DNA of 64,000 nucleotides from Thermodesulfobacteriota bacterium (lineage in GTDB: Bacteria > Desulfobacterota > BSN033 > UBA1163): contig JAOAHX010000014.1 of the NCBI GenBank assembly GCA_026415035.1, positions 11 through 64,010 of the forward strand, in the 5' to 3' direction. This document shows positions 1 to 64,000 of this stretch, piece after piece. The notes below the pieces were generated by a model. That model was not told the DNA's origin. It did not search any database and saw only the letters and a list, made by a program, of their open reading frames with translations. The translations under genes were made by a program, and so were the position numbers. Positions within the stretch are counted from its first letter, which is position 1, and every line of letters begins with the position of its first letter.

Positions 1-173
1 TTTTCTTGCCACCACCCCTTTTTTATGTTAAAAAAATTTCTTTAATTCAAGGTGTTGGCAATCCGTCGCTTTGGGCTCGCTCATCGAGCCCGTCCAAGGA
101 GAGACAGTTCCATCCCTTTTCGGGAGGGGAGTGAGAGGAAGATTCCGACACCTGTGTTGAAGAGGGAGGCCCA

Positions 174-2921
174 ATGAACTACCGAGAGACGCTCAACCTT
201 CCGAAGACAGACTTTCCCATGAAGGCCAATCTTTCGAAGAGGGAGCCCGAGATCCTCAAGATGTGGGAGTCGAGGGAGATTTATCGTAAGATGGTCGATC
301 AGTCCAGGGGGAGGGAGAAATATGTCCTTCACGATGGCCCACCCTACGCCAATGGAAATATCCACATCGGGACGGCCTTGAACAAGATCTTGAAGGATAT
401 CATCGTAAAGTCGAAATTCATGGCCGGATATCACAGCCCTTACGTGCCAGGGTGGGACTGCCACGGCTTGCCGGTGGAGCATGAGGTAGAAAAGGCCCTC
501 GGCAAGAAGAAGGCCGAGCTTTCGACCGTGGAGATCCGGCGGCGGTGTCGGGAATATGCCTCAAAATTCGTGAACATTCAAAGGGAGGAGTTCAAAAGGC
601 TCGGGGTGTTCGGGTCCTGGGAGGATCCCTACCTGACGATGGATTTCAGGTACCAGGCAACGATCGTGAGGGAATTCGGAAAGTTTCTCCTCAACGGATC
701 GGTCTATAAGGGGAAGAAGCCGGTTCACTGGTGTCCCACCTGTAAAACGGCGCTCGCAGAGGCGGAGGTGAAGTACGAAGACCACCGCTCGCCTTCGATC
801 TACGTCAAGTTTCGAATGATCTCTCCGCTCCCCACGCTCGAAGAGGGGAAAGGAAAGGCGGTCTCGGTGGTCATCTGGACCACCACCCCCTGGACCATCC
901 CGGCCAACCTGGCCATCGCCCTTCATCCCGATTTCACCTATGTGGCCGTCGATGTGGGAAAGGAGGTCTACCTCTTGGCCGAGGGGCTTCTCCAATCGGT
1001 CATGGAGAAGTTCGGGATTGACTCCTATCGAGTCCTGGCCAAATTTTCGGGAAGGGAGCTGGAAGGGCTCAAAACCCGACATCCCCTTTATGACAGGGAG
1101 TCGGTGATCGTGCTGGCTCCCTATGTGACCCTTGATGTCGGGACGGGATGTGTCCACACCGCACCTGGCCATGGGCAGGAGGATTACGAGACGGGGATCG
1201 AATACGGGCTCGAGATCTACAGCCCGGTGGATGACGATGGACGGTTCACCGCCGAGGTCCCCTTCTTTGCCGGCCAGTTCGTCTTCGACGCCAACCCGGC
1301 GGTCAACCAGAAACTGGCCGAGGTCGGGGCCCTTCTCAAAGAGGAGGAGATGGTCCACTCCTATCCCCACTGTTGGCGGACGAACGATCCCATCATCTTC
1401 AGGGCCACCGAACAATGGTTCATCTCCATGGACAAGACCGGCTTGAGGCGGCATGCCCTCCAGGCGATCAACGGCGTGAAGTGGATTCCCCACTGGGGCC
1501 GGGATCGGATTTATGGCATGGTCGAAAACCGTCCCGATTGGTGCGTCTCACGACAGAGGGCGTGGGGCATCCCGATCACCGTCTTTTACTGCTCGGCCTG
1601 CAAAGAGCCCCTGGCCAACGAGGAGACGATCGACCACGTCGCGAGACTCTTCGAGGAGAGGGGGGCGGATGTCTGGTTCGAGGAGGAACCCGCCCGTCTC
1701 CTTCCGGAGGGGACCCGATGTCCGAGGTGCGGAGAAAAGGCCTTCGTCAAAGAGACCGACATCCTCGACGTCTGGTTCGATTCAGGGGTCTCCTGGGCCG
1801 CTGTGCTTGAGCCCCGGAAGGATCTTGAATTTCCGGCAAGCCTCTATCTCGAGGGGAGCGACCAGCACCGGGGATGGTTCCACAGCTCCCTTCTCACCGC
1901 GGTGGGGACGAGAAAGAGGGCGCCCTATGCGGCGGTCCTCACTCACGGGTTCGTGGTGGACGGAGAGGGGAAGAAGATGTCGAAATCTGCCGGGAACGTG
2001 ATCGCGCCGGAGGAGGTGATCAACCGCTTGGGCGCAGATGTATTGAGGCTCTGGGTCTCGGCCGAGGATTACAGGGATGACATCAAGATCTCCGAGGAGA
2101 TTCTCAAGCGGCTGGCCGACGCCTATTTTCGCATCCGAAACACCTTCCGGTTCCTCCTGGGAAACCTCTACGATTTCGATCCCGAGAGGGATCGGGTGGC
2201 CTACCGGGAGCTTCACGAGATCGACCGGTGGGCGCTCCACAGGCTTCAGAAGCTGATCTTGAGGGTGAGGGAGGCCTACGAGCGCTTTGAGTTCCACGTC
2301 GTCTATCACAGCGTCCAGAACTTCTGCGCCGTGGAGATGAGCTCCACCTATTTCGACATCTTAAAAGACCGGCTCTATACCTTTCCGAGCCGGTCTGCGG
2401 GGCGGCGGGCTGCCCAAACCGCCCTCTATGAGATCCTGAGCGGGTTGGCGAGGCTGATGGCCCCCATCCTCTCCTTCACCTCTGAGGAGGTCTGGCAGCA
2501 CCTACCTGGGGGGAAGCCCGAAAGCGTTCATCTGACCTCCTTCCCGGAGGTGAGGCAAGAGTATCTCGACGAGGCCTTGAACGAGAGGTGGGATCGGATC
2601 TGGGAGCTCCGCTCGGAGGTCACCAAAGCGCTCGAGGAGGCGAGGAAGGAGAGGAAGATCGGCCTCTCCCTGGATGCCCAGGTTCACCTCTACCTGCCGG
2701 AGAAGGATTACGAATTCTTTAAGTCCCTCGCTCACGACTTGAAGACCGTTTTTATCGTCTCATCGGTCACCCTCCACCGGGAGGAGAAGGAGAGGCGGGT
2801 CGAGGTCCACCGGGCCGAAGGGGAGAAGTGTGAGCGATGTTGGAACTACGATGTCAGCGTGGGGAAGGATCCCCAGTACACCACCGCCTGCGCACGATGT
2901 GTGGAGGCCCTGAAAGGATGA
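174..2921 (+). CDS. ileS: Isoleucyl-tRNA synthetase
   Basis: 915 aa; class I aaRS HIGH-like region (PYANGNIHIGTALNK), KMSKS (KKMSKS), C-terminal CxxC..CxxC zinc knuckle; RBS GAGGGAGG upstream. Confidence 0.97.
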   Translation: MNYRETLNLPKTDFPMKANLSKREPEILKMWESREIYRKMVDQSRGREKYVLHDGPPYANGNIHIGTALNKILKDIIVKSKFMAGYHSPYVPGWDCHGLPVEHEVEKALGKKKAELSTVEIRRRCREYASKFVNIQREEFKRLGVFGSWEDPYLTMDFRYQATIVREFGKFLLNGSVYKGKKPVHWCPTCKTALAEAEVKYEDHRSPSIYVKFRMISPLPTLEEGKGKAVSVVIWTTTPWTIPANLAIALHPDFTYVAVDVGKEVYLLAEGLLQSVMEKFGIDSYRVLAKFSGRELEGLKTRHPLYDRESVIVLAPYVTLDVGTGCVHTAPGHGQEDYETGIEYGLEIYSPVDDDGRFTAEVPFFAGQFVFDANPAVNQKLAEVGALLKEEEMVHSYPHCWRTNDPIIFRATEQWFISMDKTGLRRHALQAINGVKWIPHWGRDRIYGMVENRPDWCVSRQRAWGIPITVFYCSACKEPLANEETIDHVARLFEERGADVWFEEEPARLLPEGTRCPRCGEKAFVKETDILDVWFDSGVSWAAVLEPRKDLEFPASLYLEGSDQHRGWFHSSLLTAVGTRKRAPYAAVLTHGFVVDGEGKKMSKSAGNVIAPEEVINRLGADVLRLWVSAEDYRDDIKISEEILKRLADAYFRIRNTFRFLLGNLYDFDPERDRVAYRELHEIDRWALHRLQKLILRVREAYERFEFHVVYHSVQNFCAVEMSSTYFDILKDRLYTFPSRSAGRRAAQTALYEILSGLARLMAPILSFTSEEVWQHLPGGKPESVHLTSFPEVRQEYLDEALNERWDRIWELRSEVTKALEEARKERKIGLSLDAQVHLYLPEKDYEFFKSLAHDLKTVFIVSSVTLHREEKERRVEVHRAEGEKCERCWNYDVSVGKDPQYTTACARCVEALKG

Positions 2922-3418
2922 CCTTCCCGATGGGTCGCAAATACGGGGTCTTGCTCCTCTGCCTTCTCTTCATCCTCCCGATGGACCAGTATACGAAACA
3001 GGAGGTCCAGCGGAGGATCCCCCTTCATCGGACGATCCCTGTCATCGAAGGGTTTTTTAATCTCACCCATGTGCGGAACCCGGGCGGGGCCTTCGGGATT
3101 TTGGCACAAAGAGGGGAAGGGATCCGTTCGTTTTTCTTCGTGGCCTTCTCCCTCCTGGCGATCGGGATCCTGCTCATCCTGCTCTATCGGACAAAGCCCC
3201 AGGAGCGGATCCTTTCCCTCTCGTTCTCCCTCATCCTGAGCGGGGCTATCGGAAATCTGATCGACCGGGTCCGATACGGAGAGGTCATCGACTTTCTCGA
3301 TTTCTACCTCTCCTCCTTTCACTGGCCTGCATTTAACATCGCCGATGCGGCCATCACCATCGGAATCGGCCTGCTCACGCTCCGGCTGCTGACCCAGGGT
3401 CGAAAGGGAGGGGGCTGA
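2918..3418 (+). CDS. lspA: Lipoprotein signal peptidase (signal peptidase II)
   Basis: ATG overlaps ileS stop (ATGA); 4 TM helices, conserved LspA motifs (FNLTHVRNPGGAFG, NLIDR, FNIADAAI). Confidence 0.9.
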   Translation: MTFPMGRKYGVLLLCLLFILPMDQYTKQEVQRRIPLHRTIPVIEGFFNLTHVRNPGGAFGILAQRGEGIRSFFFVAFSLLAIGILLILLYRTKPQERILSLSFSLILSGAIGNLIDRVRYGEVIDFLDFYLSSFHWPAFNIADAAITIGIGLLTLRLLTQGRKGGG

Positions 3419-3527
3419 GGTCGCATCCCTTCCCGCGATGGGGAGGGCTTCTTCCTCCTCTTTAAGGCTTGCGCTCCCTCGCTCCGCTCGAGGGGCTTTA
3501 CCGAGAGAGGATCCGGGATTTAAAAAG

Positions 3528-4295
3528 GTGCATCCGATCCTGCTTCGCCTCGACGGCCTCACCCTCTATACATACGGCTTCTTTGTCGGCCTCGGATTTC
3601 TTCTTGGTTTGGCCCTCCTCCTCTGGAGGGGCCGAAAGGAAGGGATTCCGGAGGCCAGGCTCGTCGACCTATTCTTCCTCGTCTTCTTCTCCTCGATCGC
3701 GGGCGCAAGGGCCCTTTTCGTCCTTATCCACCCGGAGATCTTTCGGGAGGACCCCCTCGGCGTCTTCAAAGTCTGGGAGGGCGGGTTGGTCTTTTACGGA
3801 GGGCTCCTCCTCGCCAGCCTCCTCTCCTTGGCCTATTTAAAATGGGCCCGGCTGCCGGTATGGAAGGTCGCGGATCTCTTTTCCCCTGCCATCGCCATGG
3901 GGTTGGTCTTCGGCCGGATCGGTTGTCTGATGGCAGGGTGTTGCTACGGAAAGGAGACGTCTTTGGGTTGGGCGATCGTCTTCACGGACCCCCAGGCCTT
4001 GGCCCCCCTTCACCTGCCCCTTCACCCCACCCAGCTGTACGAAGCCCTCGGGGGAATCCTTCTCTTCTTCCTCTTGCACTGGAGAGAAGAGCGGAAGGGT
4101 TACGACGGCCAGATCTTCTTTCTCTTCCTCCTCTCCTATTCGATTCTCCGTTTCTTCCTCGAATTCCTGCGAGGGGATCCGAGGGGGTCTCTTTTGGGAG
4201 GCCTTCTCAGCACCTCGCAGGGGATAGGAATCTTCTTGGCCTCGACCTCCCTCTTTATGTTATTCTATTTGGGGAGAAGGAAGCGGAGGGAATGA
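3528..4295 (+). CDS. lgt: Prolipoprotein diacylglyceryl transferase
   Basis: N-terminus HPILLRLDGLTLYTYGFFVGLGF matches Lgt start; GRIGC motif; multi-TM; GTG start chosen after RBS AAAAAGG, upstream in-frame extension unlikely. Confidence 0.88.
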   Translation: MHPILLRLDGLTLYTYGFFVGLGFLLGLALLLWRGRKEGIPEARLVDLFFLVFFSSIAGARALFVLIHPEIFREDPLGVFKVWEGGLVFYGGLLLASLLSLAYLKWARLPVWKVADLFSPAIAMGLVFGRIGCLMAGCCYGKETSLGWAIVFTDPQALAPLHLPLHPTQLYEALGGILLFFLLHWREERKGYDGQIFFLFLLSYSILRFFLEFLRGDPRGSLLGGLLSTSQGIGIFLASTSLFMLFYLGRRKRRE

Positions 4296-4298
4296 GCC

Positions 4299-4814
4299 TT
4301 GGCTTGTTTGGAAATCTTGAGATACCCCCACCCCCTTTTGAAAAAACCCTGCGAGAAGGTGGTGCGGATCGATGAGGGGGTCAGACGCCTGATTCGGGAT
4401 ATGACCGAGACGATGTACAAGGCCAACGGGATCGGCCTTGCGGCCTGCCAGGTGGGCGATCACCGTAGAGTGATCGTCGTGGACGTGAGCCCCATCGATC
4501 CCGACAAGGAGTGTTTTGCGTTGATCAACCCGGAGATCGTCTCCGAGGAGGGCGAGGTGGAACACGAGGAGGGTTGCCTGAGCGTTCCCGATTGTGTGGA
4601 GAAGGTGAGGAGAAGGGAGAGGATCGTGGTTCGAGGGCTCACTCCCTCAGGGGAGGAGATCGAGATTTCCGCCGACGGGATCCAGGCCATCGCCCTCCAG
4701 CACGAGATCGATCACCTCAACGGCATCCTCATCCTTGACCGGATCAGCCGTCTCAAAAGGGAACTCTATCGAAACCGATTGAAGAAGTCGTTGAAAAAGG
4801 GGGAAGGGGATTGA
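4299..4814 (+). CDS. def: Peptide deformylase
   Basis: GIGLAACQVG, EGCLSVP, QHEIDHLNG motifs; TTG start right after lgt stop. Confidence 0.93.
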   Translation: MACLEILRYPHPLLKKPCEKVVRIDEGVRRLIRDMTETMYKANGIGLAACQVGDHRRVIVVDVSPIDPDKECFALINPEIVSEEGEVEHEEGCLSVPDCVEKVRRRERIVVRGLTPSGEEIEISADGIQAIALQHEIDHLNGILILDRISRLKRELYRNRLKKSLKKGEGD

Positions 4815-5755
4815 GCGCTGCTCGCTGGCGGATCGTCTTTTTCGGAACCCCTGAGTTCGCCCTTCCCTCCCTGGAGAGGCTTACCCAGGGACCGGAGGAG
4901 GTGGTGGCGGTCGTCACCCAGCCGGACCGGGAGAAGGGGAGGGGTAAAAAAAGGACCCCCCCTCCGGTCAAAACTTACGCCCTCCAACACGGGCTTTCCC
5001 TATACCAACCCGAGAAGGTAAAGGAAGCCTCCTTTCTTAACGAGATGAAGGCCCTCGGACCCGATCTCATGGTCGTCGTGGCCTTCGGTCAGATTCTGCC
5101 CAAAGGCCTCCTCGAGATTCCGAGATTCGGGGCGATCAACGTTCATGGGTCTTTGTTGCCCGCCTATAGGGGAGCGGCACCGGTCGCTTGGGCCCTCCTC
5201 AGAGGGGAGGAGAAGACCGGTGTCACCACGATGCTGATGGACGAGGGGATGGATACAGGAGATATCCTCCTTCAGGCAGAGGTGGCGATCGAGCCAGACG
5301 ATACGCGGGAGACCCTCGAAAAGAGACTCGCCTTGAGGGGAAGCGAACTCTTGACGGAAACGATCGAAAAGATGAAAAAGGGCGAGCTGACCCCCGTCCC
5401 CCAGGACCATTCGAAAGCCACCTACGCCCCGCCCCTTAAGAAAGAGGATGGCCGGATCGACTGGAGGAGGTCAGCCAGGGAGATCGAAAACCTGATCCGG
5501 GCGATGCACCCATGGCCCGGGGCCTTCACCCGCTGGGAGAGGGGATTGCTGAAGATCTTGCGGGGGGAGGCCCGCCAAGGGGCCATCTCATCGAACCCGG
5601 GGACGGTCCTGTGGGTGGGTGCTGATTTCATCGAGGTCGGCACAGGGGAAGGCTCTCTCCTGATCAAAGAGGTCCAGCCGGAGGGCGGCAGAAGGATGAG
5701 CGTGAGAGACTTCCTTGCCGGCCACCGCCTCCCCTCGGGGCTGGTCTTTCTCTGA
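4811..5755 (+). CDS. fmt: Methionyl-tRNA formyltransferase
   Basis: RIVFFGTPEFALPSL N-terminus, formyltransferase core and C-terminal domain; start overlaps def stop. Confidence 0.93.
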   Translation: MSAARWRIVFFGTPEFALPSLERLTQGPEEVVAVVTQPDREKGRGKKRTPPPVKTYALQHGLSLYQPEKVKEASFLNEMKALGPDLMVVVAFGQILPKGLLEIPRFGAINVHGSLLPAYRGAAPVAWALLRGEEKTGVTTMLMDEGMDTGDILLQAEVAIEPDDTRETLEKRLALRGSELLTETIEKMKKGELTPVPQDHSKATYAPPLKKEDGRIDWRRSAREIENLIRAMHPWPGAFTRWERGLLKILRGEARQGAISSNPGTVLWVGADFIEVGTGEGSLLIKEVQPEGGRRMSVRDFLAGHRLPSGLVFL

Positions 5756-5771
5756 CGGCTGAGGGAATCTC

Positions 5772-6533
5772 GTGAGCGAGCAACCCAAAAAGAGGATCTT
5801 CATCGGGCTTCTGGTCCTGACCTGCCTCATCCTTTCCTTCCTCCTCTTTCTCCTCTGGTACGTCCCATTGGTGGGGCTGAAGAACCTCCATCCCTCCCTG
5901 CCCTTTCTCTACAGCCTTGTGCTCGCCTTGTTCGTCTTCGGGATGCTCTTCGGAGGTCTTCTCCTCGTCTTCACCATCCTCCGGGGGAAAGATATCCTTT
6001 TCACGCACCGGCTCAGGGGGATCGTGGCGAAGGTCCTCTTCCCCTTCATGATCCTGATGGGGAGGATGGTGGGTGTCTCGAAGGAGAAGGTCCAGCAATC
6101 CTTTATCGAACTGAACAACCATCTGGTCCGGTCGAATCATCACCGGGCAAGGCCGAGCCGGCTTCTCCTCCTCCTCCCCCACTGTATCCAGAACTTCGAC
6201 TGCGAGATCAAGATCACCGCCCAGATCCGGAACTGCCAAGGATGCGGAAGGTGCGAGATCAAGGATCTCATCGAACTGGCCGAACGTTATCAGGTGAAGA
6301 TCGCGGTGGCCACCGGAGGAACGCTGGCCAGGAGGATCATCGTGGAGAACCAACCGGAGGCCATCGTGGCCGTGGCCTGTGAACTCGATCTGACGAGCGG
6401 CATCCAGGATACCTATCCCATTCCGGTCATCGGAATCCTGAACGAAAGACCTTATGGTCCCTGCATCAACACCCGAGCCGATATCGAAAAGGTCAAGGCC
6501 GCGATCTTGGATTTCCTCAGGCCAGACCAGTGA
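5772..6533 (+). CDS. DUF116-like membrane protein with CxxC motifs
   Basis: GTG start; 3 N-terminal TM helices then soluble domain with CQGCGRC; position between fmt and rsmB as in many Firmicutes/thermophiles. Confidence 0.6.
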   Translation: MSEQPKKRIFIGLLVLTCLILSFLLFLLWYVPLVGLKNLHPSLPFLYSLVLALFVFGMLFGGLLLVFTILRGKDILFTHRLRGIVAKVLFPFMILMGRMVGVSKEKVQQSFIELNNHLVRSNHHRARPSRLLLLLPHCIQNFDCEIKITAQIRNCQGCGRCEIKDLIELAERYQVKIAVATGGTLARRIIVENQPEAIVAVACELDLTSGIQDTYPIPVIGILNERPYGPCINTRADIEKVKAAILDFLRPDQ

Positions 6534-6575
6534 GGCCGTTAGCGGTTTCTCCGGGGAGAAGGCCTCTCCCCATGG

Positions 6576-6604
6576 TTGACAAACCCTCGGCTGGTTATTA
6601 TACT
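6576..6604 (+). promoter_or_regulatory. Sigma70-like promoter TTGACA-17-TATACT upstream of htpX
   Basis: TTGACA at 6576-6581, 17-nt spacer, TATACT at 6599-6604; preceded by GGGGAGA/TCTCCCC stem-loop at 6552-6570. Confidence 0.55.
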
Positions 6605-6631
6605 TTTTCGTGAAGGAGGTTCGAAGAAGCG

Positions 6632-7489
6632 ATGAATTATTTTAAGACTTTCATCCTCATGTTGCTCCTTACCGCCCTTTTTATCCTGGTTGGGACGGCG
6701 ATCGGCGGGAAGGACGGAGCGATCATCGCCTTCCTGTTCGCCGCCGGGATGAACTTCTTTGCCTATTGGTTCAGCGACAAGGTCGTCCTCCGAATGTACG
6801 GGGCCCAGCCCGTCACTCCTGCCGAAGCCCCCGAACTTTATCGGATCGTGGCCGAGCTGACCAATAAGGCCTCGATGCCGATGCCAAAGGTCTATATCAT
6901 CGACAACGATACGCCCAACGCCTTTGCCACGGGTCGCAATCCGGAGCACGCCGCGGTGGCGGTGACGACCGGCCTTCTCAGAATCCTGTCGAAAGAGGAG
7001 TTGGCCGGGGTCATCGGCCACGAGCTCTCTCATATCAGGCACAGGGACATTCTCATCAGTACCATCGCCGCCACCCTGGCCGGAGCGATCGGGATGCTCG
7101 CCTCCATGGCCCGCTGGGGTGCGATCTTCGGGTCCGGCCGTTCCGAGGACGAAGAAAGGGGCGGGGCCAATTTCCTCTTCGTCTTTATCGCCACGATGAT
7201 CGCTTCGATCGCTGCCGTCCTCATCCAGATGGCCATCTCGAGATCGCGGGAATATATGGCCGATGCCGGAGGGGCCCACTTGAGCCATCCGCTCTGGCTC
7301 GCCAAGGCCCTCGGCAAGCTGGAGATGGCCGCCCACCGGATCCCGATGGAGGCCAATCCCTCTACCGCTCACATGTTCATCGTCAACCCCCTGAGGGGAG
7401 GGGGCGTGTTGTCGCTCTTCAGCACTCACCCACCGATCGAGGAGCGAATCGCCAGGCTTGAAGAGATGGCGAGAACAGGGCGCTTTTGA
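6632..7489 (+). CDS. htpX: Zinc metalloprotease HtpX (M48)
   Basis: HELSH zinc-binding motif ([11 protein letters not shown]), 4 TM segments, M48 layout. Confidence 0.9.
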
Positions 7490-8841
7490 TCCGGAAATCG
7501 CCCAGGGCGATTTGCCTCGAAATCCTAAGCCAGGTAAATAGAAAGGACCGTTCCCTCGACGTCCTCCTGGATCGGGCTTTTAAAAAATACCGTCATCTCA
7601 CCCCGTTGGATCGGGCCTTCCTGACCGAATTGGCCTATGGCATCTTAAGATGGCGAGAGAGGCTCGATTGGCCTGTCCGTCACCTGTCGAAGGTTCCTTT
7701 CGAAAAGATCGAGCCCGAGACGTTAAACCTCCTCCGCCTCGGCCTCTACCAGATCGATTTTCTCACGCGGACCCCTGTTTCGGCCGCGGTTAACGAATCG
7801 GTCGGATTGGGGAGGAGGTATCACGGAGGCCGAACCGCCGGCTTTGTGAACGCCATCCTCCGAAACTATCTCCGAAAAAGGCAGGAGATTCGCTATCCCC
7901 TTCTCGAGGAGGATCCGGCCCTCCACCTTTCCGTGGTTCACTCTCACCCCCGTTGGCTCGTCGAAAGGTGGATCCGTGAGTTGGGCCTCGAGACCGCCCT
8001 CGCCCTTTGCCGGTTTAACAATCGAATCGCTCCCCTCACGCTTCGTGTTAATACTCTCCGGGTGAAGAGGGAGGAGCTGATTGAGCGGCTGAGGGCGAAG
8101 GGGTTGAAGGCCATTCCGAACGAATATTCGTCGGAGGGAATCTCGATCGAGGATCCGCCGCCTGTCTCGGAGCTTCCCTTTCTCCGCGAGGGCCTTTTCG
8201 TCCTTCAGGACGAGGCCTCCCAGCTGGTCACCTCGGTCTTGGACCCGAGGCCCGGGGAGGCCATCCTCGATGGCTGCGCCTCGCCAGGAGGGAAGACCAC
8301 CCACCTGGCCCAGAGGATGGGGAATCGCGGTGTGATCTATGCGGTCGATCTCAGCCAGAAGAAACTCGCCCCGATCGAGGAGAACTGCCGGAGACTGGGC
8401 GTGGCCATCGTGAAGACCCTCAAGGGAGATGTCACCCGGCCGCACCCGCAACTGGAAACGATGACCTTCGATCGGGTCCTCGCCGACGTCCCCTGTACGG
8501 GTTTCGGAACGCTACGGCGAAATCCCGATCTCAAATGGAAGAAGACCGAAAGGGATGTCCATCGTTTGAGCCAGCTCCAGTTCTCCATCCTCTCGTCGCT
8601 CTCCCGCTACGTGAAGCCGGGAGGGATTCTTGTCTACAGCACTTGCACGGTCTTCCGGGAAGAGAACGAAGGGGTGGTCGAGCGGTTCCTCCAGGCCCAT
8701 CCGGAGTTTCGGCTGGAATCGGTCATGCCCTACCTGCCTGAGAAATGCCATCCGTTCGTTCAGGGAGGGGTCTTGAAGACCTTCCCACCCCGAAATGGAA
8801 TGGACGGTTTCTTCGTGGCGAGGTTGGCCCGGTTGGGCTGA
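7486..8841 (+). CDS. rsmB: 16S rRNA (cytosine967-C5)-methyltransferase
   Basis: NusB-like N-domain, [28 protein letters not shown] motif, PCTG catalytic Cys motif; ATGA overlap with htpX. Confidence 0.9.
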
Positions 8842-8938
8842 AAGGAGGATTGCCTTCGACCCTCGATTCGATTATGATGGCCTTGCCCAAGGATCTTTTC
8901 AAGGGATCGGGTTGGGCCGAGGCCCAAGGGGAGGGGAG

Positions 8939-9601
8939 ATGAAGAAGATCGCGCCATCCATCCTTTCAGCAGATTTTAGCCGTCTCGACCAGGAGGTGCG
9001 TGCGGTCGAACGGGCTGGAGCGGACCTCCTCCATGTCGATGTGATGGACGGACATTTCGTGCCCAACCTGACGATCGGCCCCCTGGTGGTGAGCGGGTTG
9101 AGAAAACTGACCTCTTTGCCCCTCGATGTCCACCTGATGATCGAAAACCCGGAACGATTCGTCGAGGCCTTCGCCCAGGCAGGGGCAGACTATATGACCT
9201 TCCATGTCGAGGCCTGCCGGAACCTGAAAGGGATGGCCAGGAGGATCCGGGCCCTCCGGGTTCGTCCGGGCATCGTCCTCAATCCCCCCACCCCCTTGAG
9301 AAGGTTGTTCACGGTGCTCGATGAGGTCGACCTCGTCCTGCTGATGTCGGTCAATCCCGGGTTCGGTGGCCAGGCCTTCCTCCCCGAGGTCTTAAAAAAG
9401 GTGGCGGAGCTTAGAAAAATCGTCGACCAGAATGGGTATCGGGTTGAGATCGAGGTGGACGGGGGGATCAAGATCGACAACATTGCGGAGGTCTCCAGGG
9501 CAGGCGGAGATATCTTCGTCCTCGGCACGGGAATTTTCAAGACCCCGGATTACCGGGAGACGATCCGCCGGCTGCGAAAAGAGATCGGCCGATCGTCGTA
9601 G
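8939..9601 (+). CDS. rpe: Ribulose-phosphate 3-epimerase
   Basis: MKKIAPSILSADF...HVDVMDGHFVPNLT...VNPGFGGQ motifs; ATG at 8939 after RBS-like GGGGAGGGGAG. Confidence 0.93.
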   Translation: MKKIAPSILSADFSRLDQEVRAVERAGADLLHVDVMDGHFVPNLTIGPLVVSGLRKLTSLPLDVHLMIENPERFVEAFAQAGADYMTFHVEACRNLKGMARRIRALRVRPGIVLNPPTPLRRLFTVLDEVDLVLLMSVNPGFGGQAFLPEVLKKVAELRKIVDQNGYRVEIEVDGGIKIDNIAEVSRAGGDIFVLGTGIFKTPDYRETIRRLRKEIGRSS

Positions 9602-9605
9602 GCCC

Positions 9606-10652
9606 TCAAAGTTTCTTCTTTTGGTACCTCCAGACCGCTCGCTGGTGATCCTCATAGTGTTCGGAGAAATGGTGGGAGCCGTCGTTTCTCGAGACGAAGT
9701 AGAGATAGGGAGAGGAGGCCGGATGGAGGGCGGCCCAGAGGGAATCCCTCCCAGGATTGCAGATCGGGGTAGGCGGCAGGCCCGGGTTCAGATAGGTGTT
9801 GTAGGGGGAAGGCCTTTTGAGATGTTCTTTGGTGAGGTCTCCGTCGAAGTCCTCAAGGCCGTAGATCACCGTCGGGTCGCTCTGAAGCGGGATCTTCCTC
9901 CTCAGGCGGTTGTGGAAGACGGCCGAGATGAGCGGCTTCTCTTCGGAAAGGGGGCTTTCCTTTTCGATGATGGAGGCCAGGATCACGACCTCCCTTGGCG
10001 AGAGGCCCAACTGGCGGGCCTTTTCGAGCCACTCCCTGAGAAAGTACCTCCGGAATTGCTGGGTCATCATCCGGATGACCTCCTCCGGATCCATCTCGCG
10101 GTAAAGGTGATAGGTTTCAGGGAAGAGGAAGCCTTCGAGGGTCCACCCGATCCCTTTCGTTTCTTTGGTGGGTTCAGGGAAGTATTCGGCGAGGCCCATC
10201 GAGGCGATGAAGGCCGGTGAGGTGGCCTTCTCGAGAAAGGCCTTCTGTTCCACGATCCCCAAGGCTCCGAGGAGTTGAGCTATTTGCCGAAGCGTGTATC
10301 CCTCGGGGATGGTGACGAGGTGACGCCTCACCTGGCCCTGGACGAGGGTGTTGAGAACCTCCAGAGGGAGCATGCGGGTGTGGAGCTCATACTCTCCCGC
10401 CTTGATCTCGGCCTTCTTCCCGAGCAGGGTGGCCAGCCCGATGAACATCTCCTTGCTCCGGATGATCCCCTCCTGCTCGAGGACCGAGGCCGTCGCCCTG
10501 AGCGAAGTGCCCCGTTTGATGAGGATGACCTTGTTCTGGGAGCTCTTGGAAGGAGGGATCAGGAGGAGATAGAAGAGCCCGAAGAGGAAGCTCGACACCA
10601 GGCAAAAGAGGCTAACGAGGAGGAATTTACGAGGAAAGAGGCGTCTCATCAC
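9606..10652 (-). CDS. mltG: Endolytic murein transglycosylase MltG/YceG-like
   Basis: N-terminal TM anchor, YceG-like domain (EGYTLRQIA, EGFLFPETY, IIEKE, TYxNPGLPPTPI). Confidence 0.88.
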   Translation of the reverse strand: MMRRLFPRKFLLVSLFCLVSSFLFGLFYLLLIPPSKSSQNKVILIKRGTSLRATASVLEQEGIIRSKEMFIGLATLLGKKAEIKAGEYELHTRMLPLEVLNTLVQGQVRRHLVTIPEGYTLRQIAQLLGALGIVEQKAFLEKATSPAFIASMGLAEYFPEPTKETKGIGWTLEGFLFPETYHLYREMDPEEVIRMMTQQFRRYFLREWLEKARQLGLSPREVVILASIIEKESPLSEEKPLISAVFHNRLRRKIPLQSDPTVIYGLEDFDGDLTKEHLKRPSPYNTYLNPGLPPTPICNPGRDSLWAALHPASSPYLYFVSRNDGSHHFSEHYEDHQRAVWRYQKKKL

Positions 10653-11067
10653 CTCTGCCCCTGAGCTGCTGGAGATATCCCTGGAGGATGAGGACCGCGG
10701 CCAGTTTGTCCACGACCGCTCTCCTCTTACTTCTTGAGAGGTCGGCCTCCAAGAGCGTTCGGTCCGCCTCGAGGGTCGAAAGCCTCTCGTCCCAGGTGAT
10801 TACGGGAAGACCGACCCGCCTTTTGAGCTCCTCGATCCAGCTCAAGACGAATTCGGCCTGTTTGCCCAAGGAACCATCCATCCTTACCGGAAGACCGACG
10901 ACGATCTCCTTCACCCCATATTGAGAGATGAGGGCGAGGAGCTGATCAAATTCATCCTCCTTCGAATCCCGTCGAATGGTTTTCACGCCCTGTGCCGTGA
11001 TTCGAAGCTCGTCGCTGATGGCCACGCCGATCCTCTTCTGTCCGATATCAAGGGCCATGATCCTCAT
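10627..11067 (-). CDS. ruvX: Putative pre-16S rRNA nuclease / Holliday-junction resolvase-like YqgF
   Basis: MALDIGQKRIGVAISD RNase H-like fold start, VVGLP motif; 146 aa. Confidence 0.9.
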   Translation of the reverse strand: MRIMALDIGQKRIGVAISDELRITAQGVKTIRRDSKEDEFDQLLALISQYGVKEIVVGLPVRMDGSLGKQAEFVLSWIEELKRRVGLPVITWDERLSTLEADRTLLEADLSRSKRRAVVDKLAAVLILQGYLQQLRGRGDETPLSS

Positions 11068-11187
11068 CGATCCTCTTGTCGTTCAACGCCGCTGGACTTG
11101 TCCACCGGATGGACCACGACGGCCCGTCCCAACGGTTAAACTAAAAATAGTCTAACATACAGGGATCAAAAGGGAAAGAAAAATTTC

Positions 11188-11216
11188 TTGACATTGGTGG
11201 GCGTGTTTGTTATAAA
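11188..11216 (+). promoter_or_regulatory. Sigma70-like promoter TTGACA-17-TATAAA upstream of acyl-CoA dehydrogenase
   Basis: TTGACA 11188-11193, 17-nt spacer, TATAAA 11211-11216; true start codon ATG 11250 with RBS AGAGGGAGG. Confidence 0.6.
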
Positions 11217-11249
11217 ATGCACAATCTTAAAAAAGAGGGAGGTCTTTTT

Positions 11250-12395
11250 ATGGATTTTTCATTCACGGAAGAGCAGATCGCGATGAGGGATATGGCCAAG
11301 AATTTTGCAGAGAAGAAGATCGCTCCCACCATGGAAGAGGATGAGAAGGAGCATCGATTTCGAAGGGAGATCGTCAAAGAGATGGCCAGCCTCGGGTTCT
11401 TCGGCTGCATCGCGCCGGAGAAATATGGCGGAAACGAGACGGGGTATATCGCGGCCTCGATCATGGCCGAAGAGATCGCCAGGGTCTCACCCTCCTGGGG
11501 CCTTCCCTTCAATCTCCAGATGAATTCTATCCAGTCGGTCCTGCTCCAATTCGGGACCGAATCGCAGCGAGAACAGTACATCCCTAAATTGATCAATGCC
11601 GATCTGCTCGGCTGTTTCGCCATCACGGAGCCCAATTCCGGTTCGGATGTGGCCTCGATGAAAACGGCTGCTGAAGAGAAAGAGGATGGGTTCATCCTCA
11701 ACGGTAGCAAGATGTGGATCTCGGGTGTACCGGTGGCCGATCTCGGGATCGTCTATGCCTATACCGATCGATCCCTCAAACATCGGGGGATGTCCGCCTT
11801 TTTGGTCGATATGCACCTGCCTGGAGTGACCCAGAAGGCGATCGAGACGAAATTGGGGCTTCACTGCGCCCCCACCGGCGAGATCTATTTCGACAACGTC
11901 AAGCTCCCGAAGGAGAGCCTGGTGGGTCAAAAAGGGGATGGGTTCAAGATCTGCATGTACATGCTCGACAATACGAGGCTCTCCTGCGCTTCCAGGGCCG
12001 TCGGCGTGGCCAGGGCCTGTAAGGAACATGCGATCCGTTACGCCAACGAGAGGGAGCAGTTCGGCCAGCCCATCGCCAATTTCCAGATGATTCAAGAGCA
12101 GATCGCAGAGATGGTGGTCGAGGAGGAGGCGGCGAGGCTGCTGGTCTACCGGGCGGCCTGGAACCGTGATCGGGGGCAGCGCAATACGGTGGAGATCTCC
12201 TGCGCCAAACTCTTTGCATCCGAGGTGGCGGTCCGAGCGGCCAACACCGCCGTCAAAATCTTCGGTTCCTACGGTTTTTCGAGCGAATATCCGGTGGAAC
12301 GTTTTTATAGGGATGCGAAATCCTTCCAGATCGTCGAGGGAACCTCGAACATCCACAAGATGATCATCGCAAGAAATGCCCTGGGCCTGAAGTAG
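11250..12395 (+). CDS. Acyl-CoA dehydrogenase (short-chain/glutaryl-/alicyclic-CoA type)
   Basis: MDFSFTEEQ start typical of ACADs, FAD/substrate motifs (GSKMWISG, catalytic-base region FQIVEGTSNI); the ORF-track start at 11217 lies inside the promoter, so I reject it. Confidence 0.9.
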   Translation: MDFSFTEEQIAMRDMAKNFAEKKIAPTMEEDEKEHRFRREIVKEMASLGFFGCIAPEKYGGNETGYIAASIMAEEIARVSPSWGLPFNLQMNSIQSVLLQFGTESQREQYIPKLINADLLGCFAITEPNSGSDVASMKTAAEEKEDGFILNGSKMWISGVPVADLGIVYAYTDRSLKHRGMSAFLVDMHLPGVTQKAIETKLGLHCAPTGEIYFDNVKLPKESLVGQKGDGFKICMYMLDNTRLSCASRAVGVARACKEHAIRYANEREQFGQPIANFQMIQEQIAEMVVEEEAARLLVYRAAWNRDRGQRNTVEISCAKLFASEVAVRAANTAVKIFGSYGFSSEYPVERFYRDAKSFQIVEGTSNIHKMIIARNALGLK

Positions 12396-12520
12396 GGACG
12401 AAACGGCCCACCCTTCGGGATGTCCATGCTTTCCCGGCCAGAGCTTTGAAGGGCTGGAGAGGGCCGCGTCACGAATGCTCGGGCAAGCATCCAAAATCCA
12501 ACTGTTTCGAAGAGGAGGTT

Positions 12521-12742
12521 ATGCCTATGGGAACACCTGTGACGGTACCAATGGTAGGGAAGATCGTCTCCATCTCCGTGAAGGTCGGGGATCAGGTGAA
12601 AGAGGACGACCAGGTGGCGGTCCTTGAAGCGATGAAGATGGAGATGCCCATCGTGGCCCCGGTGAGTGGGACGATCCAGGAGATCAAGGTCGCACCGGGC
12701 CAGGAGGTCGAAGCTGAAGCGGTCATCGCCATCATCGGATGA
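12521..12742 (+). CDS. Small biotin carboxyl carrier protein (biotinyl domain only)
   Basis: 73 aa; EAMKM biotin-attachment motif; RBS AGGAGG 6 nt upstream of ATG 12521. Confidence 0.75.
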   Translation: MPMGTPVTVPMVGKIVSISVKVGDQVKEDDQVAVLEAMKMEMPIVAPVSGTIQEIKVAPGQEVEAEAVIAIIG

Positions 12743-12767
12743 CCCGGAGGGGGCGGGAGTCGGAGCG

Positions 12768-13223
12768 GTGGAGATCGATTTTTTATCGAAGGTCACCATA
12801 CGGCCCATGAACCCGGGAGACATCGGGGCGATTGTGGCGATCGACGAGAAGGTCATCGGAAAGTCGAGGCCGGATTACTGGAAGAAGATGGTCCCCGAAA
12901 ATCCACCGCATCCCATGCTCTCTCTGGTGGCGGAATTTGAAGGAAAGGTCATCGGGTTCGTTCTCGGAGAGGTGAGCGGGTGGGAATTCGGGGTTCCCGA
13001 TACGGTGGGATGGCTCACTATCATCGGCGTCGATCCCGACTTCCAACACAGGGGGGTGGCGAGAAAGTTGAGCCAGGAGTTCATCAAGAATTTGAAGGCG
13101 ATGAATGTCCGGGTCGTCTATACCTTGGTCAATTGGAATGATTGGGACCTCCTCAAATTCTACAAGGAGATGGGGTTCACCCGTGGGGGGGATATGATCA
13201 ACTTAGAATTGAGGCTCGATTAG
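12768..13223 (+). CDS. GNAT-family N-acetyltransferase
   Basis: GNAT core (VIGFVLGEV...HQHRGVARKL...KEMGF); start uncertain (GTG 12768 after GGAGGGGGCGGGAG, or ATG 12807). Confidence 0.6.
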   Translation: MEIDFLSKVTIRPMNPGDIGAIVAIDEKVIGKSRPDYWKKMVPENPPHPMLSLVAEFEGKVIGFVLGEVSGWEFGVPDTVGWLTIIGVDPDFQHRGVARKLSQEFIKNLKAMNVRVVYTLVNWNDWDLLKFYKEMGFTRGGDMINLELRLD

Positions 13224-13247
13224 AGCCCGGTCGAAGGAGAACGGGAG

Positions 13248-14003
13248 ATGGGAAGACTTGAAGGGAAAGCGGCGGTGGTGACGGGCGGAGGGAGGGGGAT
13301 CGGCAGGGCCGTCTGCCTCGCCTTCGCCAAAGAAGGGGCGGACGTGGTCGTCAACTATGCCTCGCAGGAGAAACCGGCCCAGGAGGTCGTCGCGCTGATC
13401 GAGCAGATGGGGCGGAAAGGGGTTGCGGTGAAAGGAAATGTGGCCGTCAAGGCCGATGTGGAGAAGATCATCCATACCTGCATCGATCACTTCGGGAAGA
13501 TCGATATCCTGGTGAACAATGCGGGGGTGTCCAGGCCCGGCATGCTCCACAAGATGACCGAGGAACAGTGGGACGAGGTGATCGACATCCAGCTCAAAGG
13601 CCCCTTCCTCTGTACTCAGGTGGCGGCCAAATTCATGATGGAGAGGAAGTACGGAAGGATCATCAACGTCACCTCCTCGGCTGGGCTCTGGGGGACCAAA
13701 GGCCAGATCAACTACAGCGCCGCCAAAGGAGGGGTTGTGGCCCTGACCAAATCGGCGGCCAGGGAGCTGGCGGGTTATGGGATCACTGTCAATGTGATCC
13801 AGCCCGGTTACGTCAATACGGAGATGTTCGAACGGGTGAAGTCGGATCCCAAGCTTTTGGAGATCTATACCGGCCGGATCCTGCTCGGTCGTTTTGCAGA
13901 TCCGGAGGAGGTGGCCCCGGCCTTCGTCTTTCTGGCCTCAGACGAGGCCAGTTATGTGACGGGTCAGCTCTTCTGCATCGACGGCGGCCTGGGGATGACC
14001 TGA
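13248..14003 (+). CDS. Short-chain dehydrogenase/reductase (FabG/BadH-like 3-hydroxyacyl-CoA dehydrogenase)
   Basis: TGGGRGIGRA Rossmann motif, NNAG, YSAAK catalytic tetrad, 251 aa. Confidence 0.85.
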   Translation: MGRLEGKAAVVTGGGRGIGRAVCLAFAKEGADVVVNYASQEKPAQEVVALIEQMGRKGVAVKGNVAVKADVEKIIHTCIDHFGKIDILVNNAGVSRPGMLHKMTEEQWDEVIDIQLKGPFLCTQVAAKFMMERKYGRIINVTSSAGLWGTKGQINYSAAKGGVVALTKSAARELAGYGITVNVIQPGYVNTEMFERVKSDPKLLEIYTGRILLGRFADPEEVAPAFVFLASDEASYVTGQLFCIDGGLGMT

Positions 14004-14063
14004 GGGTGAAACGAGACGGGGATTAAAATTTCGGAAGTCATTATCTCAAAGGGGGTGACGCGC

Positions 14064-15173
14064 ATGTCAGTACCGGACAGGATTGAGACGTGGCAGATGG
14101 TTCAACCGACTTCGAAGAACAAAGAGACGGGTGAGGTGATCCCAGGAAGACTGGAGAAGGTCTCCCTTCCCGTACCTCCTCTGGCCGCCGACGAGGTCCT
14201 GGTGAAGGTGGCAGGCTGCGGGGTTTGCCATACCGACCTCGGCTATTTTTACGACGGCGTTCCGACGGTCCAGAAGCCTCCCCTGACGCTCGGCCATGAG
14301 ATCAGCGGGACGGTGGTGGCGGGCGACGAGAAATGGATCGGCAAAGAGGTGATCGTCCCGGCGGTGATGCCCTGCCGGAAATGCCTGCTCTGCAAGACCG
14401 GCAGAGGGAACCGTTGTTTGGTCCAGAAGATGCCCGGAAACAGCCTCGGGATATACGGGGGTTTTGCGAGCCACATCCCGGTCCCCTCGATCGACCTCTG
14501 CGAGGTCCGGAATCGAGGGAACATCCCGTTGGAGCATTTGGCCGTGGTGGCGGATGCCGCCACCACACCCTACCAGGCCGCCAAACGGGCCGACCTCCAG
14601 CCCGGCGACCAGGTCATCATCATCGGGGTGACGGGAGGCGTCGGGGTCTACATGGCCCAGACCGCGAAGGCCCTGGGCGCGAAGACGGTGATCGGGATTG
14701 CGCGAAATCCTGCCAAACTCCAGCGGGCCCTGAAGTACGGGGCGGACTTCGTCATCAGCTCGCAGGACAAGCAGATCAAGGATATTCGGAACGAGTTTCG
14801 AGAGATCTGCAAGAAGAACCATCTGGAGGCGGGGTTCGGCTGGAAGATCTTCGAGGTGAGCGGTACGAAGGCGGGCCAGGACCTGGCCTTGGAGCTTCTC
14901 TCCTTCACCGGGAAGCTGATCGTGGTCGGCTTCGGGATGGCGAAGAATGAGTACATGATCTCCAGGTTGATGGCCTTCGATGCCGAGATCATCGGGACCT
15001 GGGGATGCCTCCCCGAATATTACCCCATCGTGCTGGACATGGTCCTTTCGAAGAAGATCGACATCGAGCCCTTCGTGGAGACGAGGCCGATGAGCCAGAT
15101 CGCCGCGGTCTTCGAGGAGGTTCACAAGGCCGGCTCACCGGAGCGAAGGATCGTTTTGACCCCCGATTTTTAA
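14064..15173 (+). CDS. Zinc-dependent medium-chain alcohol dehydrogenase family protein
   Basis: GCGVCHTDL...GHEISG zinc-ligand motifs, GVTGGVG NAD fold; ATG 14064 after AAGGGGGTG (ORF-track GTG 14055 also possible). Confidence 0.8.
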   Translation: MSVPDRIETWQMVQPTSKNKETGEVIPGRLEKVSLPVPPLAADEVLVKVAGCGVCHTDLGYFYDGVPTVQKPPLTLGHEISGTVVAGDEKWIGKEVIVPAVMPCRKCLLCKTGRGNRCLVQKMPGNSLGIYGGFASHIPVPSIDLCEVRNRGNIPLEHLAVVADAATTPYQAAKRADLQPGDQVIIIGVTGGVGVYMAQTAKALGAKTVIGIARNPAKLQRALKYGADFVISSQDKQIKDIRNEFREICKKNHLEAGFGWKIFEVSGTKAGQDLALELLSFTGKLIVVGFGMAKNEYMISRLMAFDAEIIGTWGCLPEYYPIVLDMVLSKKIDIEPFVETRPMSQIAAVFEEVHKAGSPERRIVLTPDF

Positions 15174-15232
15174 GGGAGGAGAAGCTCAAGGTCGGTTCAA
15201 TTTTTTGAATCCACAAGAAAGGAGAGGAGACG

Positions 15233-16204
15233 ATGAACGGAAAGAGCAAGTACGAGAAGATTTTCAGGGGAAGGGATCCCAAGGAGTTCGGATTCGAAGA
15301 GATCATCTATGAGAAAAAGGATTGGACGGCCAAGATCACCCTCAACCGACCCCAACGTTACAACGCCTATACCGGGACCGAGCTGGCGGAGATCTGCGAA
15401 GCCCTCCACGACATCACCGTCGATGACAAGGTGGCCGTGGGAATCATCACCGGCGCCGGCGACAAGGCCTTCTGCACGGGCGGCGACGCAGGGACCTATT
15501 CGACCATCTATCCGGAGCGGCCCCACGAATTCTACATGTGGTGGGAATTCTACGAAAGGATGCTCTACATGATCCGGACCTGCGGAAAACCGATCATCGC
15601 CCGGATCAACGGCGTGGTGGCCGGAGGGGGAAATGAGATCAACCTGGCCTGCGACATCTCGATCGCCGCGGAGCATGCCCGCTTCATCCAGCCCGGGACC
15701 CGGACCGGGAGCGTCTCCGCCGGAGGCGCCACCCAGTGGTTGCCCTTGGTGATCGGCGACAAGAGGACCCGCTGGATGGTGATGGTGGGCGACGAGATCA
15801 ACGCCCAGACGGCCCTTCAGTGGGGCTTGGTCAACGAGGTCGTCCCCTACGAGAAGCTGGACGAGGCAGTCGACAAGGTCGTCGAGAAGTTGGTGGATAA
15901 GTTCCCGGATTGCATGAGATACACCAAAGTTCAGTGCAACTTCTGGACGGACCTGGCCTGGACGACCTTCCAGCATGCGAGGGACTGGCTCTCCGTCCAC
16001 TATGCGACCGCCGAGCCGATCGAAGGCTTCAGGGCCTTCCTCGAAAAGCGAAAGGTCGACTACCGCGCCATGAGGCAGAAGGACATCGCGGGCAAGAGCC
16101 GGAGCTATATCTTCGGACCTCCGATGAAGTCCTGCGCCAAATGCGGAACGAAGTATCTGCCCGATGAGTTCAAATTCTGTGGGGTCTGCGGGGCAGCGAT
16201 TTAG
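15233..16204 (+). CDS. MenB/BadI-family crotonase (2-ketocyclohexanecarboxyl-CoA hydrolase-like) fused to C-terminal zinc ribbon
   Basis: Strong similarity pattern to the BadI/MenB family (NRPxxxNA, GAGDKAFCTGGD, KPIIARINGVVAGGGN, FLEKRKVDYRAM); extra 40-aa tail CAKCG-x11-CGVCG. Confidence 0.8.
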   Translation: MNGKSKYEKIFRGRDPKEFGFEEIIYEKKDWTAKITLNRPQRYNAYTGTELAEICEALHDITVDDKVAVGIITGAGDKAFCTGGDAGTYSTIYPERPHEFYMWWEFYERMLYMIRTCGKPIIARINGVVAGGGNEINLACDISIAAEHARFIQPGTRTGSVSAGGATQWLPLVIGDKRTRWMVMVGDEINAQTALQWGLVNEVVPYEKLDEAVDKVVEKLVDKFPDCMRYTKVQCNFWTDLAWTTFQHARDWLSVHYATAEPIEGFRAFLEKRKVDYRAMRQKDIAGKSRSYIFGPPMKSCAKCGTKYLPDEFKFCGVCGAAI

Positions 16205-16213
16205 GATCGGACG

Positions 16214-16576
16214 ATGGCCTTGAGAGAGTCGAAATACCGAAGCGACCTCGGATTCTACAAGGAATTCGATCAGGATCGGGTCGTCCTGCCCGTTAAAGAG
16301 GATGGGGGTCTCTACTATGTGGAGATCCCCTCCCACCTTCGAAATCGTTTGGAACTCGTCGTGGGAAGTCGGTTGAAAGGGTGGCTGGAGAAGGTCCAGC
16401 CCAGAAAAGGCAAGGCCCAGACCCTGAAGAGGAAGATCGATTGGGAGATCGTGGGATACTGGCACGAGCTCCACATCCCCCAAGACCTGGTCAGGAAGTT
16501 GAAGCTGAAGGACGGGGATCAACTGACCTTGAAGTTCGAGCGGGTGGTCAATTACGGAAACGAGATCGAGATTTGA
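16214..16576 (+). CDS. Tandem AbrB/MazE-like (swapped-hairpin) domain protein
   Basis: Two repeats resembling AbrB-N/SpoVT (IPSHLRNRLELVVGSRLKGWLE and IPQDLVRKLKLKDGDQLTLKFE); 120 aa; 10 nt after upstream gene. Confidence 0.45.
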   Translation: MALRESKYRSDLGFYKEFDQDRVVLPVKEDGGLYYVEIPSHLRNRLELVVGSRLKGWLEKVQPRKGKAQTLKRKIDWEIVGYWHELHIPQDLVRKLKLKDGDQLTLKFERVVNYGNEIEI

Positions 16577-16612
16577 GGGTCCTTTTTGAACCTTAGAAAA
16601 AGGGTCTTTCGA

Positions 16613-16653
16613 TAGGGAGGTGATATGGCCTCCCTATTTTCTTTCTTCTTTCC
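16613..16653 (+). terminator. Rho-independent terminator
   Basis: TAGGGAGG-tgatatgg-CCTCCCTA hairpin followed by TTTTCTTTCTTCTTTCC. Confidence 0.7.
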
Positions 16654-16683
16654 TTCCCAATCTCATCTCATGAGGTGATCGCC

Positions 16684-17451
16684 ATGGCATTTAAATGGAT
16701 TCAGACGGAGTTGAAGGAAGGGGTGGCCTATCTCACCCTGAATCGCCCTCCCCTCAACTGGCTCAATCTCGAAATGATGGAGGAGATCAATGCCTATCTC
16801 GAAGGGCTAAAAGAGGAGAAGAGCCTCAAGCTCCTCGTTGTCCAGGCGGCGGGAAAGGCCTTTTCGGTGGGGGTCGAGGTGGCCGAGCACTTAGGGGACC
16901 TTGGCCCGAGGATGATCGAGACCTTTCATCGCATGTTCCGCCTGATGGACGAGTTAAAGGTCCCGACCCTTGCGATCGTCCATGGCTCCGCCCTTGGCGG
17001 AGGATGCGAACTCGCGGTCTATTGCGATATGGTCCTGGCCACGGAGAAGGCCAGGTTCGGACAGCCTGAGATTCAGGTGGGGGTCTTCCCCCCGATTGCC
17101 GCTTTGGTCTTTCCGAGGATGATCGGCCGGAAAAAGGCCATGGAGCTGATCCTATCGGGCGAGACGATCAGCGCGCAGGAAGCCCTGGCGATCGGCCTGG
17201 TCAACCGGGTCGTTTCGGAAGCCTCGCTGGCCGAGGAGGTCGATAAGTTCATCGGGAAGTTCAAGAGTCTGAGCGGAATCGTCCTGAAGCTGACCAAAGA
17301 GGCGACCCTTTCGGGGTTGTGCGACGAGCCGGCAAAGGGGCTGAAGACCATCGAGCAGATCTATCTCGATCGGCTGATGAAGACCGAAGATGCCACCGAA
17401 GGGCTCCAGGCCTTCTTGGAGAAAAGGAAACCCCTTTGGAAGGACCGCTGA
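16684..17451 (+). CDS. Enoyl-CoA hydratase/isomerase (crotonase) family protein
   Basis: Crotonase fold motifs (LTLNRPPLN, AAGKAFSVG, GSALGGGCELAVYCD, oxyanion hole), 256 aa from MAFKWIQ. Confidence 0.85.
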   Translation: MAFKWIQTELKEGVAYLTLNRPPLNWLNLEMMEEINAYLEGLKEEKSLKLLVVQAAGKAFSVGVEVAEHLGDLGPRMIETFHRMFRLMDELKVPTLAIVHGSALGGGCELAVYCDMVLATEKARFGQPEIQVGVFPPIAALVFPRMIGRKKAMELILSGETISAQEALAIGLVNRVVSEASLAEEVDKFIGKFKSLSGIVLKLTKEATLSGLCDEPAKGLKTIEQIYLDRLMKTEDATEGLQAFLEKRKPLWKDR

Positions 17452-17537
17452 GAAGGTGGAGGCGGACCGAGTCCACGTGGCCGAGGGCCCATGCTCCGTG
17501 GCGATAGGTTTTCCGGGCCGGGTGGCATTCGGACCGT

Positions 17538-18584
17538 TCAAAAGGTGATGGCCAGGGTGAGGGAGCCATAGGCCTGGGCCTTGTCCTGGCCGTCGAATTC
17601 TTTGGAGCGGTAGACGTGGGCGTAGGTGAGTTTCAAGTGTTTATACAGGAGGGATAAGCCAGCCGCCATATCCGCCACCACCCGCTTCCGGTCCACCCGG
17701 TGACTCTCCTTCCAGGTGTTCCCATCGAGGAAGATGTTCCTGGCCACGGCCCTTCCTTCAACATCCACGAAGAGGTGGATTCCTAAATTTTCACGGCCTC
17801 GGAGCCTGGGGTCGTTCGGGTCTGCGGGGGCCTCGATGCCACTTCCCGCGCGGATGAAGGACGTCCCGAAATCGATAGGCAGATTGTAACCAAAACGAAC
17901 CTCTCCCCCGAGGCTGGCATAGGTGAGGACATTGCCGGCCACCGCTCCGACTCTCGGGATAAAGTCGAAACCGAATCCCCTTCCCACGCCGCGACTCCAG
18001 AGACGCCAGCTCCGGTGCCACCCGACGAGGAGGCCAGGTTCGTTCCGGAGCTGGTGATCCCATCCCTTAGGTTCCTGGCTTTCGATCCAGCGGTGCACTG
18101 CCTTCTGGGTCTGCTCGGCATAGGAGGCCGGGCCTACGATCCCGAGGGTCACCTCAAACACATCCATCTGCGAGGCGTTTTTCACATGAAAGGTCAGGGA
18201 GAGGTAGGTCCATCCGGCATAGGGTCGATCATCCTTGATCAGATCGCTTCTCGAGATGTCTTCAGGGGTGAAGATGGTCTGGCCCAGGGAGAGGCCAAGG
18301 TTTCGCTGAAAACCAGGCCGGTTGATCAGGGGCAGTTTTCTGAGCAGCGGAAGCCCCCATCTCGGAAGGCGGGTATCTTCGTCAAACTCCGTCAGGTCCT
18401 TGGAAAGCCAGGTGAATTTGAGGGCATTGGTGTAGTGTCTGTCCGTCCCGTCGAAGACATCGTTTTCAAAATGGACGAAGAAGGTCTGGTGTTTCTGATC
18501 CGAGGGGACCTGGCCGGAGGAGAAAGAGGGTAAGAAAAGGGCGAGGCAGACCGAAAGGATCGGCAGGGCTCCCTTTTTCATCAT
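17538..18584 (-). CDS. Outer-membrane beta-barrel protein, LpxR/DUF2219-like (lipid A deacylase family)
   Basis: Signal peptide MMKKGALPILSVCLALFLPSFSSGQ, beta-rich, C-terminal aromatic LAITF; family assignment from overall pattern only. Confidence 0.5.
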   Translation of the reverse strand: MMKKGALPILSVCLALFLPSFSSGQVPSDQKHQTFFVHFENDVFDGTDRHYTNALKFTWLSKDLTEFDEDTRLPRWGLPLLRKLPLINRPGFQRNLGLSLGQTIFTPEDISRSDLIKDDRPYAGWTYLSLTFHVKNASQMDVFEVTLGIVGPASYAEQTQKAVHRWIESQEPKGWDHQLRNEPGLLVGWHRSWRLWSRGVGRGFGFDFIPRVGAVAGNVLTYASLGGEVRFGYNLPIDFGTSFIRAGSGIEAPADPNDPRLRGRENLGIHLFVDVEGRAVARNIFLDGNTWKESHRVDRKRVVADMAAGLSLLYKHLKLTYAHVYRSKEFDGQDKAQAYGSLTLAITF

Positions 18585-18693
18585 TCCTCCTTTATCCAAG
18601 GGAATCATGATCAGCCATCCGTTCCTTTAGGAGGCCCTTTAAATTTCATCGATTTATATTTGAAAAAATCCAAAAGGTCAAGGCCTGACCTCT

Positions 18694-18722
18694 TTGACAA
18701 GCCTTTCGTTGGCATATTAAAA
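18694..18722 (+). promoter_or_regulatory. Putative sigma70-like promoter for larA-like gene with adjacent inverted repeat
   Basis: TTGACA 18694-18699 then TATTAA/ATTAAA at 15-17 nt; inverted repeat GGTCA-N5-TGACC at 18676-18690 immediately upstream. Confidence 0.35.
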
Positions 18723-18766
18723 AAGAAGGGGAAGAGGATGAAAAGGAAAAGGGAGGGCCGCAGGCG

Positions 18767-20212
18767 ATGAGGCAAGATCTCAAAAGGTCCCTGAAAGCGG
18801 TGGACACCACCGACTGGAAGCCCGTGGAGGTGGAATTTGGCAGGCAGACGATCGAGGTCCGCCTTCCTCCCCATAGTGCGGTTCTTTCGATGAAGGACGT
18901 CCCCGTCCTCTCCAATCCGAGGGAGGCCATCGAGGAGGCCTTCGCCCATCCCATCGGCAGTCCTCCTCTCGAGGAGATCATCCGGAAAAAGGGAAAGGCC
19001 CCGAAGGAGATGAGCGTTGCTATTGCCGTCTCCGACATCACCCGGCCGGTCCCCTACAAAGGGGATTCCGGGATTCTCGGACCCCTTTTGAAACGACTGG
19101 AGGCCTCGGGCATCCTTAAGGAGCACATCAAAATCGTCGTGGCCACGGGGATGCACCGGCCGAGCACCCATGAGGAGAAGATCGAGATGTACGGGTCCGA
19201 GGTGGTTGACCAATACAGGATCCTCGACCACGATTGTGAGAACAGGGACCTTCTCGAAAGCATCGGGACGACCCGAAGGGGAACCCATGTCTTCGTGAAT
19301 AAAGATTTCTATTTCTCCGACCTCAAGATCGTGACGGGTCTTGTGGAGAGCCACTTCTTTACTGGAATCTCTGGGGGCCGAAAATCGATCTGCCCCGGGC
19401 TGGTCGATGTGAAGACCATCCAGAAGTTTCACGGTCCCCTCTATCTGGAGGATCCCCGGACCACCAACCTCGTCCTCGAGGGGAACCCCTGTCACGAAGA
19501 GGCGCTGGAGGTGGCCCAGACCGTCGGGGTCGATTTCGCGATCAACGTCAATCTCAATAAAGAGTTGCAACTCGTGAGGGTCTTTGCAGGCGAGATGGAG
19601 GAATCAAACCTCAAGGCCTATGAGTTGATCAAGAGCTATGCCGAGATCCCGATCGAGGAGGAGTTCGATATCGTCCTCACCCATAGCGGCTATGTGGGGA
19701 GGGACCATTATCAAACGGCCAAGGCGGGCGTAGGGGCGCTGCCCGCGGTCAAGCCTGGGGGGACCATCATCATTGCGGCCAACAATAGGGATCTCATCGA
19801 GCCCATCGGCTCGCCCGAATATCGAAGCTTGATCCACCTTTTGAAATTACAGGGCCCGGAGGGCTATCTCGCCCTCCTGAGGTCTCCGACCTGGAGATTT
19901 ACGAAAGACCAGTGGGAGCCCGAGGTGTGGGGTAAGGTGTTGAGAAAGGTGGGCGAAGAGGGGTTGATCTATTGCTCCCTCGAAATCGAACGAAAGAACT
20001 ATTGCCTTCTGCCCGGGATCTGCGGCCTCGACTTCTTGGAGGATGGGGAGGTCGATCCCTCCCTCCAGAAGGCTCGCCAGATGGTTCAGAATGCGGTGAT
20101 CTATGCCGTGGGACGCTACCGGGAAAGGGGCATTGAACCGACCGTTGCCTTTATCCGGGAGGGACCCTATGCGGTTCCAATCCTCCGAAAAGGTCCTCCC
20201 CTCACGACTTGA
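18767..20212 (+). CDS. LarA-family (DUF2088) nickel-pincer-cofactor-dependent racemase/epimerase homologue
   Basis: 481 aa; layout and conserved His/Lys-containing segments ([28 protein letters not shown]) typical of lactate racemase LarA family. Confidence 0.7.
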
Positions 20213-21860
20213 GGACGGCGCCGGTATTGGCCGAGGTGACGAGCCCCGCGTATCGCCTCAGGTAACCTTTCAGCTCTCTCCGCCGGGGCTTCCATAGCGA
20301 GAGCCTCCGCTTCATCTCTTCTTCAGAGATGAGGAGATTCAAGGTTTTGTTGGGGATATCGATTTCGATCTCGTCTCCATCCCTGACGATGGCAATGGGA
20401 CCGCCCTCTGCGGCCTCTGGGGAGATGTGACCGATGGCAGCCCCACGGCTCGCGCCCGAGAATCGGCCATCGGTGAGGAGGGCGACCTCCCGGTCCATGC
20501 CGACGCCGGCGATGGCCGAGGTGGGGGCCAGCATCTCGCGCATCCCAGGACCGCCCTTCGGGCCCTCGTACCGGATCACCACGACCTCACCCTTTCGAAT
20601 CTTTTGGCCGAGGATGGCTTTGAGGGCCTCCTCCTCGGCGTTGAAGACCCGGGCGGGTCCCCGGTGTCTGAGCATCGTTTCATCGACGGCGGACCGCTTC
20701 ACCACGGCTCCTCCAGGGGCCAAGTTTCCGAAGAGGAAGACGAGCCCCCCGACGTCGTGATAGGGGTCCTCCACGGGGTGGATGACCGAACGGTCGAGAA
20801 CGGCCTTGCCTTTGAGCATCTCGCGCACCCTCTTGCCCGTGACCGTCAGGGCGTCAAGGTGAATCAGACCTTTCCGGGCAAGCTCCGCCATAAGGGCGGG
20901 CACACCCCCGGCCCGATGGAAATCCTGGAGGTGGTGGGGGCCGGCGGGCGAGAGATGGCAGAGGTGCGGGGTTCGGTCGCTGATCTCGTTGAATAAGTCG
21001 AGGGGAAGGGCGAGGCCCGCTTCATGGGCGATGGCGGGAAGGTGAAGGGACGTATTGGTCGATCCTCCAAAGGCCATATCGACCGTGATGGCATTCTCAA
21101 AGGCCTTCTTCGTGAGGATCTTGGACGGGGTGAGCCCTCTTTTTACCAGCTCCATGATCTGGATCCCCGACTGCTTGGCCAAACGGAGGCGATCCGCATG
21201 GACCGCAGGGATCGTCCCGTTGTAAGGAAGGGCGAGGCCCAAGGCTTCGGTCAGGCAGTTCATCGAGTTGGCGGTGAACATCCCGGCGCAAGAGCCCACC
21301 CCTGGACAGGCAGAGCACTCGATCTCGAAAAGCTCTTCGCGTGTCAAGGCCCCCGTCTTTACCTTTCCCACCGCCTCGAAGACGGTGGCGAGGTCGATCT
21401 CCTTTCCTTTGAACTCGCCTGCAAGCATGGGACCGCCGCTGACGATGAGGGTCGGAAGATCGAGGCGGGCCGCGGCCATGAGCATCCCCGGGACGATCTT
21501 GTCGCAATTGGGGATGAGGACGAGACCGTCGAAGGGATAGGCCATGGCCATCGATTCGACCGAGTCGGCGATCAACTCCCTCGAGCTGAGGGAGTACTTC
21601 ATCCCTTCATGGCCCATGATGATGCCGTCGCAGATGCCGATGGTGAAAAATTCAAGGGGTGTCCCTCCGGCCATCCGGATGCCCGCCTTGACGGCCTCCG
21701 ACACCTGATGGAGGTGGAGGTGACCCGGGATGACCTCGTTGGCAGAATTGGCAATGCCGATCATGGGCCTCTCGATCTCTTCGTCCGTGAGGCCAAGCGC
21801 CTTGAACAGGGAGCGATGGGGTGCCCTCTCCAAACCTTTCTTCATCCGATCCGATCGCAT
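20202..21860 (-). CDS. ilvD: Dihydroxy-acid dehydratase
   Basis: 552 aa; IlvD/EDD signature (CDGIIMG, Fe-S Cys ligands, [19 protein letters not shown]). Confidence 0.95.
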
Positions 21861-21924
21861 CTTTTTCTCCTTCTGATGACGTCATTTCCAAGGTCGAAGC
21901 CTTTCCTCCCTTGAATAACACATC

Positions 21925-21951
21925 TTGACAAAAGCCGTCAAAGAGTATAAA
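21925..21951 (+). promoter_or_regulatory. Sigma70-like promoter upstream of tRNA-Leu
   Basis: TTGACA 21925-21930, 15-16 nt spacer, TATAAA(T) 21946-21952, ~35 nt before tRNA 5' end. Confidence 0.45.
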
Positions 21952-21988
21952 TGAGGTTGGAAGACGGGGACTCCACAAAACGAAAGGT

Positions 21989-22076
21989 GCCTGGGTGGCG
22001 GAACTGGTAGACGCAAGGGACTTAAAATCCCTCGGTCGTTTCGACCGTGCCGGTTCAACTCCGGCCCTAGGCACCA
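21989..22076 (+). tRNA. tRNA-Leu (anticodon UAA), type II with long variable arm, CCA encoded
   Basis: Acceptor GCCTGGG/CCTAGGC, D-arm GCGGAACTGGTAGACGC, anticodon stem AGGGA/TCCCT with loop CTTAAAA, variable arm CGGTCG/CGACCG, T-arm CCGG-TTCAACT-CCGG, 3' ACCA; closely parallels E. coli tRNA-Leu. Confidence 0.93.
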
Positions 22077-22144
22077 ACTCTCCTCTTTTTTCTCTCCTTT
22101 GGGCCTTTTTTGGAAGTCCGGTTGATGAGCCTTAGGGTGAGGTC

Positions 22145-22945
22145 TCAATAGACCTGATCTGGGAAGGTGTTGACGCGGTATTCTTTCCCGAGGGTCTTGT
22201 ACATCACCGGGCTTTCCCATTCTTCGCCGAAGGCCTCGAGATAGAGGCCATCGTGGAGCGCCCAGCTTCGTCCCCGCACCGTCCTCTCCATCCCCCTCTC
22301 CCGGAATGGCGTCGAGCCGTCCATCTTTTCCGCCAGTAAGCCTCCTGGCTGGAACTCCTCGTGGATCCGCTCCATCGCCTTTCGGCCACGGAAGTAGGTG
22401 AAGCCGTACCGTTCCCAGAGGATGGCATTGTGATAGAAGAAGGCCGAGATGGTGATCGTCTTCAACCCGATCAGGTCGAGGAAGGTCCCCAGACAGGTAT
22501 GAAATTCGCCCAAAAGCCTCAAGCCCCTTCTCACCATCCCCGGGGCGAGGCCCGCGCGCATCGCCCGGATCTCTTCGGGGATGTTTCTTGTGCGGGTGCC
22601 GTAGAGGGTTTCTTTACCTTCCTCGTCCACATCGATGTCGAAGCGTTCGGAGAACGGGTCGTTGATGATGATGAAATCGAGGTGGAGGCTCTGCATGAAG
22701 GTTTCGAGGGAGATCTGGCAGGAGAAGATACAGTCGCGGTCGGAGGGACGATAACGGACCTCGATGCATCCGATGTTTTCGTCGGGTGGGAAGAGCCCCC
22801 TCACCACCCGCTCTCCGTAACGATTCATCAGGGTCCTGGGATCGATCTCGAACCGATCGAAGATGGAGGGCGGGACAAGGGTGAGGTAGGCCCGGTTTCT
22901 CTCCTCCTTCGGGAGGCGGTTCAACCTCGCAATGGAGTAAGGCAT
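22145..22945 (-). CDS. Uncharacterised protein co-oriented 30 nt downstream of acs
   Basis: 266-aa ORF, no recognisable motifs; same strand as acs with short gap. Confidence 0.5.
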   Translation of the reverse strand: MPYSIARLNRLPKEERNRAYLTLVPPSIFDRFEIDPRTLMNRYGERVVRGLFPPDENIGCIEVRYRPSDRDCIFSCQISLETFMQSLHLDFIIINDPFSERFDIDVDEEGKETLYGTRTRNIPEEIRAMRAGLAPGMVRRGLRLLGEFHTCLGTFLDLIGLKTITISAFFYHNAILWERYGFTYFRGRKAMERIHEEFQPGGLLAEKMDGSTPFRERGMERTVRGRSWALHDGLYLEAFGEEWESPVMYKTLGKEYRVNTFPDQVY

Positions 22946-22975
22946 TGCCCGATCTTCCCCGACCCAGAGGGGGGA

Positions 22976-24949
22976 TCAATCCGTTTTCGCTCTTTCGCCG
23001 GCCAGCTGGATCACCACGCTCGGATCGGTGAGGGTCGAGGTGTCGCCCAGCTCCTCGAGCCTTCCCTCGGCGATCTTTCTGAGGATCCGGCGCATGATCT
23101 TCCCGCTTCGGGTCTTGGGAAGGGCATCGGCGAACTGGAGCTTGTCAGGGGTGGCGATCGGCCCGATCACCTTTCTCACGTGCCCTAACAACTCCTTTCT
23201 CAATTCTTCGGTTCCCTTGACCCCGCTTTTTAACGTGACAAAGGCATAGATCCCTTGGCCCTTTACCTCGTGGGGGATCCCGATGACGGCAGCCTCGGCC
23301 ACGGCCGGATGAGAGACAAGGGCGCTTTCGACTTCGGCGGTGCCGATGCGGTGACCGGAGACGTTGATCACGTCGTCGATCCGGCCCAGCAGCCAGAAGT
23401 AGCCGTCCTTATCCTTCTTCGCGCCGTCTCCGGTGAAGTAGTGGCCCGGAAAGACGGAGAAGTAGGTCTCTTTGAACCGCTTCCGCTCCGGGTCGTTCCA
23501 GAATCCCCGCAGCATCCCAGGCCAGGGCCGGGCGATGACGAGAGAGCCCCCCTCGTCCACGTCGCACTCGGTCCCGTCCTCCCTCAGGACCTTGGGAAGA
23601 ACCCCCGGAAAGGGGAAGGTTGCGGAGCCCGGCTTTAAAGGCGTGATCGGCAAGGGGCTGATAAGAAAACCGCCCGTTTCGGTTTGCCACCAGGTATCCA
23701 TGATCGGGCATCTTTCTTGTCCCACGTACTTATAATACCATCGCCAGGCCTCGGGATTGATCGGTTCGCCCACCGAACCGAGGATCCTCAGGCTCGAGAT
23801 GCCTCTCCGTTTCACCCACTCCTCTCCCTCCTTCATCAGGGCGCGGATCGCCGTGGGGGCGGTGTAGAAGGCCGTCACCCGGTACCTTTCGACGATCTCC
23901 CAGAATCGGTCCGGCTTGGGGTAGGTGGGTACCCCCTCGAACATGAGGGTGGTGGCGCCCAGGGCCAACGGCCCATAGACGACATAACTGTGCCCCGTCA
24001 CCCATCCGATGTCGGCCGTGCAGAAGAAGACGTCCTCCTCCTTCAGGTCGAAGACCCATTTCAAGGTTTGATAGACAAAGAGGAGGTAGCCTGCGGTGGT
24101 GTGAATCACCCCTTTGGGTTTTCCCGTGCTTCCGCTCGTATATAGGATGAAGAGGATGTCTTCGGAGTCCATCATGGCCGGCTCGCAGTGGAGCCGGATG
24201 TCCTCCCTGGCCATCTCCTCGTGCCACCAGACATCCCTTCGCTTGTCGAATTCCACGTCGATCCCCAGCCGTTTGACGACGATCACCTTTTCCACTTCGG
24301 GACATTCCCTCAGGGCCTCGTTGGCGTTGAGTTTGTTCTGGACGATCCGGCCGCCCCGGTAGTATCCATCTGCCGTGATGAGGATCTTCGATCCGCAATC
24401 CTTGATGCGATCGCGAAGGGCCTCGGAGCTGAAACCTCCGAAGACGACGCTGTGGATCGCCCCGATGCGGGCGCAGGCGAGCATGGCGATGGGGAGCTCC
24501 GGGATCATGGGGAGGTAGATGGAGACCCGGTCTCCTTTCTTGACCCCGAATTTCTTCAAGACGTTGGCAAACTTATTGACATGATAATGGAGCTGCTGGT
24601 AGGTGAAGATTCGATTCTCCTCGAGGGGTTCGCCCTGCCAGATCAGGGCCACCTTGTTGTTGCGCCAGGTGTTGAGATGGCGGTCCAGACAGTTGTAACT
24701 GGCGTTTAACTTCCCGTTGATGAACCATTTGATCTCGGGTCGGTCGAAATCGTACTCCAGGACCTTATCCCATCTTTTATACCAGCTGAGCTGCTCGGCC
24801 AGCTCTCCCCAGAACCCCTCCGGATCCTCGATAGATCGATGATAGATCTTCTGGTATTCTTCGAGGCTCCGGATGGTCGCTTTCAACTTGACCGCATCCG
24901 AGGGGTGGATGACCTGGTCTTCCATCGAGGGGCTTTCGTAGAGCTTCAT
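22976..24949 (-). CDS. acs: Acetyl-CoA synthetase (AMP-forming)
   Basis: 658 aa from MKLYES; ANL motifs ([17 protein letters not shown]-like [13 protein letters not shown], catalytic Lys in [11 protein letters not shown]). Confidence 0.95.
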
Positions 24950-25132
24950 CGTCTCCTCTCCTTCCTTAGGGTTAAGAATTTGGTCGGGTAGCGTTATTCT
25001 AACTTTTTTGGGGAGACCCATGTCAAGGGAGTGGACCGATCTTAGGGTCTAATCCCATCCCCTTCGGCGGGGACTTTGATTTTTGAGGGGGGCGTGATTA
25101 TTTTAAAAGGTTGTGAAAAGGCGGTAGGGGTT

Positions 25133-25759
25133 ATGGAAGGGATGAAGGAGTTTTTCGATCTGTTCACCTCCTTTAGGCTTTTTTTGCCTTTCATCCCCTT
25201 CTTCGTCGCCTTCGATCCTTTCGGGATCTTGCCCGTTTTTACCTCCCTTACGGCAGAGATGAGCCTGTCCGAACAGAAACGGGTCGTCCGGCAATCGACG
25301 ATCACCGCCTTTCTGGTGGGCATGGGGTTTTTGGTGGCGGGCCGTTCGGTCTTCGGCCTTCTCCACATCACCGTTTCGGACTTCAAGGTGGCAGGAGGCA
25401 TCCTCCTCTTCATCATCGCCATCGTCGACCTCATCTTTCCCGAAAGGACCCGGACCTTTCCCAAGGAGACCCTCGGGGTAGTTCCCATCGGAATCCCCCT
25501 CATCGTTGGCCCTGGCGTCCTCACCCTTCTCCTGATGAGCGCTCCGGCTTACGGGTATGTCCCGACGATAGTCTGCTTCGTCCTCAACCTGCTTTTGGTC
25601 TGGTTTGTCTTCAACCACTCTCGGCAAGTGATGCGGTTCCTCAAGGACGGAGGCACCAAAGGGATCGGGAAGATCTTTGCTTTGCTTCTGGCCTCCTTCG
25701 GCGTGATGATGATCCGAACCGGTCTTGCGGAGTGGTTTCTTCTCTTCAGGGGGAGTTGA
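25133..25759 (+). CDS. MarC-family (UPF0056) integral membrane protein
   Basis: MKEFFDLFTSF...FVAFDPFGILPVF N-terminus, 6 TM helices. Confidence 0.8.
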   Translation: MEGMKEFFDLFTSFRLFLPFIPFFVAFDPFGILPVFTSLTAEMSLSEQKRVVRQSTITAFLVGMGFLVAGRSVFGLLHITVSDFKVAGGILLFIIAIVDLIFPERTRTFPKETLGVVPIGIPLIVGPGVLTLLLMSAPAYGYVPTIVCFVLNLLLVWFVFNHSRQVMRFLKDGGTKGIGKIFALLLASFGVMMIRTGLAEWFLLFRGS

Positions 25760-25760
25760 G

Positions 25761-26039
25761 ATGGAAAGGGCGGAGAACGCCGAGAGAGAAGACCGGAAAG
25801 CCCTCCTCAAGGCACTGATGTTGGAAGATAGAAACCCCCAGGGGGCCTGGCATTTGATCAAGGAGGCTCGCCTTTCAGAGGCAGAGGTGACCTTCCTGAT
25901 CGAGGAGGTTCTCCAGGAGGCAAGCCAGAGGAATCTCCTCGAAAAGAGACAGTTCGACATCAAGACGATGAGATATCTCTCCCTAAAGGAGTGGATTGGT
26001 TGTTACTTCGGGCGGTCTACGTCCAAGGGCTCCTCATGA
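25761..26039 (+). CDS. Small alpha-helical hypothetical protein
   Basis: 92 aa from MERAEN; no known motifs. Confidence 0.35.
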   Translation: MERAENAEREDRKALLKALMLEDRNPQGAWHLIKEARLSEAEVTFLIEEVLQEASQRNLLEKRQFDIKTMRYLSLKEWIGCYFGRSTSKGSS

Positions 26040-26894
26040 TCCCTCCCAGGGACCCGCCTTCGATCGGTGCGATGGCCCCCTGAACCGGGGGATGGGCAGA
26101 TACTCCACAGAGGGGGTATGCCTCACGGGCTGGGGATAGAGGCCCATGAGCTCATAGAATTCGGCAGGGATTTCTTTGGTGACGGGCAGACCGAGCCTCT
26201 GGGCCTCCCAATAGGTAATGGGGTAGTCGTGGGTCCATTTCCCCTCGGTCAACGTCCGAGCCAGGGCCTCGGCCTTTTCCTCGTGATATTTGTCTCCGAG
26301 CAGAAATTTGATCTGTTCCCGCAGCTGCTGGATCGCCTTTCGTCCAATATCGGCGAGGATGTAGGATCGGTCATCGATCTCTGCCAAGGGCTTATTCTCG
26401 ACCAGTTTCACCAGGGAGACCGCGGGATATTCTCCCAATTGTGGATCGACGGGGCCGAGGACCGCGTGTTCGCTCATCACGATCTCATCGGCAGCGAGGG
26501 CGATCAGGGTTCCGCCCGACATGGCGTAGTAGGGGACGAAAGCGGTGACCTTGGCTCGATGGAGCCTCAGGGCATGGGCGATCTGATAGGAGGCGAGCAC
26601 TAAACCCCCGGGGGTATGGAGGACGATATCGATCGGGACATCGGGGTCAGTCATACGGATCGCACGGATGACCTCTTCCGAATCGTTCACATCGATGTAC
26701 CGCACGAGGGGGAAACCGAGGAGGTTCATGCTCTCCTGCCTATGGACGAGAAGGATGACCCTTGAATTTCTCATCCGTTCGATCTTGATGATCATTTTCT
26801 GTCGCGAGGCCTCAAGCCACCGTTTCCGGAAGAGGGGTTGAAGGGCGACGATCATGAAAAAGATCCAGAAAAGGCTCGAGATTTCGAAGTTCAT
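26034..26894 (-). CDS. Membrane-anchored Clp-fold serine protease (SDH/ClpP-like family)
   Basis: N-terminal TM helix; VLHTPGGLVLASYQIA and YAMSGGTLIALAADE segments resemble ClpP/SDH_sah-type serine protease fold. Confidence 0.55.
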   Translation of the reverse strand: MNFEISSLFWIFFMIVALQPLFRKRWLEASRQKMIIKIERMRNSRVILLVHRQESMNLLGFPLVRYIDVNDSEEVIRAIRMTDPDVPIDIVLHTPGGLVLASYQIAHALRLHRAKVTAFVPYYAMSGGTLIALAADEIVMSEHAVLGPVDPQLGEYPAVSLVKLVENKPLAEIDDRSYILADIGRKAIQQLREQIKFLLGDKYHEEKAEALARTLTEGKWTHDYPITYWEAQRLGLPVTKEIPAEFYELMGLYPQPVRHTPSVEYLPIPRFRGPSHRSKAGPWEGS

Positions 26895-27125
26895 CGACGT
26901 TCACCTCCCGAGACATAAAGGGTGAACTAAACCTTATTATATTTTGGACTCAAAGGCAAGATTTCCCCTTCCCTTTACGGAGGCTTGAGGGAGGCAGGCC
27001 CGTAATTTCAATTTGGCAGGGAGGGCTCCCATTTAAGGGGGCTGCCTGGACTTGACAAAATGGGGGGGAGTGACTAATTTTTGGCCAGAAAAAAGGTTAT
27101 CCCTCGAGTTCTTAGAATGGTTGGT

Positions 27126-27147
27126 TTGCATGGGTTTTTAAATGCAA
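27126..27147 (+). promoter_or_regulatory. Inverted repeat TTGCAT-N10-ATGCAA in hsp20 leader (candidate operator)
   Basis: Perfect 6-bp inverted repeat 30-50 nt upstream of hsp20 ATG; weak TTGACA-17-TAATTT at 27052-27080 further upstream. Confidence 0.35.
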
Positions 27148-27176
27148 AACATCCTTTAAGAAAGGGGGAATGAACG

Positions 27177-27644
27177 ATGGCACGGGAACTGACGATTTGG
27201 AGACCTTTGCGAAACTGGGTTCCATTCGATTTCGATCAAATGAGGAGGGAAATGGACCGTCTCTGGGATTCCTTCTTCGAAAGGGGGGTGAGGAGGAAAA
27301 CCGATGAGGCGGGCGATTGGTTCCCGACCCTCGATGTCTCCGAGACCAAGGACGATCTGGTGATCAAGGCCGAGGTCCCGGGGTTGGAACCCAAGGACAT
27401 TGATATCTCCCTTTCCGACGGGGTCCTCACCATCAAGGGTGAGAAGAAGGAGGAAAGGGAGGAGAAGGAAGAAGATTATTACCTGATGGAGAGGTGCTAT
27501 GGGTCTTTTGCTCGGTCGATCCAACTTCCCAAAAGGGTCCAGAGCGATAAGATCCAGGCGACCTACAAAAATGGGTTGTTGAAAATCGTCCTTCCCAAAT
27601 CGGAAGAGGCGAAGAAGAAAGAGATCAAGATCCAAGTGCAATAA
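27177..27644 (+). CDS. Small heat-shock protein, Hsp20/alpha-crystallin family
   Basis: Alpha-crystallin domain (DVSETKDDLVIKAEVPGL...GVLTIKGEK...YKNGLLKIVLPK). Confidence 0.93.
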   Translation: MARELTIWRPLRNWVPFDFDQMRREMDRLWDSFFERGVRRKTDEAGDWFPTLDVSETKDDLVIKAEVPGLEPKDIDISLSDGVLTIKGEKKEEREEKEEDYYLMERCYGSFARSIQLPKRVQSDKIQATYKNGLLKIVLPKSEEAKKKEIKIQVQ

Positions 27645-27651
27645 CCCCTCC

Positions 27652-27689
27652 TGCCTACCGGTTCTCCGGTAGGCACTTTTATTTTCTTT
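27652..27689 (+). terminator. Rho-independent terminator after hsp20
   Basis: TGCCTACCGG-ttct-CCGGTAGGCA perfect 10-bp stem followed by CTTTTATTTTCTTT. Confidence 0.8.
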
Positions 27690-27830
27690 GATCCCCGTTC
27701 GTTTCTGGATTTCTTGAAAGGAACCCCTCAGGGTGGGAGGGGTGTCGTTCATATCCCTCGGCATCTCAAGGCCTTTTGAGACCGGCCCAAAAGAAATCCT
27801 AACTCATGAGGAGGTTTGAAGAAGAGAGCG

Positions 27831-27989
27831 ATGCGATGTGAAAGGTGTCAGGGTCTCATGAATTATGAAACCTTCTACAGCCATGAGGGGGTCTATTCGG
27901 GATGGAGATGTTTTCTCTGCGGAGAGGTGATCGACGAGCTGGTGTTGGAGAACCGAAGGCGATCCAAGGCTCATAGGGACAGATCATGA
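27831..27989 (+). CDS. Mini zinc-ribbon ORF (52 aa), not in the supplied ORF track
   Basis: ATG 27831..TGA 27989; MRCERCQGLMNYETFYSHEGVYSGWRCFLCGEVIDELV: CxxC-x16-CxxC; ends 14 nt before GT4 gene start. Confidence 0.4.
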   Translation: MRCERCQGLMNYETFYSHEGVYSGWRCFLCGEVIDELVLENRRRSKAHRDRS

Positions 27990-28002
27990 TGGAGGAGGGA
28001 GA

Positions 28003-30342
28003 GTGGTGGAGGGGATCGGCCATGGCCAAAACGGGGGGAGAAAGGTCTTTTTCGTGGGGACTTACCCTCCACGGAATTGCGGCATTGCCACCTTCACCCA
28101 TGATCTCTCCCATGCCTTGAGCGGGGTCAACGGAAAGGTTTCCTACCGGGTCGCCGCCATCACCAACATTCCCGAGGGGTATGATTATCCCGAGGAAGTC
28201 TCCTTCGAGATCCACCAGAACCAGATTCACGACTACCGGCTGGCCGCGGACTACGTGAACTTCTCCGGGGCCGATATCGTCTGTCTCCAGCATGAATTCG
28301 GAATTTTTGGCGGGGCCGCGGGGACCTATATCAACCACTTCCTCTCCAATCTGAAGAAGCCCGTGGTCACCACCCTCCACACCGTCCTCAAGGAGCCAAA
28401 CGAGACCTTTCGACAGGCCCTTCTTTCGATCGCCGAGCTTTCTCTCGGGCTGGTGGTGATGAGCCGACAGGCCATCCAGCTCCTCACGGAGGTCTACGGA
28501 ATCGAACGGGACAAGATCTTTTTTATCCATCACGGGATTCCGGATACTCCCTTCGTGGATCCTAATTTTTATAAAGATCGGTTTCAGGTCGAAGGCCGGT
28601 TCGTCCTGCTGACCTTCGGTCTCCTCAACCCGAACAAAGGGATCGAGTTGGTCCTGGAGGCCCTTCCCCTGGTCGCGGAAAAGTATCCGAAGGTGGCCTA
28701 TATCATCCTCGGAGCGACCCATCCCGAAGTGAAACGCCTCCGGGGAGAGGAGTACCGGCTTTCGCTTCAGCGGAAGGTGACCAAATTGGGGCTCGAATCC
28801 CATGTCTTCTTCTACAACCGGTTCGTTGACCTTCAGGAACTTTGCGAGTTCATCGGGGCTTGTGATCTCTACATCACCCCCTATCGCTCCAGAGAGCAGA
28901 TCACGAGCGGGACCCTCGCCTATGCCCTGGGGATGGGCAAACCCGTCATCTCCACCCCCTACTGGTATGCGCAGGAGATGCTGGCCGAGGAGCGGGGGAT
29001 CTTGGTCGATTTCGGGGATGTGGAGGGAATGGCCAATGCGATCCTCGAGATGATCGAGAACGAACCGAAGCGCCACCAGATGCGGAAGCGGGCTTATGAA
29101 TTCGGGAGGACCATGGTCTGGAGGGAAGTGGGAAAGGAGTACCTGAGGGTCTTCGAGACGGTCCTCAGCCGGGTCCATAAGATTCCGACGAGGAGGGCCT
29201 TCGAGCAGACCTTCACGCAGCAGGACGCCCTTCCGGAGGTGACCCTCGACCACCTCTGCCGTCTAACGGACGATACTGGCCTGATTCAACATGCCACCTA
29301 TGGCATTCCTGACCGTCGCCACGGCTATTCGACCGACGATGCGGGGAGGGCCCTGGTCGTGGTCCTCCAGTTTTATGACCAGTACAGGGAGCAACGGGCT
29401 CTCGAGTTGGCCGAGCGCTATCTCTCGTTCCTCGCCTATGCCCAGCGGGAGGACGGAAGGTTCCATGGGTTCATGGACTATCAGCGGAAATTTATAGACG
29501 AGGTCGGCAGCGAGGACACCCAGGGAAGGGCCCTTTGGGGATTGGGGTGTGCCGTGAGCCTTGGGCCCCATGATCCTTTTCGAGCCCTTGCCAAAGAGCT
29601 CTTCGAGAGGGCGATTCAGAACCTCCATCTGAACCATCCCCGATCCCTGGCCTATGCCATCTTTGGGTTCTGGTATTTTCTCCAGAGGTACGAGGGAGCG
29701 ACCGCCATCCGACGAGGGTTGATCGCCTTTTCCGACCGACTCGTCGAGGCCTACGAGGCGAACCGTGAGAAGGATTGGCGATGGTTTCATGGCGCTCTCA
29801 CCTATGGGAATGCGAAGATCCCCCAGGCGCTGCTTCTGGCCTATCATCTGACAGGCACGGCCCGATACCGGGAGGTGGGGCTCGAAAGCCTCGATTTTCT
29901 GACCCAGGAGCTCTTCAACGGAGATTATTTCGACCTTGTGGGCAACTCAAGGTGGTACGAACGGGGACACCCGAAGGCGACCTTCAGCCAACAGCCGATC
30001 GATGCCGGTTACCTGACCGAGGCCTATGCGACCGCCTACCGGCTGACCCAGAAAGAAGAGTACCTGAGACTGGCTCAGGCGGCCTTCGAGTGGTTTCTCG
30101 GAAGAAACCGGCTTGGCCTCTCCCTTTACGATTTTTCGAGGGGGGCCTGTTTCGATGGGATCGATCCCCATGGCATCAATCAAAACCAGGGTGCGGAGTC
30201 GATCATCTGCTTCCTCCTCGCCAATCTGGCCCTTTCTCAGAAAGGGATGCTTCGAACCTTGATCAAACGCCCCTTTGGTCTCGATTCCGGTTTAAGTCTC
30301 CACCTTCCCTCCTCCGAACAGGCCGGTGAGAGGGGAGGATGA
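28003..30342 (+). CDS. Fusion protein: N-terminal GT4 glycosyltransferase + C-terminal alpha-helical six-hairpin-glycosidase-like domain
   Basis: GTG start after GGAGGAGGGAGAG; N-half has GT4/GT-B features (GTYPPRNCGIATFT, EGFGL-like GLLNPNKGIE, YITPYRSREQITSGTLAYALGMGKPVISTP); C-half ~370 aa helical, Trp/Tyr-rich (WGLGCA, FGFWYF, YGNAKIPQALL). Confidence 0.75.
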   Translation: MVEGIGHGQNGGRKVFFVGTYPPRNCGIATFTHDLSHALSGVNGKVSYRVAAITNIPEGYDYPEEVSFEIHQNQIHDYRLAADYVNFSGADIVCLQHEFGIFGGAAGTYINHFLSNLKKPVVTTLHTVLKEPNETFRQALLSIAELSLGLVVMSRQAIQLLTEVYGIERDKIFFIHHGIPDTPFVDPNFYKDRFQVEGRFVLLTFGLLNPNKGIELVLEALPLVAEKYPKVAYIILGATHPEVKRLRGEEYRLSLQRKVTKLGLESHVFFYNRFVDLQELCEFIGACDLYITPYRSREQITSGTLAYALGMGKPVISTPYWYAQEMLAEERGILVDFGDVEGMANAILEMIENEPKRHQMRKRAYEFGRTMVWREVGKEYLRVFETVLSRVHKIPTRRAFEQTFTQQDALPEVTLDHLCRLTDDTGLIQHATYGIPDRRHGYSTDDAGRALVVVLQFYDQYREQRALELAERYLSFLAYAQREDGRFHGFMDYQRKFIDEVGSEDTQGRALWGLGCAVSLGPHDPFRALAKELFERAIQNLHLNHPRSLAYAIFGFWYFLQRYEGATAIRRGLIAFSDRLVEAYEANREKDWRWFHGALTYGNAKIPQALLLAYHLTGTARYREVGLESLDFLTQELFNGDYFDLVGNSRWYERGHPKATFSQQPIDAGYLTEAYATAYRLTQKEEYLRLAQAAFEWFLGRNRLGLSLYDFSRGACFDGIDPHGINQNQGAESIICFLLANLALSQKGMLRTLIKRPFGLDSGLSLHLPSSEQAGERGG

Positions 30343-30397
30343 GGGGTCTTGTGGGGGGAATCCGTGGGATTCGACGGCTCGTCAGAGGTGAGAAGGC

Positions 30398-31384
30398 ATG
30401 TCCCGAACGGATCGAAACCGATATCCAAGTCTCTTTAAACGCCATCCAGGCAATCCCATTCTCGAAGCCTCCATGTGGCCCTACCCGACGAACTCCGTCT
30501 TCAACGCAGGGGTGGCCGACCTCGGAGACGAGACCCTGTTGCTCGTGAGGGTAGAGGACCGTCGCGGTTTTTCCCATCTGACCGTGGCGAGGAGCCGAAA
30601 CGGGGTGGATGGTTGGGTGATCGATCCCAAACCGACGCTCGAGCCGGACCCGGAGGGCCACCCGGAGGAGGTCTGGGGGATCGAAGATCCCCGAATCGTC
30701 TACCTTGTAGAACGAGGGGAGTGGGCGATAACCTACACGGCCTATTCGATCGGGGGACCGCTGGTCTCCCTGGCGACCACAAAAGATTTTAGGAGCTTCC
30801 AACGATGGGGACCGGTCATGCCCCCCGAGGACAAGGACGCGGCTCTCTTTCCGAGGCGGTTCGGAGAGCGCTGGGTTATGCTTCATCGCCCCGTGCCCGT
30901 CTCCCAGCTCGGCGCCCATATCTGGATCTCTTATTCCCCCGACCTGAAGCACTGGGGAGACCATCGGATCCTCATCGAATCGAGAAGGGGGGGCTGGTGG
31001 GATTCCTTCAAGATCGGTTTAGGACCGCCGCCCCTTGAGACCCCGGAGGGATGGCTCGTCCTCTACCACGGGGTGAGGCAGACGGCTGCAGGCTGTATTT
31101 ATCGTCTGGGCCTGGCCCTCCTGGACCTCCAAGACCCCTCACGGGTGTTGAGAAGGAGCGACGAGTGGGTCTTCGGTCCAGAGGAATCCTACGAACGGTC
31201 TGGCGATGTAGCGGATGTGGTCTTTCCCTGTGGTTGGGTCTTGGACAAAGACGGAAAGATTCGGCTCTACTATGGAGCGGCCGACACCTGCATGGCCCTG
31301 GCCATCGGAGAGCTCGACCCGATTCTCAATTATCTCCTGAGCTGTCCGGTTCCCGGCCCCCAACCCCTTCAGTGTTTCCGTTGA
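30398..31384 (+). CDS. GH130-family glycoside phosphorylase/hydrolase (beta-mannoside phosphorylase-like)
   Basis: NPIL start region, NAGVADLGDETLLLVRVED, WGIEDPRIV, beta-propeller repeat pattern typical of GH130/DUF377. Confidence 0.85.
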   Translation: MSRTDRNRYPSLFKRHPGNPILEASMWPYPTNSVFNAGVADLGDETLLLVRVEDRRGFSHLTVARSRNGVDGWVIDPKPTLEPDPEGHPEEVWGIEDPRIVYLVERGEWAITYTAYSIGGPLVSLATTKDFRSFQRWGPVMPPEDKDAALFPRRFGERWVMLHRPVPVSQLGAHIWISYSPDLKHWGDHRILIESRRGGWWDSFKIGLGPPPLETPEGWLVLYHGVRQTAAGCIYRLGLALLDLQDPSRVLRRSDEWVFGPEESYERSGDVADVVFPCGWVLDKDGKIRLYYGAADTCMALAIGELDPILNYLLSCPVPGPQPLQCFR

Positions 31385-31400
31385 TGGAGGGGGGCAGAAG

Positions 31401-32825
31401 ATGAAGGTCGCCATGCTCAGCCCGATCGCATGGAGAACCCCTCCCAGGCATTACGGGCCGTGGGAGTGGGTGGTCTTTCTGCTCACCGAGGGGTTGGTGA
31501 GGCGAGGTGTCGATGTGACCCTTTTCGCCACGAAGGATTCGATCACCTCGGCCAAATTGGAAGCCCTCTGTCCGAGGCCCTACGAGGAGGATCCGAACCT
31601 CGATCCGAAGGTATGGGAGGGTCTCCATATCGCCCACCTTTTCGAGAAGGCCGAGCAGTTCGATTTGATCCATAACCATGACGACTTCCTCCCCCTCAAC
31701 TGGAGCGGTCTGGTGGGCACGCCCGTTCTCACGACGATCCACGGGTTTTCGAGTCCGAAGATCCTTCCGGCCTACCGTCGGTACAACGGAAAGGTCTATT
31801 ACGTCTCGATCAGCGAGGCCGATCGAGAGGAGGGGCTCGAATACCTGGCCACGATCCACCACGGGATCCCTGTGGAGCAGTACCGGTTTAATCCCGAGCC
31901 AGGTGGCTACCTCCTTTTCTTTGGACGGATTCACCCGGAGAAGGGAACCCACGAGGCCATCGAGCTGGCGAGAAGGGCAGGGATGAGGCTGATCATCGCC
32001 GGCATTATTCAAGACCGAAGCTACTTCGAAAGGGAGGTTCGACCCCATCTCGATTCGATGATCCAGTACATCGGCCCGGTCGGGGGGGAAAGGAAGAGCG
32101 AGATCCTGGGCGGGGCCTATGCATTGCTCCACCTGATTCGTTTTAGAGAACCTTTCGGCCTCAGCCTCATCGAGGCGATGGCCTGCGGAACGCCCGTGAT
32201 CGCCAGGGGCCTTGGAGCGATTCCTGAAATCGTCCAGCCAGGCCGAAACGGGTGGATCGTGGATGGTCCGGAGGAGGCCGTTGAAGCGCTGGAGAAGGTG
32301 AGGAAGATCGACCGTTCCGAATGCAGAAGGAGCGTGGAGGAGCGATTCACCCAGGATCGGATGGTCGAGGACTACCTTCGGGTCTACCGTCAGATCCTCG
32401 ATCGGCATAAAAGGGAGGAGAAGAGGCCCTGGGGAGGCTATCAGGTCCTTCGATCGGAGGCCTCCTTCAAGGTGAAGAAGATCTGGGTCGATCCCCATCA
32501 GCGGCTCAGTTATCAGAGGCATCTCCATCGGAAGGAACACTGGGTCGTGATCGAAGGAAAGGCCCTGGTCCTCCTGGAGGGGAAGGAGATCTCCCTTGGC
32601 CCGGGAGATTCGATCGATATCCCTCAGGGGGCGGCCCATCGGATCGGCAATATCGGCGAGGGACCTCTGGTCTTCATCGAGATCCAGAGAGGAGATCTGC
32701 TGGCAGAGGAGGACGTCATCCGCCTTGAGGACGATTATGGGAGAAGCGATTCGAAAGGAGGCGGGGAACCATGGAGGATGGCTTCACCCTCGGAGTCAAT
32801 TACTGGCCGATCGAGTCGGCCATGA
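31401..32825 (+). CDS. Fusion protein: GT4 glycosyltransferase + C-terminal mannose-6-phosphate-isomerase-type (ManC/XanB C-terminal) cupin domain
   Basis: GT4 motifs (HNHDDFLP, EPFGLSLIEAMACGTPVIA); C-terminal KEHWVVIEGKALV...IPQGAAHRIGNIGEGPLVFIEIQRGDLLAEEDVIRLEDDYGR matches the PMI type II cupin signature. Confidence 0.8.
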   Translation: MKVAMLSPIAWRTPPRHYGPWEWVVFLLTEGLVRRGVDVTLFATKDSITSAKLEALCPRPYEEDPNLDPKVWEGLHIAHLFEKAEQFDLIHNHDDFLPLNWSGLVGTPVLTTIHGFSSPKILPAYRRYNGKVYYVSISEADREEGLEYLATIHHGIPVEQYRFNPEPGGYLLFFGRIHPEKGTHEAIELARRAGMRLIIAGIIQDRSYFEREVRPHLDSMIQYIGPVGGERKSEILGGAYALLHLIRFREPFGLSLIEAMACGTPVIARGLGAIPEIVQPGRNGWIVDGPEEAVEALEKVRKIDRSECRRSVEERFTQDRMVEDYLRVYRQILDRHKREEKRPWGGYQVLRSEASFKVKKIWVDPHQRLSYQRHLHRKEHWVVIEGKALVLLEGKEISLGPGDSIDIPQGAAHRIGNIGEGPLVFIEIQRGDLLAEEDVIRLEDDYGRSDSKGGGEPWRMASPSESITGRSSRP

Positions 32826-33973
32826 GCTGGTGGCATCGCTTCGATCCCGGAGTGGTGGGAGAGGACTTCTCCCGGATAGGAGAGGTCGGCCTGAAGGCCG
32901 TGAGGATATTCCTCCTGTGGGAGGATTTCCAACCCGATCCGAAGAAGGTTCGGTCGGATCGTTTGAAAGAGCTGATCAGGGTGATGGACCTGGCTCACGA
33001 GCGAGGGCTGCGGGTCCTTCTTACCCTTTTTACCGGCCATATGAGCGGGATGAACTACCTACCTCCCTGGATGGTGGAGGTGAAGGAGGAACCGGAGAGC
33101 CGTTTCTATGTTTATTCGGGCGGAAGGAGGAGGAAGAACAAGATCCGGAATTTCTATGCAGATCGGGAGGCGAGGGAGGCCCAAAAATTTCTTCTCCGGG
33201 AGGTGGCGGGAGCCCTTCAGGGCCATCCGGGGATCTGGGCCTGGGACCTCGGAAACGAACCGTCCAACGTGACCCAACCCCCAACCAGGTCTGACGCCTT
33301 GGTCTGGCTCGAAGAGATGGTCTCGGAGCTGAAGAAAAGGGACGAATCGATTCCGGTGACCCTGGGTCTCCATCAGGAGGATTTGGAGGAGGACCGAAGG
33401 ATGGGGCCAGCCGAGGTGGCCCGGTTTTGCGACTTTCTCTCCATCCATGCCTATTCGATCTATGCCCGTTGGGCGGAGGGGAGGCTGGACGAAGCCGTGG
33501 TCCCCTTTCTCGGCCTCCTCACCCGATGGCTCGGGGGAAAAGAGGTGCTGATCGAAGAGGTGGGGCTTGCGACCTCGAATGCGGTCCGCGGGGAATGGAT
33601 CGTCACGGAGGACGATGGCTTCGATTATTATAAACGCCTTCTGGAGAACGTCGGGACCTCTGGATTTCTCGGCATCCTCTTCTGGTGTTACGGGGATTAT
33701 GGTGAGGCGTTATGGAACATCCCTCCCTTCGACGAAAAGATACACGAGCGGTATTTCGGGCTCTTCCGGAAAGACCGATCTCCCAAGGCCTACGTCAAGC
33801 TCTTGAAGGAGTTTCAGGTGGAACCGGATCGAAGAAGACCGGTTTTGTCCAGCTGGATCGATATCGAACCGCAAGAGTATTATCGAAATCCGATGGCCCA
33901 CCTCGAGCGGCTCTTTGGGAGATTTAAAGGGCAGGGCCGCTCCCATGAACCTGTGGTTCCAAATGGGCGATGA
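32771..33973 (+). CDS. GH-A clan (GH5/GH113-like) glycoside hydrolase, mannanase-like
   Basis: TIM-barrel pattern with GVNYWP strand 1, LGNEPSN acid/base motif and EVLIEEVG nucleophile motif; 55-nt overlap with upstream gene (alternative ATG 32822 gives ATGA overlap but removes strand 1). Confidence 0.7.
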   Translation: MEDGFTLGVNYWPIESAMSWWHRFDPGVVGEDFSRIGEVGLKAVRIFLLWEDFQPDPKKVRSDRLKELIRVMDLAHERGLRVLLTLFTGHMSGMNYLPPWMVEVKEEPESRFYVYSGGRRRKNKIRNFYADREAREAQKFLLREVAGALQGHPGIWAWDLGNEPSNVTQPPTRSDALVWLEEMVSELKKRDESIPVTLGLHQEDLEEDRRMGPAEVARFCDFLSIHAYSIYARWAEGRLDEAVVPFLGLLTRWLGGKEVLIEEVGLATSNAVRGEWIVTEDDGFDYYKRLLENVGTSGFLGILFWCYGDYGEALWNIPPFDEKIHERYFGLFRKDRSPKAYVKLLKEFQVEPDRRRPVLSSWIDIEPQEYYRNPMAHLERLFGRFKGQGRSHEPVVPNGR

Positions 33974-34021
33974 CCCCTTCCATCCGAAGGGAGAAAAAAA
34001 CTCAAGGGAGGTGGAGAAAGG

Positions 34022-34306
34022 ATGAACGAGAGCCGAACGAACCCTTCCCCGGCAAAATGGCAGACCTGTGTTCGGACCATCAAATGCGATTTCATCGACG
34101 ACTATGTCTCCCTGATGGTGAAGAACGATTGGACCTCGCTCTGCACTTGGTATAGGCAATGGAAGGATCCGGAATCGAAAGGGGCCAAGGGATTAAAACC
34201 CAACAAAGAGACCCGCAAAAAGATCACCCTCTGCCAAGGGCCTGACTGTTCTTATGTCACGGGCTACCGGGACGAGTTGATGAAAGAGGAACGGAAGGCG
34301 GCTTAA
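34022..34306 (+). CDS. Small Cys-rich hypothetical protein (94 aa)
   Basis: 6 Cys (CVRTIKCD...C...CQGPDC); no family recognised. Confidence 0.35.
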   Translation: MNESRTNPSPAKWQTCVRTIKCDFIDDYVSLMVKNDWTSLCTWYRQWKDPESKGAKGLKPNKETRKKITLCQGPDCSYVTGYRDELMKEERKAA

Positions 34307-34318
34307 GGGAGAGGGCCT

Positions 34319-34762
34319 TCAGCCCTTTCGGTCGCAGCCGAGATATTTAAAGAGGCCGGTGACGAAATTTCCCCAGGTGGGGAGGAGACGGTCGATCTCA
34401 TAGGGGATCAGTTTGACCTTTCCCTCGTGGAGGAGGCTGTGGATCTCCTCTAACTTCGTGAAGCTCAAGGGCCAGGTCTTCTTCCCGAGCTCACAGATCA
34501 TGTGGATGTTCTTGGTCTTCTCATCGAGGTCGAGGATCCGGAGTCTCTTAAACCCATCCCCGGCGAAGAACTGTATCTTCTGATCCTTCATCTCCACCAG
34601 CTTCTCCCAACCGAAGACGCATCCCTCGGAGGAGGGTGCCCCTCTGGAGGGAGCAGCCGCCTCTCGTTTGGCCGTCTTTTTTGCCGCCCCTTGCCTGGCC
34701 CTATCCCTGGGGAAAGGGTTCTTTTTAGAAAGAGACTCCTTTTCGACCTTCTCCGAGCCCAT
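34319..34762 (-). CDS. Hypothetical protein with basic disordered N-terminus and ~100-aa C-terminal domain
   Basis: 147 aa; N-terminal K/R/A-rich tract, then globular-looking domain; no family recognised. Confidence 0.4.
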   Translation of the reverse strand: MGSEKVEKESLSKKNPFPRDRARQGAAKKTAKREAAAPSRGAPSSEGCVFGWEKLVEMKDQKIQFFAGDGFKRLRILDLDEKTKNIHMICELGKKTWPLSFTKLEEIHSLLHEGKVKLIPYEIDRLLPTWGNFVTGLFKYLGCDRKG

Positions 34763-34897
34763 GTCGTTTTCCCCTTTAAAAAGGTACTAAAAATGTGGGG
34801 CAGTGTCAAGGTGAGGAGGCCACTGAGCGGGTTCCGATTGACTTTGGTCAAGGGATTCATTATAAGCTTAGACCAAGAAGGAGGGAGGTGACAGGCG

Positions 34898-35470
34898 ATG
34901 AAGATCTTGGGGATTCTCGGAAGTCCAAGGCGGAAAGGGAACAGCGACCTCCTGCTCGATCAGGCCCTCGCCGGGGCGAAAGAGATGGGAGCCAAGGTGG
35001 AGAAGATCGCCCTAAGCCGCAAAAAGATTGCAGGATGTTTGGACTGCACGAAATGCAACAAGACGGGCCTCTGCGTGATCCAGGACGACATGCTCGAGAT
35101 CCATCAAAAGATCCTCAAGGCGGACGGCCTCATCCACAGCGTCCCGCTCTATTTCTGGGCCATGACCTCGCAGATGAAGGCCTATTTGGACCGGTGGTGC
35201 GCCTTCTTCGATGAAAACTGGAACTGGCACAAGGCGTATGAACCGAAGATGAAGGGGAAACGGATCGGCCTGATCACCGTCTGCGGCGACCCCGATCCCC
35301 ATACGGCCGACCCAATCGTCCACAGCTTCAGGGAGACCTGTAAATTCTCCGGCCTTCATCTCTTTCCCGTGGTCCAGGTCTCGGCCGCGGTCAAGGGAGA
35401 GGTGGCGAAGAACGAGAAGGCGAAGAGAGAGGCCTTTCTCTTGGGGCAGAAGATCGCCACCCCTTCATGA
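34898..35470 (+). CDS. Iron-sulfur flavoprotein (Isf-like, NADPH-dependent FMN reductase fold)
   Basis: Flavodoxin-like start MKILGILGSPRRKGNS and compact CxxCxxCx5C motif (CLDCTKCNKTGLC) diagnostic of the Isf family. Confidence 0.75.
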   Translation: MKILGILGSPRRKGNSDLLLDQALAGAKEMGAKVEKIALSRKKIAGCLDCTKCNKTGLCVIQDDMLEIHQKILKADGLIHSVPLYFWAMTSQMKAYLDRWCAFFDENWNWHKAYEPKMKGKRIGLITVCGDPDPHTADPIVHSFRETCKFSGLHLFPVVQVSAAVKGEVAKNEKAKREAFLLGQKIATPS

Positions 35471-35483
35471 TTTACTGGGCGGG

Positions 35484-35696
35484 TTAGACTTGCGCCAAGG
35501 CCCTCTTCAGGCTCTGGTTGCACTGTTCGAGGTCCTGGAGGGCCTTTTCAATCTCCGCCTTAACCCCGTCTAACCCCAAAGCTTCTGCCCTTTCCGCCCA
35601 CTTTCGATATTCAGCCATATGGCTTTCGTTGTGCTCGATCCAATGGTCGAGCACGACCGACAGCTTCTTCTTCTCGTCCATGATTTCCCCCTCCAT
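35484..35696 (-). CDS. Small helical hypothetical protein (70 aa), co-transcribed with GMP-synthase ATP-PPase half
   Basis: 10-nt gap downstream of 35707..36651 gene; His/Glu-rich (HWIEHNESH); no family recognised. Confidence 0.4.
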   Translation of the reverse strand: MEGEIMDEKKKLSVVLDHWIEHNESHMAEYRKWAERAEALGLDGVKAEIEKALQDLEQCNQSLKRALAQV

Positions 35697-35706
35697 TCTT
35701 CTTCCG

Positions 35707-36651
35707 TCAGACGTACTCGATGGTCGCCGGAGGTTTGGGCGTCAGATCGTAAAGGCAACGATTCACATCCGGAAGGGCGGTGATCCGCTCGCAGATCCGT
35801 TTCAGCTTCTCCCAAGGCAGTTCGACAGGGGTGGCCGTCCTCGCATCGAGGCTATGAAGGCACCGGAGGACGATGATCTGACCGAACTGCCTTTTTCCCT
35901 CCACGATCCCCGTTGCCCTGTCATTTAAAAGGACGGCCAGATACTGAAAGGCGTCCATATCTCGGAGCTCTTCTTCGACGATGGCGGTGGCGGCGCGGAC
36001 CGTTCGAAGCCTCTCCTCGGTCACTTCGCCCACGATACGGGCGGCCAGGGCAGGCCCAGGAAAGGGCATTCTTCGGGTGATTTCGGGCGGAAGACCCAGA
36101 ACCTTTGCGACCTCCCTCACACCGTCCTTTCGCAACGTTTTGAGGGGTTCGATGACTTGATAACCGAACTCCTTTTCGGGATCGATCCCGATCTGGGCCA
36201 GGATGTTGTGCTGACGCTTGAGGCCCGCCACGGTCTCTTCGATGTCGGTCAGAATGGTGCCGTGGAGGAGAAATTTTGCCCCGGTCTCGTCGATTAACCT
36301 TCGGAAGACGGTGGCATAAAAGGTCCGGGTGATGGCCTCTCTTTTCTCTTCGGGATCGGTCAGGCCCTTCAGGGCCTCGAGGAATTCCCTCTTTGCGTCG
36401 ACGAGACGAACCGGAATCCCCATGCCGGCGAAGAGGTGGACCACCTGCTCGGCCTCTCCTTCTCGCATCAGGCCGTTTTCGATGAAGACGGTGATGAGCC
36501 GATGGCCCAAGGCCCTGTGGCCCAGGAGGGTTACCACGGAGCTATCGACGCCGCCGCTCAGGGCATTGAGGGCCAGTTGATCTCCGACGGTGTTTCGGAT
36601 CGCCTCGATCTGTTCTTGTACGAAGGCCTGGTAATTCATGGTCCCATCCAC
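35707..36651 (-). CDS. guaA: GMP synthase ATP-pyrophosphatase + dimerisation domains only (archaeal subunit-B-like, no glutamine amidotransferase domain)
   Basis: PP-loop ALSGGVDSSV, EAEQV, DPEEKR, EPLKTLRKDGVRE, PFPGPALAARIVGE, C-terminal YDLTPKPPATIEYV, all collinear with the C-terminal half of E. coli GuaA. Confidence 0.85.
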   Translation of the reverse strand: MDGTMNYQAFVQEQIEAIRNTVGDQLALNALSGGVDSSVVTLLGHRALGHRLITVFIENGLMREGEAEQVVHLFAGMGIPVRLVDAKREFLEALKGLTDPEEKREAITRTFYATVFRRLIDETGAKFLLHGTILTDIEETVAGLKRQHNILAQIGIDPEKEFGYQVIEPLKTLRKDGVREVAKVLGLPPEITRRMPFPGPALAARIVGEVTEERLRTVRAATAIVEEELRDMDAFQYLAVLLNDRATGIVEGKRQFGQIIVLRCLHSLDARTATPVELPWEKLKRICERITALPDVNRCLYDLTPKPPATIEYV

Positions 36652-36680
36652 GGATTTCTCCCTCCTCCCTCAGAAGATCT

Positions 36681-37184
36681 TCATTTTTTTAAAACTTCCA
36701 CGACCTCGGCCCGAACGAAGAGCCACCTTTTTTCGCTCTTTTTAAGAAGGCAATCGATTTCGTGTGCCTCGCTGAAGGCCTCGCCACCGGCCATCTTTCC
36801 GGTGAGGCGGGCGGTCAGGGTGACCTTGGCCTCGTTTCTTTGAGGAAAGGTCATGTGGATATCGTAAAAACTCACCTGAAGTTCGGCCACCTGAAGCCTG
36901 CTTCGGGCCACGTAGCCGAGGATCTCCTCTCGGGCCAACGTCCCTGAGATCGAATAGGCCTGGATCGAGAGCTCACAGGTCTCCTCCAGGAGGGAGCCGA
37001 TCTTTTTGAGCTTCTGATCCAGGGTGAAGAGACTCTCCCCTGTTTCTTTTGAGAGGGCCTGGGCGAGGGCGTTTAACTCCCTTTTGATCCTCTTCTCTTC
37101 GCTCGGAGGAAGGGCGAAGAAGGCGAAAAGCCCCGCGCTCGCCAGCAGAAGGGCGATCAGGAAGGTCCGGGCCTTGATTACCAT
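36681..37184 (-). CDS. Membrane-anchored hypothetical protein (NTF2/SnoaL-like domain guess)
   Basis: Start MVIKARTF (ATG overlapping lepB stop by 7 nt); N-terminal TM helix; longer 209-aa reading would overlap lepB by 130 nt. Confidence 0.45.
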   Translation of the reverse strand: MVIKARTFLIALLLASAGLFAFFALPPSEEKRIKRELNALAQALSKETGESLFTLDQKLKKIGSLLEETCELSIQAYSISGTLAREEILGYVARSRLQVAELQVSFYDIHMTFPQRNEAKVTLTARLTGKMAGGEAFSEAHEIDCLLKKSEKRWLFVRAEVVEVLKK

Positions 37185-37669
37185 AAGGGACTGCCCAAGA
37201 TTCGCGAAAGGCTCACCTGTCCGAAGAGGTGGTCTCTCATCGGGCCGCCTCGATTGTCTCCCACCACATAGACGGAACCAGGTTCGACCCGACGGGGGGG
37301 GAGGGTCCATCGGGAAGGGATCCGAAGATAGGGCTCCTCGATCTCTATCCCGTCCACCAGGAGTTTCCCATTTTTGAACTCCACCACTTCTCCCTCCAAG
37401 CCCACCACCCGCTTAAGAAGCGTGACCCTCTGTCCGGCCAAGCGGATCACGACCACATCGCCCCTTTTCGGTTTCGAAAAGAGATAACGTCCTCTCCAGC
37501 AGAAATTGATGGCGCCGTTTCGGTAGGTCGGCTCCATGCTGTAACCCTCGATCCGAAATGGGATCAGCAGATATCCAAAGATCAGGTAGGTGAAGAGGGC
37601 GATCAGGCCCGCCCGGATCATGAAGGTCCGGGTCAGGGCAGGGAAGAGGAAGCGCCGGAGGCGGTTCAT
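37178..37669 (-). CDS. lepB: Signal peptidase I
   Basis: GYSMEPT catalytic Ser motif, VVGLEGE, VVGDNRGGPMRD (box E-like) motifs; N-terminal TM. Confidence 0.9.
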   Translation of the reverse strand: MNRLRRFLFPALTRTFMIRAGLIALFTYLIFGYLLIPFRIEGYSMEPTYRNGAINFCWRGRYLFSKPKRGDVVVIRLAGQRVTLLKRVVGLEGEVVEFKNGKLLVDGIEIEEPYLRIPSRWTLPPRRVEPGSVYVVGDNRGGPMRDHLFGQVSLSRILGSPLW

Positions 37670-38133
37670 GTCCTTGGTTCAGGGGAGGGCGACAGGTCCT
37701 CGGCCTGCTCCGTCTTCTCCATCTCTTTCAAAAGGCTTTTCAGTTTCTGAAGGGTCTTTGGAGGTAGCCTATGGAATTTCAATCCATATCGGTGCTCCCT
37801 CCACGTCTCTTTCGAGGCCAGGTCCGCCCATACGATTTTGGCCAACCCCTGGATGGTCTGGAGCTCGAGCCCCTTTGGAAAGTAGATTTCGATCTTGAGC
37901 GTTTCGCCTACTTTCATCTTTTCCGGGAGATAGACCAGGATCCCCCCTTCGCTCGCATTTTTAACGATGCCACCGAAGTCGGCCTTGATCCCTCTACGTG
38001 CGTAATCGATGGGAAGTTCGACCGGCACCCTCCGGTGCCTCCTCTGGTCAGCCGCAGAGGACTTTTTTCTCCCTCGGTCTTCGGTCCCTTGCTTCTTGCC
38101 CCCTCTCTTCGAACCGGGCTTGCGTGGACTCAT
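37666..38133 (-). CDS. PilZ-domain protein (c-di-GMP-binding effector)
   Basis: RRHRR...DxSEGG PilZ c-di-GMP motifs after basic N-terminus; stop overlaps lepB start (ATGA). Confidence 0.72.
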   Translation of the reverse strand: MSPRKPGSKRGGKKQGTEDRGRKKSSAADQRRHRRVPVELPIDYARRGIKADFGGIVKNASEGGILVYLPEKMKVGETLKIEIYFPKGLELQTIQGLAKIVWADLASKETWREHRYGLKFHRLPPKTLQKLKSLLKEMEKTEQAEDLSPSPEPRT

Positions 38134-38245
38134 GGCGATCTCCTCCCCCTGGTCACCTCCCCCTTCGCTCCTTCACTCCTTAGGATAAGGGGTTCGGAGG
38201 GGAACGTCAACCTCATCGTTTGAAGTGTAACCTCCAAGCCCCACC

Positions 38246-39076
38246 TCACCTCTTTTTGATCCTATGGATCCTGTTCTGGTGATAGGCCTCCCTTTTGGCA
38301 ACGTAAGGATCGAGGACGTTCCTTTTGAACTCCTCGTACTCTCCAAGCCGGAAAGAGGCCTCGTTGATCTGGTCGTACGTTCGCAGGGCGACCCCGAGGG
38401 GGGCGCTCCGGATAAGATAGTTTTTGGGATCGAGGAGCAGGTCTCCGAGATACCCGAGGGTGTCCCGCACACTGGAGGAGCCTAAGATCGGCCACTCGAT
38501 GTAAAAAATCGGGCCCATTCCCCAGACCCCGAGGGTCTGGCCGAAGTCTTCGTCCGTCTTCTCGATCTTCAGTTCCGTCTTGGCCGGATCGAGAAAACCT
38601 GCCAGGCCGAGGGTCGTGTTCAGGAGGAAACGGAGGGCCTCCTTCCCCGCGCCCTTGAAATTGGCCTGCAAAAGACAGTTGACGAGGCGGATGGGCGTGG
38701 CGAGGTTGATGAAGAAGTTCTTCACCCCGAGCCTCAGGTCCTCCGGGACAATCATTTTATATCCCGTGGCCACCGGTTTGTAGGCCCAGAAGTAGAGTCG
38801 GTCGTTGAAGGCGAAGAAGAGGCGATTGATGGGTTCGAGGGGATCTGGAATCGTGGCCTTCTCTTCTTCGGGTTCAAGCCCCTCCTCGTCGGAGGAGGGG
38901 GGTTCGGCCCTCGCATAGAGGAGAGGTGGGCCGGGCGTTGAACGAAAGAGGGGGTCTTCATCCCCAAGGAGGCTCTGGGTTTCCAGACCGTCCGAGGAAG
39001 CCCAGGCCAAGCCAGGAAGGAAGGATATCAGGATCCATAGGAGGAGGGGCAAAAAAGGTTTGAATTGGCACACCAT
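38246..39076 (-). CDS. mlaA: MlaA/VacJ-family outer-membrane lipoprotein
   Basis: Signal peptide, DPLEPINRLFFAFNDRLYFWAYKP..GLAGF motifs typical of MlaA. Confidence 0.85.
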   Translation of the reverse strand: MVCQFKPFLPLLLWILISFLPGLAWASSDGLETQSLLGDEDPLFRSTPGPPLLYARAEPPSSDEEGLEPEEEKATIPDPLEPINRLFFAFNDRLYFWAYKPVATGYKMIVPEDLRLGVKNFFINLATPIRLVNCLLQANFKGAGKEALRFLLNTTLGLAGFLDPAKTELKIEKTDEDFGQTLGVWGMGPIFYIEWPILGSSSVRDTLGYLGDLLLDPKNYLIRSAPLGVALRTYDQINEASFRLGEYEEFKRNVLDPYVAKREAYHQNRIHRIKKR

Positions 39077-39100
39077 GGTCGGTCCGTCCCTTGAAGGGCC

Positions 39101-39703
39101 TCAGTTCCCGAGCGTTTTCGATTTCAGCCTTCTCACCAATTCCTGGTAGGAAGATTTGACGATGATATCGTTAAATTGGGTCCGGTAGTTATTCACCAGC
39201 CCCACCCCTTCGACGATGAAGTCATAGACGAGCCATTGGCCATCCCTTTTGCGCATCCGGTAATCGACCTGGAGGGTTTGGTCTTTCGAGGTGAAGATCT
39301 TCACCCTGACGGTCGCAAAGTTTCCTTCGATCTGCTCCCCCTCGTAGAGGATCCTATTCCAGGAATAGCCCTCCACTTTGTCCATGTAGACCCGCTCGAG
39401 CAAATCCTTGAAGAGGCGGATGAACTCCTGCCTCTCCTCTGGGGTTCGCGCCGTCCAATGTCTCGCAAGGGTCCGGCGGGCCATCTCCTCCCAGTCGAAA
39501 CGCTCATCGATCGTCTTCAATATCGCCTCCCGCCTTTCACGGGCCTTCTCCGGCGATTTGAGCGAAGGATCGGCTAACAGGGTCAAGACCTTATCCGTGG
39601 TCTGCCGGAGTTGGTCTTGGGGCTCTCCTGAGAAGGCGATCTCGGCCATCGCAAAGGCGATGAGGAGTGGGAGATGGAGGAAGATTCGGAAAAGACGGTT
39701 CAC
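39101..39703 (-). CDS. mlaC: Periplasmic phospholipid-binding protein MlaC (Ttg2D family)
   Basis: Signal peptide; Ttg2D/MlaC-like helical-plus-beta pattern (FDWEEMARRTLARHW, LVYDFIVEGVGLVNNYRTQF). Confidence 0.8.
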   Translation of the reverse strand: MNRLFRIFLHLPLLIAFAMAEIAFSGEPQDQLRQTTDKVLTLLADPSLKSPEKARERREAILKTIDERFDWEEMARRTLARHWTARTPEERQEFIRLFKDLLERVYMDKVEGYSWNRILYEGEQIEGNFATVRVKIFTSKDQTLQVDYRMRKRDGQWLVYDFIVEGVGLVNNYRTQFNDIIVKSSYQELVRRLKSKTLGN

Positions 39704-39724
39704 GGAAGCCTCCTCGGATCCGGG

Positions 39725-40165
39725 TCAGATCTTCTCAAACACGAGCTTGGAGATGAGATCCTCGAGATCGACGGCGGGCTGGGTTTCCCGGATTCGTCCG
39801 CCCGGCGGGATGAAGACCTCGGACCCACCGGGAGTGATCTCGATAAATTTCTCTCCCACGAGTCCTTTGGTTTTGATGGAGGCGATGGCATCTTCCTGAA
39901 TTTTGATGGCCTCGGGAAAGGTCATGACGATCCGGGCTTGATAGTTTTCGAGGGAGACGCTCTTGACGCGACCCACCTCCACGCCCGCGATCACGATGCT
40001 GGACCCCTCCTTCACCCCTCCGCTGTTGGAGAAGAGGGCGTAGATTTCGTAGCCCTTCCCTCCGACCACCTCCATCTTTCCCAGTTTGATCGAGAGGTAG
40101 CCCAAGCCGAGCATCCCTGCGAGCATGAACAGTCCGACCGCGAGTTCCACATCGAATCGTTTCAT
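39725..40165 (-). CDS. mlaD: MCE-domain protein MlaD
   Basis: N-terminal TM then MCE domain (GAPVRxxGVxVGxV-like: GSSIVIAGVEVGRVKSV); start MKRFDVE. Confidence 0.85.
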   Translation of the reverse strand: MKRFDVELAVGLFMLAGMLGLGYLSIKLGKMEVVGGKGYEIYALFSNSGGVKEGSSIVIAGVEVGRVKSVSLENYQARIVMTFPEAIKIQEDAIASIKTKGLVGEKFIEITPGGSEVFIPPGGRIRETQPAVDLEDLISKLVFEKI

Positions 40166-40175
40166 GGTTTCACCC

Positions 40176-40922
40176 CTAATAGAACTTGAACGATCCGCTG
40201 GTGGCCCCGCTGATGAATTGGCGGACCACCGGGTCTTCCGAGGCCAGCAGCGTCTCGGGAGGGCCGATCGTCCAGATCCGGCCCTCATGGAGCATCGCCA
40301 CCCGATGGGCGATCCGAAAGACCCTGGAGAGTTCGTGGCTGACGATGATCGCGGTGAAGCGGAGCTCCGCGTGGAGGGACTGGATCAAATCGAGGATCGT
40401 ATGGGCGATGATGGGATCGAGGCCGGTGGTGGGTTCGTCGAAGAGCATGATCTGGGGTTCGGTGATCAAGGCCCGGGCAAAGGCGGTGCGCTTGATCATC
40501 CCGCCGCTCAGTTCGGCAGGATACTTATGTTCGGCGCCCGAGAGGCCTACCTGTTGGAGCTGTTTCATGACCCTCTGCCGGATCTCGGCCTCGCTCATCC
40601 TCGTCTTCTCGCGGAGCGGAAAGGCCACATTCTCATAGACCGTCATGGAGGTGAAGAGGGCGCCGCTTTGAAAGAGAAAGCCGATCCGGCTACGGATGGC
40701 CTCGAGAGCCTCCCCCTTCAGACGACTGATCTCCTGGTGGTCGATCCAGACCCTGCCCCGATCCGGTCTGAGCAATCCGACGATATGCTTCAGGACGACG
40801 CTCTTTCCGTTGCCGCTTCCGCCGATGAGGGCCAGGATCTCTCCTCTCTCCACCTCGAAGGAGACGCCCCTGAGGACTTCGAAGCCGTTAAACGATTTGT
40901 AAACCTCTTCCATCCGGATCAT
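40176..40922 (-). CDS. mlaF: ABC transporter ATP-binding protein MlaF
   Basis: Walker A GGSGNGKS, signature LSGGMIKR, Walker B MLFDEPTTGLD; 248 aa from MIRMEEV. Confidence 0.9.
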   Translation of the reverse strand: MIRMEEVYKSFNGFEVLRGVSFEVERGEILALIGGSGNGKSVVLKHIVGLLRPDRGRVWIDHQEISRLKGEALEAIRSRIGFLFQSGALFTSMTVYENVAFPLREKTRMSEAEIRQRVMKQLQQVGLSGAEHKYPAELSGGMIKRTAFARALITEPQIMLFDEPTTGLDPIIAHTILDLIQSLHAELRFTAIIVSHELSRVFRIAHRVAMLHEGRIWTIGPPETLLASEDPVVRQFISGATSGSFKFY

Positions 40923-40930
40923 CGCCCGCC

Positions 40931-41698
40931 TCAGAAGAGAAGGGAGGTCATCATATAGTCCCAGAAGAGGATCAGGACCGAGGAGAGCACCACCGCCTGG
41001 GTGGTGGCCCGGCTGACGCCCTCCGCCCCGAATCCGGCGAAGTAGCCTTTGTAAGAGCAGACCCAGGTGATGAGGACGCCGAAACTCAAAGATTTGTAAA
41101 TCCCCTCGAGGATATCCTCCATCTTCACATAATTGGCCATCTCGCCGAAGTAGGTTCCCTCCCCCACCCCCAACAGTTTCCCTCCCACGAAGTAACCCCC
41201 GAAGATGCCGACCACGTCGAAGATGGCCGTGAGAAGGGGCATGGCCAGGACCCCCGCGATCACCTTCGGGACCACAAGATATCGGTAGGGGTTGAGCCCC
41301 ATCAGTTCCAAGGCATCGATCTGTTCGCTGATCCGCATGATCCCGATTTCGGCGGTCATGGCGGAGCCTGCCCTTCCGGTGACCATCAACGCCGACAGGA
41401 CCGGGCCGAGCTCTTTGATGAGAGAGAGGGCGACCATCGGTCCGAGGAGGGCGGTGGAACCGAACCGGTTGAGGGTGTGGAATCCCTGGAGGCCGAGGAC
41501 CATCCCGGAAAAGACCCCTGTGAGCAGGATGACCAAGGTGGACTGATATCCGATGAACCAGATCTGTTTGACGACCCAGGAGAACTTGAATGGGGGGGTG
41601 GCCAGATAGAAGAGGGTCCGGCCGAAGAAGAGCCCCATCCGACCCATTCCCCTGAGCCCTTCCAGGGAGATCCTTCCCAGGGCCCTGATCCAAAACAT
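40931..41698 (-). CDS. mlaE: ABC transporter permease MlaE
   Basis: MlaE/Ttg2B pattern (GYQSTLVILLTGVFSGMVLGLQG, EIDALELMG); 5 TM helices. Confidence 0.9.
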   Translation of the reverse strand: MFWIRALGRISLEGLRGMGRMGLFFGRTLFYLATPPFKFSWVVKQIWFIGYQSTLVILLTGVFSGMVLGLQGFHTLNRFGSTALLGPMVALSLIKELGPVLSALMVTGRAGSAMTAEIGIMRISEQIDALELMGLNPYRYLVVPKVIAGVLAMPLLTAIFDVVGIFGGYFVGGKLLGVGEGTYFGEMANYVKMEDILEGIYKSLSFGVLITWVCSYKGYFAGFGAEGVSRATTQAVVLSSVLILFWDYMMTSLLF

Positions 41699-41739
41699 GG
41701 TGGGATTATGTCAAATTTTCTCAAGGATGTCAAAAAGGT

Positions 41740-41768
41740 TTGATTCTTCGGGCTTCTTTGGATATAGT
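41740..41768 (+). promoter_or_regulatory. Sigma70-like promoter TTGATT-17-TATAGT
   Basis: TTGATT 41740-41745, 17-nt spacer, TATAGT 41763-41768; tandem ATGTCAAA direct repeat at 41709-41737 upstream. Confidence 0.5.
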
Positions 41769-41830
41769 TTCACGAGGACAGGCCAAGTGAAAGGGCCCTT
41801 TGGAGGCGAAACCTGAGGAGGTGGACCCGT

Positions 41831-42073
41831 TTGGAAGAGCAGATCGTTCAGAAATTTCCACATCGCTGTCCCTATTGCGAGGAAGAGGTTTCCTACGAGG
41901 CGGTGGCGTTGAACCCCGGGGAGAATGAACTGGTTTGTCCCTCCTGCCGACGCACCTATATCAAGGTGATCCTCGACGGTTCCCACCCCTTCCTTTCGGC
42001 TGGCAGAGCCCCCAAGAGAAGGAGGCCATCCCTCTCACGGAGGGGACAGGGGAAGAAGGCAAGGCCTCGGTGA
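41831..42073 (+). CDS. Small zinc-ribbon protein (80 aa, TTG start)
   Basis: RBS GAGGAGGTG 7 nt before TTG; CPYC-x17-CPSC ribbon then basic K/R-rich tail. Confidence 0.45.
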   Translation: MEEQIVQKFPHRCPYCEEEVSYEAVALNPGENELVCPSCRRTYIKVILDGSHPFLSAGRAPKRRRPSLSRRGQGKKARPR

Positions 42074-42121
42074 TCGCTCTGTTTCCATGGTCCAACCGAG
42101 GGGGGAAATAGGGAGGGCACC

Positions 42122-42571
42122 CTATCCCTTCAGGATGGGCCGGTATCGATCGAAGAGCTCACTCTGTTTGAAAGACATGTCCCGCGCCCCCCTCCCACCC
42201 CCCTCATGGTCGTAGCCCGCGAGGTGCAGCACCCCGTGGATCAGGAGGAGGCCGATCATCTCCATCTCCGTGAGGCCGGCCTGTTTCGCCTGTCGCTTGG
42301 CCGTCTCCACCGAGATGACGACATCTCCGAGGAGGTGGGGGTTGAGGCCTCCGAATTCTCCCTCGCCCATCGAAAAGGCCAAGACATTGGTCGGCCGGTC
42401 CCGTCCAAGGTACCGGCGGTTCAATTGCCGGATCTCCTCGTCCAGGACGAGAGAGAGGCTCAACTCCGCCTCAGGAAGTCCCAGCCTGCCTAAGATCTCT
42501 TGGGCCAGCCTTTTTATCTTTCTTCGGTCTAAAGGGATAAGTCTTTGGCGGTTTCGAATCCAGATCTTCAT
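42122..42571 (-). CDS. ybeY: Endoribonuclease YbeY (16S rRNA maturation)
   Basis: RPTNVLAFS and HGVLHLAGYDHE zinc-binding motif. Confidence 0.92.
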   Translation of the reverse strand: MKIWIRNRQRLIPLDRRKIKRLAQEILGRLGLPEAELSLSLVLDEEIRQLNRRYLGRDRPTNVLAFSMGEGEFGGLNPHLLGDVVISVETAKRQAKQAGLTEMEMIGLLLIHGVLHLAGYDHEGGGRGARDMSFKQSELFDRYRPILKG

Positions 42572-44831
42572 GGGGCCTCTTTTCGGATTCCTGGAAGGGA
42601 GGCAGGGGATAGTCGATCCTCTGGTGGAAGTAGGCCGTCAGGATTCGGGTGAAGCTCTCCTCGATCTTCCGGAGGTCCTTCAGGGTCAGCTCACACTCCT
42701 CCAACTGTCCATCGAGAAAGATGTTCTGGATGATCTGCTGCACGAGGCCTTTGATCCTCGATGGGGTGGGGTCGGTCAGGGTCCGGGAGGCCGCCTCCAC
42801 GGCATCGGCGAGCATGACGATGCCGGCCTCTTTGGTCTGGGGCTTTGGGCCGGGGTATCGGAAATCCTTTTCGTCGATCGCACCCATCTCCGGGTTTTCC
42901 TGCTCTTTGGCCTTTTTGTAGAAGAAGGAGATGAGGCTCGTGCCGTGGTGCTGTTGGATGATGTGGATGATCTTCTCGCCGAGACGATATTCCTGGGCCA
43001 GCTCCACCCCGTCCTTGACGTGGGAGGCGAGGATGAGGCTCGACATGGTGGGGGTGAGATGGTCATGGCGGTTCTCCATCCCTCCCGCATTCTCGATGAA
43101 ATAGAGGGGCTTCTTCAATTTTCCGATGTCGTGGTAATAGGCGCTCACCCTGGCCAATAAGGGGTTGGCGGCGATGGATTTGGCCCCTGCCTCCACGAGG
43201 CTTCCCACGATGATGCTATGATGATAAGTCCCAGGAGCCTGAAAGGAGAGGTCTCGGAGGAGGGGATGGTCGAGGTTGGCCAGCTCGAGAAGTTTGATGT
43301 CCGTGGTGTAGCCGAAGAGGCTCTCGACGATCGGGGCGAGCCCCAGGACGACGAGCGAGGCCAATAGCCCGCCCAAGAATCCCATGATGAGGTCGGAGAG
43401 GAGGATCGGGGTGAGGAAGGTTCCGATGATGAGGTGATAGCAAAGGATCATCCCTATGTTGGCCGCTCCGACAAAGAGGCCCGCCTTGAGGAGGATCGAG
43501 CGCTGCTCACATCGGGCGACCTTGTGGGCCCCGATCAGGCTTCCCACCAGACCGAAGATGAAGAGGAAGAGTTGGTTTCCCATCAGGGAGGCGGCAAAGT
43601 AGCTCATCAAGGTGGCAAAGACGATCGCCACCTCGGAGTGGATGACGATCCGGACGATCATCGTCCCGGCCGCAAGGGGAAAGAGGTAAACGTAGGAGGA
43701 AGCGGGGATGGAGAAGACCTCGCCTCCGAGGATGTCGGTGATGAGGAGGAAGACCTTCAGAAAGGCGACCATCCCGACCAAGGTGGTGCAGAAGAAGAGG
43801 AGGTCCCGAGTGGTGAGGGCGATCTTCCGGATGTTCTTCGTGGAAAATTCGTACAGGCTGGCCAAGATGAGAAAGGTGAGCAGGGCCATCCCGACGAGGA
43901 CGGCCAAAAGATGGCTCCTCTCCTGGGCCTTTTTGAGGGCCTCCATCTTGAGCAAGTGTTCCTCGCGCACCCGCTCCCCCGCCCTGAGGACGACCTCTCC
44001 CCTCTTGATCTGGTAGAAGACCGGGCTGACGCGGGATTTGATCTCGGCCTTTCTCGCTTCGGTTTCGTCTTTGTTGAAAGTGAGGTTCGGCCGCAAGGCC
44101 TGTTCGGAGAGCTTCAACACGACCAGGGACAGGTCTCTCCCCCAATCGGCAGCGAGGCGATTGAGGTCGATCCGCATCCGGCTCCGGACCTCCCTCAGGT
44201 CGAGGAATTCGAAGGGAGGGACGTCCATCTTCTCCGTCCGGGTTTGAATGTTCCGGATGGAGACGCCCCGGAGAGCATCGGAATCGAGGAGGTCTTTGTC
44301 GTTGATCACCCCTCTCCGCAGATGGGGGGTCATCAGTTTCAGGACGGTCTCTCCGATGGCCGGGTCGAATCGCTCTCGCTTGAGGAGGGTCCACTCTCTC
44401 TGGGAGAGGGAGAACCTGAAGGCGCTTTCCCACTCCTCCTTGCTCATCAGGGAGGCGCGGGGCGAGAAGGCCTCCCGGAGCCGTGTTTCGATCTCGTTCA
44501 AGACGGTCGGGTCGTAATCGTAGACGGAAAAGACCGAACGCTCGGCCTCAGCCCTTTTCTCCTGGGTCGACTTCTGGTCCTCGACCAGAATATCCTGGGT
44601 CGACTTGATCTCTTTGGTGGCGATGTCTCCTGCCTGATACCTCTTCAGGGGGATTTGAAGAGAAGGGGATAAGAAAAGGGCCAGAAGTAGGGCTGTCCCG
44701 ACGCCGATGGCCCACTTCTGAAATTCGGGGCTTTTCACCTTCTTGGTCCAAGGAGTCCCTTTCGGGCCATTGGGGGTTTTGGAGGGAGACAGACGACGCA
44801 GCAGGCCTTTCAAACCCGTTCGATTCACCAT
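42471..44831 (-). CDS. 7TM-receptor-linked HD-domain phosphohydrolase (PgpH/YqfF-like)
   Basis: Extracellular N-domain, 7 TM helices, HD domain ([22 protein letters not shown]); stop lies 100 nt inside ybeY. Confidence 0.85.
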
Positions 44832-45859
44832 CGTGTTTCGGAAGAGGAGGGCGCTTGGGATCGCCGGCGTCTCTCTTCCACCCTTTCATAAGCCTTGATG
44901 ATCTCTTGGACCAAGGGGTGCCGGACCACATCCCGGTCGGAGAAATACACGAATTCGATCCCCTCGATCCCCTTGAGGATCCCTTGGATTTCGATCAGGC
45001 CTGAAGCCTTGTTCTCGGGAAGGTCGACCTGGGTGATGTCTCCCGTGATGACCGTTTTGGAACTGAATCCCATCCGGGTCAGGAACATCTTCATCTGCTC
45101 CGGTCCTGTGTTCTGGGCCTCGTCGAGGATGATGAACGAGTCGTTGAGCGTCCGGCCCCTCATGAAGGCCAGAGGGGCGACCTCGATGACGCCCTTCTCG
45201 ATCAGCCTTGCGGCCCGCTCGTAGTCCATCATGTCATGGAGGGCATCGTAGAGGGGACGCAGATAGGGGTTCACCTTTTCGACCATGTTCCCTGGCAGGA
45301 AGCCCAACTTCTCGCCCGCCTCCACCGCCGGTCGGGTGAGGACGATCCTCTCGACCTCCTGCCTCATGAGGGAGGCCACGGCCATGGCCATGGCCAGATA
45401 GGTCTTTCCCGTGCCGGCGGGGCCGATGCCGATGACGAGATCGTATTTCCGGATGGCATCGATATAGCGTTTCTGGGCGAGGCTCTTGGGTGTGATGACC
45501 CTCTTTTTCGAGGAGATATAGACGGTATCGAGGAAGATCTCCTCGAGGCTGACCGTCTGGTCATCCGAAAGGATCCGGATCGCGTAGTCGATATCGTTCG
45601 GGTAGAGGGGATAGCCTTTTTTTAACAGGCCGTAGAGGTCATGGAGGAGGCGTCTGGCAAGTTCGACCTCGATCGGATCGCCCTGGATGGAGACCTCGTT
45701 TCCTTTGGCGCTGATCTTTACGCCGATGGCTCGACCGACGTGTCTGAGATTTTCGCCCTGGACCCCGAAGAGGGTGTTGGCCAGCTGGAGGTCATCAAAG
45801 ATGAGCCTTTCGACCTCACCGCCTCGAAGTCTCGGCTCGATACCCTGCGATTCTTTCAA
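44825..45859 (-). CDS. phoH: PhoH-like ATPase
   Basis: Walker [12 protein letters not shown], PhoH family core ([20 protein letters not shown]). Confidence 0.93.
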
Positions 45860-45946
45860 CGAGGGACCATCACCTCATTCACTAAAATCTTACCACCTTC
45901 TCCCGGAGTTTTCAACAAGGTATGGCCATCGGCCATCTCCGTCTTC

Positions 45947-46717
45947 TCATCCCGAGGCCCTTTCGACCTGGGAGAGCCGTTTCACCTCTTCGACGATGGC
46001 AGGGATGATCTTTCCCGCCGGCCCCATGATCAGGTAATCCGAAATCCGGCCGGTCAGGGGCGTGGGCTCCATGTTGACCTCGATCACGGTGGCCCCTGAC
46101 TCCTTTGCGATCATCGGGATGGAGGCCGCTGGGTAGACGACGGCCGAAGTCCCGATGACGAGAAGGAGCTGGCAGGACCTCGACTCCCTGAAGGAGGCGG
46201 ACTGGGCCTTGGGCGGGATCGGTTCGCCGAAGAAGACGACATCGGGCTTCAGGAGGGAGGCGCAGCGCGGGCATCGGGCGGGAAGGTCTTCGACCCTGAG
46301 AAGGGTGCCGTCCGTGGTGGTGGCGCACTTGAGGCAGGTGAGGGTCCGGTGGCTTCCATGGAATTCGATCACCTGGGTGTTGCCGGCGGCCTGGTGGAGC
46401 CCGTCGATGTTCTGGGTGATGACGGTGGAGAGAAGGCCCATCCGTTCCAGCTCGGCCAATCCGAGATGGGCCGGGTTGGGTTTGGCCTGCATGACGAGGG
46501 CGAACATCTCCTTCAGCATCTGCCAGACCTTTTCCGGATGGGCATAGAAGGCTTCGATGTGGGCGTACTCTTCCGGGTCGAATCTCTCCCAGAGCCCCCC
46601 GGCGCTCCGAAAATCGGGGATGCCGCTCTCGACGGAGATGCCCGCTCCGGTGAAGGCGATCGTCTTTCGGGATTTGAGAAGGTCCCGGGCGGCCCTCTGG
46701 ATCAACGGTTCGTTCAT
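45947..46717 (-). CDS. cobB: NAD-dependent protein deacylase, Sir2 family
   Basis: GAGISVESGIPDFRS, QNIDGLH, Zn-binding CLKC...CPRC, HG motif. Confidence 0.9.
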   Translation of the reverse strand: MNEPLIQRAARDLLKSRKTIAFTGAGISVESGIPDFRSAGGLWERFDPEEYAHIEAFYAHPEKVWQMLKEMFALVMQAKPNPAHLGLAELERMGLLSTVITQNIDGLHQAAGNTQVIEFHGSHRTLTCLKCATTTDGTLLRVEDLPARCPRCASLLKPDVVFFGEPIPPKAQSASFRESRSCQLLLVIGTSAVVYPAASIPMIAKESGATVIEVNMEPTPLTGRISDYLIMGPAGKIIPAIVEEVKRLSQVERASG

Positions 46718-46802
46718 CCTCGGCTCTCCTACCTTTATTAAAGATGTTCGACCCTCATCTTATCCCGTCCGTCCTCAAGGTGTCAATGGCCTCTTTTTCA
46801 GT

Positions 46803-46831
46803 TGAGTTTGGCGCACCTTTCTGGTATGATG
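46803..46831 (+). promoter_or_regulatory. Sigma70-like promoter with extended -10 (TTGAGT-17-TGgTATGAT) upstream of aor operon
   Basis: TTGAGT 46803-46808, 17-nt spacer, TATGAT 46826-46831 preceded by TG. Confidence 0.5.
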
Positions 46832-46892
46832 AGGGTGTTTGAAAAGGGATCCCCCAGAGACCGTCCATCGGCAGGGGATTCGGAAAGGAGGG

Positions 46893-47381
46893 ATGGGAAT
46901 GATCAAGAAGATCTCGGTCTATCCGGAGAAGTGCACGGCCTGTCGTCTGTGCGAGTTGGGGTGTTCGTTCAAGAAGACCGGTGAGTTCAATCCGGTGGCC
47001 TCGAGGGTGAGGGTCTCCATCTTTGGGGAGGACGCCTTCTATACGCCGATCCTCTGCACCCAGTGCGATGAGGCCTGGTGCCTCAAGGCCTGTCCGAGCG
47101 GGGCCATCTCAAGGGATCTCGGGCAGAGGGTGGTGAAGGTGGATCCCCAGCGGTGTGTGGGATGCCGGATGTGCACGATGGCCTGCCCGTTCGGAACGAT
47201 CACCTACGACCCGCAACAGGGAAAGGCGATCAAATGTGACGAGTGCGATGGCCAGCCCGAATGTGTCCTGTTCTGCCCGACGGGTGCCTTGAAGTATGAG
47301 GAAGAATCCATGCCCACCCGGCTCAAACGGGCGATGACCGCTCGGAAGCTCGAGTCTTCCTCGAAGGAGGTGCAGCCATGA
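46893..47381 (+). CDS. 4Fe-4S ferredoxin-type electron-transfer subunit of aldehyde oxidoreductase (AorA-like)
   Basis: Four CxxCxxCxxxCP-type cluster motifs; RBS AAGGAGGG; start ATG 46893 or 46899; stop overlaps AOR start (ATGA). Confidence 0.8.
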
Positions 47382-49180
47382 AGGGATGGGTTGGAAAGAT
47401 GTTGAGGGTGAACCTCACCCAAGGAGATTGGAGGGTGGAGGAGCTGGATAGGCAACTCGCCCTGAAGTTCATCGGTGGAAGGGGCCTCGGTTCGAAGATC
47501 CTCTATGACGAGATCGATCCGAGGATCGATCCCCTCAGCCCTCAAAACAAGCTGATCCTCGCCACCGGCCCCCTGACCGGGACGAGCGCCTCGGCAGCCG
47601 GCCGCTATATGGCCATCACGAAATCGCCTCTGACCGGGGCGATCGCCTGTTCCAATTCCGGGGGGCACTTCGGCGCCGAGCTCAAATTCGCCGGATTCGA
47701 TCTGATCATCGTCGAAGGAAAGGCGAAAGAACCGGTCTATCTCTTCGTCGAGGACGGAAAGGTGGAGATCCGCGAGGCGAAACACCTCTGGGGGAAGACG
47801 ACGCATGAGACGACCGACCAGATCCGGGCCGAGACCGATATGGATGCGAAGGTCGCCTGCATCGGCCCTGCCGGAGAGAAACTCGTCCGCTTCGCCTGCA
47901 TCATCAACGATAAACATCGGGCCGCAGGCCGCTCGGGCGTCGGGGCGGTGATGGGTTCGAAAAACCTGAAGGCGATCGCCGTCAAGGGAAGCGGAAGCGT
48001 CTGCATCGCCGACAAGGAGGGTTTCAGGAGGGCAACGCTCGACGGATTCCAGAAGGTGAAGGCCAATCCCGTCACCTCGACGGGTTTGCCCGCCTATGGG
48101 ACCGCGGTCCTGGTCAACGTGATCAACCAGCACGGCCTCTTTCCCACGAGGAACTTCCAGGAGGGGGTCTTCGAAGGCGCCGAGAAGATCAGCGGAGAGA
48201 CCCTTGCCGAACAGATGCTTATCCGGAATCAGGCCTGCTTCGCCTGCCCCATCGCCTGCGGCAGGGTGACGAGATCGAACCACCCCAAATTTGCCTATTC
48301 CGGCGAGGGCCCGGAGTATGAGTCGGACTGGGCCTTGGGGGCCTGTTGTGGCGTGGATAACCTCGATGCGATCGGAAAGGCCAACTACTATTGCGACATC
48401 CTGGGACTCGACCCGATCTCCGCGGGGGTGACGATCGCCTGTGCGATGGAGCTGTTCGAGAGAGGAATTTTGACCTCCAAGGAGGTTGGCCGCTCCCTCT
48501 ATTTCGGAGACGCGGAGGCCATGGTCGAGATGGTGAGGCAGACCGGTTACCGGGAGGGATTCGGCGATGCCTTGGCCGAGGGCTCCTATCGCCTGGCCGA
48601 GAGGTTCGGCCACCCCGAATTTTCGATGAGCGTGAAGAAACAGGAGTTTCCTGCCTATGATGGCCGGGGCGCCCAGGGCATGGGGCTCCAGTACGCCACC
48701 TCCAACCGGGGCGCCTGTCACGTGAGAGGCTACATGATCTCTCCTGAGATTTTAGGGGCTCCCCAGAAACTGGATCCCTTCGAGACGGAGGAGAAGGCGG
48801 GCTGGACCAAGGCCTTTCAGGATACGACTGCCGTGGTCGACTCCTCCGGGATCTGCCTCTTCAACACCTTTGCGATCGGCATCCCGGAGATCGCCGCCTA
48901 TCTGAAGGCGGCCACCGGGGTCGAGATGACCCAGGAGGAGCTGATGAAGGCCGGAGAGAGGGTCTGGAATCTGGAGCGGCTCTTCAATCTGAAGGCGGGG
49001 ATGACGGGGAGAGAGGATCGCCTGCCGGAGAGGATCGTCAAAGAACCCCTGCCCTCGGGCCCTGCCAAGGGTCAGGTGGTCCGGCTCGAAAAGATGTTGC
49101 CAGAATATTACGAGATCCGGGGATGGGACAAGGACGGGGTTCCCACTCCGGAGAAGCTGAAGGAACTCGGGCTGGAATGA
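47378..49180 (+). CDS. Tungsten-containing aldehyde:ferredoxin oxidoreductase family catalytic subunit (AorB-like)
   Basis: 600 aa, AOR N-terminal domain (MLRVNLTQG...FIGGRGLG) and tungstopterin domains ([11 protein letters not shown], GxGxCHVRG-like segments). Confidence 0.92.
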
Positions 49181-49189
49181 GGTGAGCTT

Positions 49190-49229
49190 CCCCCGGCCTC
49201 CGTTTGAAAGGGGGTCGGGGGATTTTTTT
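49190..49229 (+). terminator. Intrinsic terminator/attenuator between aorB-like and aorC-like genes
   Basis: CCCCCGGCC-13 nt loop-GGTCGGGGG stem followed by ATTTTTTTG. Confidence 0.6.
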
Positions 49230-49240
49230 GCGAGGAGGCG

Positions 49241-50512
49241 ATGGCGAGAAAGCGGAGACGAAGGATCGTCATCATCGGTAACAGCGCGGCGGGCCTTTCG
49301 GGCCTCGAGGCCCTGAGGAAGAGGGATCCCGATTGCAGGGTCGTCCTGATCGACGAAGAGCCCTATCCTGCCTATTCCAGGGTGATCACCCCCTACTTCG
49401 TCCTCGGCAGTCTGAAGGAGGAAAGTGGTCTCTTTCTGAGAGACAGGGCCTATTACCGGAGGCTCGGGGTGAAGACCCTTTTCGGCAGGAGGGTGGTCGG
49501 CCTGGATGTTCGAAACCGGGATGTCCTTCTCGACAACGGGAAGAAGGAGCCTTTCGACCTACTATTGATCGCCACCGGGAGCTCCCCGATCCGACCGAAG
49601 ATCCGGGGTGCCAAACCCGACGAGATCCACGTCTTGAGGAGCCTGGAGGATGCCAGGCGTTTGAAAGCCCTTAAGCCGACCATCCGACAGGGGCTCTTCT
49701 TGGGAGGAGGGCTCGTCTCGCTCCAATCCCTTCAGGCCCTCTTTCGAAGGGAGGGCCGCTACACGGTTGTCGTCAAGTCCGACCATCTCCTCTCCCAACA
49801 GCTCGATCCCGAAGGGGCCGAGATGATCGAGAAGCGGCTGAGGGGGATGGGAGTTCAGGTCTTGAAAGGAAGGGATGTGATTCAATTAAAACGGAGGAAA
49901 GGGTCTCTTCGTGCCGTCCTCGATACCGGCGAGGAGCTGGAGACCGACTTTCTCTTCGCAGGTAAGGGGGTCCGTCCCAATATCGACTTCCTCAGGGGGA
50001 CGGGCATCGAGACCAAAGGCGGGATCCTGGTGAACCGGCAGATGGAGACGAACATCGAGGGCATCTATGCCGCGGGGGATGTGGCGGTGGCCCCGGACTT
50101 CTTCTCTGGCGAAGAGGTCCTTTATGGGTTATGGTCTTCTGCGGTGGAGCAGGGAGCGGTGGCGGGAACGAATATGGCCGGCCAGGGGGTCGATTACGAA
50201 GGCAACCTGAAGATGAACGTGACGCGGATCTTCGCCGTACCCGTGGCTTCGATCGGCGAGGTCCGCTCCACCCGGGTGGCCGAGAGCCTGGTCCGAAAAG
50301 ACGAGAGGAGGGGGATCTACCGGAAGTTCTGTTTCGATGGGCAAGGGAGGCTTATCGGAGCGATCCTGATCGAGGAGGTGGAAGACTTAGGAGTGATCCA
50401 AGGCCTCATCAGGAAGAGAAAGGACGGGGCGATCCTCAAAACCCGCTCCCTCTGGAGATCGCCGGTCAACTACGGATTGGTCTTTAAAGGCCTTTTGCAG
50501 GGCAGGCCCTGA
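49241..50512 (+). CDS. FAD-dependent pyridine nucleotide-disulfide oxidoreductase (AorC-like NAD(P)-linked subunit)
   Basis: RIVIIGNSAAGLSGLEAL FAD Rossmann, second GxGxxG-like NAD fold (LFLGGGLVSL), AAGDVA motif. Confidence 0.8.
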   Translation: MARKRRRRIVIIGNSAAGLSGLEALRKRDPDCRVVLIDEEPYPAYSRVITPYFVLGSLKEESGLFLRDRAYYRRLGVKTLFGRRVVGLDVRNRDVLLDNGKKEPFDLLLIATGSSPIRPKIRGAKPDEIHVLRSLEDARRLKALKPTIRQGLFLGGGLVSLQSLQALFRREGRYTVVVKSDHLLSQQLDPEGAEMIEKRLRGMGVQVLKGRDVIQLKRRKGSLRAVLDTGEELETDFLFAGKGVRPNIDFLRGTGIETKGGILVNRQMETNIEGIYAAGDVAVAPDFFSGEEVLYGLWSSAVEQGAVAGTNMAGQGVDYEGNLKMNVTRIFAVPVASIGEVRSTRVAESLVRKDERRGIYRKFCFDGQGRLIGAILIEEVEDLGVIQGLIRKRKDGAILKTRSLWRSPVNYGLVFKGLLQGRP

Positions 50513-50549
50513 AAAAAAGGCTACATCTTACGACGGAGGAGGAGGGCCT

Positions 50550-51212
50550 ATGCGAATCCGAGAGGTGATGACGCACAATCCGATCACAGTCCATCCCGAC
50601 ACATTGGTTCTTCAGGCTCAACAGCTGATGAACGAAAAGAGGATCCGAAGGCTTCCGGTCGTCGATTCGAAGGGAAAACTGGTGGGGATCCTCACCAAAT
50701 ATGACCTTCAGGAGGCCATTCCCCCGAAGGGGAGCTTTACCAATCTCTACGAGATGAATCAACTCCTTTCGAAGATCAAAGTGAAGGACCTGATGAAGAA
50801 GCACCCCGTCACCGTGACGCCCTACACCCCGGTCGAGGATGCCCTGAGACTGGGCCAGGAGAAGAAGATCGGGGCATTTCCGGTCGTGGAGGACGGAAAG
50901 TTGGTGGGGATCGCCACCGAATCCGATATCGTCAGGTTTCTCATCAAGCTCCTCGGGATCGGAGAGGAGGGGACGAGAATCACCATCACCGGCCTCGGAG
51001 AGCGATTCGGCGAGCTGGAGCGGATCATCGCGGTGGCGAACCAGCATCGGGTGACCATCCTGAGCATGATCCTCGTCCCCAGACAGAGCAAGGGAGACTG
51101 GCTGGTCGCCCTCCGCTTGGATACGAAGAATCCAAGGGCCATCATCCAGAGCCTCAAAAAAGAGGGCTTTCACGTCACCTGGGCCGTCGCCTCGGTCAAA
51201 GAGGAGTGGTGA
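50550..51212 (+). CDS. CBS-pair domain protein with C-terminal ACT-like domain
   Basis: Two CBS motifs (VMTHNPITV..RRLPVVD; DLMKKHPVTV..GAFPVVEDGKLVGI) plus C-terminal ~80-aa domain. Confidence 0.8.
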   Translation: MRIREVMTHNPITVHPDTLVLQAQQLMNEKRIRRLPVVDSKGKLVGILTKYDLQEAIPPKGSFTNLYEMNQLLSKIKVKDLMKKHPVTVTPYTPVEDALRLGQEKKIGAFPVVEDGKLVGIATESDIVRFLIKLLGIGEEGTRITITGLGERFGELERIIAVANQHRVTILSMILVPRQSKGDWLVALRLDTKNPRAIIQSLKKEGFHVTWAVASVKEEW

Positions 51213-51248
51213 TCGAAGGGCCCTCGAAGGATTGGAAAGGAGGACGAG

Positions 51249-51791
51249 ATGGAGTTGATGGAAGCCATCAAGGGGAGACGGAGCATCCGGAGATACAGGC
51301 CCGATCCGGTGCCGGAGGAGGCCCTGAGGACGATCCTCGAGGCGGTGAGGTGGTCTCCCTCCTGGGCCAATACGCAGTGCTGGGAGGTCGTCGTGGTGAG
51401 GGATCCCGTGGTGAAGGCGGAGTTGGCGGCGACCCTCACCCCCACGAACCCCGCGCGGTCCGCGATGACGGAGGCGCCGCTGGTCATCGTCCTTTGCGGG
51501 AAGAAAGGGGTCTCGGGGTTCAAGAAAGGGGAGGCCATGACCGTCAAGGGGGATTGGCTGATGTTCGATACCGGAATGGCGATGCAATCCCTCTGTCTGG
51601 CAGCCCATGCCTTGGGTTTGGCGACGGTGGTGGTCGGGCTGTTCGATCACAGAAAGGCAGAGGCCATCCTAACTGTCCCGCCCGACCGGGAGGTGGTGGC
51701 CATGACGCCCCTTGGGTACCCCGCCTCCGAGGCCACCCCGCCGAAGCGGAAGGAGCTCTCGGAATTCGTCTTTCAGGACCGGTATCATTGA
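51249..51791 (+). CDS. Nitroreductase-family flavoprotein
   Basis: RRSIRRYRPDPVPEE, SPSWANTQCWE motifs of NfsB-like nitroreductases. Confidence 0.85.
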   Translation: MELMEAIKGRRSIRRYRPDPVPEEALRTILEAVRWSPSWANTQCWEVVVVRDPVVKAELAATLTPTNPARSAMTEAPLVIVLCGKKGVSGFKKGEAMTVKGDWLMFDTGMAMQSLCLAAHALGLATVVVGLFDHRKAEAILTVPPDREVVAMTPLGYPASEATPPKRKELSEFVFQDRYH

Positions 51792-51842
51792 GCGGACCGC
51801 CGGGGTCCCGCGGGATTACGTTTCAAGGGGAGAGGACCGACC

Positions 51843-53048
51843 ATGATCCCTGAGGAGATGCTTCGTTCGCTCGTCGTGAGGAATGGATCGAAGTTGGTGA
51901 TGCTCGTCCTCGACGGGCTCGGTGGGTTGCCCGTCCGGGGCAGGACCGAACTGGAGGCGGCAAAGACCCCGAATCTCGACCGGCTCGCCTCGAAATCGGC
52001 CTGCGGGCTGATCGATCCCCTTTCTTACGGGATCACGCCGGGCAGCGGCCCTTCGCACCTCGCCCTGTTCGGTTACGATCCCTTCCGGTACGAGATCGGC
52101 CGGGGGGTGATGGAGGCCCTTGGCATCGGATTGGATTTGACCGAGGAGGATTTAACGGCCAGGGGAAATTTCGCCACCCTCGACGAGGCCGGCCTGATCG
52201 TGGATCGCCGCGCGGGAAGGATCTCGACCGAGACGAACCAGAGGCTCTGTGAATTTCTCCAGAGGGAGATCCGGGAGGTCAACGGGGTGAGGGTCTCGAT
52301 CCACCCGGGCAAAGAACACCGGTTCGTGATCGTCTTTAGAGGGGAAGGGTTGCGGGACGACCTCTCCGATGCCGATCCTCAGAAGGAAGGGGAGAAGGCC
52401 AAGGGCACCGAACCTCTCACGGCCGAGGCTCAGAGGACCGCCCAGATCGTCAATGCTTACCTTCAGAAGGCGACCGAAGTGTTAAAGGGTTCGCATCCGG
52501 CGAATACGATCCTCCTGAGAGGGTTTTCCAAGATTCCAAAAATTCCTTCGATGTTCGAGCGGTTTGGCCTAAAATCGGCGGCCATCGCCACCTATCCGAT
52601 GTATCGAGGGTTGGCCAGGTTGGTGGGGATGGAGGTCCTTCCCACCGGGGAGACCTTTAAAGAGGAGATAGAGACCCTCAGAACCCATTACGAGGAATAC
52701 GACTTCTTTTACCTCCACTTCAAAAAGACCGATTCGGCAGGCGAGGATGGGGATTTCAAAAGGAAGGTGAAGGCGATCGAGGAGGTCGACCGGCTCCTTC
52801 CCTCGCTGCTCCGATTGAAACCGGATGTCTTGGTCATCACCGGAGATCACTCTACCCCCGCCCTTCTCAAATCTCACAGCTGGCATCCCAACCCGATCCT
52901 CCTCCATTCGGGATACGAACGGCCCGACGGGATCCGCAGGTTCACCGAACGCCAATGTCAGAGAGGACAGCTGGGCAGGCTCCCGGCCGTGGCGATCCTG
53001 CCCCTCATGCTGGCCAACGGGTTGAGGCTGAAGAAGTTCGGGGCCTGA
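51843..53048 (+). CDS. apgM: 2,3-bisphosphoglycerate-independent phosphoglycerate mutase, archaeal type
   Basis: LVLDGLGG...TPNLD...PGSGPSHLALFGYDP, metal-binding ITGDHSTP; ApgM-like layout. Confidence 0.8.
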   Translation: MIPEEMLRSLVVRNGSKLVMLVLDGLGGLPVRGRTELEAAKTPNLDRLASKSACGLIDPLSYGITPGSGPSHLALFGYDPFRYEIGRGVMEALGIGLDLTEEDLTARGNFATLDEAGLIVDRRAGRISTETNQRLCEFLQREIREVNGVRVSIHPGKEHRFVIVFRGEGLRDDLSDADPQKEGEKAKGTEPLTAEAQRTAQIVNAYLQKATEVLKGSHPANTILLRGFSKIPKIPSMFERFGLKSAAIATYPMYRGLARLVGMEVLPTGETFKEEIETLRTHYEEYDFFYLHFKKTDSAGEDGDFKRKVKAIEEVDRLLPSLLRLKPDVLVITGDHSTPALLKSHSWHPNPILLHSGYERPDGIRRFTERQCQRGQLGRLPAVAILPLMLANGLRLKKFGA

Positions 53049-53059
53049 GGGTCGAAAGG

Positions 53060-54007
53060 ATGAAACCCTTCAAGTACCTATACGGCCCCGTGCCCTCAAG
53101 GCGCCTCGGCAGATCCCTCGGAATCGACCTCGTCCCCCACAAGGTCTGCACCTATGACTGCATCTATTGCCAGGTCGGGAGGACGACCCTCAAGAGCCTG
53201 ACCCGCAAGGCCTACGTGCCGGTCCAAGAGGTCCTTGAGGAGATCGACCGCTTTCTGAGGCAGGGCCCGACCGCCCTCGATCACCTCTCCCTCTCGGGCT
53301 CCGGAGAGCCCACGCTCCACGCAGAGATAGGCCAACTCATCGCCGGGGTCAAGGCCCTGACGCCGATCCCGGTGGCCGTCCTCACCAACGGGTCGCTCCT
53401 CTATCTCGAGGAGGTTCGAGAGGATCTCCGCGAGGCCGATGTGGTCCTTCCCTCCCTCGATGCCGCCTCTCCCGAGGTGTTCGAGAGGATCAACCGGCCG
53501 GCGGAGGGGATCTCTGTCGAACAGGTGATCGAAGGATTAATCCGGTTCCGAAAGGTCTATCCCAACCAGCTCTGGCTCGAACTTCTCTTCTGCCATGGCG
53601 TCAACGACCACCCGGCAGAGTTGTCCAGGATGAAGGAGGCCGTCGAACGGATCGAGCCCGATCAGATCCACCTCAACACGGTCGTTCGACCTCCCGCGGA
53701 GCGGTGGGCGAGGCCTTTGAGCCCGGCCGAGATGGAGAGGATCCGTGACTTCTTCGGCGGGAGGGCTGTGGTCATCTCCGAATTCGATCGCCATCCCCTG
53801 ACGATGCCGGAGCGGAAGGTGGAGGAGGAGATTTTAGCGATCCTTCGGCGAAGACCCCTTTCGATCGAGGACCTTTCGAGGGGGATGGGAATGGATCGGG
53901 AAGAACTGGAGCGTTTCCTCGGTCCCCTTCTAAGGGATGGAAAGATCGAACTGAAACGATTCGGTGAGGATCTCTACTATGGGCTTCCGAAGAAGTCTGA
54001 CCTCTGA
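53060..54007 (+). CDS. Radical SAM enzyme with C-terminal winged-helix-like domain, function unknown
   Basis: CTYDCIYC (Cx3Cx2C) cluster motif, SGSGEPTL SAM-binding GGE-like motif; N-terminal YGPVPSRRLGRSLGI box; C-terminal LSIEDLSRGMGMDREELERFLGPLLRDGKIE. Confidence 0.8.
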   Translation: MKPFKYLYGPVPSRRLGRSLGIDLVPHKVCTYDCIYCQVGRTTLKSLTRKAYVPVQEVLEEIDRFLRQGPTALDHLSLSGSGEPTLHAEIGQLIAGVKALTPIPVAVLTNGSLLYLEEVREDLREADVVLPSLDAASPEVFERINRPAEGISVEQVIEGLIRFRKVYPNQLWLELLFCHGVNDHPAELSRMKEAVERIEPDQIHLNTVVRPPAERWARPLSPAEMERIRDFFGGRAVVISEFDRHPLTMPERKVEEEILAILRRRPLSIEDLSRGMGMDREELERFLGPLLRDGKIELKRFGEDLYYGLPKKSDL

Positions 54008-54010
54008 CCC

Positions 54011-54292
54011 TCATAGGGCGGCGATGGCCTTTTCGATCTTCTTCTGAAGGCCTTCGTCGACCTGTCCTCTTCTCCAGGCCCAGCTGGCCTCGATTTCGGA
54101 ACGAGAGAGCTCGACTTCCGTGCTCCTGTTCCTCTTGGACAGGGTGAAGACGTAGGAGAAGTCGACCTTCCTCATCCGATCGATGACGACCTCCGGATCG
54201 GTCTCCTGGATGATCCGGTCGACCAAGGATTTGACCTCTCCCTTATCATCGAATACGCTGATGCCTTCGAAGGGGTCGTATTGCGAGGCCAC
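54011..54292 (-). CDS. Hypothetical protein (93 aa) downstream of DUF35/thiolase pair
   Basis: 22 nt after upstream gene on same strand; no family recognised. Confidence 0.4.
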   Translation of the reverse strand: MASQYDPFEGISVFDDKGEVKSLVDRIIQETDPEVVIDRMRKVDFSYVFTLSKRNRSTEVELSRSEIEASWAWRRGQVDEGLQKKIEKAIAAL

Positions 54293-54314
54293 GCCACTTC
54301 TCCCATAAGATCGA

Positions 54315-54728
54315 TCACACCTTGACGATTTCGAACGAGAGCTGGCCGTCCTCGTAGGTGACCGGTTTGACCGAGACCTCCATCCCTACCCGGATCTCCT
54401 CGGGCTTCAATGCCTTGGTCACCCTGGCAAAGAGTTTGAGACCGTCGCCGTAATCGACCACGCCCATCGTATAGGGAGGGTCGGCTTCAAAGCCAAAGGG
54501 GGCATAGTAGGCCGTGGTGAAGGTCTCGAGCCTACCTTTGGGTGGCATCTCGAACCAGTCCATCTGATTGGAGAAGCACTTGGCGCAGTCGGCCCTCGGT
54601 GGAAAGTACCTGGCCCCACACCCTTTGCAGATCGTCCCTTTGATCTTTCCTTCTGCGAGAAAATCGACAAATTTGGCGGTCTTGGTGGTCGCGGTGAAGC
54701 TCTTTCTCCCGAATTTTTCGAACCCCAT
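54315..54728 (-). CDS. DUF35 zinc-ribbon/OB-fold protein (thiolase partner)
   Basis: CKGCG-x10-CAKC rubredoxin-like ribbon followed by OB-fold; 3-nt gap after thiolase. Confidence 0.8.
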   Translation of the reverse strand: MGFEKFGRKSFTATTKTAKFVDFLAEGKIKGTICKGCGARYFPPRADCAKCFSNQMDWFEMPPKGRLETFTTAYYAPFGFEADPPYTMGVVDYGDGLKLFARVTKALKPEEIRVGMEVSVKPVTYEDGQLSFEIVKV

Positions 54729-54731
54729 AAC

Positions 54732-55913
54732 TTACCTCCCCAGGATGGTGACATTTCCGTAGAGCCCGACGCCCCCGATGTTGTGCACCACACCGATGTC
54801 GGGCTCGCCAGGAACCTGCATGGGGCCCGCTTCCCCCCGAAGCTGCAGCACGATGGTTCGGATCTGAGAGCCGCCGGTGGCCCCGATGGGATGTCCTTTT
54901 GAAAGGAGACCGCCGTCCACATTGACGGGGATCCTCCCCTCTTTGTAGGTGGCCTTTTCACGGATGAGCTGTTTGCCTTCTCCGATGGGTGCGAATCCTA
55001 AACCTTCGTAGGCCATGATCTCGGCAATGGTGAAACAGTCGTGAACCTCGGCCACCTTGACGTCCTTGGGAGTGATGCCTGCCATTTTATAAGCCTGGGC
55101 CGCTGCAGCATGGCCCACGCTCAGGCCTTGGGTAAAATCGGGACGGGCGGCCATGTTGACCGACTCCGAAGCCGTGCCGATGCCCAGGATCCAGACCGGT
55201 TTCTTGGAAAAGATTTTGGCTTTCTCGGCATTGGCGAGGATGATGCAGGAGCTTCCATCGGCATTGGCGCAGCAGTCGCCCACCCGGAGGGGCCAGGCCA
55301 CCGGGCCCGCCATTTTGGCCTCGGGATCGCCCGGTTTGAAATCCTCGGGCTTGACGGGCTTGCGGTAAACGGCCCGATCGTTGATCACACCATAGACCGA
55401 CGATTTGATCCTCACGTTCATCAGGTCCTCATGGGTCAGCCCGTGTTTGGCCATATAGGCCTGGGCATAGAGGGCATAATAGGCGGGCATCATCGTTCCG
55501 AAAGGCGCCTCCCACTGGATGTCCGCCCCCCGACCCATTCGCTCCTGGGATTCGGCCGACGAGATCTCGGACATCTTCTGGAATCCGAGGACGACGACCA
55601 CGTCGTGGAGTCCGGCCTTGATCATGCTATAAGCCACCTTGACCCCGGTGCTGCTTGAAGAGCAGACCGTTTCCACATAAAGGGTGGGTTGAGGGATGAG
55701 CCCAAGATATTCTGCAAGCACACCAGCCGGGGAGCGCTGCTTGTCGTATTCGGGAGCCGAGCAGAAGACCGAGGCATCCACGTCCTTCTGGGTAATGCCC
55801 GCATCGTTCATGGCTTCCCTGAAGGCCTCGAAGGCCAGCTCACGGATCGACCCTTCATACCCCCTCACAAACGAGGATTGACCCACACCGATGATGGCTA
55901 CTTCCTTTTTCAT
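54732..55913 (-). CDS. SCP-x-type thiolase (thiolase-fold condensing/cleaving enzyme)
   Basis: Thiolase fold with active Cys in VETVCSSSSTGV, C-terminal HNIGGVG; start MKKEVAII after upstream in-frame extension. Confidence 0.88.
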   Translation of the reverse strand: MKKEVAIIGVGQSSFVRGYEGSIRELAFEAFREAMNDAGITQKDVDASVFCSAPEYDKQRSPAGVLAEYLGLIPQPTLYVETVCSSSSTGVKVAYSMIKAGLHDVVVVLGFQKMSEISSAESQERMGRGADIQWEAPFGTMMPAYYALYAQAYMAKHGLTHEDLMNVRIKSSVYGVINDRAVYRKPVKPEDFKPGDPEAKMAGPVAWPLRVGDCCANADGSSCIILANAEKAKIFSKKPVWILGIGTASESVNMAARPDFTQGLSVGHAAAAQAYKMAGITPKDVKVAEVHDCFTIAEIMAYEGLGFAPIGEGKQLIREKATYKEGRIPVNVDGGLLSKGHPIGATGGSQIRTIVLQLRGEAGPMQVPGEPDIGVVHNIGGVGLYGNVTILGR

Positions 55914-56116
55914 CGAAGGCCTCCCTTCCGTGATCAATTGGTGTTCTAACATAATCGAGAGATCCGTTCCTTGTCAAGGGTGGAAATCGAACGAAAGAAT
56001 AAAAGGATCGGTCATTTGACATTGGCGGAACAGGCCTTTTAAGATGGATAGAAAGACCGAAGAGGGACGTTCGGGGCAGTTCGGGTCCCGATCCTTAATA
56101 ATTGAAAGGAAGGACG

Positions 56117-57022
56117 ATGAAGAGCCGATTCCGTTTAATCCCGTGGGGCCTCGGTGTAGGCCTTCTCCTTTTGGCCCTCCTCTACTATCTCTTCACCCCG
56201 GGGGTCAGCCTCGGCCAGGAGGACCGGATCGCCAAGGTCGCGATCGAGACGGCCCGGGCACACATGAGGATTCCGAAGGAGATGGAGGTGAGGTTTCTCG
56301 AAAAGAAGAAGAGCCCTCTTCAAGGATTCTACTCCGTGAGGCTCCTCATCCTCGCTCCGGATCGGGAGATGCCTTTGGTCGTCTATGTGGACGAAGCAGG
56401 CGAGAAGGTCCTTTTAGGCGCGCTCATCGTCAAGGGCGAAAACGTCTCGCTAAAGGAGGCCGGGGAGGCCAGACCCCGCAAGCATGACATGAAGCAATTC
56501 GAAGCCGGAAAGCCCGCCGTCCGGGGAAACCCCAACGGGACCGTGACGATCGTCGAATTTTCAAATTTCAAATGCTCCTATTGCCAGCTCTCGTGGTCGA
56601 AGATCGAGGCCCTTTTGGGGAGGTACCCCCAAGCCCTCCGATATATCTTCAAACACTTCCCCCTTCGGTCTCTTCAGGGTTCCATGGAACTGGCCGAGAT
56701 CGCGGCCTCCGCCCAATTCGTCAGCGACGAGGCCTTCTGGCTCGTCCACGACTTCTTCTTCTCGCCAGAGGGTCAGATGGTCGTCAGGGAGGATGTGGTC
56801 ACGGTGAGGAAGAGGGTCGAAGAGATTCTCAAGGGGAAGGGATATGATCTCAAAGAGTTTCAATCGGCCCTCGAGACCGGAAAGGGAAAGAAGAAGGTGA
56901 TGGAAGACGTTGCCCTTGGAAACAAGATCCCTGTCATGGGGACGCCCACGATCATCGTGAACGGGGACGTGATCTCTGGAGAATTTAACGAAGGGGTTCT
57001 CGAACGTTACCTCAAACCATAG
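56117..57022 (+). CDS. DsbA-like thioredoxin-fold thiol:disulfide oxidoreductase with N-terminal membrane anchor
   Basis: TM anchor; FSNFKCSYCQ CxxC motif within thioredoxin fold; cis-Pro region GTPTIIVNG. Confidence 0.7.
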   Translation: MKSRFRLIPWGLGVGLLLLALLYYLFTPGVSLGQEDRIAKVAIETARAHMRIPKEMEVRFLEKKKSPLQGFYSVRLLILAPDREMPLVVYVDEAGEKVLLGALIVKGENVSLKEAGEARPRKHDMKQFEAGKPAVRGNPNGTVTIVEFSNFKCSYCQLSWSKIEALLGRYPQALRYIFKHFPLRSLQGSMELAEIAASAQFVSDEAFWLVHDFFFSPEGQMVVREDVVTVRKRVEEILKGKGYDLKEFQSALETGKGKKKVMEDVALGNKIPVMGTPTIIVNGDVISGEFNEGVLERYLKP

Positions 57023-57330
57023 GTTTGAAGCCACCCTTTTTTGGATTTGCTCATGATTCCAAAAAGTTAGGACTGCTTAAAAATTAGGCAAAACCGAGAG
57101 ATCGGTTCAAATCAAGAGGGAGGATGTGACAATCCACAACCATTCCACAGAGATTGTGGATAGGTTGAAGATCTCCTTAAAAATCAGAATCTTTTATTTC
57201 CACCTCTCTTTGGATCTTCAGGTTCTCCAGTTTAACTCATTGGATTATCTTTACTTAGCAGAATTGGGAAATCCCCTTTAACCATTCCACTACCCTGGGT
57301 TCATAGGAAGGCTCCCCCTTTTAACCCCTT

Positions 57331-59532
57331 TTGACTCCTCGAAAGGGTTCGTTTAAGATTAGACCCGTGACCACGATCACTGGCGTTCTCGAACGGATCA
57401 CCTACCAGAACGAGGAGACCGGTTTTGTGGTGGCCAGGCTCCAGGAGAGGGGAAAGAAAGACCTGACCACCATCGTGGGAAACCTCGCCTCTGTCAACAT
57501 CGGAGAGTCCCTCAAACTTACCGGAAGATGGGTGAATAACAAAAGATTCGGGCAACAGTTCCAGGTCGACCATTACGAGGTCACGGTGCCCGCCACGGTT
57601 TACGGCATCCGGAAATACCTCGGTTCGGGATTGATCAAAGGGATCGGTCCGGTCATGGCGGAGAGGATCGTCAGGCGATTCGGTCTCGATACCCTTAACA
57701 TTATCGAGAAGACACCCGAAAGGCTCTCCGAGGTGGAGGGCGTCGGTCCCAAGCGGATCGAAATGATCACGAAGGCCTGGGCCGAGCAGAAGGAGATCCG
57801 CGAGATTATGGTCTTCCTCCAGGGCCACGGGGTGAGCGCGGCCTTTGCCGCCAAGATCTACCGCCAGTATGGAAACGAATCGATCGCCATGGTGAGGGAG
57901 GATCCCTACCGGCTCGCCCGGGATATTTACGGGATCGGTTTTCTCACCGCGGACCGAATCGCCCGAAACCTGGGGGTGGACCCCAACTCCCTGATCCGGG
58001 CCAAGGCAGGGCTCATCTACGTCTTGAGTCAACTGATGGAGGAGGGCCATGTCTACTATCCCGATGGCCCTCTGACCCGGAAGGCCAGGGAGATCCTCGA
58101 GGTCGACGAGGAGATCGTGATTCAGGCCCTGAGGGACCTGACGAGAGAGAGGCAACTCGTCCTCGAAGACCTCGACCCGGAAGGGGAGGCAAAGGCGGTT
58201 TATCTACAGCCGTTTCATATTTCGGAAACCGGGATGGCAAAGAAATTGTTGGAGTTGAAAGAAGCCCCCTCAAACATCCGGCCCATCCATCCCGAGAAGG
58301 CGATCGAGTGGGTCCAGAAGAGGCTCGGGATCGAGCTTGCCGAAAAACAGAGAGAGGCGGTCCTCCTCTCTGCGACCTCCAAGGTCCTCGTCATCACCGG
58401 TGGGCCCGGGACCGGAAAGACGACGATCCTCACGGCCATCCTGAGGATCTTTGAGCAGTTGAGATTGAGGGTCCTCCTTGCGGCCCCCACGGGCAGGGCG
58501 GCCAAACGGATGACCGAGGCCACCGGATGGGAGGCAAAGACCATCCACCGGATGCTCGAATACTCTCCCCAGAAGGGGGGATTTAAAAGGGATGAAAACG
58601 ATCCCCTCGAGGCCGATGTCGTCATCGTGGACGAGGCTTCGATGGTCGATACCCTGCTCATGTACCACCTCCTCAAGGCCATTCCATCGAGGGCCCATTT
58701 AATCCTGGTGGGCGATGTGGATCAGCTTCCTTCGGTGGGACCTGGGAACGTTCTCAGGGACATCATCGAATCAGAGGCCTTTACGGTCGTCAGGCTTACG
58801 GAGATCTTCCGGCAGGCCCGGGAGAGCCTGATCGTGGTCAATGCCCACCGGATCCATCAGGGTCAGTTTCCCGTTTTGGGGAGAGAGGCTGCAGGTGGAG
58901 AGCCTTCGGACTTCCATTTCATCCAGGAGGAGGATCCGGAGAAGATTTTGAACCAGATCCTCGATCTCTGTTGCGAGAGACTTCCGAACCATTTCGGGTT
59001 CGATCCGCTCCGTGAGATCCAGGTCCTCACGCCGATGCACCGTGGGGTGATCGGCGTGGCAAATCTGAACCTCGAGCTTCAGAGGAAGCTCAACCCCGAT
59101 GCCTTCGGGATCGTCCACGGGGCGAGGAGCCTCAGGCTGGGAGATAAGGTGATGCAGATCGTCAACGATTACGACAAGGAGGTCTTTAACGGGGACATCG
59201 GCCGGATTTCGAAGATCGATCCCGAGCAGCGCGAGGTCGTGATCGACTTCGACGGAAGGCTGGTCACCTACGATTACACCGACCTCGACGAGGTGACGCT
59301 GGCCTACGCCATCTCCGTCCATAAGTCTCAGGGAAGCGAATATCCGGCCGTCATCCTGCCCGTGACGACCCAGCACTACCTCCTCCTGCAGAGAAACCTT
59401 CTCTACACGGCCATCACGAGGGCCAAGAGATTGGTCGTCTTGATCGGGACGAAGAAGGCTCTGGCCATCGCCATCAAGAACAACAAACCCCAGGGGAGGT
59501 TCACCCGCCTTTCAGAGAGGCTGAAGGCCTGA
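57331..59532 (+). CDS. recD2: RecD2-like SF1B ATP-dependent DNA helicase
   Basis: N-terminal OB-like + HhH region, Walker A ITGGPGTGKTT, motif VIVDEASMV, SH3-like and C-terminal 2B domain (SVHKSQGSEYPAV); start TTG 57331 or GTG 57367. Confidence 0.9.
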   Translation: MTPRKGSFKIRPVTTITGVLERITYQNEETGFVVARLQERGKKDLTTIVGNLASVNIGESLKLTGRWVNNKRFGQQFQVDHYEVTVPATVYGIRKYLGSGLIKGIGPVMAERIVRRFGLDTLNIIEKTPERLSEVEGVGPKRIEMITKAWAEQKEIREIMVFLQGHGVSAAFAAKIYRQYGNESIAMVREDPYRLARDIYGIGFLTADRIARNLGVDPNSLIRAKAGLIYVLSQLMEEGHVYYPDGPLTRKAREILEVDEEIVIQALRDLTRERQLVLEDLDPEGEAKAVYLQPFHISETGMAKKLLELKEAPSNIRPIHPEKAIEWVQKRLGIELAEKQREAVLLSATSKVLVITGGPGTGKTTILTAILRIFEQLRLRVLLAAPTGRAAKRMTEATGWEAKTIHRMLEYSPQKGGFKRDENDPLEADVVIVDEASMVDTLLMYHLLKAIPSRAHLILVGDVDQLPSVGPGNVLRDIIESEAFTVVRLTEIFRQARESLIVVNAHRIHQGQFPVLGREAAGGEPSDFHFIQEEDPEKILNQILDLCCERLPNHFGFDPLREIQVLTPMHRGVIGVANLNLELQRKLNPDAFGIVHGARSLRLGDKVMQIVNDYDKEVFNGDIGRISKIDPEQREVVIDFDGRLVTYDYTDLDEVTLAYAISVHKSQGSEYPAVILPVTTQHYLLLQRNLLYTAITRAKRLVVLIGTKKALAIAIKNNKPQGRFTRLSERLKA

Positions 59533-59534
59533 CG

Positions 59535-60404
59535 ATGGATAAAACGGCGGCCTTGAATCGCGCCCTCCTCAGCCTCGAAGGGCTCTCCTTAGGAGATGCC
59601 TTCGGAGAGCTCTTCTTCTCGATCTCTCCTGTCTCGGTGAAGGCCGAAGAACTTCCGCCGGGCCCGTGGCGCTGGACCGACGATACCCATATGGCCATCT
59701 CCATCGTGGAGATCCTGAAAACCCATGGACGGATCGATCAGGATGCGCTGGCAAGGGCCTTTGCGAGGCGCTACGGGGAGGAACCGTATCGGGGGTACGC
59801 CGGAGGGGCCTCCAGGTTGCTAAGGGCCCTTCTCGATGGGGCGGACTGGCGGGAGGTCTCACCAAGGCTTTTCGGTGGTGGTTCTTATGGAAACGGCGCG
59901 GCCATGCGGGCTTCGCCCATCGGCGGGTATTTCACCGAAGACCCCGAACGGGCCGCTTACGAAGCCCAACGTTCGGCCGTGGTGACCCATGCCCACATCG
60001 AAGGGCAGGTCGGGGCGATGGCCGTTGCCGTTGCCGCGGCCCTTGCAGGCGGGGCGGCTCCTCCGGCAGGAGGTGAATTTCTAAGGGAGGTTCTAAAATT
60101 CCTTCCGGAAAGCCTGACGCGTGATCGAATTCGGCTGGCCATGGAGATCCCTCCCGACCGACTAGAAGAGGCCGTTCTCAGGCTCGGAAACGGAAGTGAG
60201 GTGAGTGCCCAGGACACCGTTCCCTTCTGTCTCTGGAGCGCCGCTCATCATCTTTTCGACTTTGAAGAGGCCCTCTGGTGGACCGTGAGAGGGCTGGGCG
60301 ATCGGGATACGACCTGTGCCATCGTCGGAGGGATCGTGGCCCTATCGGCCCTGAATTTGCCTTCAGAATGGCTCGACCGCCGCGAACCCCTCCCTTCATT
60401 TTGA
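59535..60404 (+). CDS. ADP-ribosylglycohydrolase family protein (DraG/ARH-like)
   Basis: LGDAFGE..WTDDTHMA N-terminal motif, GNGAAMR, later Asp-rich metal site (GDRDTTCAIVGG); 3 nt after recD2 stop. Confidence 0.85.
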   Translation: MDKTAALNRALLSLEGLSLGDAFGELFFSISPVSVKAEELPPGPWRWTDDTHMAISIVEILKTHGRIDQDALARAFARRYGEEPYRGYAGGASRLLRALLDGADWREVSPRLFGGGSYGNGAAMRASPIGGYFTEDPERAAYEAQRSAVVTHAHIEGQVGAMAVAVAAALAGGAAPPAGGEFLREVLKFLPESLTRDRIRLAMEIPPDRLEEAVLRLGNGSEVSAQDTVPFCLWSAAHHLFDFEEALWWTVRGLGDRDTTCAIVGGIVALSALNLPSEWLDRREPLPSF

Positions 60405-61030
60405 AAAATAAATATGGGCCTTTCTTGAGCTTTGGGGCTCAAGGGGAAGGGGGGTAAACCTAATACGACCGTCAAGTGAAATTGCGACTGATCTTTCAGG
60501 AGAGCACCGAGGTATCTCAAAAAAAGTGTTAAAATCTTCAAGTTCATCCTGGACGATCTGGAATACCTCAACTTGCCCTATGGGAAAGCACCCCCTCTAA
60601 AAAATCGGCCGAGACGATCTTATGGTTTCCGAGGAGCCGGGGGATATCTTCCGTAGGTGGCGGGTCTGGCGCCAGGAATTCTCTAAATTGGATTTGGGGT
60701 CCGATACCCCTTACAGCCTTCCAAAATGGCGTTACCGATCTCCGGTTATTTTCAGATAGCCTAAAGCCCCCCTCTTTCGACCTCCCTCCCGAGGCCCTCA
60801 TATTCTGCTTATGGAATCCAAAGGGCAAACGGAAGGTCCTATTTCGCAGAAAAGGCAGTCCTTCATTGATCGGGAACAAAATTTCCACACCAGATTCTTT
60901 TCCTCCGCTCGGTCGGTGGATAAGAGGTGAAAAGGTTAAGGTAAGGTTTGCCATTTCGCGAATTAAGGCTGATTCTCGCCCATGGAGGTTTAGAAAACCG
61001 ATTCTGAAAAGGAGTACAACCTCCTGAATG

Positions 61031-61906
61031 TTATTGCTTTAAATATTTATTGAACCAGGCGATACAACGCCTCCAGGCATCCTTCGCAGCCTCGGGTCTG
61101 TAACTGGGACGATAATCGGCATAGAAGGCATGGGGAGCCCCAGGGTAGATGATGAATTCCGCGATCTTTCCGGCCGCCTTCAAGCTTGCCTCCATCTCCT
61201 TTACATCGGCGACCGGAATGCCGAGGTCAGCCTCACCGTATAGGCCCAGAACGGGAGCCTGAATTTTATGGACGATATCGAGAGGTCCGAAGGTTCTTAC
61301 CCCTGGCGTTTTAGCCGGTCGGAGCTGGCCATACCAGGCCACCCCCGCCCTCACCTCTTGATTATGGGCGAGGAAGAGGAAGGTGTATAGCCCTCCCCGG
61401 CAGAATCCCGTGACCCCGATTCGATCTCCCTTTGCAAAGGGGTGCTTTTTTGCATAGAAGAAGAGGCGATCGAGATCAGCCATTATCCTTTCGTCTGGGA
61501 TGGCATCGACGATTTTTCGAACGGCCGCGATATCTTGGAGATGTAAAACGCCTCCTTCGCGCGCATAGGGTTCAAAGGTGATTCCCAAGAAACCCTCTTT
61601 GGCAAATCGGCGCGTCACGTCTTTGATATGTTCATGCATTCCAAAAATTTCGGGGATCACCAGCACCACCGGATAGTTTCCAGCAGCGGAGGGCCTTGCC
61701 TCATAGATAGGGATCTGGAAATCCCCTGCCTGAACAGTGGTCTCCTGAACCGCGAGCCCCTCTGTGGAGGTGGTGATGATCTCTCCGGCCACTGGATTTG
61801 CGGCGATTGCAAATCCGGCAAGGCCGATTCCCGTTGCCGTCATCCGGGCAAGGAACTGTCTTCGTGACATTCCTTCGTAAGCATTTGCTAACCAGTCTTC
61901 CACCAT
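61031..61906 (-). CDS. Dienelactone hydrolase family protein with twin-arginine signal peptide
   Basis: Tat motif SRRQFLARMTATGIGLAGFAIAA; alpha/beta-hydrolase nucleophile elbow GFCRGG, DLH-family layout; start likely ATG 61870. Confidence 0.85.
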   Translation of the reverse strand: MVEDWLANAYEGMSRRQFLARMTATGIGLAGFAIAANPVAGEIITTSTEGLAVQETTVQAGDFQIPIYEARPSAAGNYPVVLVIPEIFGMHEHIKDVTRRFAKEGFLGITFEPYAREGGVLHLQDIAAVRKIVDAIPDERIMADLDRLFFYAKKHPFAKGDRIGVTGFCRGGLYTFLFLAHNQEVRAGVAWYGQLRPAKTPGVRTFGPLDIVHKIQAPVLGLYGEADLGIPVADVKEMEASLKAAGKIAEFIIYPGAPHAFYADYRPSYRPEAAKDAWRRCIAWFNKYLKQ

Positions 61907-62294
61907 AAAACCCTCCTTTGGGTTCTTGAGGCTCTTCCCCTCCTTTTTATAAAATCAGAGGGACTAAAGTCAACGGAAAACTCCTTCGGATTAAAAAATC
62001 TCTCGGTTAAAAATTGGGTTTTTTAAATTAGGTGTTCTCATCGAGCCCGTGCTTTTTTGGATTTTTGGGCCTAAAAGGGTAGCCTTTTCTTCCTGCCGGA
62101 AGAATTGGATGGTGGCCTCACAATGTTGACAGGGCTTTCCGCTTCGACCACGGCCAATCCTATGGGAACCGGACAGCAGCCAATTTCCGTTGATGATTTC
62201 CCAGAAGAAGGATAAAATTTTTTGGACCCTGGGGCAATGGAGAGAACTTTTTCTTCTTCAGAGAAGGCCCAATGCCGAAAAGACAGGAGGACGA

Positions 62295-62696
62295 ATGGTC
62301 GAGCTTCGCGTAGGACTTCGGGGAAGAGAAGAGATGGTGGTAGGGCCCTCCGACCTGGCAAGCGTTATGGGAAATATAGGGGCCGAGGTCCTTTCGACCC
62401 ACCGGGTCGTCCTCTTGATGGAGTTGGCGGCCCGCAATGCCATCAAGGAGGCCCTTCCAGAGGGGAAGATGACCGTCGGCACCTTCATCCGCATCCGCCA
62501 TTTCGCGGCAACGCCCTTGGGGGCCAAGGTTTACGCAGAGGCCGTCCTGAAGGAGATCGAGGGCCGCAGACTGGTCTTCGATGTGGCGGCCTTCGATGAA
62601 TGGGAGAGGATCGCCGAAGGGGAGAACGAACAGTTGATCGTGACGATCCAAAACTTCCTTGAAAGGGTAGGGAGAAAGAGGGGGCAGAAGATGTAG
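62295..62696 (+). CDS. Hotdog-fold thioesterase-like protein
   Basis: ~133 aa from ATG 62295 after AGGAGG; pattern resembles FlK/4HBT-like hotdog thioesterases; upstream in-frame extension lacks RBS. Confidence 0.5.
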   Translation: MVELRVGLRGREEMVVGPSDLASVMGNIGAEVLSTHRVVLLMELAARNAIKEALPEGKMTVGTFIRIRHFAATPLGAKVYAEAVLKEIEGRRLVFDVAAFDEWERIAEGENEQLIVTIQNFLERVGRKRGQKM

Positions 62697-62776
62697 GACA
62701 TCTCCTGGGGGAGGTCCTGTGTTAATAGGATTTCTGCCAAAAAAACGGATCTGACATAGGCATCGAAAAAGAAGCG

Positions 62777-64000
62777 ATGGGACGACAAGGCGGCCGATAC
62801 TTGGTCCTGGGGGATTACCCGGTTTTGGAGGAGACCTTTTTAAAGAAGGTGAGGTCGATCCGGGAGGCCGAACCCTTCCAGCCCCTTCTGATCTTCGTCT
62901 CGTCGAAACTCCTCGGCCTCCACCTCCGCCGTCTCCTCGTCGAGCGAGGCCAGCCCCATTTCAACCTCCGGTTCCTCACGCTTGAGGAGTTCGCAAGGGA
63001 GGTGAGCGGCCCCGTATTGACGAGGCAGGGGAAGAGGGAGCTTCCACCCTTTGGCGACGAGCTGTTGATCGGGACGATCGTTAAACGGCTGGCCTCCGAG
63101 GATGAATCCTTCTACTTTCGTGACATTGCCGATCGGCACGGATTTCACCGCGCCCTTCTGGCGGCGTTCAAGGACCTGAAGGATGCCTGCCTGCGGCCCG
63201 AGGAGATGGAGAGGTTTCTTTCCGAAACCCCTCAAACCCGGCAGGTCCATTTCCCCAAGCTGAGAGATCTGACCAGGCTCTATAAGGCCTACTGGGAGAG
63301 GCTTGAAGAAATCGGGGCTTATGACGCATCGGATTTGACGGTCTCCTCTCCTTTGTGGGCAAGGAACTCATTTCTCCTCAAAGAGACACCCGCTCTCCTC
63401 GCCTATGGGTTTTACGATTTCAACGAGGCCCAGAGACGGTTGCTCCAGGCCTGCTTCGAAGCAAAGGAGACCACATTCTTCTTTCCCTTCGAACCGACCT
63501 CTGCCTTCGCCTTTGCAGGTCAGGCCTTGAAATGGCTGAGGGAGAGGGGATTCGAGGAGATTGAGACAGCCACGCCACCGCCCCCTGTTCGACCGGCCGT
63601 CCTTGAGCATCTCTGTCTTTCCCTCTTCGGTGAAAGAAGACCCCTTGAGGAGGAGACGGGGGCGGTCGAGATAATCTCGGCCCCGGGCGAGGTCAGGGAG
63701 GTCCGGGAGATCGTAAGGCGCATCCTTCGGGCCTGGAAGGAGGAGAAGATCCCATCCCATGAGATTGGCATCCTGCTCCGGACGCCCGAGGTTTATTCAC
63801 CCCTTCTCAGGGAGGCCTTCGAATCGGTCGGCATCGAACCCTATCTCCGGGAAGGCATTCCCCTTTCGGAAACGAGGGCAGGCAGGAGCCTGCTCCTCTT
63901 TTTGAAGGTCGTTGCGGAGGATTTCTCAAGGCAATCGGTGATGGAGTTCGCGACCTTTGCGCCGCTGCGCATGGCCCAAACCGCCGATGGCGATCCCCTC
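62777..64000 (+). CDS. UvrD/AddB-like helicase-nuclease family protein, N-terminal part (3' end beyond window)
   Basis: Open reading frame from ATG 62777 to the window end (not in ORF track because unterminated); UvrD/AddB-like segments (LLIFVSS, AYDASDL, LAYGFYDFNEAQRRLL); no canonical Walker A seen. Confidence 0.45.
   Translation, partial: MGRQGGRYLVLGDYPVLEETFLKKVRSIREAEPFQPLLIFVSSKLLGLHLRRLLVERGQPHFNLRFLTLEEFAREVSGPVLTRQGKRELPPFGDELLIGTIVKRLASEDESFYFRDIADRHGFHRALLAAFKDLKDACLRPEEMERFLSETPQTRQVHFPKLRDLTRLYKAYWERLEEIGAYDASDLTVSSPLWARNSFLLKETPALLAYGFYDFNEAQRRLLQACFEAKETTFFFPFEPTSAFAFAGQALKWLRERGFEEIETATPPPPVRPAVLEHLCLSLFGERRPLEEETGAVEIISAPGEVREVREIVRRILRAWKEEKIPSHEIGILLRTPEVYSPLLREAFESVGIEPYLREGIPLSETRAGRSLLLFLKVVAEDFSRQSVMEFATFAPLRMAQTADGDPL

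Follow-up and report, generated by a model that had tools for sequence, protein, structure and literature searches.

The Thauera/Geobacter/Syntrophus-type lower benzoyl-CoA pathway proceeds through Dch, Had and Oah (BamA), and its genes have been described in the bcr operon of T. aromatica and as bamA, bamQ, bamR, bamK, bamM and bamN in G. metallireducens. One member of the latter cluster, bamK (Gmet_2077), encodes a GNAT acetyltransferase (PMC1924859), and BamK-type GNAT proteins in bam clusters have also been reported elsewhere (PMC13101534). In the Rhodopseudomonas-type cyclohexanecarboxylate route, an AliB-like acyl-CoA dehydrogenase (ACAD) forms cyclohex-1-ene-1-carboxyl-CoA, hydration by a BadK-like crotonase and oxidation by a BadH-like short-chain dehydrogenase (SDR) follow, and 2-ketocyclohexanecarboxyl-CoA is opened by BadI to give pimelyl-CoA. 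In both the BadI and the MenB family, the reaction catalysed is at a C-C bond of a cyclic beta-oxoacyl-CoA. With regard to glutaryl-CoA, Desulfococcus multivorans has a non-decarboxylating dehydrogenase, Acd (PDB 3MPI), that works together with glutaconyl-CoA decarboxylase, and an Acd-like gene adjoins gcdA in G. bemidjiensis (PMC2996986).

The window analysed here (the whole stretch of DNA, 64 kb in length) carries an operon that is probably responsible for a lower benzoyl-CoA pathway of the Dch-Had-Oah type, with bamA replaced by a cassette containing a zinc-ribbon crotonase, designated ECHzn. Judged from sequence comparison, this is a known pathway with a putative new variant of its ring hydrolase. 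Like the operons of T. aromatica and G. metallireducens, it combines Had, a Dch-like crotonase, a putative ring hydrolase and an SDR, its GNAT and ACAD may be compared with bamK and bamM, respectively, and its host degrades aromatic compounds as an obligate anaerobe. On the other hand, its hydrolase is of the ECHzn type, the gene set includes a biotin carrier, the ACAD is Acd-like and not of the decarboxylating Geobacter type, and reductase genes are not adjacent (no benzoyl-CoA reductase genes were found within the 64-kb window).

The eight genes are co-directional on the plus strand with short gaps, and their families were confirmed by Pfam and NCBIfam, in agreement with the gene-family calls of the preliminary description; the promoter and the terminator that it reported are also present, the promoter being near-consensus. 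The sigma-70-like promoter (11188..11216, plus strand), which was read directly from the sequence, consists of TTGACA (11188-11193), a 17-nt spacer and TATAAA (11211-11216) and matches 11 of the 12 consensus positions; it was missed by the promoter scan, which accepts only -10 hexamers that end in T. DNA alignments to three related contigs (L165, L206 and L207) revealed that the region upstream of the ACAD gene, including this promoter, is conserved from 11179-11183 onward. The ACAD start was set at 11250, with the ribosome-binding site AAGAGGGAGG just upstream and relatives that are 381 aa long; the ATG at 11217 falls within the -10 box. At 16611..16648 (plus strand), terminator scan and sequence reading located an intrinsic-terminator-like hairpin whose 11-bp stem precedes a T-rich tail. 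The same gene order is repeated in at least six independent contigs, so that the arrangement is not due to chance, and it also occurs in the nearest genome locus, which belongs to an uncultured Syntrophorhabdus MAG. The host is a Syntrophorhabdus-related syntroph that degrades aromatic compounds anaerobically, and the earlier proposal of an anaerobic aromatic or alicyclic acyl-CoA pathway with a matching lifestyle holds.

The zinc-dependent alcohol dehydrogenase (Zn-ADH; 14064..15173, plus strand) passes the Had model TIGR03201 with 485.4 bits (cutoff 338.65), and by model membership it is a bona fide Had. One NCBI MAG contains a 100% identical protein annotated as Had, and hundreds of relatives share 77-91% identity. 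The last gene of the operon (16684..17451, plus strand; Pfam ECH_1) encodes a second, Dch-like crotonase, which fails the Dch model TIGR03189 (166 bits, cutoff 292.5). Its positional orthologues in L206 and L207, encoded after canonical BamA, are 72-75% identical to it. The SDR (13248..14003, plus strand; Pfam adh_short with a FabG-like profile) is a conserved partner of Had and BamA or ECHzn in many loci, and its position in the pathway suggests that it may serve as a 3-hydroxypimelyl-CoA dehydrogenase.

In the route that we infer, all catalytic activities are putative, as are the parts played by the zinc ribbon and by the 120-aa protein encoded next to ECHzn and the substrates assigned to the SDR and the ACAD. 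The Dch-like crotonase would hydrate cyclohexa-1,5-diene-1-carbonyl-CoA, Had would oxidise the 6-hydroxy product, and ECHzn would take the step normally performed by BamA/Oah. The SDR would then oxidise 3-hydroxypimelyl-CoA, and acetyl-CoA would be released by a thiolase encoded elsewhere, for which the DUF35/thiolase pair at 54.3-56.0 kb is a candidate. The conversion of glutaryl-CoA via glutaconyl-CoA to crotonyl-CoA would probably involve the Acd-like dehydrogenase and the biotin carrier of the operon.

Replacement of the hydrolase was revealed by comparison with related metagenomic operons, which are collinear with the window at 67-79% nucleotide identity. The BamA-type relatives have the biotin carrier and the SDR in common with the window, together with the ACAD (64-88% amino acid identity), the last crotonase (72-75%) and Had (80-90%). 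Their slot between Had and the last crotonase is occupied by a canonical BamA of 378-382 aa, which scores above or close to the cutoff of the Oah/BamA model TIGR03200 (549, 548, 466 and 457 bits, cutoff 464). By blastn, the window is collinear with L207 over 11179-12394, 12526-15173 and 16684-17439, and similar results were obtained for L165 and L206; the segment at 15174-16683 is an unmatched cassette in these comparisons. Moreover, YceG/RuvX genes adjoin the BamA-type operon of L208, just as they adjoin the operon of the window. As judged from these alignments, canonical bamA has been replaced in situ by a cassette consisting of ECHzn and a gene for a 120-aa barrel protein.

ECHzn (15233..16204, plus strand; Pfam ECH_1 and Zn_Ribbon_1) is a MenB/BadI-like crotonase-fold putative hydrolase of 323 aa with a C-terminal zinc ribbon, whose CxxC-x11-CxxC motif contains four cysteines that are near-invariant among relatives. 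In neighbour-joining trees, in which the BadI references were PGAP-annotated, ECHzn and BamA form one clade (bootstrap 0.975-0.995), whereas BadI and MenB form a separate one (0.985). ECHzn is thus placed by these trees as a sister clade of BamA/Oah and not of BadI or MenB. Several features are common to ECHzn and BamA, including an (R/Q)YN(A/S)Y motif, a 4-residue insertion (Y-x3-Y-x2-RP-x-E), a C-terminal helix and a GGG(N/Q)E motif that keeps Glu at the first catalytic Glu position of enoyl-CoA hydratase; this position (Glu135 in ECHzn) is Val in BadI and MenB, and an Asp of MenB (where it is catalytic) and BadI is absent from both ECHzn and BamA. The two proteins also share the crotonase fold, and both are encoded between Had and Dch in their operons. 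However, ECHzn is approximately 55 residues shorter, as it is without the BamA-specific insertion, its four-cysteine zinc ribbon is absent from BamA, and it fails TIGR03200 (170.7 bits, cutoff 464.45). Because of these differences, an identical function of ECHzn and BamA is suggested only by operon position and phylogeny. Neither of the bamA PCR primers has a site in the ECHzn gene when up to 3 mismatches are allowed, and two weak matches to the reverse primer in the window both lie outside this gene; ECHzn would thus escape the usual bamA marker-gene tests.

The preliminary description had read the cluster as AliB-BadK-BadH-BadI leading to pimelyl-CoA. In favour of this reading, each of the expected enzyme classes is represented, ECHzn nominally has BadI as its top NCBIfam match (185 bits) and is, in raw identity, closer to BadI (38%) than to BamA (28-34%), ECHzn belongs to the same crotonase subgroup as BadI and MenB and shares their AFCTGGD motif, and the dicarboxylate-binding Arg is absent from the ACAD. 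Nevertheless, all four equivalog models of this route fail widely: the ACAD reaches 242 of 575 bits for the AliB model TIGR03207 and 282 of 650 for NF043006, the SDR scores 204.7 bits against the BadH model TIGR03206 (cutoff 431), with higher scores for generic FabG-like models, and ECHzn remains far below the cutoff of the BadI model TIGR03210 (467.6). A true Had, which the route does not use, lies in the middle of the operon, whereas the BadI references lie in SDR-BadI-crotonase clusters without Had. In addition, the orthologous operons contain canonical Oah, the ACAD scores higher with GDH_Des (378 bits) than with 7xp7, a solved structure of cyclohexanecarboxyl-CoA dehydrogenase (195 bits), and ECHzn, which groups with BamA, retains the hydratase Glu that BadI is without and has a zinc ribbon that BadI and MenB lack. 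A Rhodopseudomonas-type route is hence very improbable, and the proposed BadI identity of the crotonase does not survive phylogenetic placement. The idea of a true MenB (1,4-dihydroxy-2-naphthoyl-CoA synthase) serving menaquinone synthesis, combined with an ordinary fatty-acid beta-oxidation operon, could draw on MenB structures being the best PDB matches of ECHzn and on close relatives named naphthoate synthase in some database entries. This reading is effectively refuted, since ECHzn fails both MenB models (TIGR01929, 174.5 bits, cutoff 342.7; NF005637, 180.6 bits, cutoff 380) and does not have the catalytic Asp, no men genes occur within the 64-kb window, and the MenB references fall in the separate clade with BadI.

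It is also conceivable, but unlikely, that the operon is a paralogous, specialised ring-opening copy for another, related alicyclic CoA ester (for example, one whose ring is substituted or in a different oxidation state, or an intermediate on the way to cyclohexanecarboxylate). The main benzoyl-CoA flux would then pass through canonical bamA in a different operon of this genome. The large deletion and added zinc ribbon of ECHzn relative to BamA would be compatible with such a copy, as would the two benzoate-induced Oah paralogues of G. metallireducens (PMC1924859) and the systematically altered ACAD pocket (helix 84-101, R87G and G252R). However, the altered ACAD is also found in BamA-type operons, which means that the alteration is not linked to ECHzn, Had is still 80-90% identical to its counterparts in those operons, and the BamA-type operon of a relative occupies the same chromosomal locus, which looks like replacement rather than duplication. 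The wider family provides evidence in both directions. ECHzn relatives were found in many phyla, and among 81 genome loci their neighbours include Dch-like crotonases (42 loci), SDRs (42) and Zn-ADHs (37). HGD-D proteins and BcrAD-type ATPases, which resemble benzoyl-CoA reductase components, are nearby in 33 of the 81 loci (approximately 40%), and some loci, for example L014, contain a full four-gene benzoyl-CoA-reductase-like set; for one subunit of this kind the bzdO model gave 701 bits (cutoff 449). Other relatives are adjacent to CoA-transferases or thiolases and have no reductase genes, implying that the family may act on more than one cyclic substrate.

The lower benzoyl-CoA pathway with an exchanged ring hydrolase remains the preferred reading, and the genes at the beginning of the operon bear on its glutaryl-CoA end. 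The Acd-like ACAD (11250..12395, plus strand; 381 aa) contains three ACAD Pfam domains and falls just under the cutoff of the Acd model NF045552 (465.9 bits, cutoff 470), and its best PDB match is 3MPI (378 bits, 47.8% identity). Similar to the D. multivorans enzyme, it has Val before the catalytic Glu (IVEG), but Arg87 is changed to Gly and Gly252 to Arg, and both changes occur in 7 of 7 operon orthologues. The gene is adjacent to that of a biotinyl protein. Arg87 of Acd is the counterpart of Arg94 in human GCDH, which binds the carboxylate. From its sequence, the protein is described here as a paralogue of the non-decarboxylating glutaryl-CoA dehydrogenase without the Arg87 carboxylate clamp. 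Arg-bearing Acd-like proteins are present in related contigs, and the one in L193 passes NF045552 at 538 bits. The sub-cutoff score, the missing Arg87 and these proteins elsewhere make it doubtful that the ACAD performs the glutaryl-CoA step. The stand-alone biotinyl carrier (12527..12742, plus strand; 71 aa) has an EAMKM motif and a Pfam Biotin_lipoyl match (8.6e-21), reaches no specific NCBIfam cutoff and always adjoins an Acd-like ACAD in relatives. It is plausibly a putative GcdC of glutaconyl-CoA decarboxylase; GcdA and GcdB were not found within the 64-kb window.

Two further loci mentioned in the preliminary description are present in the window: genes of the AOR type lie at 46839-50512, and a DUF35/thiolase pair lies at 54315..55952 (minus strand). 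The latter consists of a 137-aa DUF35 ORF with a CxxC..CxxC pattern and a 406-aa protein with Pfam thiolase domains, and the thiolase and DUF35 proteins are 66% and 46% identical, respectively, to a pair inside the L193 operon SDR-thiolase-DUF35-BamA-Dch-Had. This similarity makes the pair a candidate for the 3-oxopimelyl-CoA thiolase that would work alongside the operon.

The second component of the cassette is the gene for the 120-aa protein (16214..16576, plus strand), which follows ECHzn in five loci (L001, L006, L007, L008 and L214) and is a fixed partner of the window's ECHzn subclade, a further difference from BamA. Only 22 homologues were detected in 5.8 billion proteins. Its AF2 model (pLDDT 83.6) predicts two beta-beta-alpha-beta repeats forming a cradle-loop or AbrB-like barrel, and the best Foldseek matches are 2glw and 2d9r (TM 0.52/0.65, E 0.017); the predicted fold is similar to the single-chain cradle-loop barrel of 2glw. 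The earlier label AbrB-like thus stands at the fold level and fails at the family level, as the match to PF04014 (AbrB/SpoVT/MazE) is sub-threshold (22.8 bits over 20 residues, gathering score 24.7).

Finally, the GNAT acetyltransferase (12768..13223, plus strand; 151 aa; Pfam Acetyltransf_1) is missing from L165 and L206 and is 66% and 50% identical to the GNAT proteins at the same position in the BamA-type operons of L207 and L208, respectively. This candidate BamK-type protein has the GNAT domain and is encoded in a benzoyl-CoA cluster.

The operon at 11188-17451 (+ strand) contains eight co-directional ORFs with short gaps and high third-position GC, which belong, by Pfam and NCBIfam families, to an acyl-CoA dehydrogenase (ACAD, 11250-12395), a biotinyl mini-protein, a GNAT protein, an SDR, a Zn-dependent alcohol dehydrogenase (Had, 14064-15173), a MenB/BadI-like crotonase with a C-terminal zinc ribbon (ECHzn, 323 aa, 15233-16204), a 120-aa protein (16214-16576), and a second, Dch-like crotonase (16684-17451). 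Start codons were refined by ribosome-binding sites and the lengths of relatives (ACAD 11250, biotin carrier 12527, GNAT 12768, Had 14064, last crotonase 16684). A near-consensus promoter, TTGACA-17 nt-TATAAA, is visible by eye at 11188-11216 on the + strand, in a stretch that is conserved in relatives; the result of an automatic scan, which reported no promoter, was set aside, because only the scan's requirement for the final -10 base had excluded the site. A terminator-like hairpin with an 11-bp stem and a T-rich tail (16611-16648) lies between the gene of the 120-aa protein and the last crotonase. Housekeeping genes flank the operon, both upstream (IleRS, LspA, Lgt, Def, Fmt, RsmB, Rpe, MltG, and RuvX) and downstream (LpxR, a LarA-like gene, and IlvD). 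Beyond LpxR, at 18767-20212, is the gene of a protein of 481 aa whose N-terminal domain is of the LarA type (lactate-racemase-like, nickel-pincer family).

The preliminary description, whose observation and gene-family calls for this region were borne out, had proposed an AliB-BadK-BadH-BadI-like cluster of the Rhodopseudomonas type. An anaerobic aromatic or alicyclic lifestyle could be retained from that proposal, but the pathway was the wrong one of the two known routes: all models of the Rhodopseudomonas route fail in the operon (bits/cutoff: AliB 242/575 and 282/650, BadH 205/431, BadI 185/468). The operon is instead of the Dch-Had-Oah type, the lower benzoyl-CoA pathway of Thauera, Geobacter, and Syntrophus, and its ring hydrolase is a zinc-ribbon sister of BamA. 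Catalytic roles are putative throughout the operon, and the assignments of the ACAD and the biotin carrier are the weakest part. The analysis covered 64 kb of the genome. In Ferroglobus placidus, a BadI-like annotation reportedly led to the proposal of a Rhodopseudomonas-type pathway, and later enzymology is said to have favoured the Thauera type; the same misreading is easy for the operon described here.

As the scores of ECHzn are about equal and below every cutoff (BadI 185, MenB 174.5-180.6, and Oah 171 bits), it could not be placed by HMM scores alone. Phylogenetic placement was based on 16 ECHzn and 13 BamA sequences, two PGAP-annotated BadI, two MenB, and four ordinary crotonases, using neighbour-joining with 200 bootstraps on 293 columns and then on 256 core columns. 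ECHzn (0.955 and 0.895, respectively) and BamA (0.945 and 1.0) were each monophyletic and grouped together (0.975 and 0.995), apart from BadI and MenB (0.985 in both), which argues against the BadI-like hydrolase originally suggested. The grouping is not an artefact of the shared C-terminal extension, since it persisted in the core-only alignment. In the alignment, ECHzn and BamA have several derived characters in common, including an (R/Q)YN(A/S)Y motif, a C-terminal helix, and a four-residue insertion (Y-x3-Y-x2-RP-x-E), and both have lost the Asp of the GS(V/F)D motif of BadI/MenB. The first catalytic Glu of enoyl-CoA hydratases is well established in the crotonase superfamily; ECHzn and BamA keep a Glu at this site (GGG(N/Q)E), where BadI and MenB have Val. 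Judging from this residue, ECHzn would fit water addition to a double bond before ring cleavage, as in Oah. A ~55-residue insertion is restricted to BamA, and a CxxC-x11-12-CxxC ribbon with near-invariant cysteines is restricted to ECHzn. The AlphaFold model of ECHzn (17-sequence alignment) reached a pLDDT of 66.9, with a poor C-terminal third, and was left out of the fold search and of ribbon placement. The ECHzn type is without a curated model and carries inconsistent database names ("enoyl-CoA hydratase-related", "naphthoate synthase"); a literature search found no description of a zinc-ribbon Oah-like enzyme and no biochemical characterisation of the type.

Canonical bamA loci for comparison were gathered by a metagenome scan with the published bamA primer SP9, whose sequence was confirmed in PMC3794298; a plasmid tblastn search returned BadI and MenB references and no Oah. 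Four BamA-type operons (L165, L206, L207, and L208) share with the window the ACAD (64-88% amino acid identity), the carrier, the SDR, and Had (80-90%). The last crotonase is present in L165, L206, and L207 (72-75% identity in the latter two) and is not shown by L208. In all four, the slot of ECHzn and the 120-aa gene is occupied by a 378-382-aa protein that meets or nearly meets the cutoff of the Oah model TIGR03200 (549, 548, 466, and 457 bits; cutoff 464). The DNA of L207 is collinear with the window over 11179-12394, 12526-15173, and 16684-17439, and the only break sets window positions 15174-16683 against the 1.29-kb bamA segment of L207; L165 and L206 behave likewise. Moreover, the operon of L208 adjoins YceG and RuvX, as the operon in the window does. 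Thus, bamA has been replaced in situ by a cassette of ECHzn and the 120-aa gene: a Syntrophorhabdus-type operon has naturally traded bamA for a zinc-ribbon sister and retained all its other genes. Downstream of the BamA-type operon at the RuvX locus of L208 (13709-20405) are a ferredoxin, two BcrAD/BadFG-type ATPases, a second GNAT, and FlpD/HdrA-like Fe-S flavoproteins, which may represent an electron-supply or activase module.

Among the matches listed, the closest genome locus is L006, from an uncultured Syntrophorhabdus MAG, with the same gene order and upstream flank as the window. Whole-region blastn gave 83% nucleotide identity for the operon and 76% for the flanks, which identifies a related species and rules out a recent horizontal transfer into diverged flanks, as had been considered from an apparent 99% identity to this locus. 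Proteins 100% identical to Had and to the 120-aa protein of the window are encoded in a "Desulfobacterota bacterium" MAG (locus tag N3G78_09295), and the ECHzn version of the operon also occurs in a more distant organism (L001-L004). The family of the 120-aa protein is rare, with only 22 members in a search of 5.8 billion proteins. The predicted structure of the window protein, of good confidence (pLDDT 83.6), consists of two beta-beta-alpha-beta repeats, a fold that resembles single-chain cradle-loop barrels with weak E-values. In a Dehalococcoidia contig (L214, 1402-1851), a relative of this protein follows ECHzn, with no other pathway gene downstream and ~400 bp of upstream sequence present.

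The ECHzn family itself is widespread. A protein search returned thousands of matches, the best 120 of which are 52-94% identical, 253-349 aa long, and distributed over many bacterial and archaeal phyla; at least 595 relatives (595 of the 600 matched stretches listed) were confirmed in a scan of species-representative genomes. Within about 8 kb of 81 ECHzn loci, a Dch-like crotonase (42 loci), SDR (42), Zn-ADH (37), and GNAT (10) were found, and HGD-D-family proteins occur together with BcrAD-type ATPases at 33. In an Asgard archaeon (L014) and similar loci, the reductase-like genes are complete as a four-gene set (two for HGD-D proteins, two for ATPases); with the bzdO model (cutoff 449), one of the L014 subunits reaches 701 bits. 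The ECHzn family therefore habitually accompanies benzoyl-CoA reductase modules of the bzd type, which have been read as Bcr-Dch-Had-Oah in published MAG studies (PMC8163825; PMC5736913). Some members adjoin CoA-transferases or thiolases instead, implying that the family may have more than one function. A conserved block of ECHzn, Dch-like crotonase, Zn-ADH, and four bzd-type reductase genes was seen in Asgard MAGs (L014, L021, L028, L033, L040, and L042) and many Chloroflexota/Acidobacteriota loci, often with a thiolase, AMP-ligase, and MaoC upstream; the Had model is the best for the Zn-ADHs of such blocks, yet they score 226-241 against a cutoff of 339.

BamA serves as the general marker for the anaerobic cleavage of aromatic rings (PMC3794298). 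In the ECHzn gene, neither standard bamA primer has a usable site, and the curated Oah model failed as well. The chances appear evenly balanced that ECHzn, possibly with the 120-aa barrel as a partner, represents a so far unrecognised second type of hydrolase for ring opening in the anaerobic benzoyl-CoA pathway, interchangeable with BamA and the form used with the bzd-type reductases of Asgard archaea, Thermoplasmata, Chloroflexota, Acidobacteriota, and other groups. In that case, PCR and HMM surveys based on bamA would systematically overlook a large part of the anaerobic aromatic degraders. The family occurs in hundreds of stretches of species-representative genomes, those of Asgard archaea among them, and its neighbours often include benzoyl-CoA reductase genes. 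Should ECHzn be isofunctional, anaerobic aromatic degradation is underestimated wherever it is gauged by the marker, and pathway calls in many MAGs would also have an enzymatic basis that can be tested.

Among solved structures, the ACAD of the window is closest to the non-decarboxylating glutaryl-CoA dehydrogenase from D. multivorans (3MPI; 378 bits, 47.8% identity), whose Val-Glu it keeps; its score against the Acd model is just under the cutoff (465.9 and 470 bits). Arg87 of the D. multivorans enzyme aligns with Arg94 of human GCDH, the carboxylate-binding residue of that enzyme. In all seven operon orthologues (window, L006, L001, L165, L206, L207, and L208) Arg87 is replaced by Gly, with helix 84-101 remodelled and an Arg present at position 252 of 3MPI (window residue 249). 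Other bamA contigs encode Acd-like proteins that have Arg87 and carry Gly at 252 (L193, 538 bits, and L111). These changes could reflect a relocated carboxylate clamp or a different substrate. The biotin carrier has a canonical EAMKM motif and always directly follows the Acd-like ACAD in relatives, and by analogy a role as GcdC is plausible; neither GcdA nor GcdB was found within the 64-kb window. In G. bemidjiensis, an Acd-like gene adjoins gcdA (PMC2996986), and the Arg-bearing Acd of L111 adjoins a carboxyltransferase. The genes at 3571-9963 of L111 encode, in a row, a biotin carrier, this ACAD, a 577-aa carboxyltransferase (weak mmdA-like match), and an AMP-ligase, possibly a complete Acd/Gcd arrangement.

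Elsewhere in the window, a DUF35 (137 aa)/thiolase (406 aa) pair at 54315-55952 (- strand) is 46%/66% identical to a pair embedded in the canonical SDR-thiolase-DUF35-BamA-Dch-Had operon of L193. The pair probably represents a 3-oxopimelyl-CoA thiolase, 37 kb from the operon. The AorABC-like layout noted in the preliminary description is indeed present at 46839-50512, as a 4Fe-4S protein, an aldehyde:ferredoxin oxidoreductase (AFOR_N/AFOR_C), and a Pyr_redox_2 flavoprotein, followed by CBS-domain and nitroreductase genes.

The GNAT also occurs in BamA-type operons (66% identical in L207 and 50% in L208), and the L207 protein rules out a tie to ECHzn. Precedents include bamK of G. metallireducens, with 22-fold induction on benzoate (PMC1924859), and a GNAT beside bamQ in ORM2a (PMC13101534). 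The window further encodes an acetyl-CoA synthetase-type AMP ligase (22976-25021, - strand) and a Sir2-family deacylase (45947-46717, - strand), and in L001 (beside GNAT) and L005, ECHzn has a gene of the Hist_deacetyl family within a few kb. Acyl-lysine control is known for BadA in R. palustris, and by analogy these genes offer hints of such control of the pathway. At 61031-62696, close to where the window ends, the - strand encodes a protein of the dienelactone hydrolase family and the + strand an FlK-like acyl-CoA thioesterase.

Follow-up and report, generated by a model that had tools for sequence, protein, structure and literature searches.

The open reading frame at positions 31401..32825 of the plus strand encodes a GT4 glycosyltransferase fused to a cupin of the ManC type. 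We consider it probable (about 0.6) that the product is a two-domain cytoplasmic enzyme combining the transferase with a phosphomannose isomerase (PMI) of type II, that it belongs to a four-gene mannoside operon, and that its cupin moved there from ManC. The window, that is, the whole analyzed stretch of 64 kb, contains this operon in the order long GT4, GH130 phosphorylase, GT4-cupin fusion, GH5 beta-mannosidase-like hydrolase.

The fusion belongs to a populous family

The ORF is complete, with an ATG start and a TGA stop, and codes for 474 aa. Its translation matches the Pfam domains Glyco_transf_4 (PF13439; aa 22–137, 37.6 bits, cutoff 28.5), Glycos_transf_1 (PF00534; aa 166–304, E 3e-22, 79.4 bits, cutoff 26.4) and MannoseP_isomer (PF01050; aa 337–444, model positions 9–116 of 116, 114.6 bits, cutoff 23.6, E 3.8e-33). 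The NCBIfam model TIGR01479 (GMP_PMI) is matched only at positions 350–467 of 467 with a score of 114.9, below the equivalog cutoff of 372.95, and the N-terminus is a GT4 and not a nucleotidyltransferase, hence the protein is not a bifunctional PMI/GMP. Together with a sequence search of PDB and a fold search, these matches support the fusion of a GT4 with a type II PMI cupin proposed in the first-pass annotation; the signature strings quoted there occur in the translation, except that one detail reads EEDVIRLEDDYGR, not EDDIVRLEDDYGR.

The source of the window is a metagenome-assembled genome, naturally split versions of the protein exist (for example, in locus L053), and an indel could account for the unusually long C-terminal tail; all this would fit an assembly or sequencing artifact, in which a frameshift or a lost stop codon joined a GT4 gene to a separate small cupin gene. 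Such an artifact is nevertheless extremely improbable. The best 120 clusters in a database of 5.8 billion proteins, independent of each other and derived from NCBI, JGI, ENA, MGnify and Logan assemblies, all have the same continuous Pfam make-up (445–492 aa, 59–80% identity), which led us to reject both a chance origin and the frameshift merger that had been named as a possible refutation. Moreover, clustering at 50% identity yields about 14 full-length fusion clusters, down to 36% identity, the AlphaFold2 model of the protein (mean pLDDT 90.8, pTM 0.77) spans the junction with a helical linker at high confidence, and the unusual part is limited to the last 24 aa, beyond the conserved DDYGR end.

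The rarity implied by the first-pass annotation does not hold. The GT4-cupin architecture is found in Desulfobacterota, Bacillota, Nitrospirota, Gammaproteobacteria, Planctomycetota and Methanosarcinales, both domains are already named in the IMG annotation, and NCBI nr contains a 100% identical protein (P0001) named "glycosyltransferase". The fusion is thus an ordinary member of an uncharacterized family known to databases. A literature search found nothing on a GT4-PMI fusion or on a GT4/GH130 cassette, and the GH130 papers are silent on the cassette. As an evolutionary event, the fusion is a routine Rosetta-stone case linking a TeGSS-like GT4 (see below) to GDP-mannose metabolism, and for the large family annotated merely as "glycosyltransferase" it yields a donor prediction open to test, GDP-mannose.

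The GT4 domain

The GT4 domain (aa 1–333; 31401..32399, plus strand) belongs to the same short GT4 subfamily as TeGSS/tll1591 (and alr1000), glucosylsucrose synthase of Thermosynechococcus elongatus (PDB 7FG9, 7FGA, 8X3Q; PMC9909042). The phmmer search of PDB matched 7FG9 and 8X3Q over aa 1–333 with E 4e-81, and in Foldseek the AlphaFold2 model matched the same structures with target-normalized TM-scores of 0.94–0.95, an rmsd of 1.3 Å and 42–43% identity, which argues for a GT-B fold with two Rossmann-like domains. The TeGSS active-site residues Tyr18, Arg179 and Lys184, of which Tyr18 and Arg179 are backed by mutagenesis (PMC9909042), correspond in the phmmer alignment to Y18, R176 and K181 of the fusion. 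Among 82 homologs, R176 and K181 do not vary and Y18 is kept in at least 90%, while the EX7E motif (E250-x7-E258), also shared with TeGSS, is invariant; TeGSS Trp10 is shifted by one position in the fusion (W11). TeGSS and, by prediction, the fusion are soluble cytoplasmic proteins with soluble sugars as substrates.

Unlike the fusion, TeGSS comprises 341–361 aa and has no cupin; it uses UDP-glucose and sucrose and adjoins sucrose-phosphate synthase, whereas the fusion sits in a mannose-themed operon. The uridine-binding loops 3 and 4 also differ (AGKV/IGEAD in the fusion vs AGII/IGPVG in TeGSS); we gave this difference no weight for donor specificity, as reading it would take a ligand-bound structure. 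The domain, a GT-B glycosyltransferase of the retaining type, would most likely attach a hexose in alpha linkage to a soluble acceptor sugar. From the operon context (ManC, PMM, GH130), the evidence points to GDP-mannose as the donor instead of the UDP-glucose and sucrose use of the TeGSS type, so the transferred hexose may be mannose; the substrates of TeGSS, the closest characterized GT4 (about 43–50% identity), speak against this part of our main reading.

The cupin domain

The C-terminal domain (aa 336–450; 32406..32750, plus strand) was assigned to the type II PMI cupins (PF01050) from the Pfam and TIGR01479 matches, from its 46% identity to the C-terminal domain of E. coli CpsB/ManC and from its conservation. 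The same cupin forms the C-terminal 115 aa of the bifunctional type II PMI/GDP-mannose pyrophosphorylases ManC/CpsB, AlgA, WbpW, BceA and CBU0671, and the fusion shares with them RPWG, QxHxxRxEHW, HRxxN and EDDxxRxxDxYGR; the difference from ManC/CpsB lies in the N-terminal partner, which is a GT4 and not a nucleotidyltransferase.

Three putative metal ligands lie in cupin motif 1, Q372-x-H374-x4-E379 (codons CAG..CAT..GAA; 32514..32537, plus strand), and the fourth, H413, is followed by R414 in motif 2 (CAT CGG; 32637..32642, plus strand). All these residues are invariant in 82 homologs (59–79% identity), so the decay of the domain that the first-pass annotation had considered is not observed; H376 of motif 1 is variable. 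Also invariant are W344, G345, K359, S370, R377, W381, G386, N417, E427, Q429, G431, E436, D438, R441, D444 and G447, while P343, D445 and R448 are conserved in at least 90% of the homologs, and altogether thirty-odd cupin positions fall into these two categories. In the profile alignment to quercetinase YxaG, Q372/H374/E379 fall on H62/H64/E69 and H234/H236/E241, and H413 falls on H103/H275, positions which we take to be the metal ligands of that enzyme. The cupin is under constraint, including its predicted Gln-His-Glu-His metal site, and probably represents a metal-dependent type II PMI interconverting fructose-6-P and mannose-6-P.

No solved type II PMI domain was found in PDB by the sequence-profile search, the best matches being generic cupins at about E 1e-9. 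The cupin alone, modeled by AlphaFold2 from a single sequence, has a pLDDT of 58.8; judging by the model of the whole protein, the fusion could serve as a well-predicted soluble construct for the first structure of such a domain.

The operon and related cassettes

The first gene of the cassette (28003..30342, plus strand) encodes the long GT4 of 779 aa, in which Pfam identified an N-terminal GT4 followed by an uncharacterized C-terminal domain of about 380 aa. In PDB, its N-terminus is closest to PimA (E 1e-12), a mannosyltransferase that uses GDP-mannose. The next gene, located 16 nt 5' of the fusion gene (30398..31384, plus strand), encodes a GH130 mannoside phosphorylase of 328 aa (PF04041, E 1e-56), whose top PDB match is 1VKD/TM1225 (E 4e-64). 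In alignments to UhgbMP and TM1225, its residues at UhgbMP positions R59, E103, D104, K150, R168, H231 and D304 fit the signature of beta-1,2 phosphorylases, which consists of the proton donor D104, the phosphate-binding R168 and H231, and the +1 subsite R59/E103/K150/D304 (PMC7660257, Table 2), suggesting this specificity; the K150 motif EDKDAA is kept in the window-type GH130s. Neither PMM nor ManC was found by tblastn in the 64-kb window. The scan of positions 27000–35000 identified no sigma-70-like promoter sites, and terminator-like matches occurred there at chance level, except for a plausible one at 27652–27675, 5' of the operon.

GH130 adjoins the GT4-cupin gene in 14 of the 16 distinct fusion-bearing loci, and a long GT4 accompanies the short one in most related loci. 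The operon of locus L002, whose fusion is 76% identical to that of the window, encodes a long GT4, PMM, GH130, GT4-cupin, GH5, ManC and DUF6178; unlike in bifunctional PMI/GMP, ManC (358 aa) is a separate protein without PF01050, and the fused cupin is the sole PMI module of the operon. Four other loci (L021, L026, L040 and L051) combine a short GT4 without cupin with a fusion of about 1050 aa, identified as ManC-PMI-PMM by Pfam in L021 and matched by tblastn and ORF length in the remaining three. In L053, whose neighboring genes are 60–72% identical to those of L002, a free-standing PF01050 cupin of 124 aa follows a divergent glycosyltransferase; in L065 and L068, a free cupin lies directly 5' of ManC. 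In none of the about a dozen loci behind this complementarity pattern do a GT4-cupin and a ManC-cupin occur together. The cassettes of L018 and L046 have no cupin, so the cassette can do without the fused PMI. The cassette itself (long GT4, short GT4 and GH130, with variable ManC, PMM, PMI cupin and GH5) is found across many bacterial phyla, in Methanosarcinales and in Asgard MAGs.

This distribution bears on the role of the cupin. The cupins found in ManC-PMM fusions or free beside ManC are essentially the same domain as that of the fusion (46–65% identity), which ties it to sugar-phosphate metabolism and not to the GT4 product. An alternative in which the cupin acts on the substrate or product of its own GT4, for example by aldose-ketose isomerization or epimerization of a free or glycosylated hexose, making a two-step bifunctional enzyme, is therefore quite improbable, the more so as the match to PF01050 is full-length and high-scoring, with the identity to the ManC C-terminus given above. 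In its favor, the closest characterized GT4 takes a fructose-containing acceptor, sucrose, cupin-fold isomerases of non-phosphorylated sugars exist, and the substrate geometry is not constrained by any type II PMI structure found in the PDB profile search.

We also regard as unlikely, although less so, that the cupin is non-catalytic, being a sensor of sugar phosphates or nucleotide sugars or a dimerization domain that regulates or oligomerizes the GT4; it would then resemble ManC proteins with a PF01050-type C-terminus reportedly lacking PMI activity. Cupins commonly dimerize, PMI acts two steps from the donor of the transferase with no obvious gain from channeling, and truncated forms in L055 and L058 consist only of the N-terminal half of GT4 and the cupin. 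Furthermore, the relevant passage of PMC3204966, citing Jensen & Reeves 1998, states that some proteins with the shared PMI motif have lost the PMI function, so motif conservation does not guarantee activity of the cupin. On the other hand, the four predicted ligands do not vary in 82 diverse sequences, nor does the wider PMI signature, a single cupin placed on GT4, on ManC-PMM or free by ManC is more in keeping with a pathway enzyme than with a regulator specific to the GT4, and the L002 operon, which otherwise encodes the whole GDP-mannose route, has no other PMI.

A possible mannoside cycle

According to our main reading, the PMI module, once the C-terminal part of ManC, was relocated in this lineage to the C-terminus of a glycosyltransferase that acts in the same pathway, and the cupin would link the mannoside pool and glycolysis in both directions. 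Synthesis would proceed from Fru6P to Man6P (cupin), Man1P (PMM) and GDP-Man (ManC), the substrate of the GT4s; in breakdown, GH130 would convert mannoside and Pi to Man1P, which would return to Fru6P. As two steps separate PMI from the donor of the transferase, the most likely purpose of the fusion is co-expression or the formation of a complex and not direct channeling. This reading is favored by the occurrence of the cupin once per cassette at varying positions, by GH130 as the constant neighbor, by the full GDP-mannose pathway of L002, by PimA as the closest solved relative of the long GT4, and by a published analog, described below. Apart from the substrates of TeGSS, the lack of PMM and ManC in the window operon and the occurrence of cupin-free cassettes speak against it, as does the fact that GT4 enzymes are retaining and form alpha linkages, whereas beta-mannosides are the substrates of GH130 and GH5.

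The analog is the cluster Teth514_1785-1790 of Thermoanaerobacter sp. X-514, encoding GH5, two GH130 beta-1,2-mannoside phosphorylases, a Man1P guanylyltransferase and GT4 (PMC4264767). Like the window cassette, it is unidirectional and combines GH5, GH130 and GT4; the GDP-mannose enzyme has its counterpart in relatives of the window, and the beta-1,2 signature of the window GH130 (E103/K150) is in line with the X-514 enzymes. Unlike the window cassette, it includes an ABC transporter; the cluster was seen by its authors as serving the salvage of imported beta-1,2-mannan (PMC4264767), and in the published description no PMI cupin is reported for its GT4.

The cassette is a larger point than the fusion and the more interesting lead; the literature search turned up neither a product nor a physiological role described for it. 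We tentatively suggest, while considering it rather doubtful, that the fusion marks a widespread cytoplasmic mannoside cycle of anaerobic bacteria and some archaea, in which GT4s and GH130s would recycle an oligosaccharide and the PMI attached to the transferase would gate the flow between glycolysis and the pool. Such an intracellular oligosaccharide could be built and recycled by two GT4s together with one to three GH130 phosphorylases, and the pool, which might be used for storage or as a compatible solute, could consist of a beta-1,2-mannoside or be mannogen-like. The mannogen cycle of Leishmania maintains a cytosolic pool of beta-1,2-mannosides from and to Man1P and GDP-Man by GT108 dual glycosyltransferase-phosphorylases. 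The parallel is purely conceptual, GT108 being another enzyme family in a eukaryotic parasite. If the cassette does encode a cycle for an intracellular mannoside reserve or osmolyte, prokaryotes would have in it a counterpart of the mannogen cycle, and it would account for many "orphan" cytoplasmic GH130 genes of non-gut organisms.

The overlap with the GH5 gene

The downstream gene (32771..33973, plus strand) encodes a beta-mannosidase-type GH5 hydrolase (subfamily 18-like) of 400 aa with the NEP motif. The overlap of 55 nt noted in the first-pass annotation is real, as the stop codon of the fusion (32823-32825) lies 55 nt past ATG 32771. That annotation left open whether GH5 starts at 32771 or at 32822, in an ATGA start/stop overlap (32822..32825, plus strand), and alignments and a Shine-Dalgarno sequence settle the choice in favor of the former. 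Matches in PDB (7BOB, 7LQX/7LR1 of GH5_18, 6MOY and 6GVB; E 1e-11 to 2e-17) begin at query residue 6–7, the L002 ortholog begins at the equivalent Met (MKDEFVTGVNYWP) and is aligned from residue 1, and the Shine-Dalgarno sequence AAAGGAGG (32754..32761, plus strand) is located 9 nt 5' of ATG 32771. ATG 32822 was rejected: no Shine-Dalgarno sequence precedes it, and this start would remove the GVNYW first strand, which is aligned to solved GH5 structures.

Tight translational coupling, expected in the first-pass annotation with either start, is not supported. A strong Shine-Dalgarno sequence of its own precedes the GH5 start and, in the predicted minimum-free-energy fold, is mostly unpaired; RNA folding near this start revealed no significant structure (z +0.63), leaving structure-mediated coupling unsupported, and 55 nt is probably too long for simple termination-reinitiation.

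The long overlap is due to the C-terminal tail of the fusion (aa 451–474; 32751..32825, plus strand), which is non-conserved and predicted to be disordered (AlphaFold2 pLDDT <50 for aa 449–474). Homologs mostly end 0–14 aa past DDYGR; tails of about the length seen in the window protein occur in a few. The long overlap is specific to the window genome, as compared with the L002 ortholog, where the fusion and GH5 overlap by just 11 nt with another frame offset.

Domain architecture of the fusion protein

The ORF at 31401-32825 (+ strand, 474 aa) carries Pfam domains Glyco_transf_4 (aa 22-137) and Glycos_transf_1 (aa 166-304), followed at aa 337-444 by a full-length match to PF01050, "Mannose-6-phosphate isomerase C-terminal" (114.6 bits, where the gathering score is 23.6, with model positions 9-116 of 116 covered). 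In NCBIfam the same cupin stretch matches the GMP_PMI equivalog (TIGR01479), 467 positions long, over its positions 350-467, while the whole protein scores 114.9, far under the cutoff of 372.95, because its N-terminus is not a nucleotidyltransferase. Both domains belong to textbook families, and these matches bear out the first-pass annotation of the ORF as a GT4 glycosyltransferase joined to a ManC-type cupin; its facts (ORF, domains and overlap with the next gene) all stand, except for one quoted signature string, which in the sequence reads EEDVIRLEDDYGR.

The nearest solved relative of the GT4 domain found by phmmer is the glucosylsucrose synthase of Thermosynechococcus elongatus (TeGSS/tll1591; 7FG9, 7FGA, 8X3Q; E 4e-81, aa 1-333). 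An AlphaFold2 model of the fusion protein built from 82 homologues (mean pLDDT 90.8, pTM 0.77) places the GT4 part on tll1591 with a target-normalised TM of 0.95 and rmsd of 1.3 Å at 42-43% identity; a fold search of PDB with the model found no chain spanning both domains. TeGSS is a UDP-glucose-dependent alpha-1,2-glucosyltransferase elongating sucrose, in which Tyr18 and Arg179 are important by mutation and Lys184 binds the diphosphate (PMC9909042). These residues correspond to Y18, R176 and K181; conservation in the 82 homologues is at least 90% for Y18 and complete for R176, K181 and the E250-x7-E258 pair. Whereas TeGSS uses UDP-glucose, the operon logic and the PimA-like N-terminus of the long GT4 encoded upstream suggest GDP-mannose as the donor.

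With the E. coli CpsB/ManC C-terminal domain the cupin shares 46% identity. Decay of its predicted metal site, named earlier as grounds for rejecting the annotation, was looked for and is absent: Q372, H374, E379 and H413 are invariant in the 82 homologues, as are W344, G345, K359, S370, R377, W381, G386, R414, N417, E427, Q429, G431, E436, D438, R441, D444 and G447, while conservation is at least 90% at R342, P343, D445 and R448. H376, perhaps counted as a ligand in the first-pass annotation, is variable. The four site residues align with H62/H64/E69/H103 and H234/H236/E241/H275 of quercetinase YxaG, which we take to be its metal ligands. Searched against PDB sequences, the cupin profile retrieved generic cupins only (best E ~1e-9) and no structure for any type II phosphomannose isomerase (PMI) domain.

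Distribution of the fusion

Among 5.8 billion clustered proteins, at least 8000 matched the fusion protein. The best 120 of these clusters, drawn from NCBI, JGI, ENA, MGnify and Logan assemblies and with assignments including Desulfobacterota, Syntrophales, Nitrospirota, Scalindua and Syntrophaceticus, all have the identical Pfam set (GT4 domains, PF01050 and Cupin_2), a length of 445-492 aa and 59-80% identity across ~95% of the query. One cluster is 100% identical to our protein and is named "glycosyltransferase [Desulfobacterota bacterium]" in NCBI nr; for several family members the IMG annotation already names both domains. A set of 1.84 billion cluster representatives (50% identity) gave 2098 matches at E <= 1e-30, the best 150 of which comprise ~14 full-length fusions (identity down to 36%), ~5 fragments crossing the GT4/cupin junction and a majority of GT4-only proteins of 340-370 aa. 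Searches of species-representative genomes located full-length fusions in Syntrophaceae, Pelotomaculum, Nitrospirota, Gammaproteobacteria, Desulfotignum, the complete Thermodesulfobacteriota genome CP113000.1 and a Methanosarcinales archaeon.

The fused architecture is abundant and already present, partly under a name, in public databases; our literature searches found no paper describing it or the gene cassette that surrounds it. A frameshift merger of two genes is excluded by the continuous architecture across independent assemblies, and only the tail length of the window protein could be an assembly indel. Two shorter ORFs, in a Rickettsiales MAG (L058, ~9980-10850) and a Planctomycetota MAG (L055, ~4280-5550), join the short GT4's N-terminal Rossmann half directly to the cupin and lack the nucleotide-binding C-terminal half; they may be degenerate or repurposed.

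A putative mannoside cassette

The main interest lies less in the fusion or the overlap than in a hypothesis at the level of the cassette. The window operon consists of a long GT4 (28003-30342, + strand, 779 aa), GH130 (30398-31384, + strand), the GT4-cupin and GH5. The locus of a 76%-identical orthologue (L002) has the order long GT4, PMM, GH130, GT4-cupin, GH5-like, ManC and DUF6178, its 358-aa ManC having NTP_transferase and beta-helix parts without PF01050; the window cassette proteins are 65-80% identical to their counterparts there. TBLASTN of the whole 64-kb window found no PMM, ManC or DUF6178.

The window GH130 is closest overall to TM1225 (1VKD), of beta-1,4-type, and its alignment shows, at the numbered positions of UhgbMP, E103 and K150 with R59, D104, R168, H231 and D304, the signature of beta-1,2-mannoside phosphorylases (PMC7660257 Table 2). 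Through this signature the cassette is linked to the cluster in Thermoanaerobacter X-514 of GH5, two beta-1,2-mannoside phosphorylases, a Man1P guanylyltransferase and a GT4 (PMC4264767). GT4 enzymes make alpha linkages, whereas the substrates of GH130 and GH5 are beta-mannosides. The published +1-subsite pair E103/K150 includes a residue of the motif EDKDAALFPRR (aa 144-154), and cassettes hold up to three GH130 subtypes, with EDKDAA, ADxRNVV or QNKGMA at the K150 site.

In 84 loci searched by TBLASTN with the cassette proteins, the short GT4 almost always adjoins GH130, and the long GT4 is usually close by. The pattern extends over Desulfobacterota, Bacillota, Chloroflexota, Calditrichota, Ignavibacteriales, Gammaproteobacteria, Leptospira, a Deinococcus plasmid, Promethearchaeota and Methanosarcinales. 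Of 16 distinct loci with the fusion, 14 have GH130 next to it. There is at most one cupin per cassette, in variable placement: on the short GT4 (L001-L015, L047, L050), within a ~1050-aa fusion beside a cupin-less short GT4 (L021, L026, L040, L051), free-standing with 124 aa after a divergent GT (L053), free-standing directly upstream of ManC (L065, L068), or nowhere (L018, L046). GT4-cupin and ManC-cupin do not occur together in any of the loci. The L021 fusion (~10230-13390) contains NTP_transferase, beta-helix, PF01050 and complete PGM_PMM I-IV domains by Pfam, all three steps of GDP-mannose synthesis in one polypeptide; those of L026, L040 and L051 were matched to it by TBLASTN and ORF length only. 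L053, an operon in other respects orthologous to L002, with GH5, ManC and DUF6178 60%, 72% and 62% identical to those there, encodes at 8810-10369 a divergent 373-aa GT (weak Glyco_transf_4 match) and then the separate PF01050 cupin gene, a naturally split counterpart of the fusion.

ORFs of the L021 type (~1040-1070 aa) occur in Syntrophomonadaceae and Bacillota MAGs within the GT4/GH130 cassette. At the 3' end of the L002 and L053 operons, the cupin-less ManC is overlapped at its end by a DUF6178 protein of ~540 aa (L002 11616-13238, L053 12614-13912). The C-terminal half of the long GT4 (29203-30342, ~380 aa) has no Pfam family, weak C5-epimerase-C and GH88 matches and one weak PDB match (7TEM). 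Its fold may be that of an (alpha/alpha)6 barrel, and it is conserved along with the cassette in many phyla at 34-80% identity.

Possible role of the cupin

The simplest reading of these sequences is that the cupin would act as PMI in the cassette's GDP-mannose route, and that some lineages have shifted it from ManC onto a glycosyltransferase in this pathway. The PMI reaction runs both ways, and Man1P is formed by GH130 and consumed by ManC; the cupin would therefore connect the mannoside pool with fructose-6-P for synthesis as well as for breakdown. Between PMI and the transferase would lie two steps, PMM and ManC, so the fusion probably reflects co-expression or complex formation and not channelling. 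The system appears cytoplasmic, because inspection revealed no obvious signal peptide in the cassette proteins.

A regulatory, binding or dimerisation role in place of catalysis seems rather improbable to us; it is kept in consideration because PMI motifs can outlast activity, as stated in the part of PMC3204966 that cites Jensen & Reeves. A different isomerase chemistry acting on the transferase's substrate is poorly supported and less probable still.

Overlap with the GH5 gene

The TGA of the GT4-cupin (32823-32825) falls 55 nt past the next ORF's ATG 32771, and together with the in-frame ATG 32822 it gives the string ATGA. Among solved structures the downstream protein matches GH5 enzymes (E 1e-11 to 2e-17), namely the GH5_18 beta-mannosidases 7LQX/7LR1/6MOY, exo-mannosidase 6GVB and mannanase 7BOB. 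We place its start at 32771 because the alignments begin at residue 6-7 of that protein, GVNYW included, the L002 orthologue (65% identity) has its start at the corresponding Met (MKDEFVTGVNYWP) and can be aligned from residue 1 on, and a putative Shine-Dalgarno sequence AAAGGAGG (32754-32761, + strand) is located 9 nt 5' of this ATG. The 32822 start was rejected, as no comparable Shine-Dalgarno sequence precedes it and the alignments extend upstream to GVNYW. The 55-nt overlap, one of the two arrangements first annotated, is thus real for the window sequence.

It is also idiosyncratic to it: the L002 overlap is only 11 nt, with a different frame offset. Most GT4-cupin homologues stop 0-14 aa after DDYGR and a few have tails about as long as that of the window protein, whose last 24-26 residues are non-conserved and predicted to be disordered (AlphaFold2 pLDDT < 50). 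In RNA folding around the GH5 start, no significant structure was predicted (z +0.63); most of the Shine-Dalgarno sequence stays unpaired in the predicted fold. Translational coupling, claimed at first to be tight, is plausible for adjacent operon genes; classical termination-reinitiation across a backward distance of 55 nt is unlikely.

A scan of 27000-35000 found no sigma-70-like promoter. A strong terminator-like hairpin at 27652-27675 (10-bp stem with 7 G-C pairs, then a T-run), ~330 nt 5' of the long GT4 start, is probably the upstream operon boundary.

Follow-up and report, generated by a model that had tools for sequence, protein, structure and literature searches.

Reviews of GMP synthetase (GMPS), including PMC10526850, describe a fused two-domain enzyme in bacteria and eukaryotes and a split enzyme only in archaea, where the ATP-pyrophosphatase (ATPPase) and the glutamine amidotransferase (GATase) are separate subunits. 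The closest relatives of the protein considered here are archaeal ATPPase subunits (GuaAB), namely P. horikoshii PH1347 (2dpl/3a4i), M. jannaschii MJ1131 (6jp9) and a type from Korarchaeia and Micrarchaeota with a QHN lid loop. In the literature the term guaAB denotes the guaA-guaB operon and not subunit B. In vitro, stand-alone ATPPase subunits can use NH4Cl to produce GMP, and the affinity of MjATPPase for ammonia is unusually high (PMC10526850; 10.1101/2022.02.27.481963). Catalytic and binding residues have been named in P. falciparum GMPS (D371, E374, K386, H388, H389, N390, K411 and K415) and in the M. jannaschii enzyme (R249 and R294) (PMC10526850; 10.1101/2022.02.27.481963). Asp371 and Glu374 are catalytic and sit in the helix before the lid loop (PMC10526850), and the lid motif itself, IK(T/S)HHN, is termed invariant in GMPS reviews (including PMC10526850). 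Only as a works-like analogy, the NH3-dependent NAD synthetase (NadE without a glutaminase domain) is a further PP-loop adenylating amidotransferase, and it works with free ammonia when it has no glutaminase attached. The M. jannaschii case is taken up in 10.1101/2022.02.27.481963.

The window, the whole 64-kb stretch of DNA that we analysed, comes from a Desulfobacterota metagenome-assembled genome (MAG) and carries a guaA-like gene followed by a short ORF. The host is a sediment-type bacterium. A sequence-only reading had placed the two ORFs at 35707-36651 and 35484-35696, both on the minus strand, and those coordinates are correct. We compared the pair with known systems by domain architecture, residue conservation, distribution and gene context (Table 1).

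Homologues favour shorter forms of both proteins. The large ORF encodes 314 aa from GTG 36651 and 310 aa from ATG 36639; almost all of the best 120 of its >8000 homologues are 310 aa long and begin MNYQAF or MDYRAF, making ATG 36639 the likelier, and by this comparison the probable, real start. The small ORF encodes 70 aa from ATG 35696 and 65 aa from a second ATG at 35681 that lies 7 nt behind a Shine-Dalgarno sequence, GGAGGGGG, and its homologues are mostly 65 aa and start MD(E/Q)KKK. With the small gene starting at ATG 35681, the gap between the genes, given as 10 nt in the sequence-only reading, becomes about 25 nt. Neither ORF is a chance ORF, given the >8000 homologues of the large protein and, for the small one, 196 homologues (down to E 2e-34) with 21 invariant columns. 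Identity of 76-86% over the best 120 of the >8000 matches to the large protein indicates strong purifying selection.

Table 1. Features of the guaA-like/DUF8180 gene pair (positions in the window)
Feature	Position	Strand	Basis or remark
Stand-alone GMP-synthetase ATP-pyrophosphatase (GuaA C-terminal half / archaeal subunit-B type)	35707..36651	-	Pfam, NCBIfam, PDB, Foldseek
PP-loop SGGVDSS, residues 32-38, ATP pyrophosphatase signature	36538..36558	-	translation
D136-I-E-E139, helix before lid loop	36235..36246	-	P. falciparum Asp371/Glu374 equivalents
Lid-loop LKRQHN, residues 144-149	36205..36222	-	variant of IK(T/S)HHN
C-terminal KPPATIE, residues 306-312, XMP-binding C-terminal loop	35716..35736	-	translation, alignment
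Spacer with the small gene's ribosome-binding site GGAGGGGG	35682..35706	-	25 nt
DUF8180 (PF26551) protein, predicted two-helix hairpin, 65 aa	35484..35681	-	homologues' Pfam match, AlphaFold2
HWIEHNESH, fits H(W/F)x2Hx3H	35619..35645	-	invariant across 43 aligned homologues

As the sequence-only reading had it, the large protein aligns collinearly with the GuaA C-terminal half; it resembles the archaeal subunits most. TIGR00884 covers it over positions 2-309 of 310 (320.6 bits, E 1e-95, below the equivalog cutoff of 338.75 bits) and Pfam GMP_synt_C over profile positions 9-92 of 92 (82 bits against a gathering cutoff of 27); it aligns with residues 1-307 of PDB 2dpl (E 6e-81), Foldseek places its model with 2dpl and 6jp9 at E about 1e-28, and the SGGVDSS and KPPATIEY motifs are present. 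Among solved structures, archaeal B subunits score 275 and 271 bits against at most 210 bits for fused bacterial GuaA. An in-frame stop precedes the ORF and the PP-loop is reached by residue 32, so this is a separate polypeptide, and no GATase domain is present in it. Like the archaeal subunits, to which it is 43-45% identical, it is stand-alone, about 310 aa long and built of a PP-loop domain and a dimerisation/XMP domain with the same catalytic residues, and it shares the lid-loop signature K-x-QHN-[IV]-L-x-Q-[IL]-G-I with archaeal stand-alone subunits of the korarchaeal type. The earlier description of an archaeal subunit-B-style half thus stands. Unlike these subunits it is bacterial, belongs to a separate short clade, carries a clade-specific cysteine triad, and does not have the insertion of the archaeal QHN proteins (366-405 aa).

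Comparison with fused GuaA (E. coli 1gpm, T. thermophilus 2ywb and A. baumannii 7sbc) shows the same ATPPase chemistry and motifs, and the ATPPase halves of fused bacterial entries match the large protein at 188-211 bits. Unlike them, it has no N-terminal glutaminase domain, its lid loop is shorter with QHN for HHN, and it reads PFPGPAL for PFPGPGL and, in the Arg loop, EGKR for GDxR. NadE differs in substrate and family, with NadE models scoring 31-36 bits on the large protein. The low-confidence regions of the large-protein model (lid 133-149, loop 243-247 and C-terminus 307-314) correspond to regions that are disordered in GMPS crystals (PMC10526850). The archaeal-type ApgM at 51843-53048, which the sequence-only reading also named, was confirmed by NF003160 at 620 bits.

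Had the gene drifted to another function, catalytic residues might be missing, as the sequence-only reading had allowed for; all are retained. The equivalents here of the known residues are D136, E139, K145, Q147, H148, N149, K171, K175, R254 and R298 together with KPPATIE, and in the 121 members of the clade the residues known to bind ATP or XMP or to form adenyl-XMP are invariant or nearly so. D136, E139, K145, Q147, H148, N149, K175, R254 and R298 are present in 121/121, D36 of the PP-loop in 120, K171 in 112, and KPPATIE (K306 to E312) in at least 120. The sole change is at the position of H388: relative to IK(T/S)HHN, LKRQHN retains the Lys, the second His and the Asn and replaces the first His by Gln. 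In PfGMPS the H388A substitution slows adenyl-XMP formation (PMC10526850), a point against the competence of the Gln variant.

The distribution of the variant points the other way. Among 128 representatives, all 33 QHN types are stand-alone, 72 of the 87 HHN types have an N-terminal domain, and those long QHN types that bear a taxon name come from archaea (Korarchaeia and Micrarchaeota). In Ca. Methanodesulfokora, the QHN ATPPase gene is followed after 6 nt by a gene for a 177-aa GuaA-type GATase. QHN therefore marks two-subunit enzymes and not dead ones, and we rejected the Gln-for-His lid as a sign of inactivity; by the same evidence the published lid motif is too narrow. The Ca. Methanodesulfokora ATPPase (P0410), adjacent to its GATase gene, scores 274.9 bits on TIGR00884 and another archaeal QHN-type ATPPase (P0258) 300.8 bits, so the cutoff excludes probable true members, and we likewise discarded a below-cutoff score as a sign of a non-GMPS paralogue. 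Ten full-length representatives carry names of unrelated taxa such as Actinobacteria, Firmicutes, Streptococcus and Bathyarchaeota.

A GATase partner was not found nearby. Searching the 64-kb window by tblastn with two real archaeal GuaA GATase subunits yielded no GuaA-type GATase, nor did E. coli and M. jannaschii GATase queries, extending to the whole window the earlier statement that no GATase gene is adjacent. Neither the window nor any of about 20 bacterial contexts examined contained a GATase or another purine gene, so that a glutamine-dependent holoenzyme stays hypothetical.

On balance we think it somewhat probable that the large protein is a competent archaeal-like stand-alone ATPPase and that its small neighbour is a separate, functionally unpaired protein of a metal-binding type. 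The alternative that survives best, although we consider it rather unlikely, is a diverged paralogue: a normal fused guaA would be present and the stand-alone copy would either adenylate XMP or a related nucleotide for a different nucleophile or serve as a conditional back-up, ammonia-dependent isozyme. A fused guaA may well lie elsewhere in the source genome, in which case the copy here would be redundant for GMP synthesis. Fusion is the bacterial norm according to reviews (including PMC10526850), in an NJ tree the midpoint root separates a clade of short bacterial QHN proteins from the rest of GMPS, and some distant members of that clade lack the equivalents of K145 (the lid Lys) or R254 (the Arg of the 249 loop). 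The sub-cutoff TIGR00884 score, the absence of a purine or GATase context from every bacterial locus examined and the varying NCBI names of homologues ('ExsB family' or 'ATP-binding protein') fit a paralogue as well. The gene is also dispensable in at least one lineage, since the long-read MAG contig L030 keeps only a 45-aa N-terminal remnant; an apparent internal deletion in L024 proved to be a scaffold gap of N and not a pseudogene.

The clade-specific cysteines bear on the same question. C264 and C299 (strands) and C287 (a helix) of the modelled C-terminal domain stand where other GMPS usually have A, S or V, which favours a paralogue, but Ser replaces two of them, in 3 and in 9 of the 121 members, so they are not strict ligands. 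An Fe-S site comparable to those of [4Fe-4S] LarE or TtuA seems improbable on the same grounds. Against a paralogue stand the near-invariance of the known catalytic and XMP-binding residues in the clade and the still lower TIGR00884 score of an archaeal ATPPase beside a GATase gene; nor was a conserved alternative partner enzyme seen beside the gene.

The small protein is, as far as its sequence can tell, a DUF8180 member with a predicted hairpin fold, and the nickel-binding N-terminal domain of CooJ is the one candidate relative recognised. A precomputed PF26551 (DUF8180) match exists for an identical 65-aa protein (P0121) and for all its listed homologues, and AlphaFold2 predicts helices at 2-39 and 43-69 with a mean pLDDT of 97.2. 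CooJ is a nickel chaperone of CO dehydrogenase maturation. Its structure 6hk5, from R. rubrum, gave the sole PDB sequence match, aligning KKKLSVVLDHWIEHNESHMAE with RKRLGIYLAHFLDHVEGHMGE; this match is marginal (phmmer E 0.007; profile E 0.06 against the PDB, mainly over 23 residues), hhalign gave a probability of 80.6% (E 1e-5), and the CooJ fragment had no hits in a word-based protein search. The two share K-x-L-x-[VI]-x-L-x-H-[WF]-x-[ED]-H-x-E-x-H-M-x-E and, by prediction, the two-helix hairpin architecture. The H(W/F)x2Hx3H motif was reportedly described by Alfano and colleagues in 2019 as a high-affinity Ni(II) site at the CooJ dimer interface. Foldseek returned generic helical hairpins and half ferritin-like bundles for the small-protein model, all at E >0.5, and a literature search found no mention of DUF8180.

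Unlike CooJ, the small protein has no C-terminal histidine-rich tail; it ends in KRALAQV and contains three His in total, and its homologues likewise lack the tail. Its gene lies outside a coo operon, with no cooS, cooC or cooT among the annotated window genes and no CODH, CooC or CooT among these or among conserved neighbours in 80 loci. By analogy with CooJ, two DUF8180 hairpins probably pair as a four-helix bundle, with the three His as the likely ligands of Ni or a similar ion.

Only about 14 of 80 species-level loci have the DUF8180 gene next to the guaA-like gene, and in the small-protein tree these fall into one clade. At least 11 species-level loci preserve the pair with 13-83 nt between the genes; L012 and L033 have about 700 nt there, and members of the sister clade have either a 2-6 kb separation, with other genes in between, or just a remnant of the guaA-like gene. 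In 34 Methanosarcinales loci the DUF8180 gene lies 3' of an aconitase-family gene with no guaAB within 6 kb, and no DUF8180 gene neighbours the ATPPase gene in further stand-alone QHN clades, namely those at 58% and 55% identity and that of Patescibacteria. Read from these contexts, the adjacency arose once, in one Desulfobacterota clade, and we conclude that the gene pair is inherited synteny with no functional pairing. This lineage probably transcribes the two genes together, and no terminator-like site was found between them. Promoter and terminator scans around the pair did no better than shuffles, and Rfam found no riboswitch or other RNA there.

A reading in which the two proteins do work together, and to which we give little credence, is that this Desulfobacterota clade lacks a fused guaA, that the ATPPase uses free ammonia or a shared or unlinked GATase, and that the DUF8180 protein tunes its metal requirement.

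Still more doubtful, in our judgement, is the proposal that the small protein serves the ATPPase as a dedicated accessory subunit, for ammonia delivery, regulation or metal supply, and replaces the GATase. The sequence-only reading had suggested an ammonia-channelling or regulatory subunit. In its favour, the genes share a strand, are separated by 25 nt with no terminator found between them, and remain together at short distance in several species; the position is suggestive too, in that the korarchaeal operon has its GATase gene directly 3' of the ATPPase gene, and the GMPS ATPPase has an extra Mg2+ site (10.1101/2022.02.27.481963). The 65-aa hairpin, however, has neither a glutaminase triad nor channel-like features, and the single origin of the adjacency, the separation of the genes in the sister clade and the different context in Methanosarcinales leave the channelling idea unsupported, as do the wider spacing in L012 and L033 and the stand-alone QHN clades without a DUF8180 neighbour.

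Hardly credible is a LarE-like role, in which the PP-loop enzyme and the CooJ-like protein would make a nickel-pincer cofactor for the LarA-family enzyme encoded 15 kb away (18767-20212): LarE, an ATP-dependent sulfur transferase of that pathway, shares the PP-loop fold and ranks second to GMPS among structural relatives (Foldseek E 1e-10), and the small protein has a CooJ-type nickel motif, but we rejected this function on scores, TIGR00268 reaching 50.6 bits against a cutoff of 150 and the Foldseek match being second-tier, and the large protein has what LarE lacks, the GMPS-specific C-terminal domain (GMP_synt_C) and the invariant XMP-binding KPPATIE tail, while no larB or larC was seen among the annotated window genes and the LarA gene is unlinked to the pair in related loci.

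Under the reading that we prefer, a competent stand-alone ATPPase beside an unpaired neighbour, the large protein would bind ATP-Mg and XMP as a homodimer, and the PP-loop and the lid loop (K145, H148 and N149, with D136/E139) would form adenyl-XMP, from which ammonia would displace AMP to give GMP. The ammonia might come directly from an ammonium-rich anaerobic milieu or, as in many archaea, be supplied by a small class I GATase subunit whose gene lies at another genomic location. The DUF8180 protein would have a separate role, holding a metal through three His on one helix face in the manner of the CooJ N-terminal domain.

For annotation, the TIGR00884 cutoff overlooks the QHN stand-alone type, and the small neighbour is better labelled DUF8180/CooJ-N-like than GMPS subunit. 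A well-conserved bacterial clade of stand-alone ATPPases with a QHN lid shared with archaea means that two generalisations about GMPS, that bacteria have the fused and archaea the split enzyme and that IK(T/S)HHN is invariant, are both too narrow. If a fused guaA is truly absent from the clade, it would be a bacterial exception to the textbook fused/split rule. If these anaerobes have no GMP synthase besides the clade's protein, bacteria would offer a natural GMPS that depends on ammonia or is complemented in trans, useful for studying the evolution of amidotransferase coupling.

Two-subunit GMP synthetases (GMPS) have a separate ATP-pyrophosphatase (ATPPase) subunit; the large protein works like it and by most tests is one. 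The sequence-only reading, which took it for a stand-alone archaeal-style ATPPase half, is supported: Pfam GMP_synt_C scores 82 bits (cutoff 27), NCBIfam TIGR00884 (guaA_Cterm) matches end to end (positions 2-309 of 310) at a below-cutoff 320.6 bits, and among solved structures the stand-alone subunits of P. horikoshii (275 bits) and M. jannaschii (271 bits) rank first, with fused bacterial GuaA reaching at most 210 bits. An AlphaFold2 model (pLDDT 77.8) matched those archaeal structures in Foldseek at E ~1e-28, with LarE a distant second (E 1e-10). The model is of low confidence in its lid loop (133-149), in loop 243-247 and at the C-terminus, and the three corresponding segments of GMPS are disordered without substrates (PMC10526850).

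The residues that matter in GMPS, taken from that review and a preprint of the same laboratory, are the PP-loop, Asp371/Glu374 before the lid, K411/K415, the C-terminal loop, and Arg249 and Arg294 of MjATPPase (PMC10526850; 10.1101/2022.02.27.481963). As to the lid motif IK(T/S)HHN, adenyl-XMP formation requires K386 and H389 and is slower in H388A, and N390 comes into play after adenylation (PMC10526850; 10.1101/2022.02.27.481963). The window protein has SGGVDSS, D136/E139, L144-K-R-Q-H-N149, K171/K175, R254, R298 and K306-PPATIE312, and departs only at residue 147, where Gln replaces the first histidine of the lid. These residues are invariant or nearly so in an alignment with the 120 closest homologues (121 sequences); the loss of catalytic residues that had been set beforehand, together with a full-length guaA elsewhere in the genome, as grounds for rejecting the assignment was thus not found. 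The clade also has three cysteines of its own where other GMP synthetases carry Ala, Ser and Val: C264 (Ser in 3 of 121), C287 (Ser in 9 of 121) and the invariant C299.

Searching 1.84 billion cluster representatives yielded 128 near-full-length matches, which we grouped by lid motif. All 33 QHN proteins are stand-alone; of the 87 HHN proteins, 72 are extended at the N-terminus by at least 80 residues, that is, by a fused glutaminase domain. Long QHN proteins (366-405 aa) are archaeal where named (Ca. Methanodesulfokora of Korarchaeia; Micrarchaeota). A class I glutamine amidotransferase (GATase) of 177 aa is encoded 6 nt after the ATPPase in the Methanodesulfokora locus and shares 44% identity with the glutaminase of M. 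jannaschii GMPS; in another archaeal genome a GATase lies 5 kb away. Because QHN proteins are uniformly stand-alone and in two archaeal cases a GATase gene lies nearby, we recognize QHN as the lid of a two-subunit GMPS type. The Methanodesulfokora ATPPase itself scores only 275 bits on TIGR00884, so falling below the cutoff, as the window protein does, is no argument against function, and we dropped it as a mark against the GMPS role. The large protein fails two formal tests: the lid motif as published is too narrow a definition, and the NCBIfam cutoff also shuts out archaeal ATPPases that look like genuine members.

Short QHN proteins (305-330 aa) come from bacterial MAGs where named (Deltaproteobacteria, Patescibacteria) and form one clade of 17-20 representatives in a neighbour-joining tree, split from all others at the midpoint root. 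Some distant members (homologues P0243, P0248, P0250, P0261 and P0332), each a single metagenomic sequence of unknown quality, lack either the lysine of the lid or the arginine in the 249 loop, and judging by these residues GMPS function may have been lost in parts of the clade. The window's own sub-clade keeps both.

As the sequence-only reading had held, no GATase gene is adjacent; no GuaA-type GATase occurs anywhere in the 64-kb window, and related bacterial loci have none in their flanks either. Nor does a GATase gene adjoin the ATPPase in more distant stand-alone clades, whose settings differ: an IclR regulator on one side with a HisF-like gene on the other, AIRS-domain genes close by, or a Patescibacteria contig. 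In a clade at 58% identity (loci L084-L087) the ATPPase gene precedes a lone HisF-like gene (TIGR00735 288 bits, cutoff 294.55) with no hisH or other GATase nearby, so that two amidotransferase synthase halves adjoin without a glutaminase. In vitro, NH4Cl can serve stand-alone ATPPase subunits as the nitrogen source for GMP, and that of M. jannaschii binds ammonia with unusually high affinity (PMC10526850; 10.1101/2022.02.27.481963), which makes it plausible by analogy that ammonia is taken directly or through an unlinked GATase. We consider the likeliest function, and a somewhat probable one, to be GMP formation from XMP, using ammonia that is either free or delivered in trans.

The main rival, a diverged or redundant paralogue, seems to us rather unlikely. 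Divergence sits poorly with the conserved catalytic set. Redundancy draws on reviews that give bacteria the fused enzyme (including PMC10526850) and on a 1.17-Mb long-read MAG contig, L030, where the guaA-like gene is cut down to an N-terminal remnant of 45 aa. The remnant looks like gene loss in one lineage, and the ORF that follows it is, by eye, MFS-transporter-like. A second apparent fragment was ruled out as a truncation, being a scaffold gap.

An ORF check confirmed both genes of the pair at the coordinates first proposed. For the large ORF, nearly all 120 closest homologues are 310 aa long and start at the equivalent of ATG 36639, by homology the likelier start. Homologues of the small protein mostly run to 65 aa and point to the second ATG, 35681, which has a ribosome-binding site, GGAGGGGG, 7 nt upstream; the spacer, first given as 10 nt, is accordingly 25 nt. 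We saw no terminator-like site between the genes, and in a promoter and terminator scan of the pair shuffled sequence scored as well. The window corresponds to a metagenome-assembled genome of Desulfobacterota: a 100% identical database protein is labelled "N3G78_09395, Desulfobacterota bacterium", and the nearest species-level relatives Syntrophorhabdus sp. or Deltaproteobacteria. Gene order is conserved among housekeeping neighbours: Mla system, PilZ protein, signal peptidase, a 209-aa membrane-anchored hypothetical, guaA-like, DUF8180 and a convergent flavoprotein. The last, FMN reductase-like and a conserved DUF8180 neighbour in 10 related loci, has a C47-x2-C50-x2-C53-x5-C59 motif, the pattern of the iron-sulfur flavoprotein Isf. 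Neither Pfam nor NCBIfam matched the two conserved hypotheticals.

Features of the locus and of related loci (L-numbers)
Feature	Position	Strand	Remarks
Large (guaA-like) ORF	35707-36651	-	314 aa
Small (DUF8180) ORF	35484-35696	-	70 aa
C264, C287, C299	35755-35862	-	strand, helix, strand of C-terminal domain of guaA-like protein
Flavodoxin-fold gene	34898-35470	+	converges on small gene; stop codons 13 nt apart
209-aa hypothetical	36681-37310	-	N-terminal hydrophobic segment; directly upstream of guaA-like gene; same place in 10 loci
147-aa hypothetical	34319-34762	-	two or three genes downstream of DUF8180; in 11 loci
LarA-family homologue	18767-20212	+	15 kb from CooJ-like gene
Oxidoreductase cluster	46839-50512	+	
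ApgM	51843-53048	+	
guaA-like remnant	L030:216-353		first 45 codons; runs straight into 395-aa ORF with several hydrophobic stretches
ATPPase and HisF-like genes	L084:8001-9889		also L085-L087
CsoR/RcnR-family example	L021:5370-5645		from L011-L031
Aconitase-family example	L076:4561-6204		from L044-L083

The small ORF had been suggested as a novel ammonia-channelling or regulatory subunit, which our analysis does not support. Scanning one genome per species, we kept 80 DUF8180 loci. In 11 of them the small gene directly follows a guaA-like gene (gaps 13-83 nt); two more have that gene about 700 nt upstream and one has it at 4.4 kb, and every adjacent case falls within one clade of the small-protein tree. 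No DUF8180 gene neighbours the Patescibacteria protein or the stand-alone ATPPases of the clades with 58% and 55% identity; the adjacency is thus one ancestral arrangement inherited within the clade and not a recurring one. The 65-aa hairpin has no glutaminase or ammonia-channel features. In the sister clade the upstream neighbour is a class I methyltransferase gene (12 loci), with rubrerythrin-like, alpha/beta hydrolase and CsoR-family repressor genes nearby. In Methanosarcinales it is a same-strand aconitase-family gene (34 loci, none with guaAB within 6 kb), preceded in several loci by CCG-domain (HdrB-like) and ferredoxin-like genes. DUF8180 is shared by Desulfobacterota MAGs and Methanosarcinales (Methanosarcina, Methanolobus, Methanococcoides, Methanomethylovorans), and its presence in both syntrophic Desulfobacterota and methanogens suggests gene transfer between partners.

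Our local Pfam copy gave no match to the small protein, which should be placed under DUF8180 (PF26551), a precomputed match on the identical protein and all listed homologues; a literature search found no paper mentioning the family. Across 43 homologues the invariant core is K-L-S-V-V-x2-H-W-x-E-H-N-E-S-H-x3-Y-x2-W-A. AlphaFold2 predicts a two-helix hairpin (pLDDT 97), for which a structure search returned only generic hairpins and ferritin-like bundle halves, none significant. The only PDB sequence match is R. rubrum CooJ (6hk5, E 0.007), aligning KKKLSVVLDHWIEHNESHMAE of the small protein with RKRLGIYLAHFLDHVEGHMGE of CooJ; the family profile matches CooJ over those 23 residues only (E 0.06) and hhalign gives a probability of 81%. 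The small protein has the CooJ site H(W/F)x2Hx3H, which Alfano and colleagues reportedly described in 2019 as strictly conserved and as binding Ni(II) with high affinity at the interface of the CooJ dimer. Unlike CooJ it has no histidine tail, and no CO dehydrogenase gene was found nearby among the annotated window genes, so it fails two of four CooJ tests (His tail, coo context). Homology to CooJ is likely but not proven; we read the protein as CooJ-N-terminal-like and as a probable metal binder. In the sister clade, a CsoR/RcnR-family metal-sensitive repressor within four genes downstream (10 loci) and a rubrerythrin-like immediate convergent neighbour (7 loci) are loosely consistent with a metal-related role.

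Elsewhere in the window, the ApgM-type cofactor-independent phosphoglycerate mutase was confirmed (NF003160 620 bits, cutoff 468). A LarA-family homologue (nickel-pincer-dependent 2-hydroxyacid racemase; 280 bits) is under every subfamily cutoff, with no larB, larC or larE seen among annotated window genes. A further cluster encodes ferredoxin-like, aldehyde:ferredoxin oxidoreductase-like and FAD/NAD oxidoreductase proteins, with partial PadI and PadH (phenylglyoxylate dehydrogenase subunit) matches all below cutoff.

The window ATPPase differs from those of known two-subunit synthetases in being bacterial, in belonging to a distinct short clade and in its clade-specific cysteines. As a variant on an enzyme arrangement already known, the locus is of modest interest, which would rise only if these genomes turn out to lack a fused guaA.
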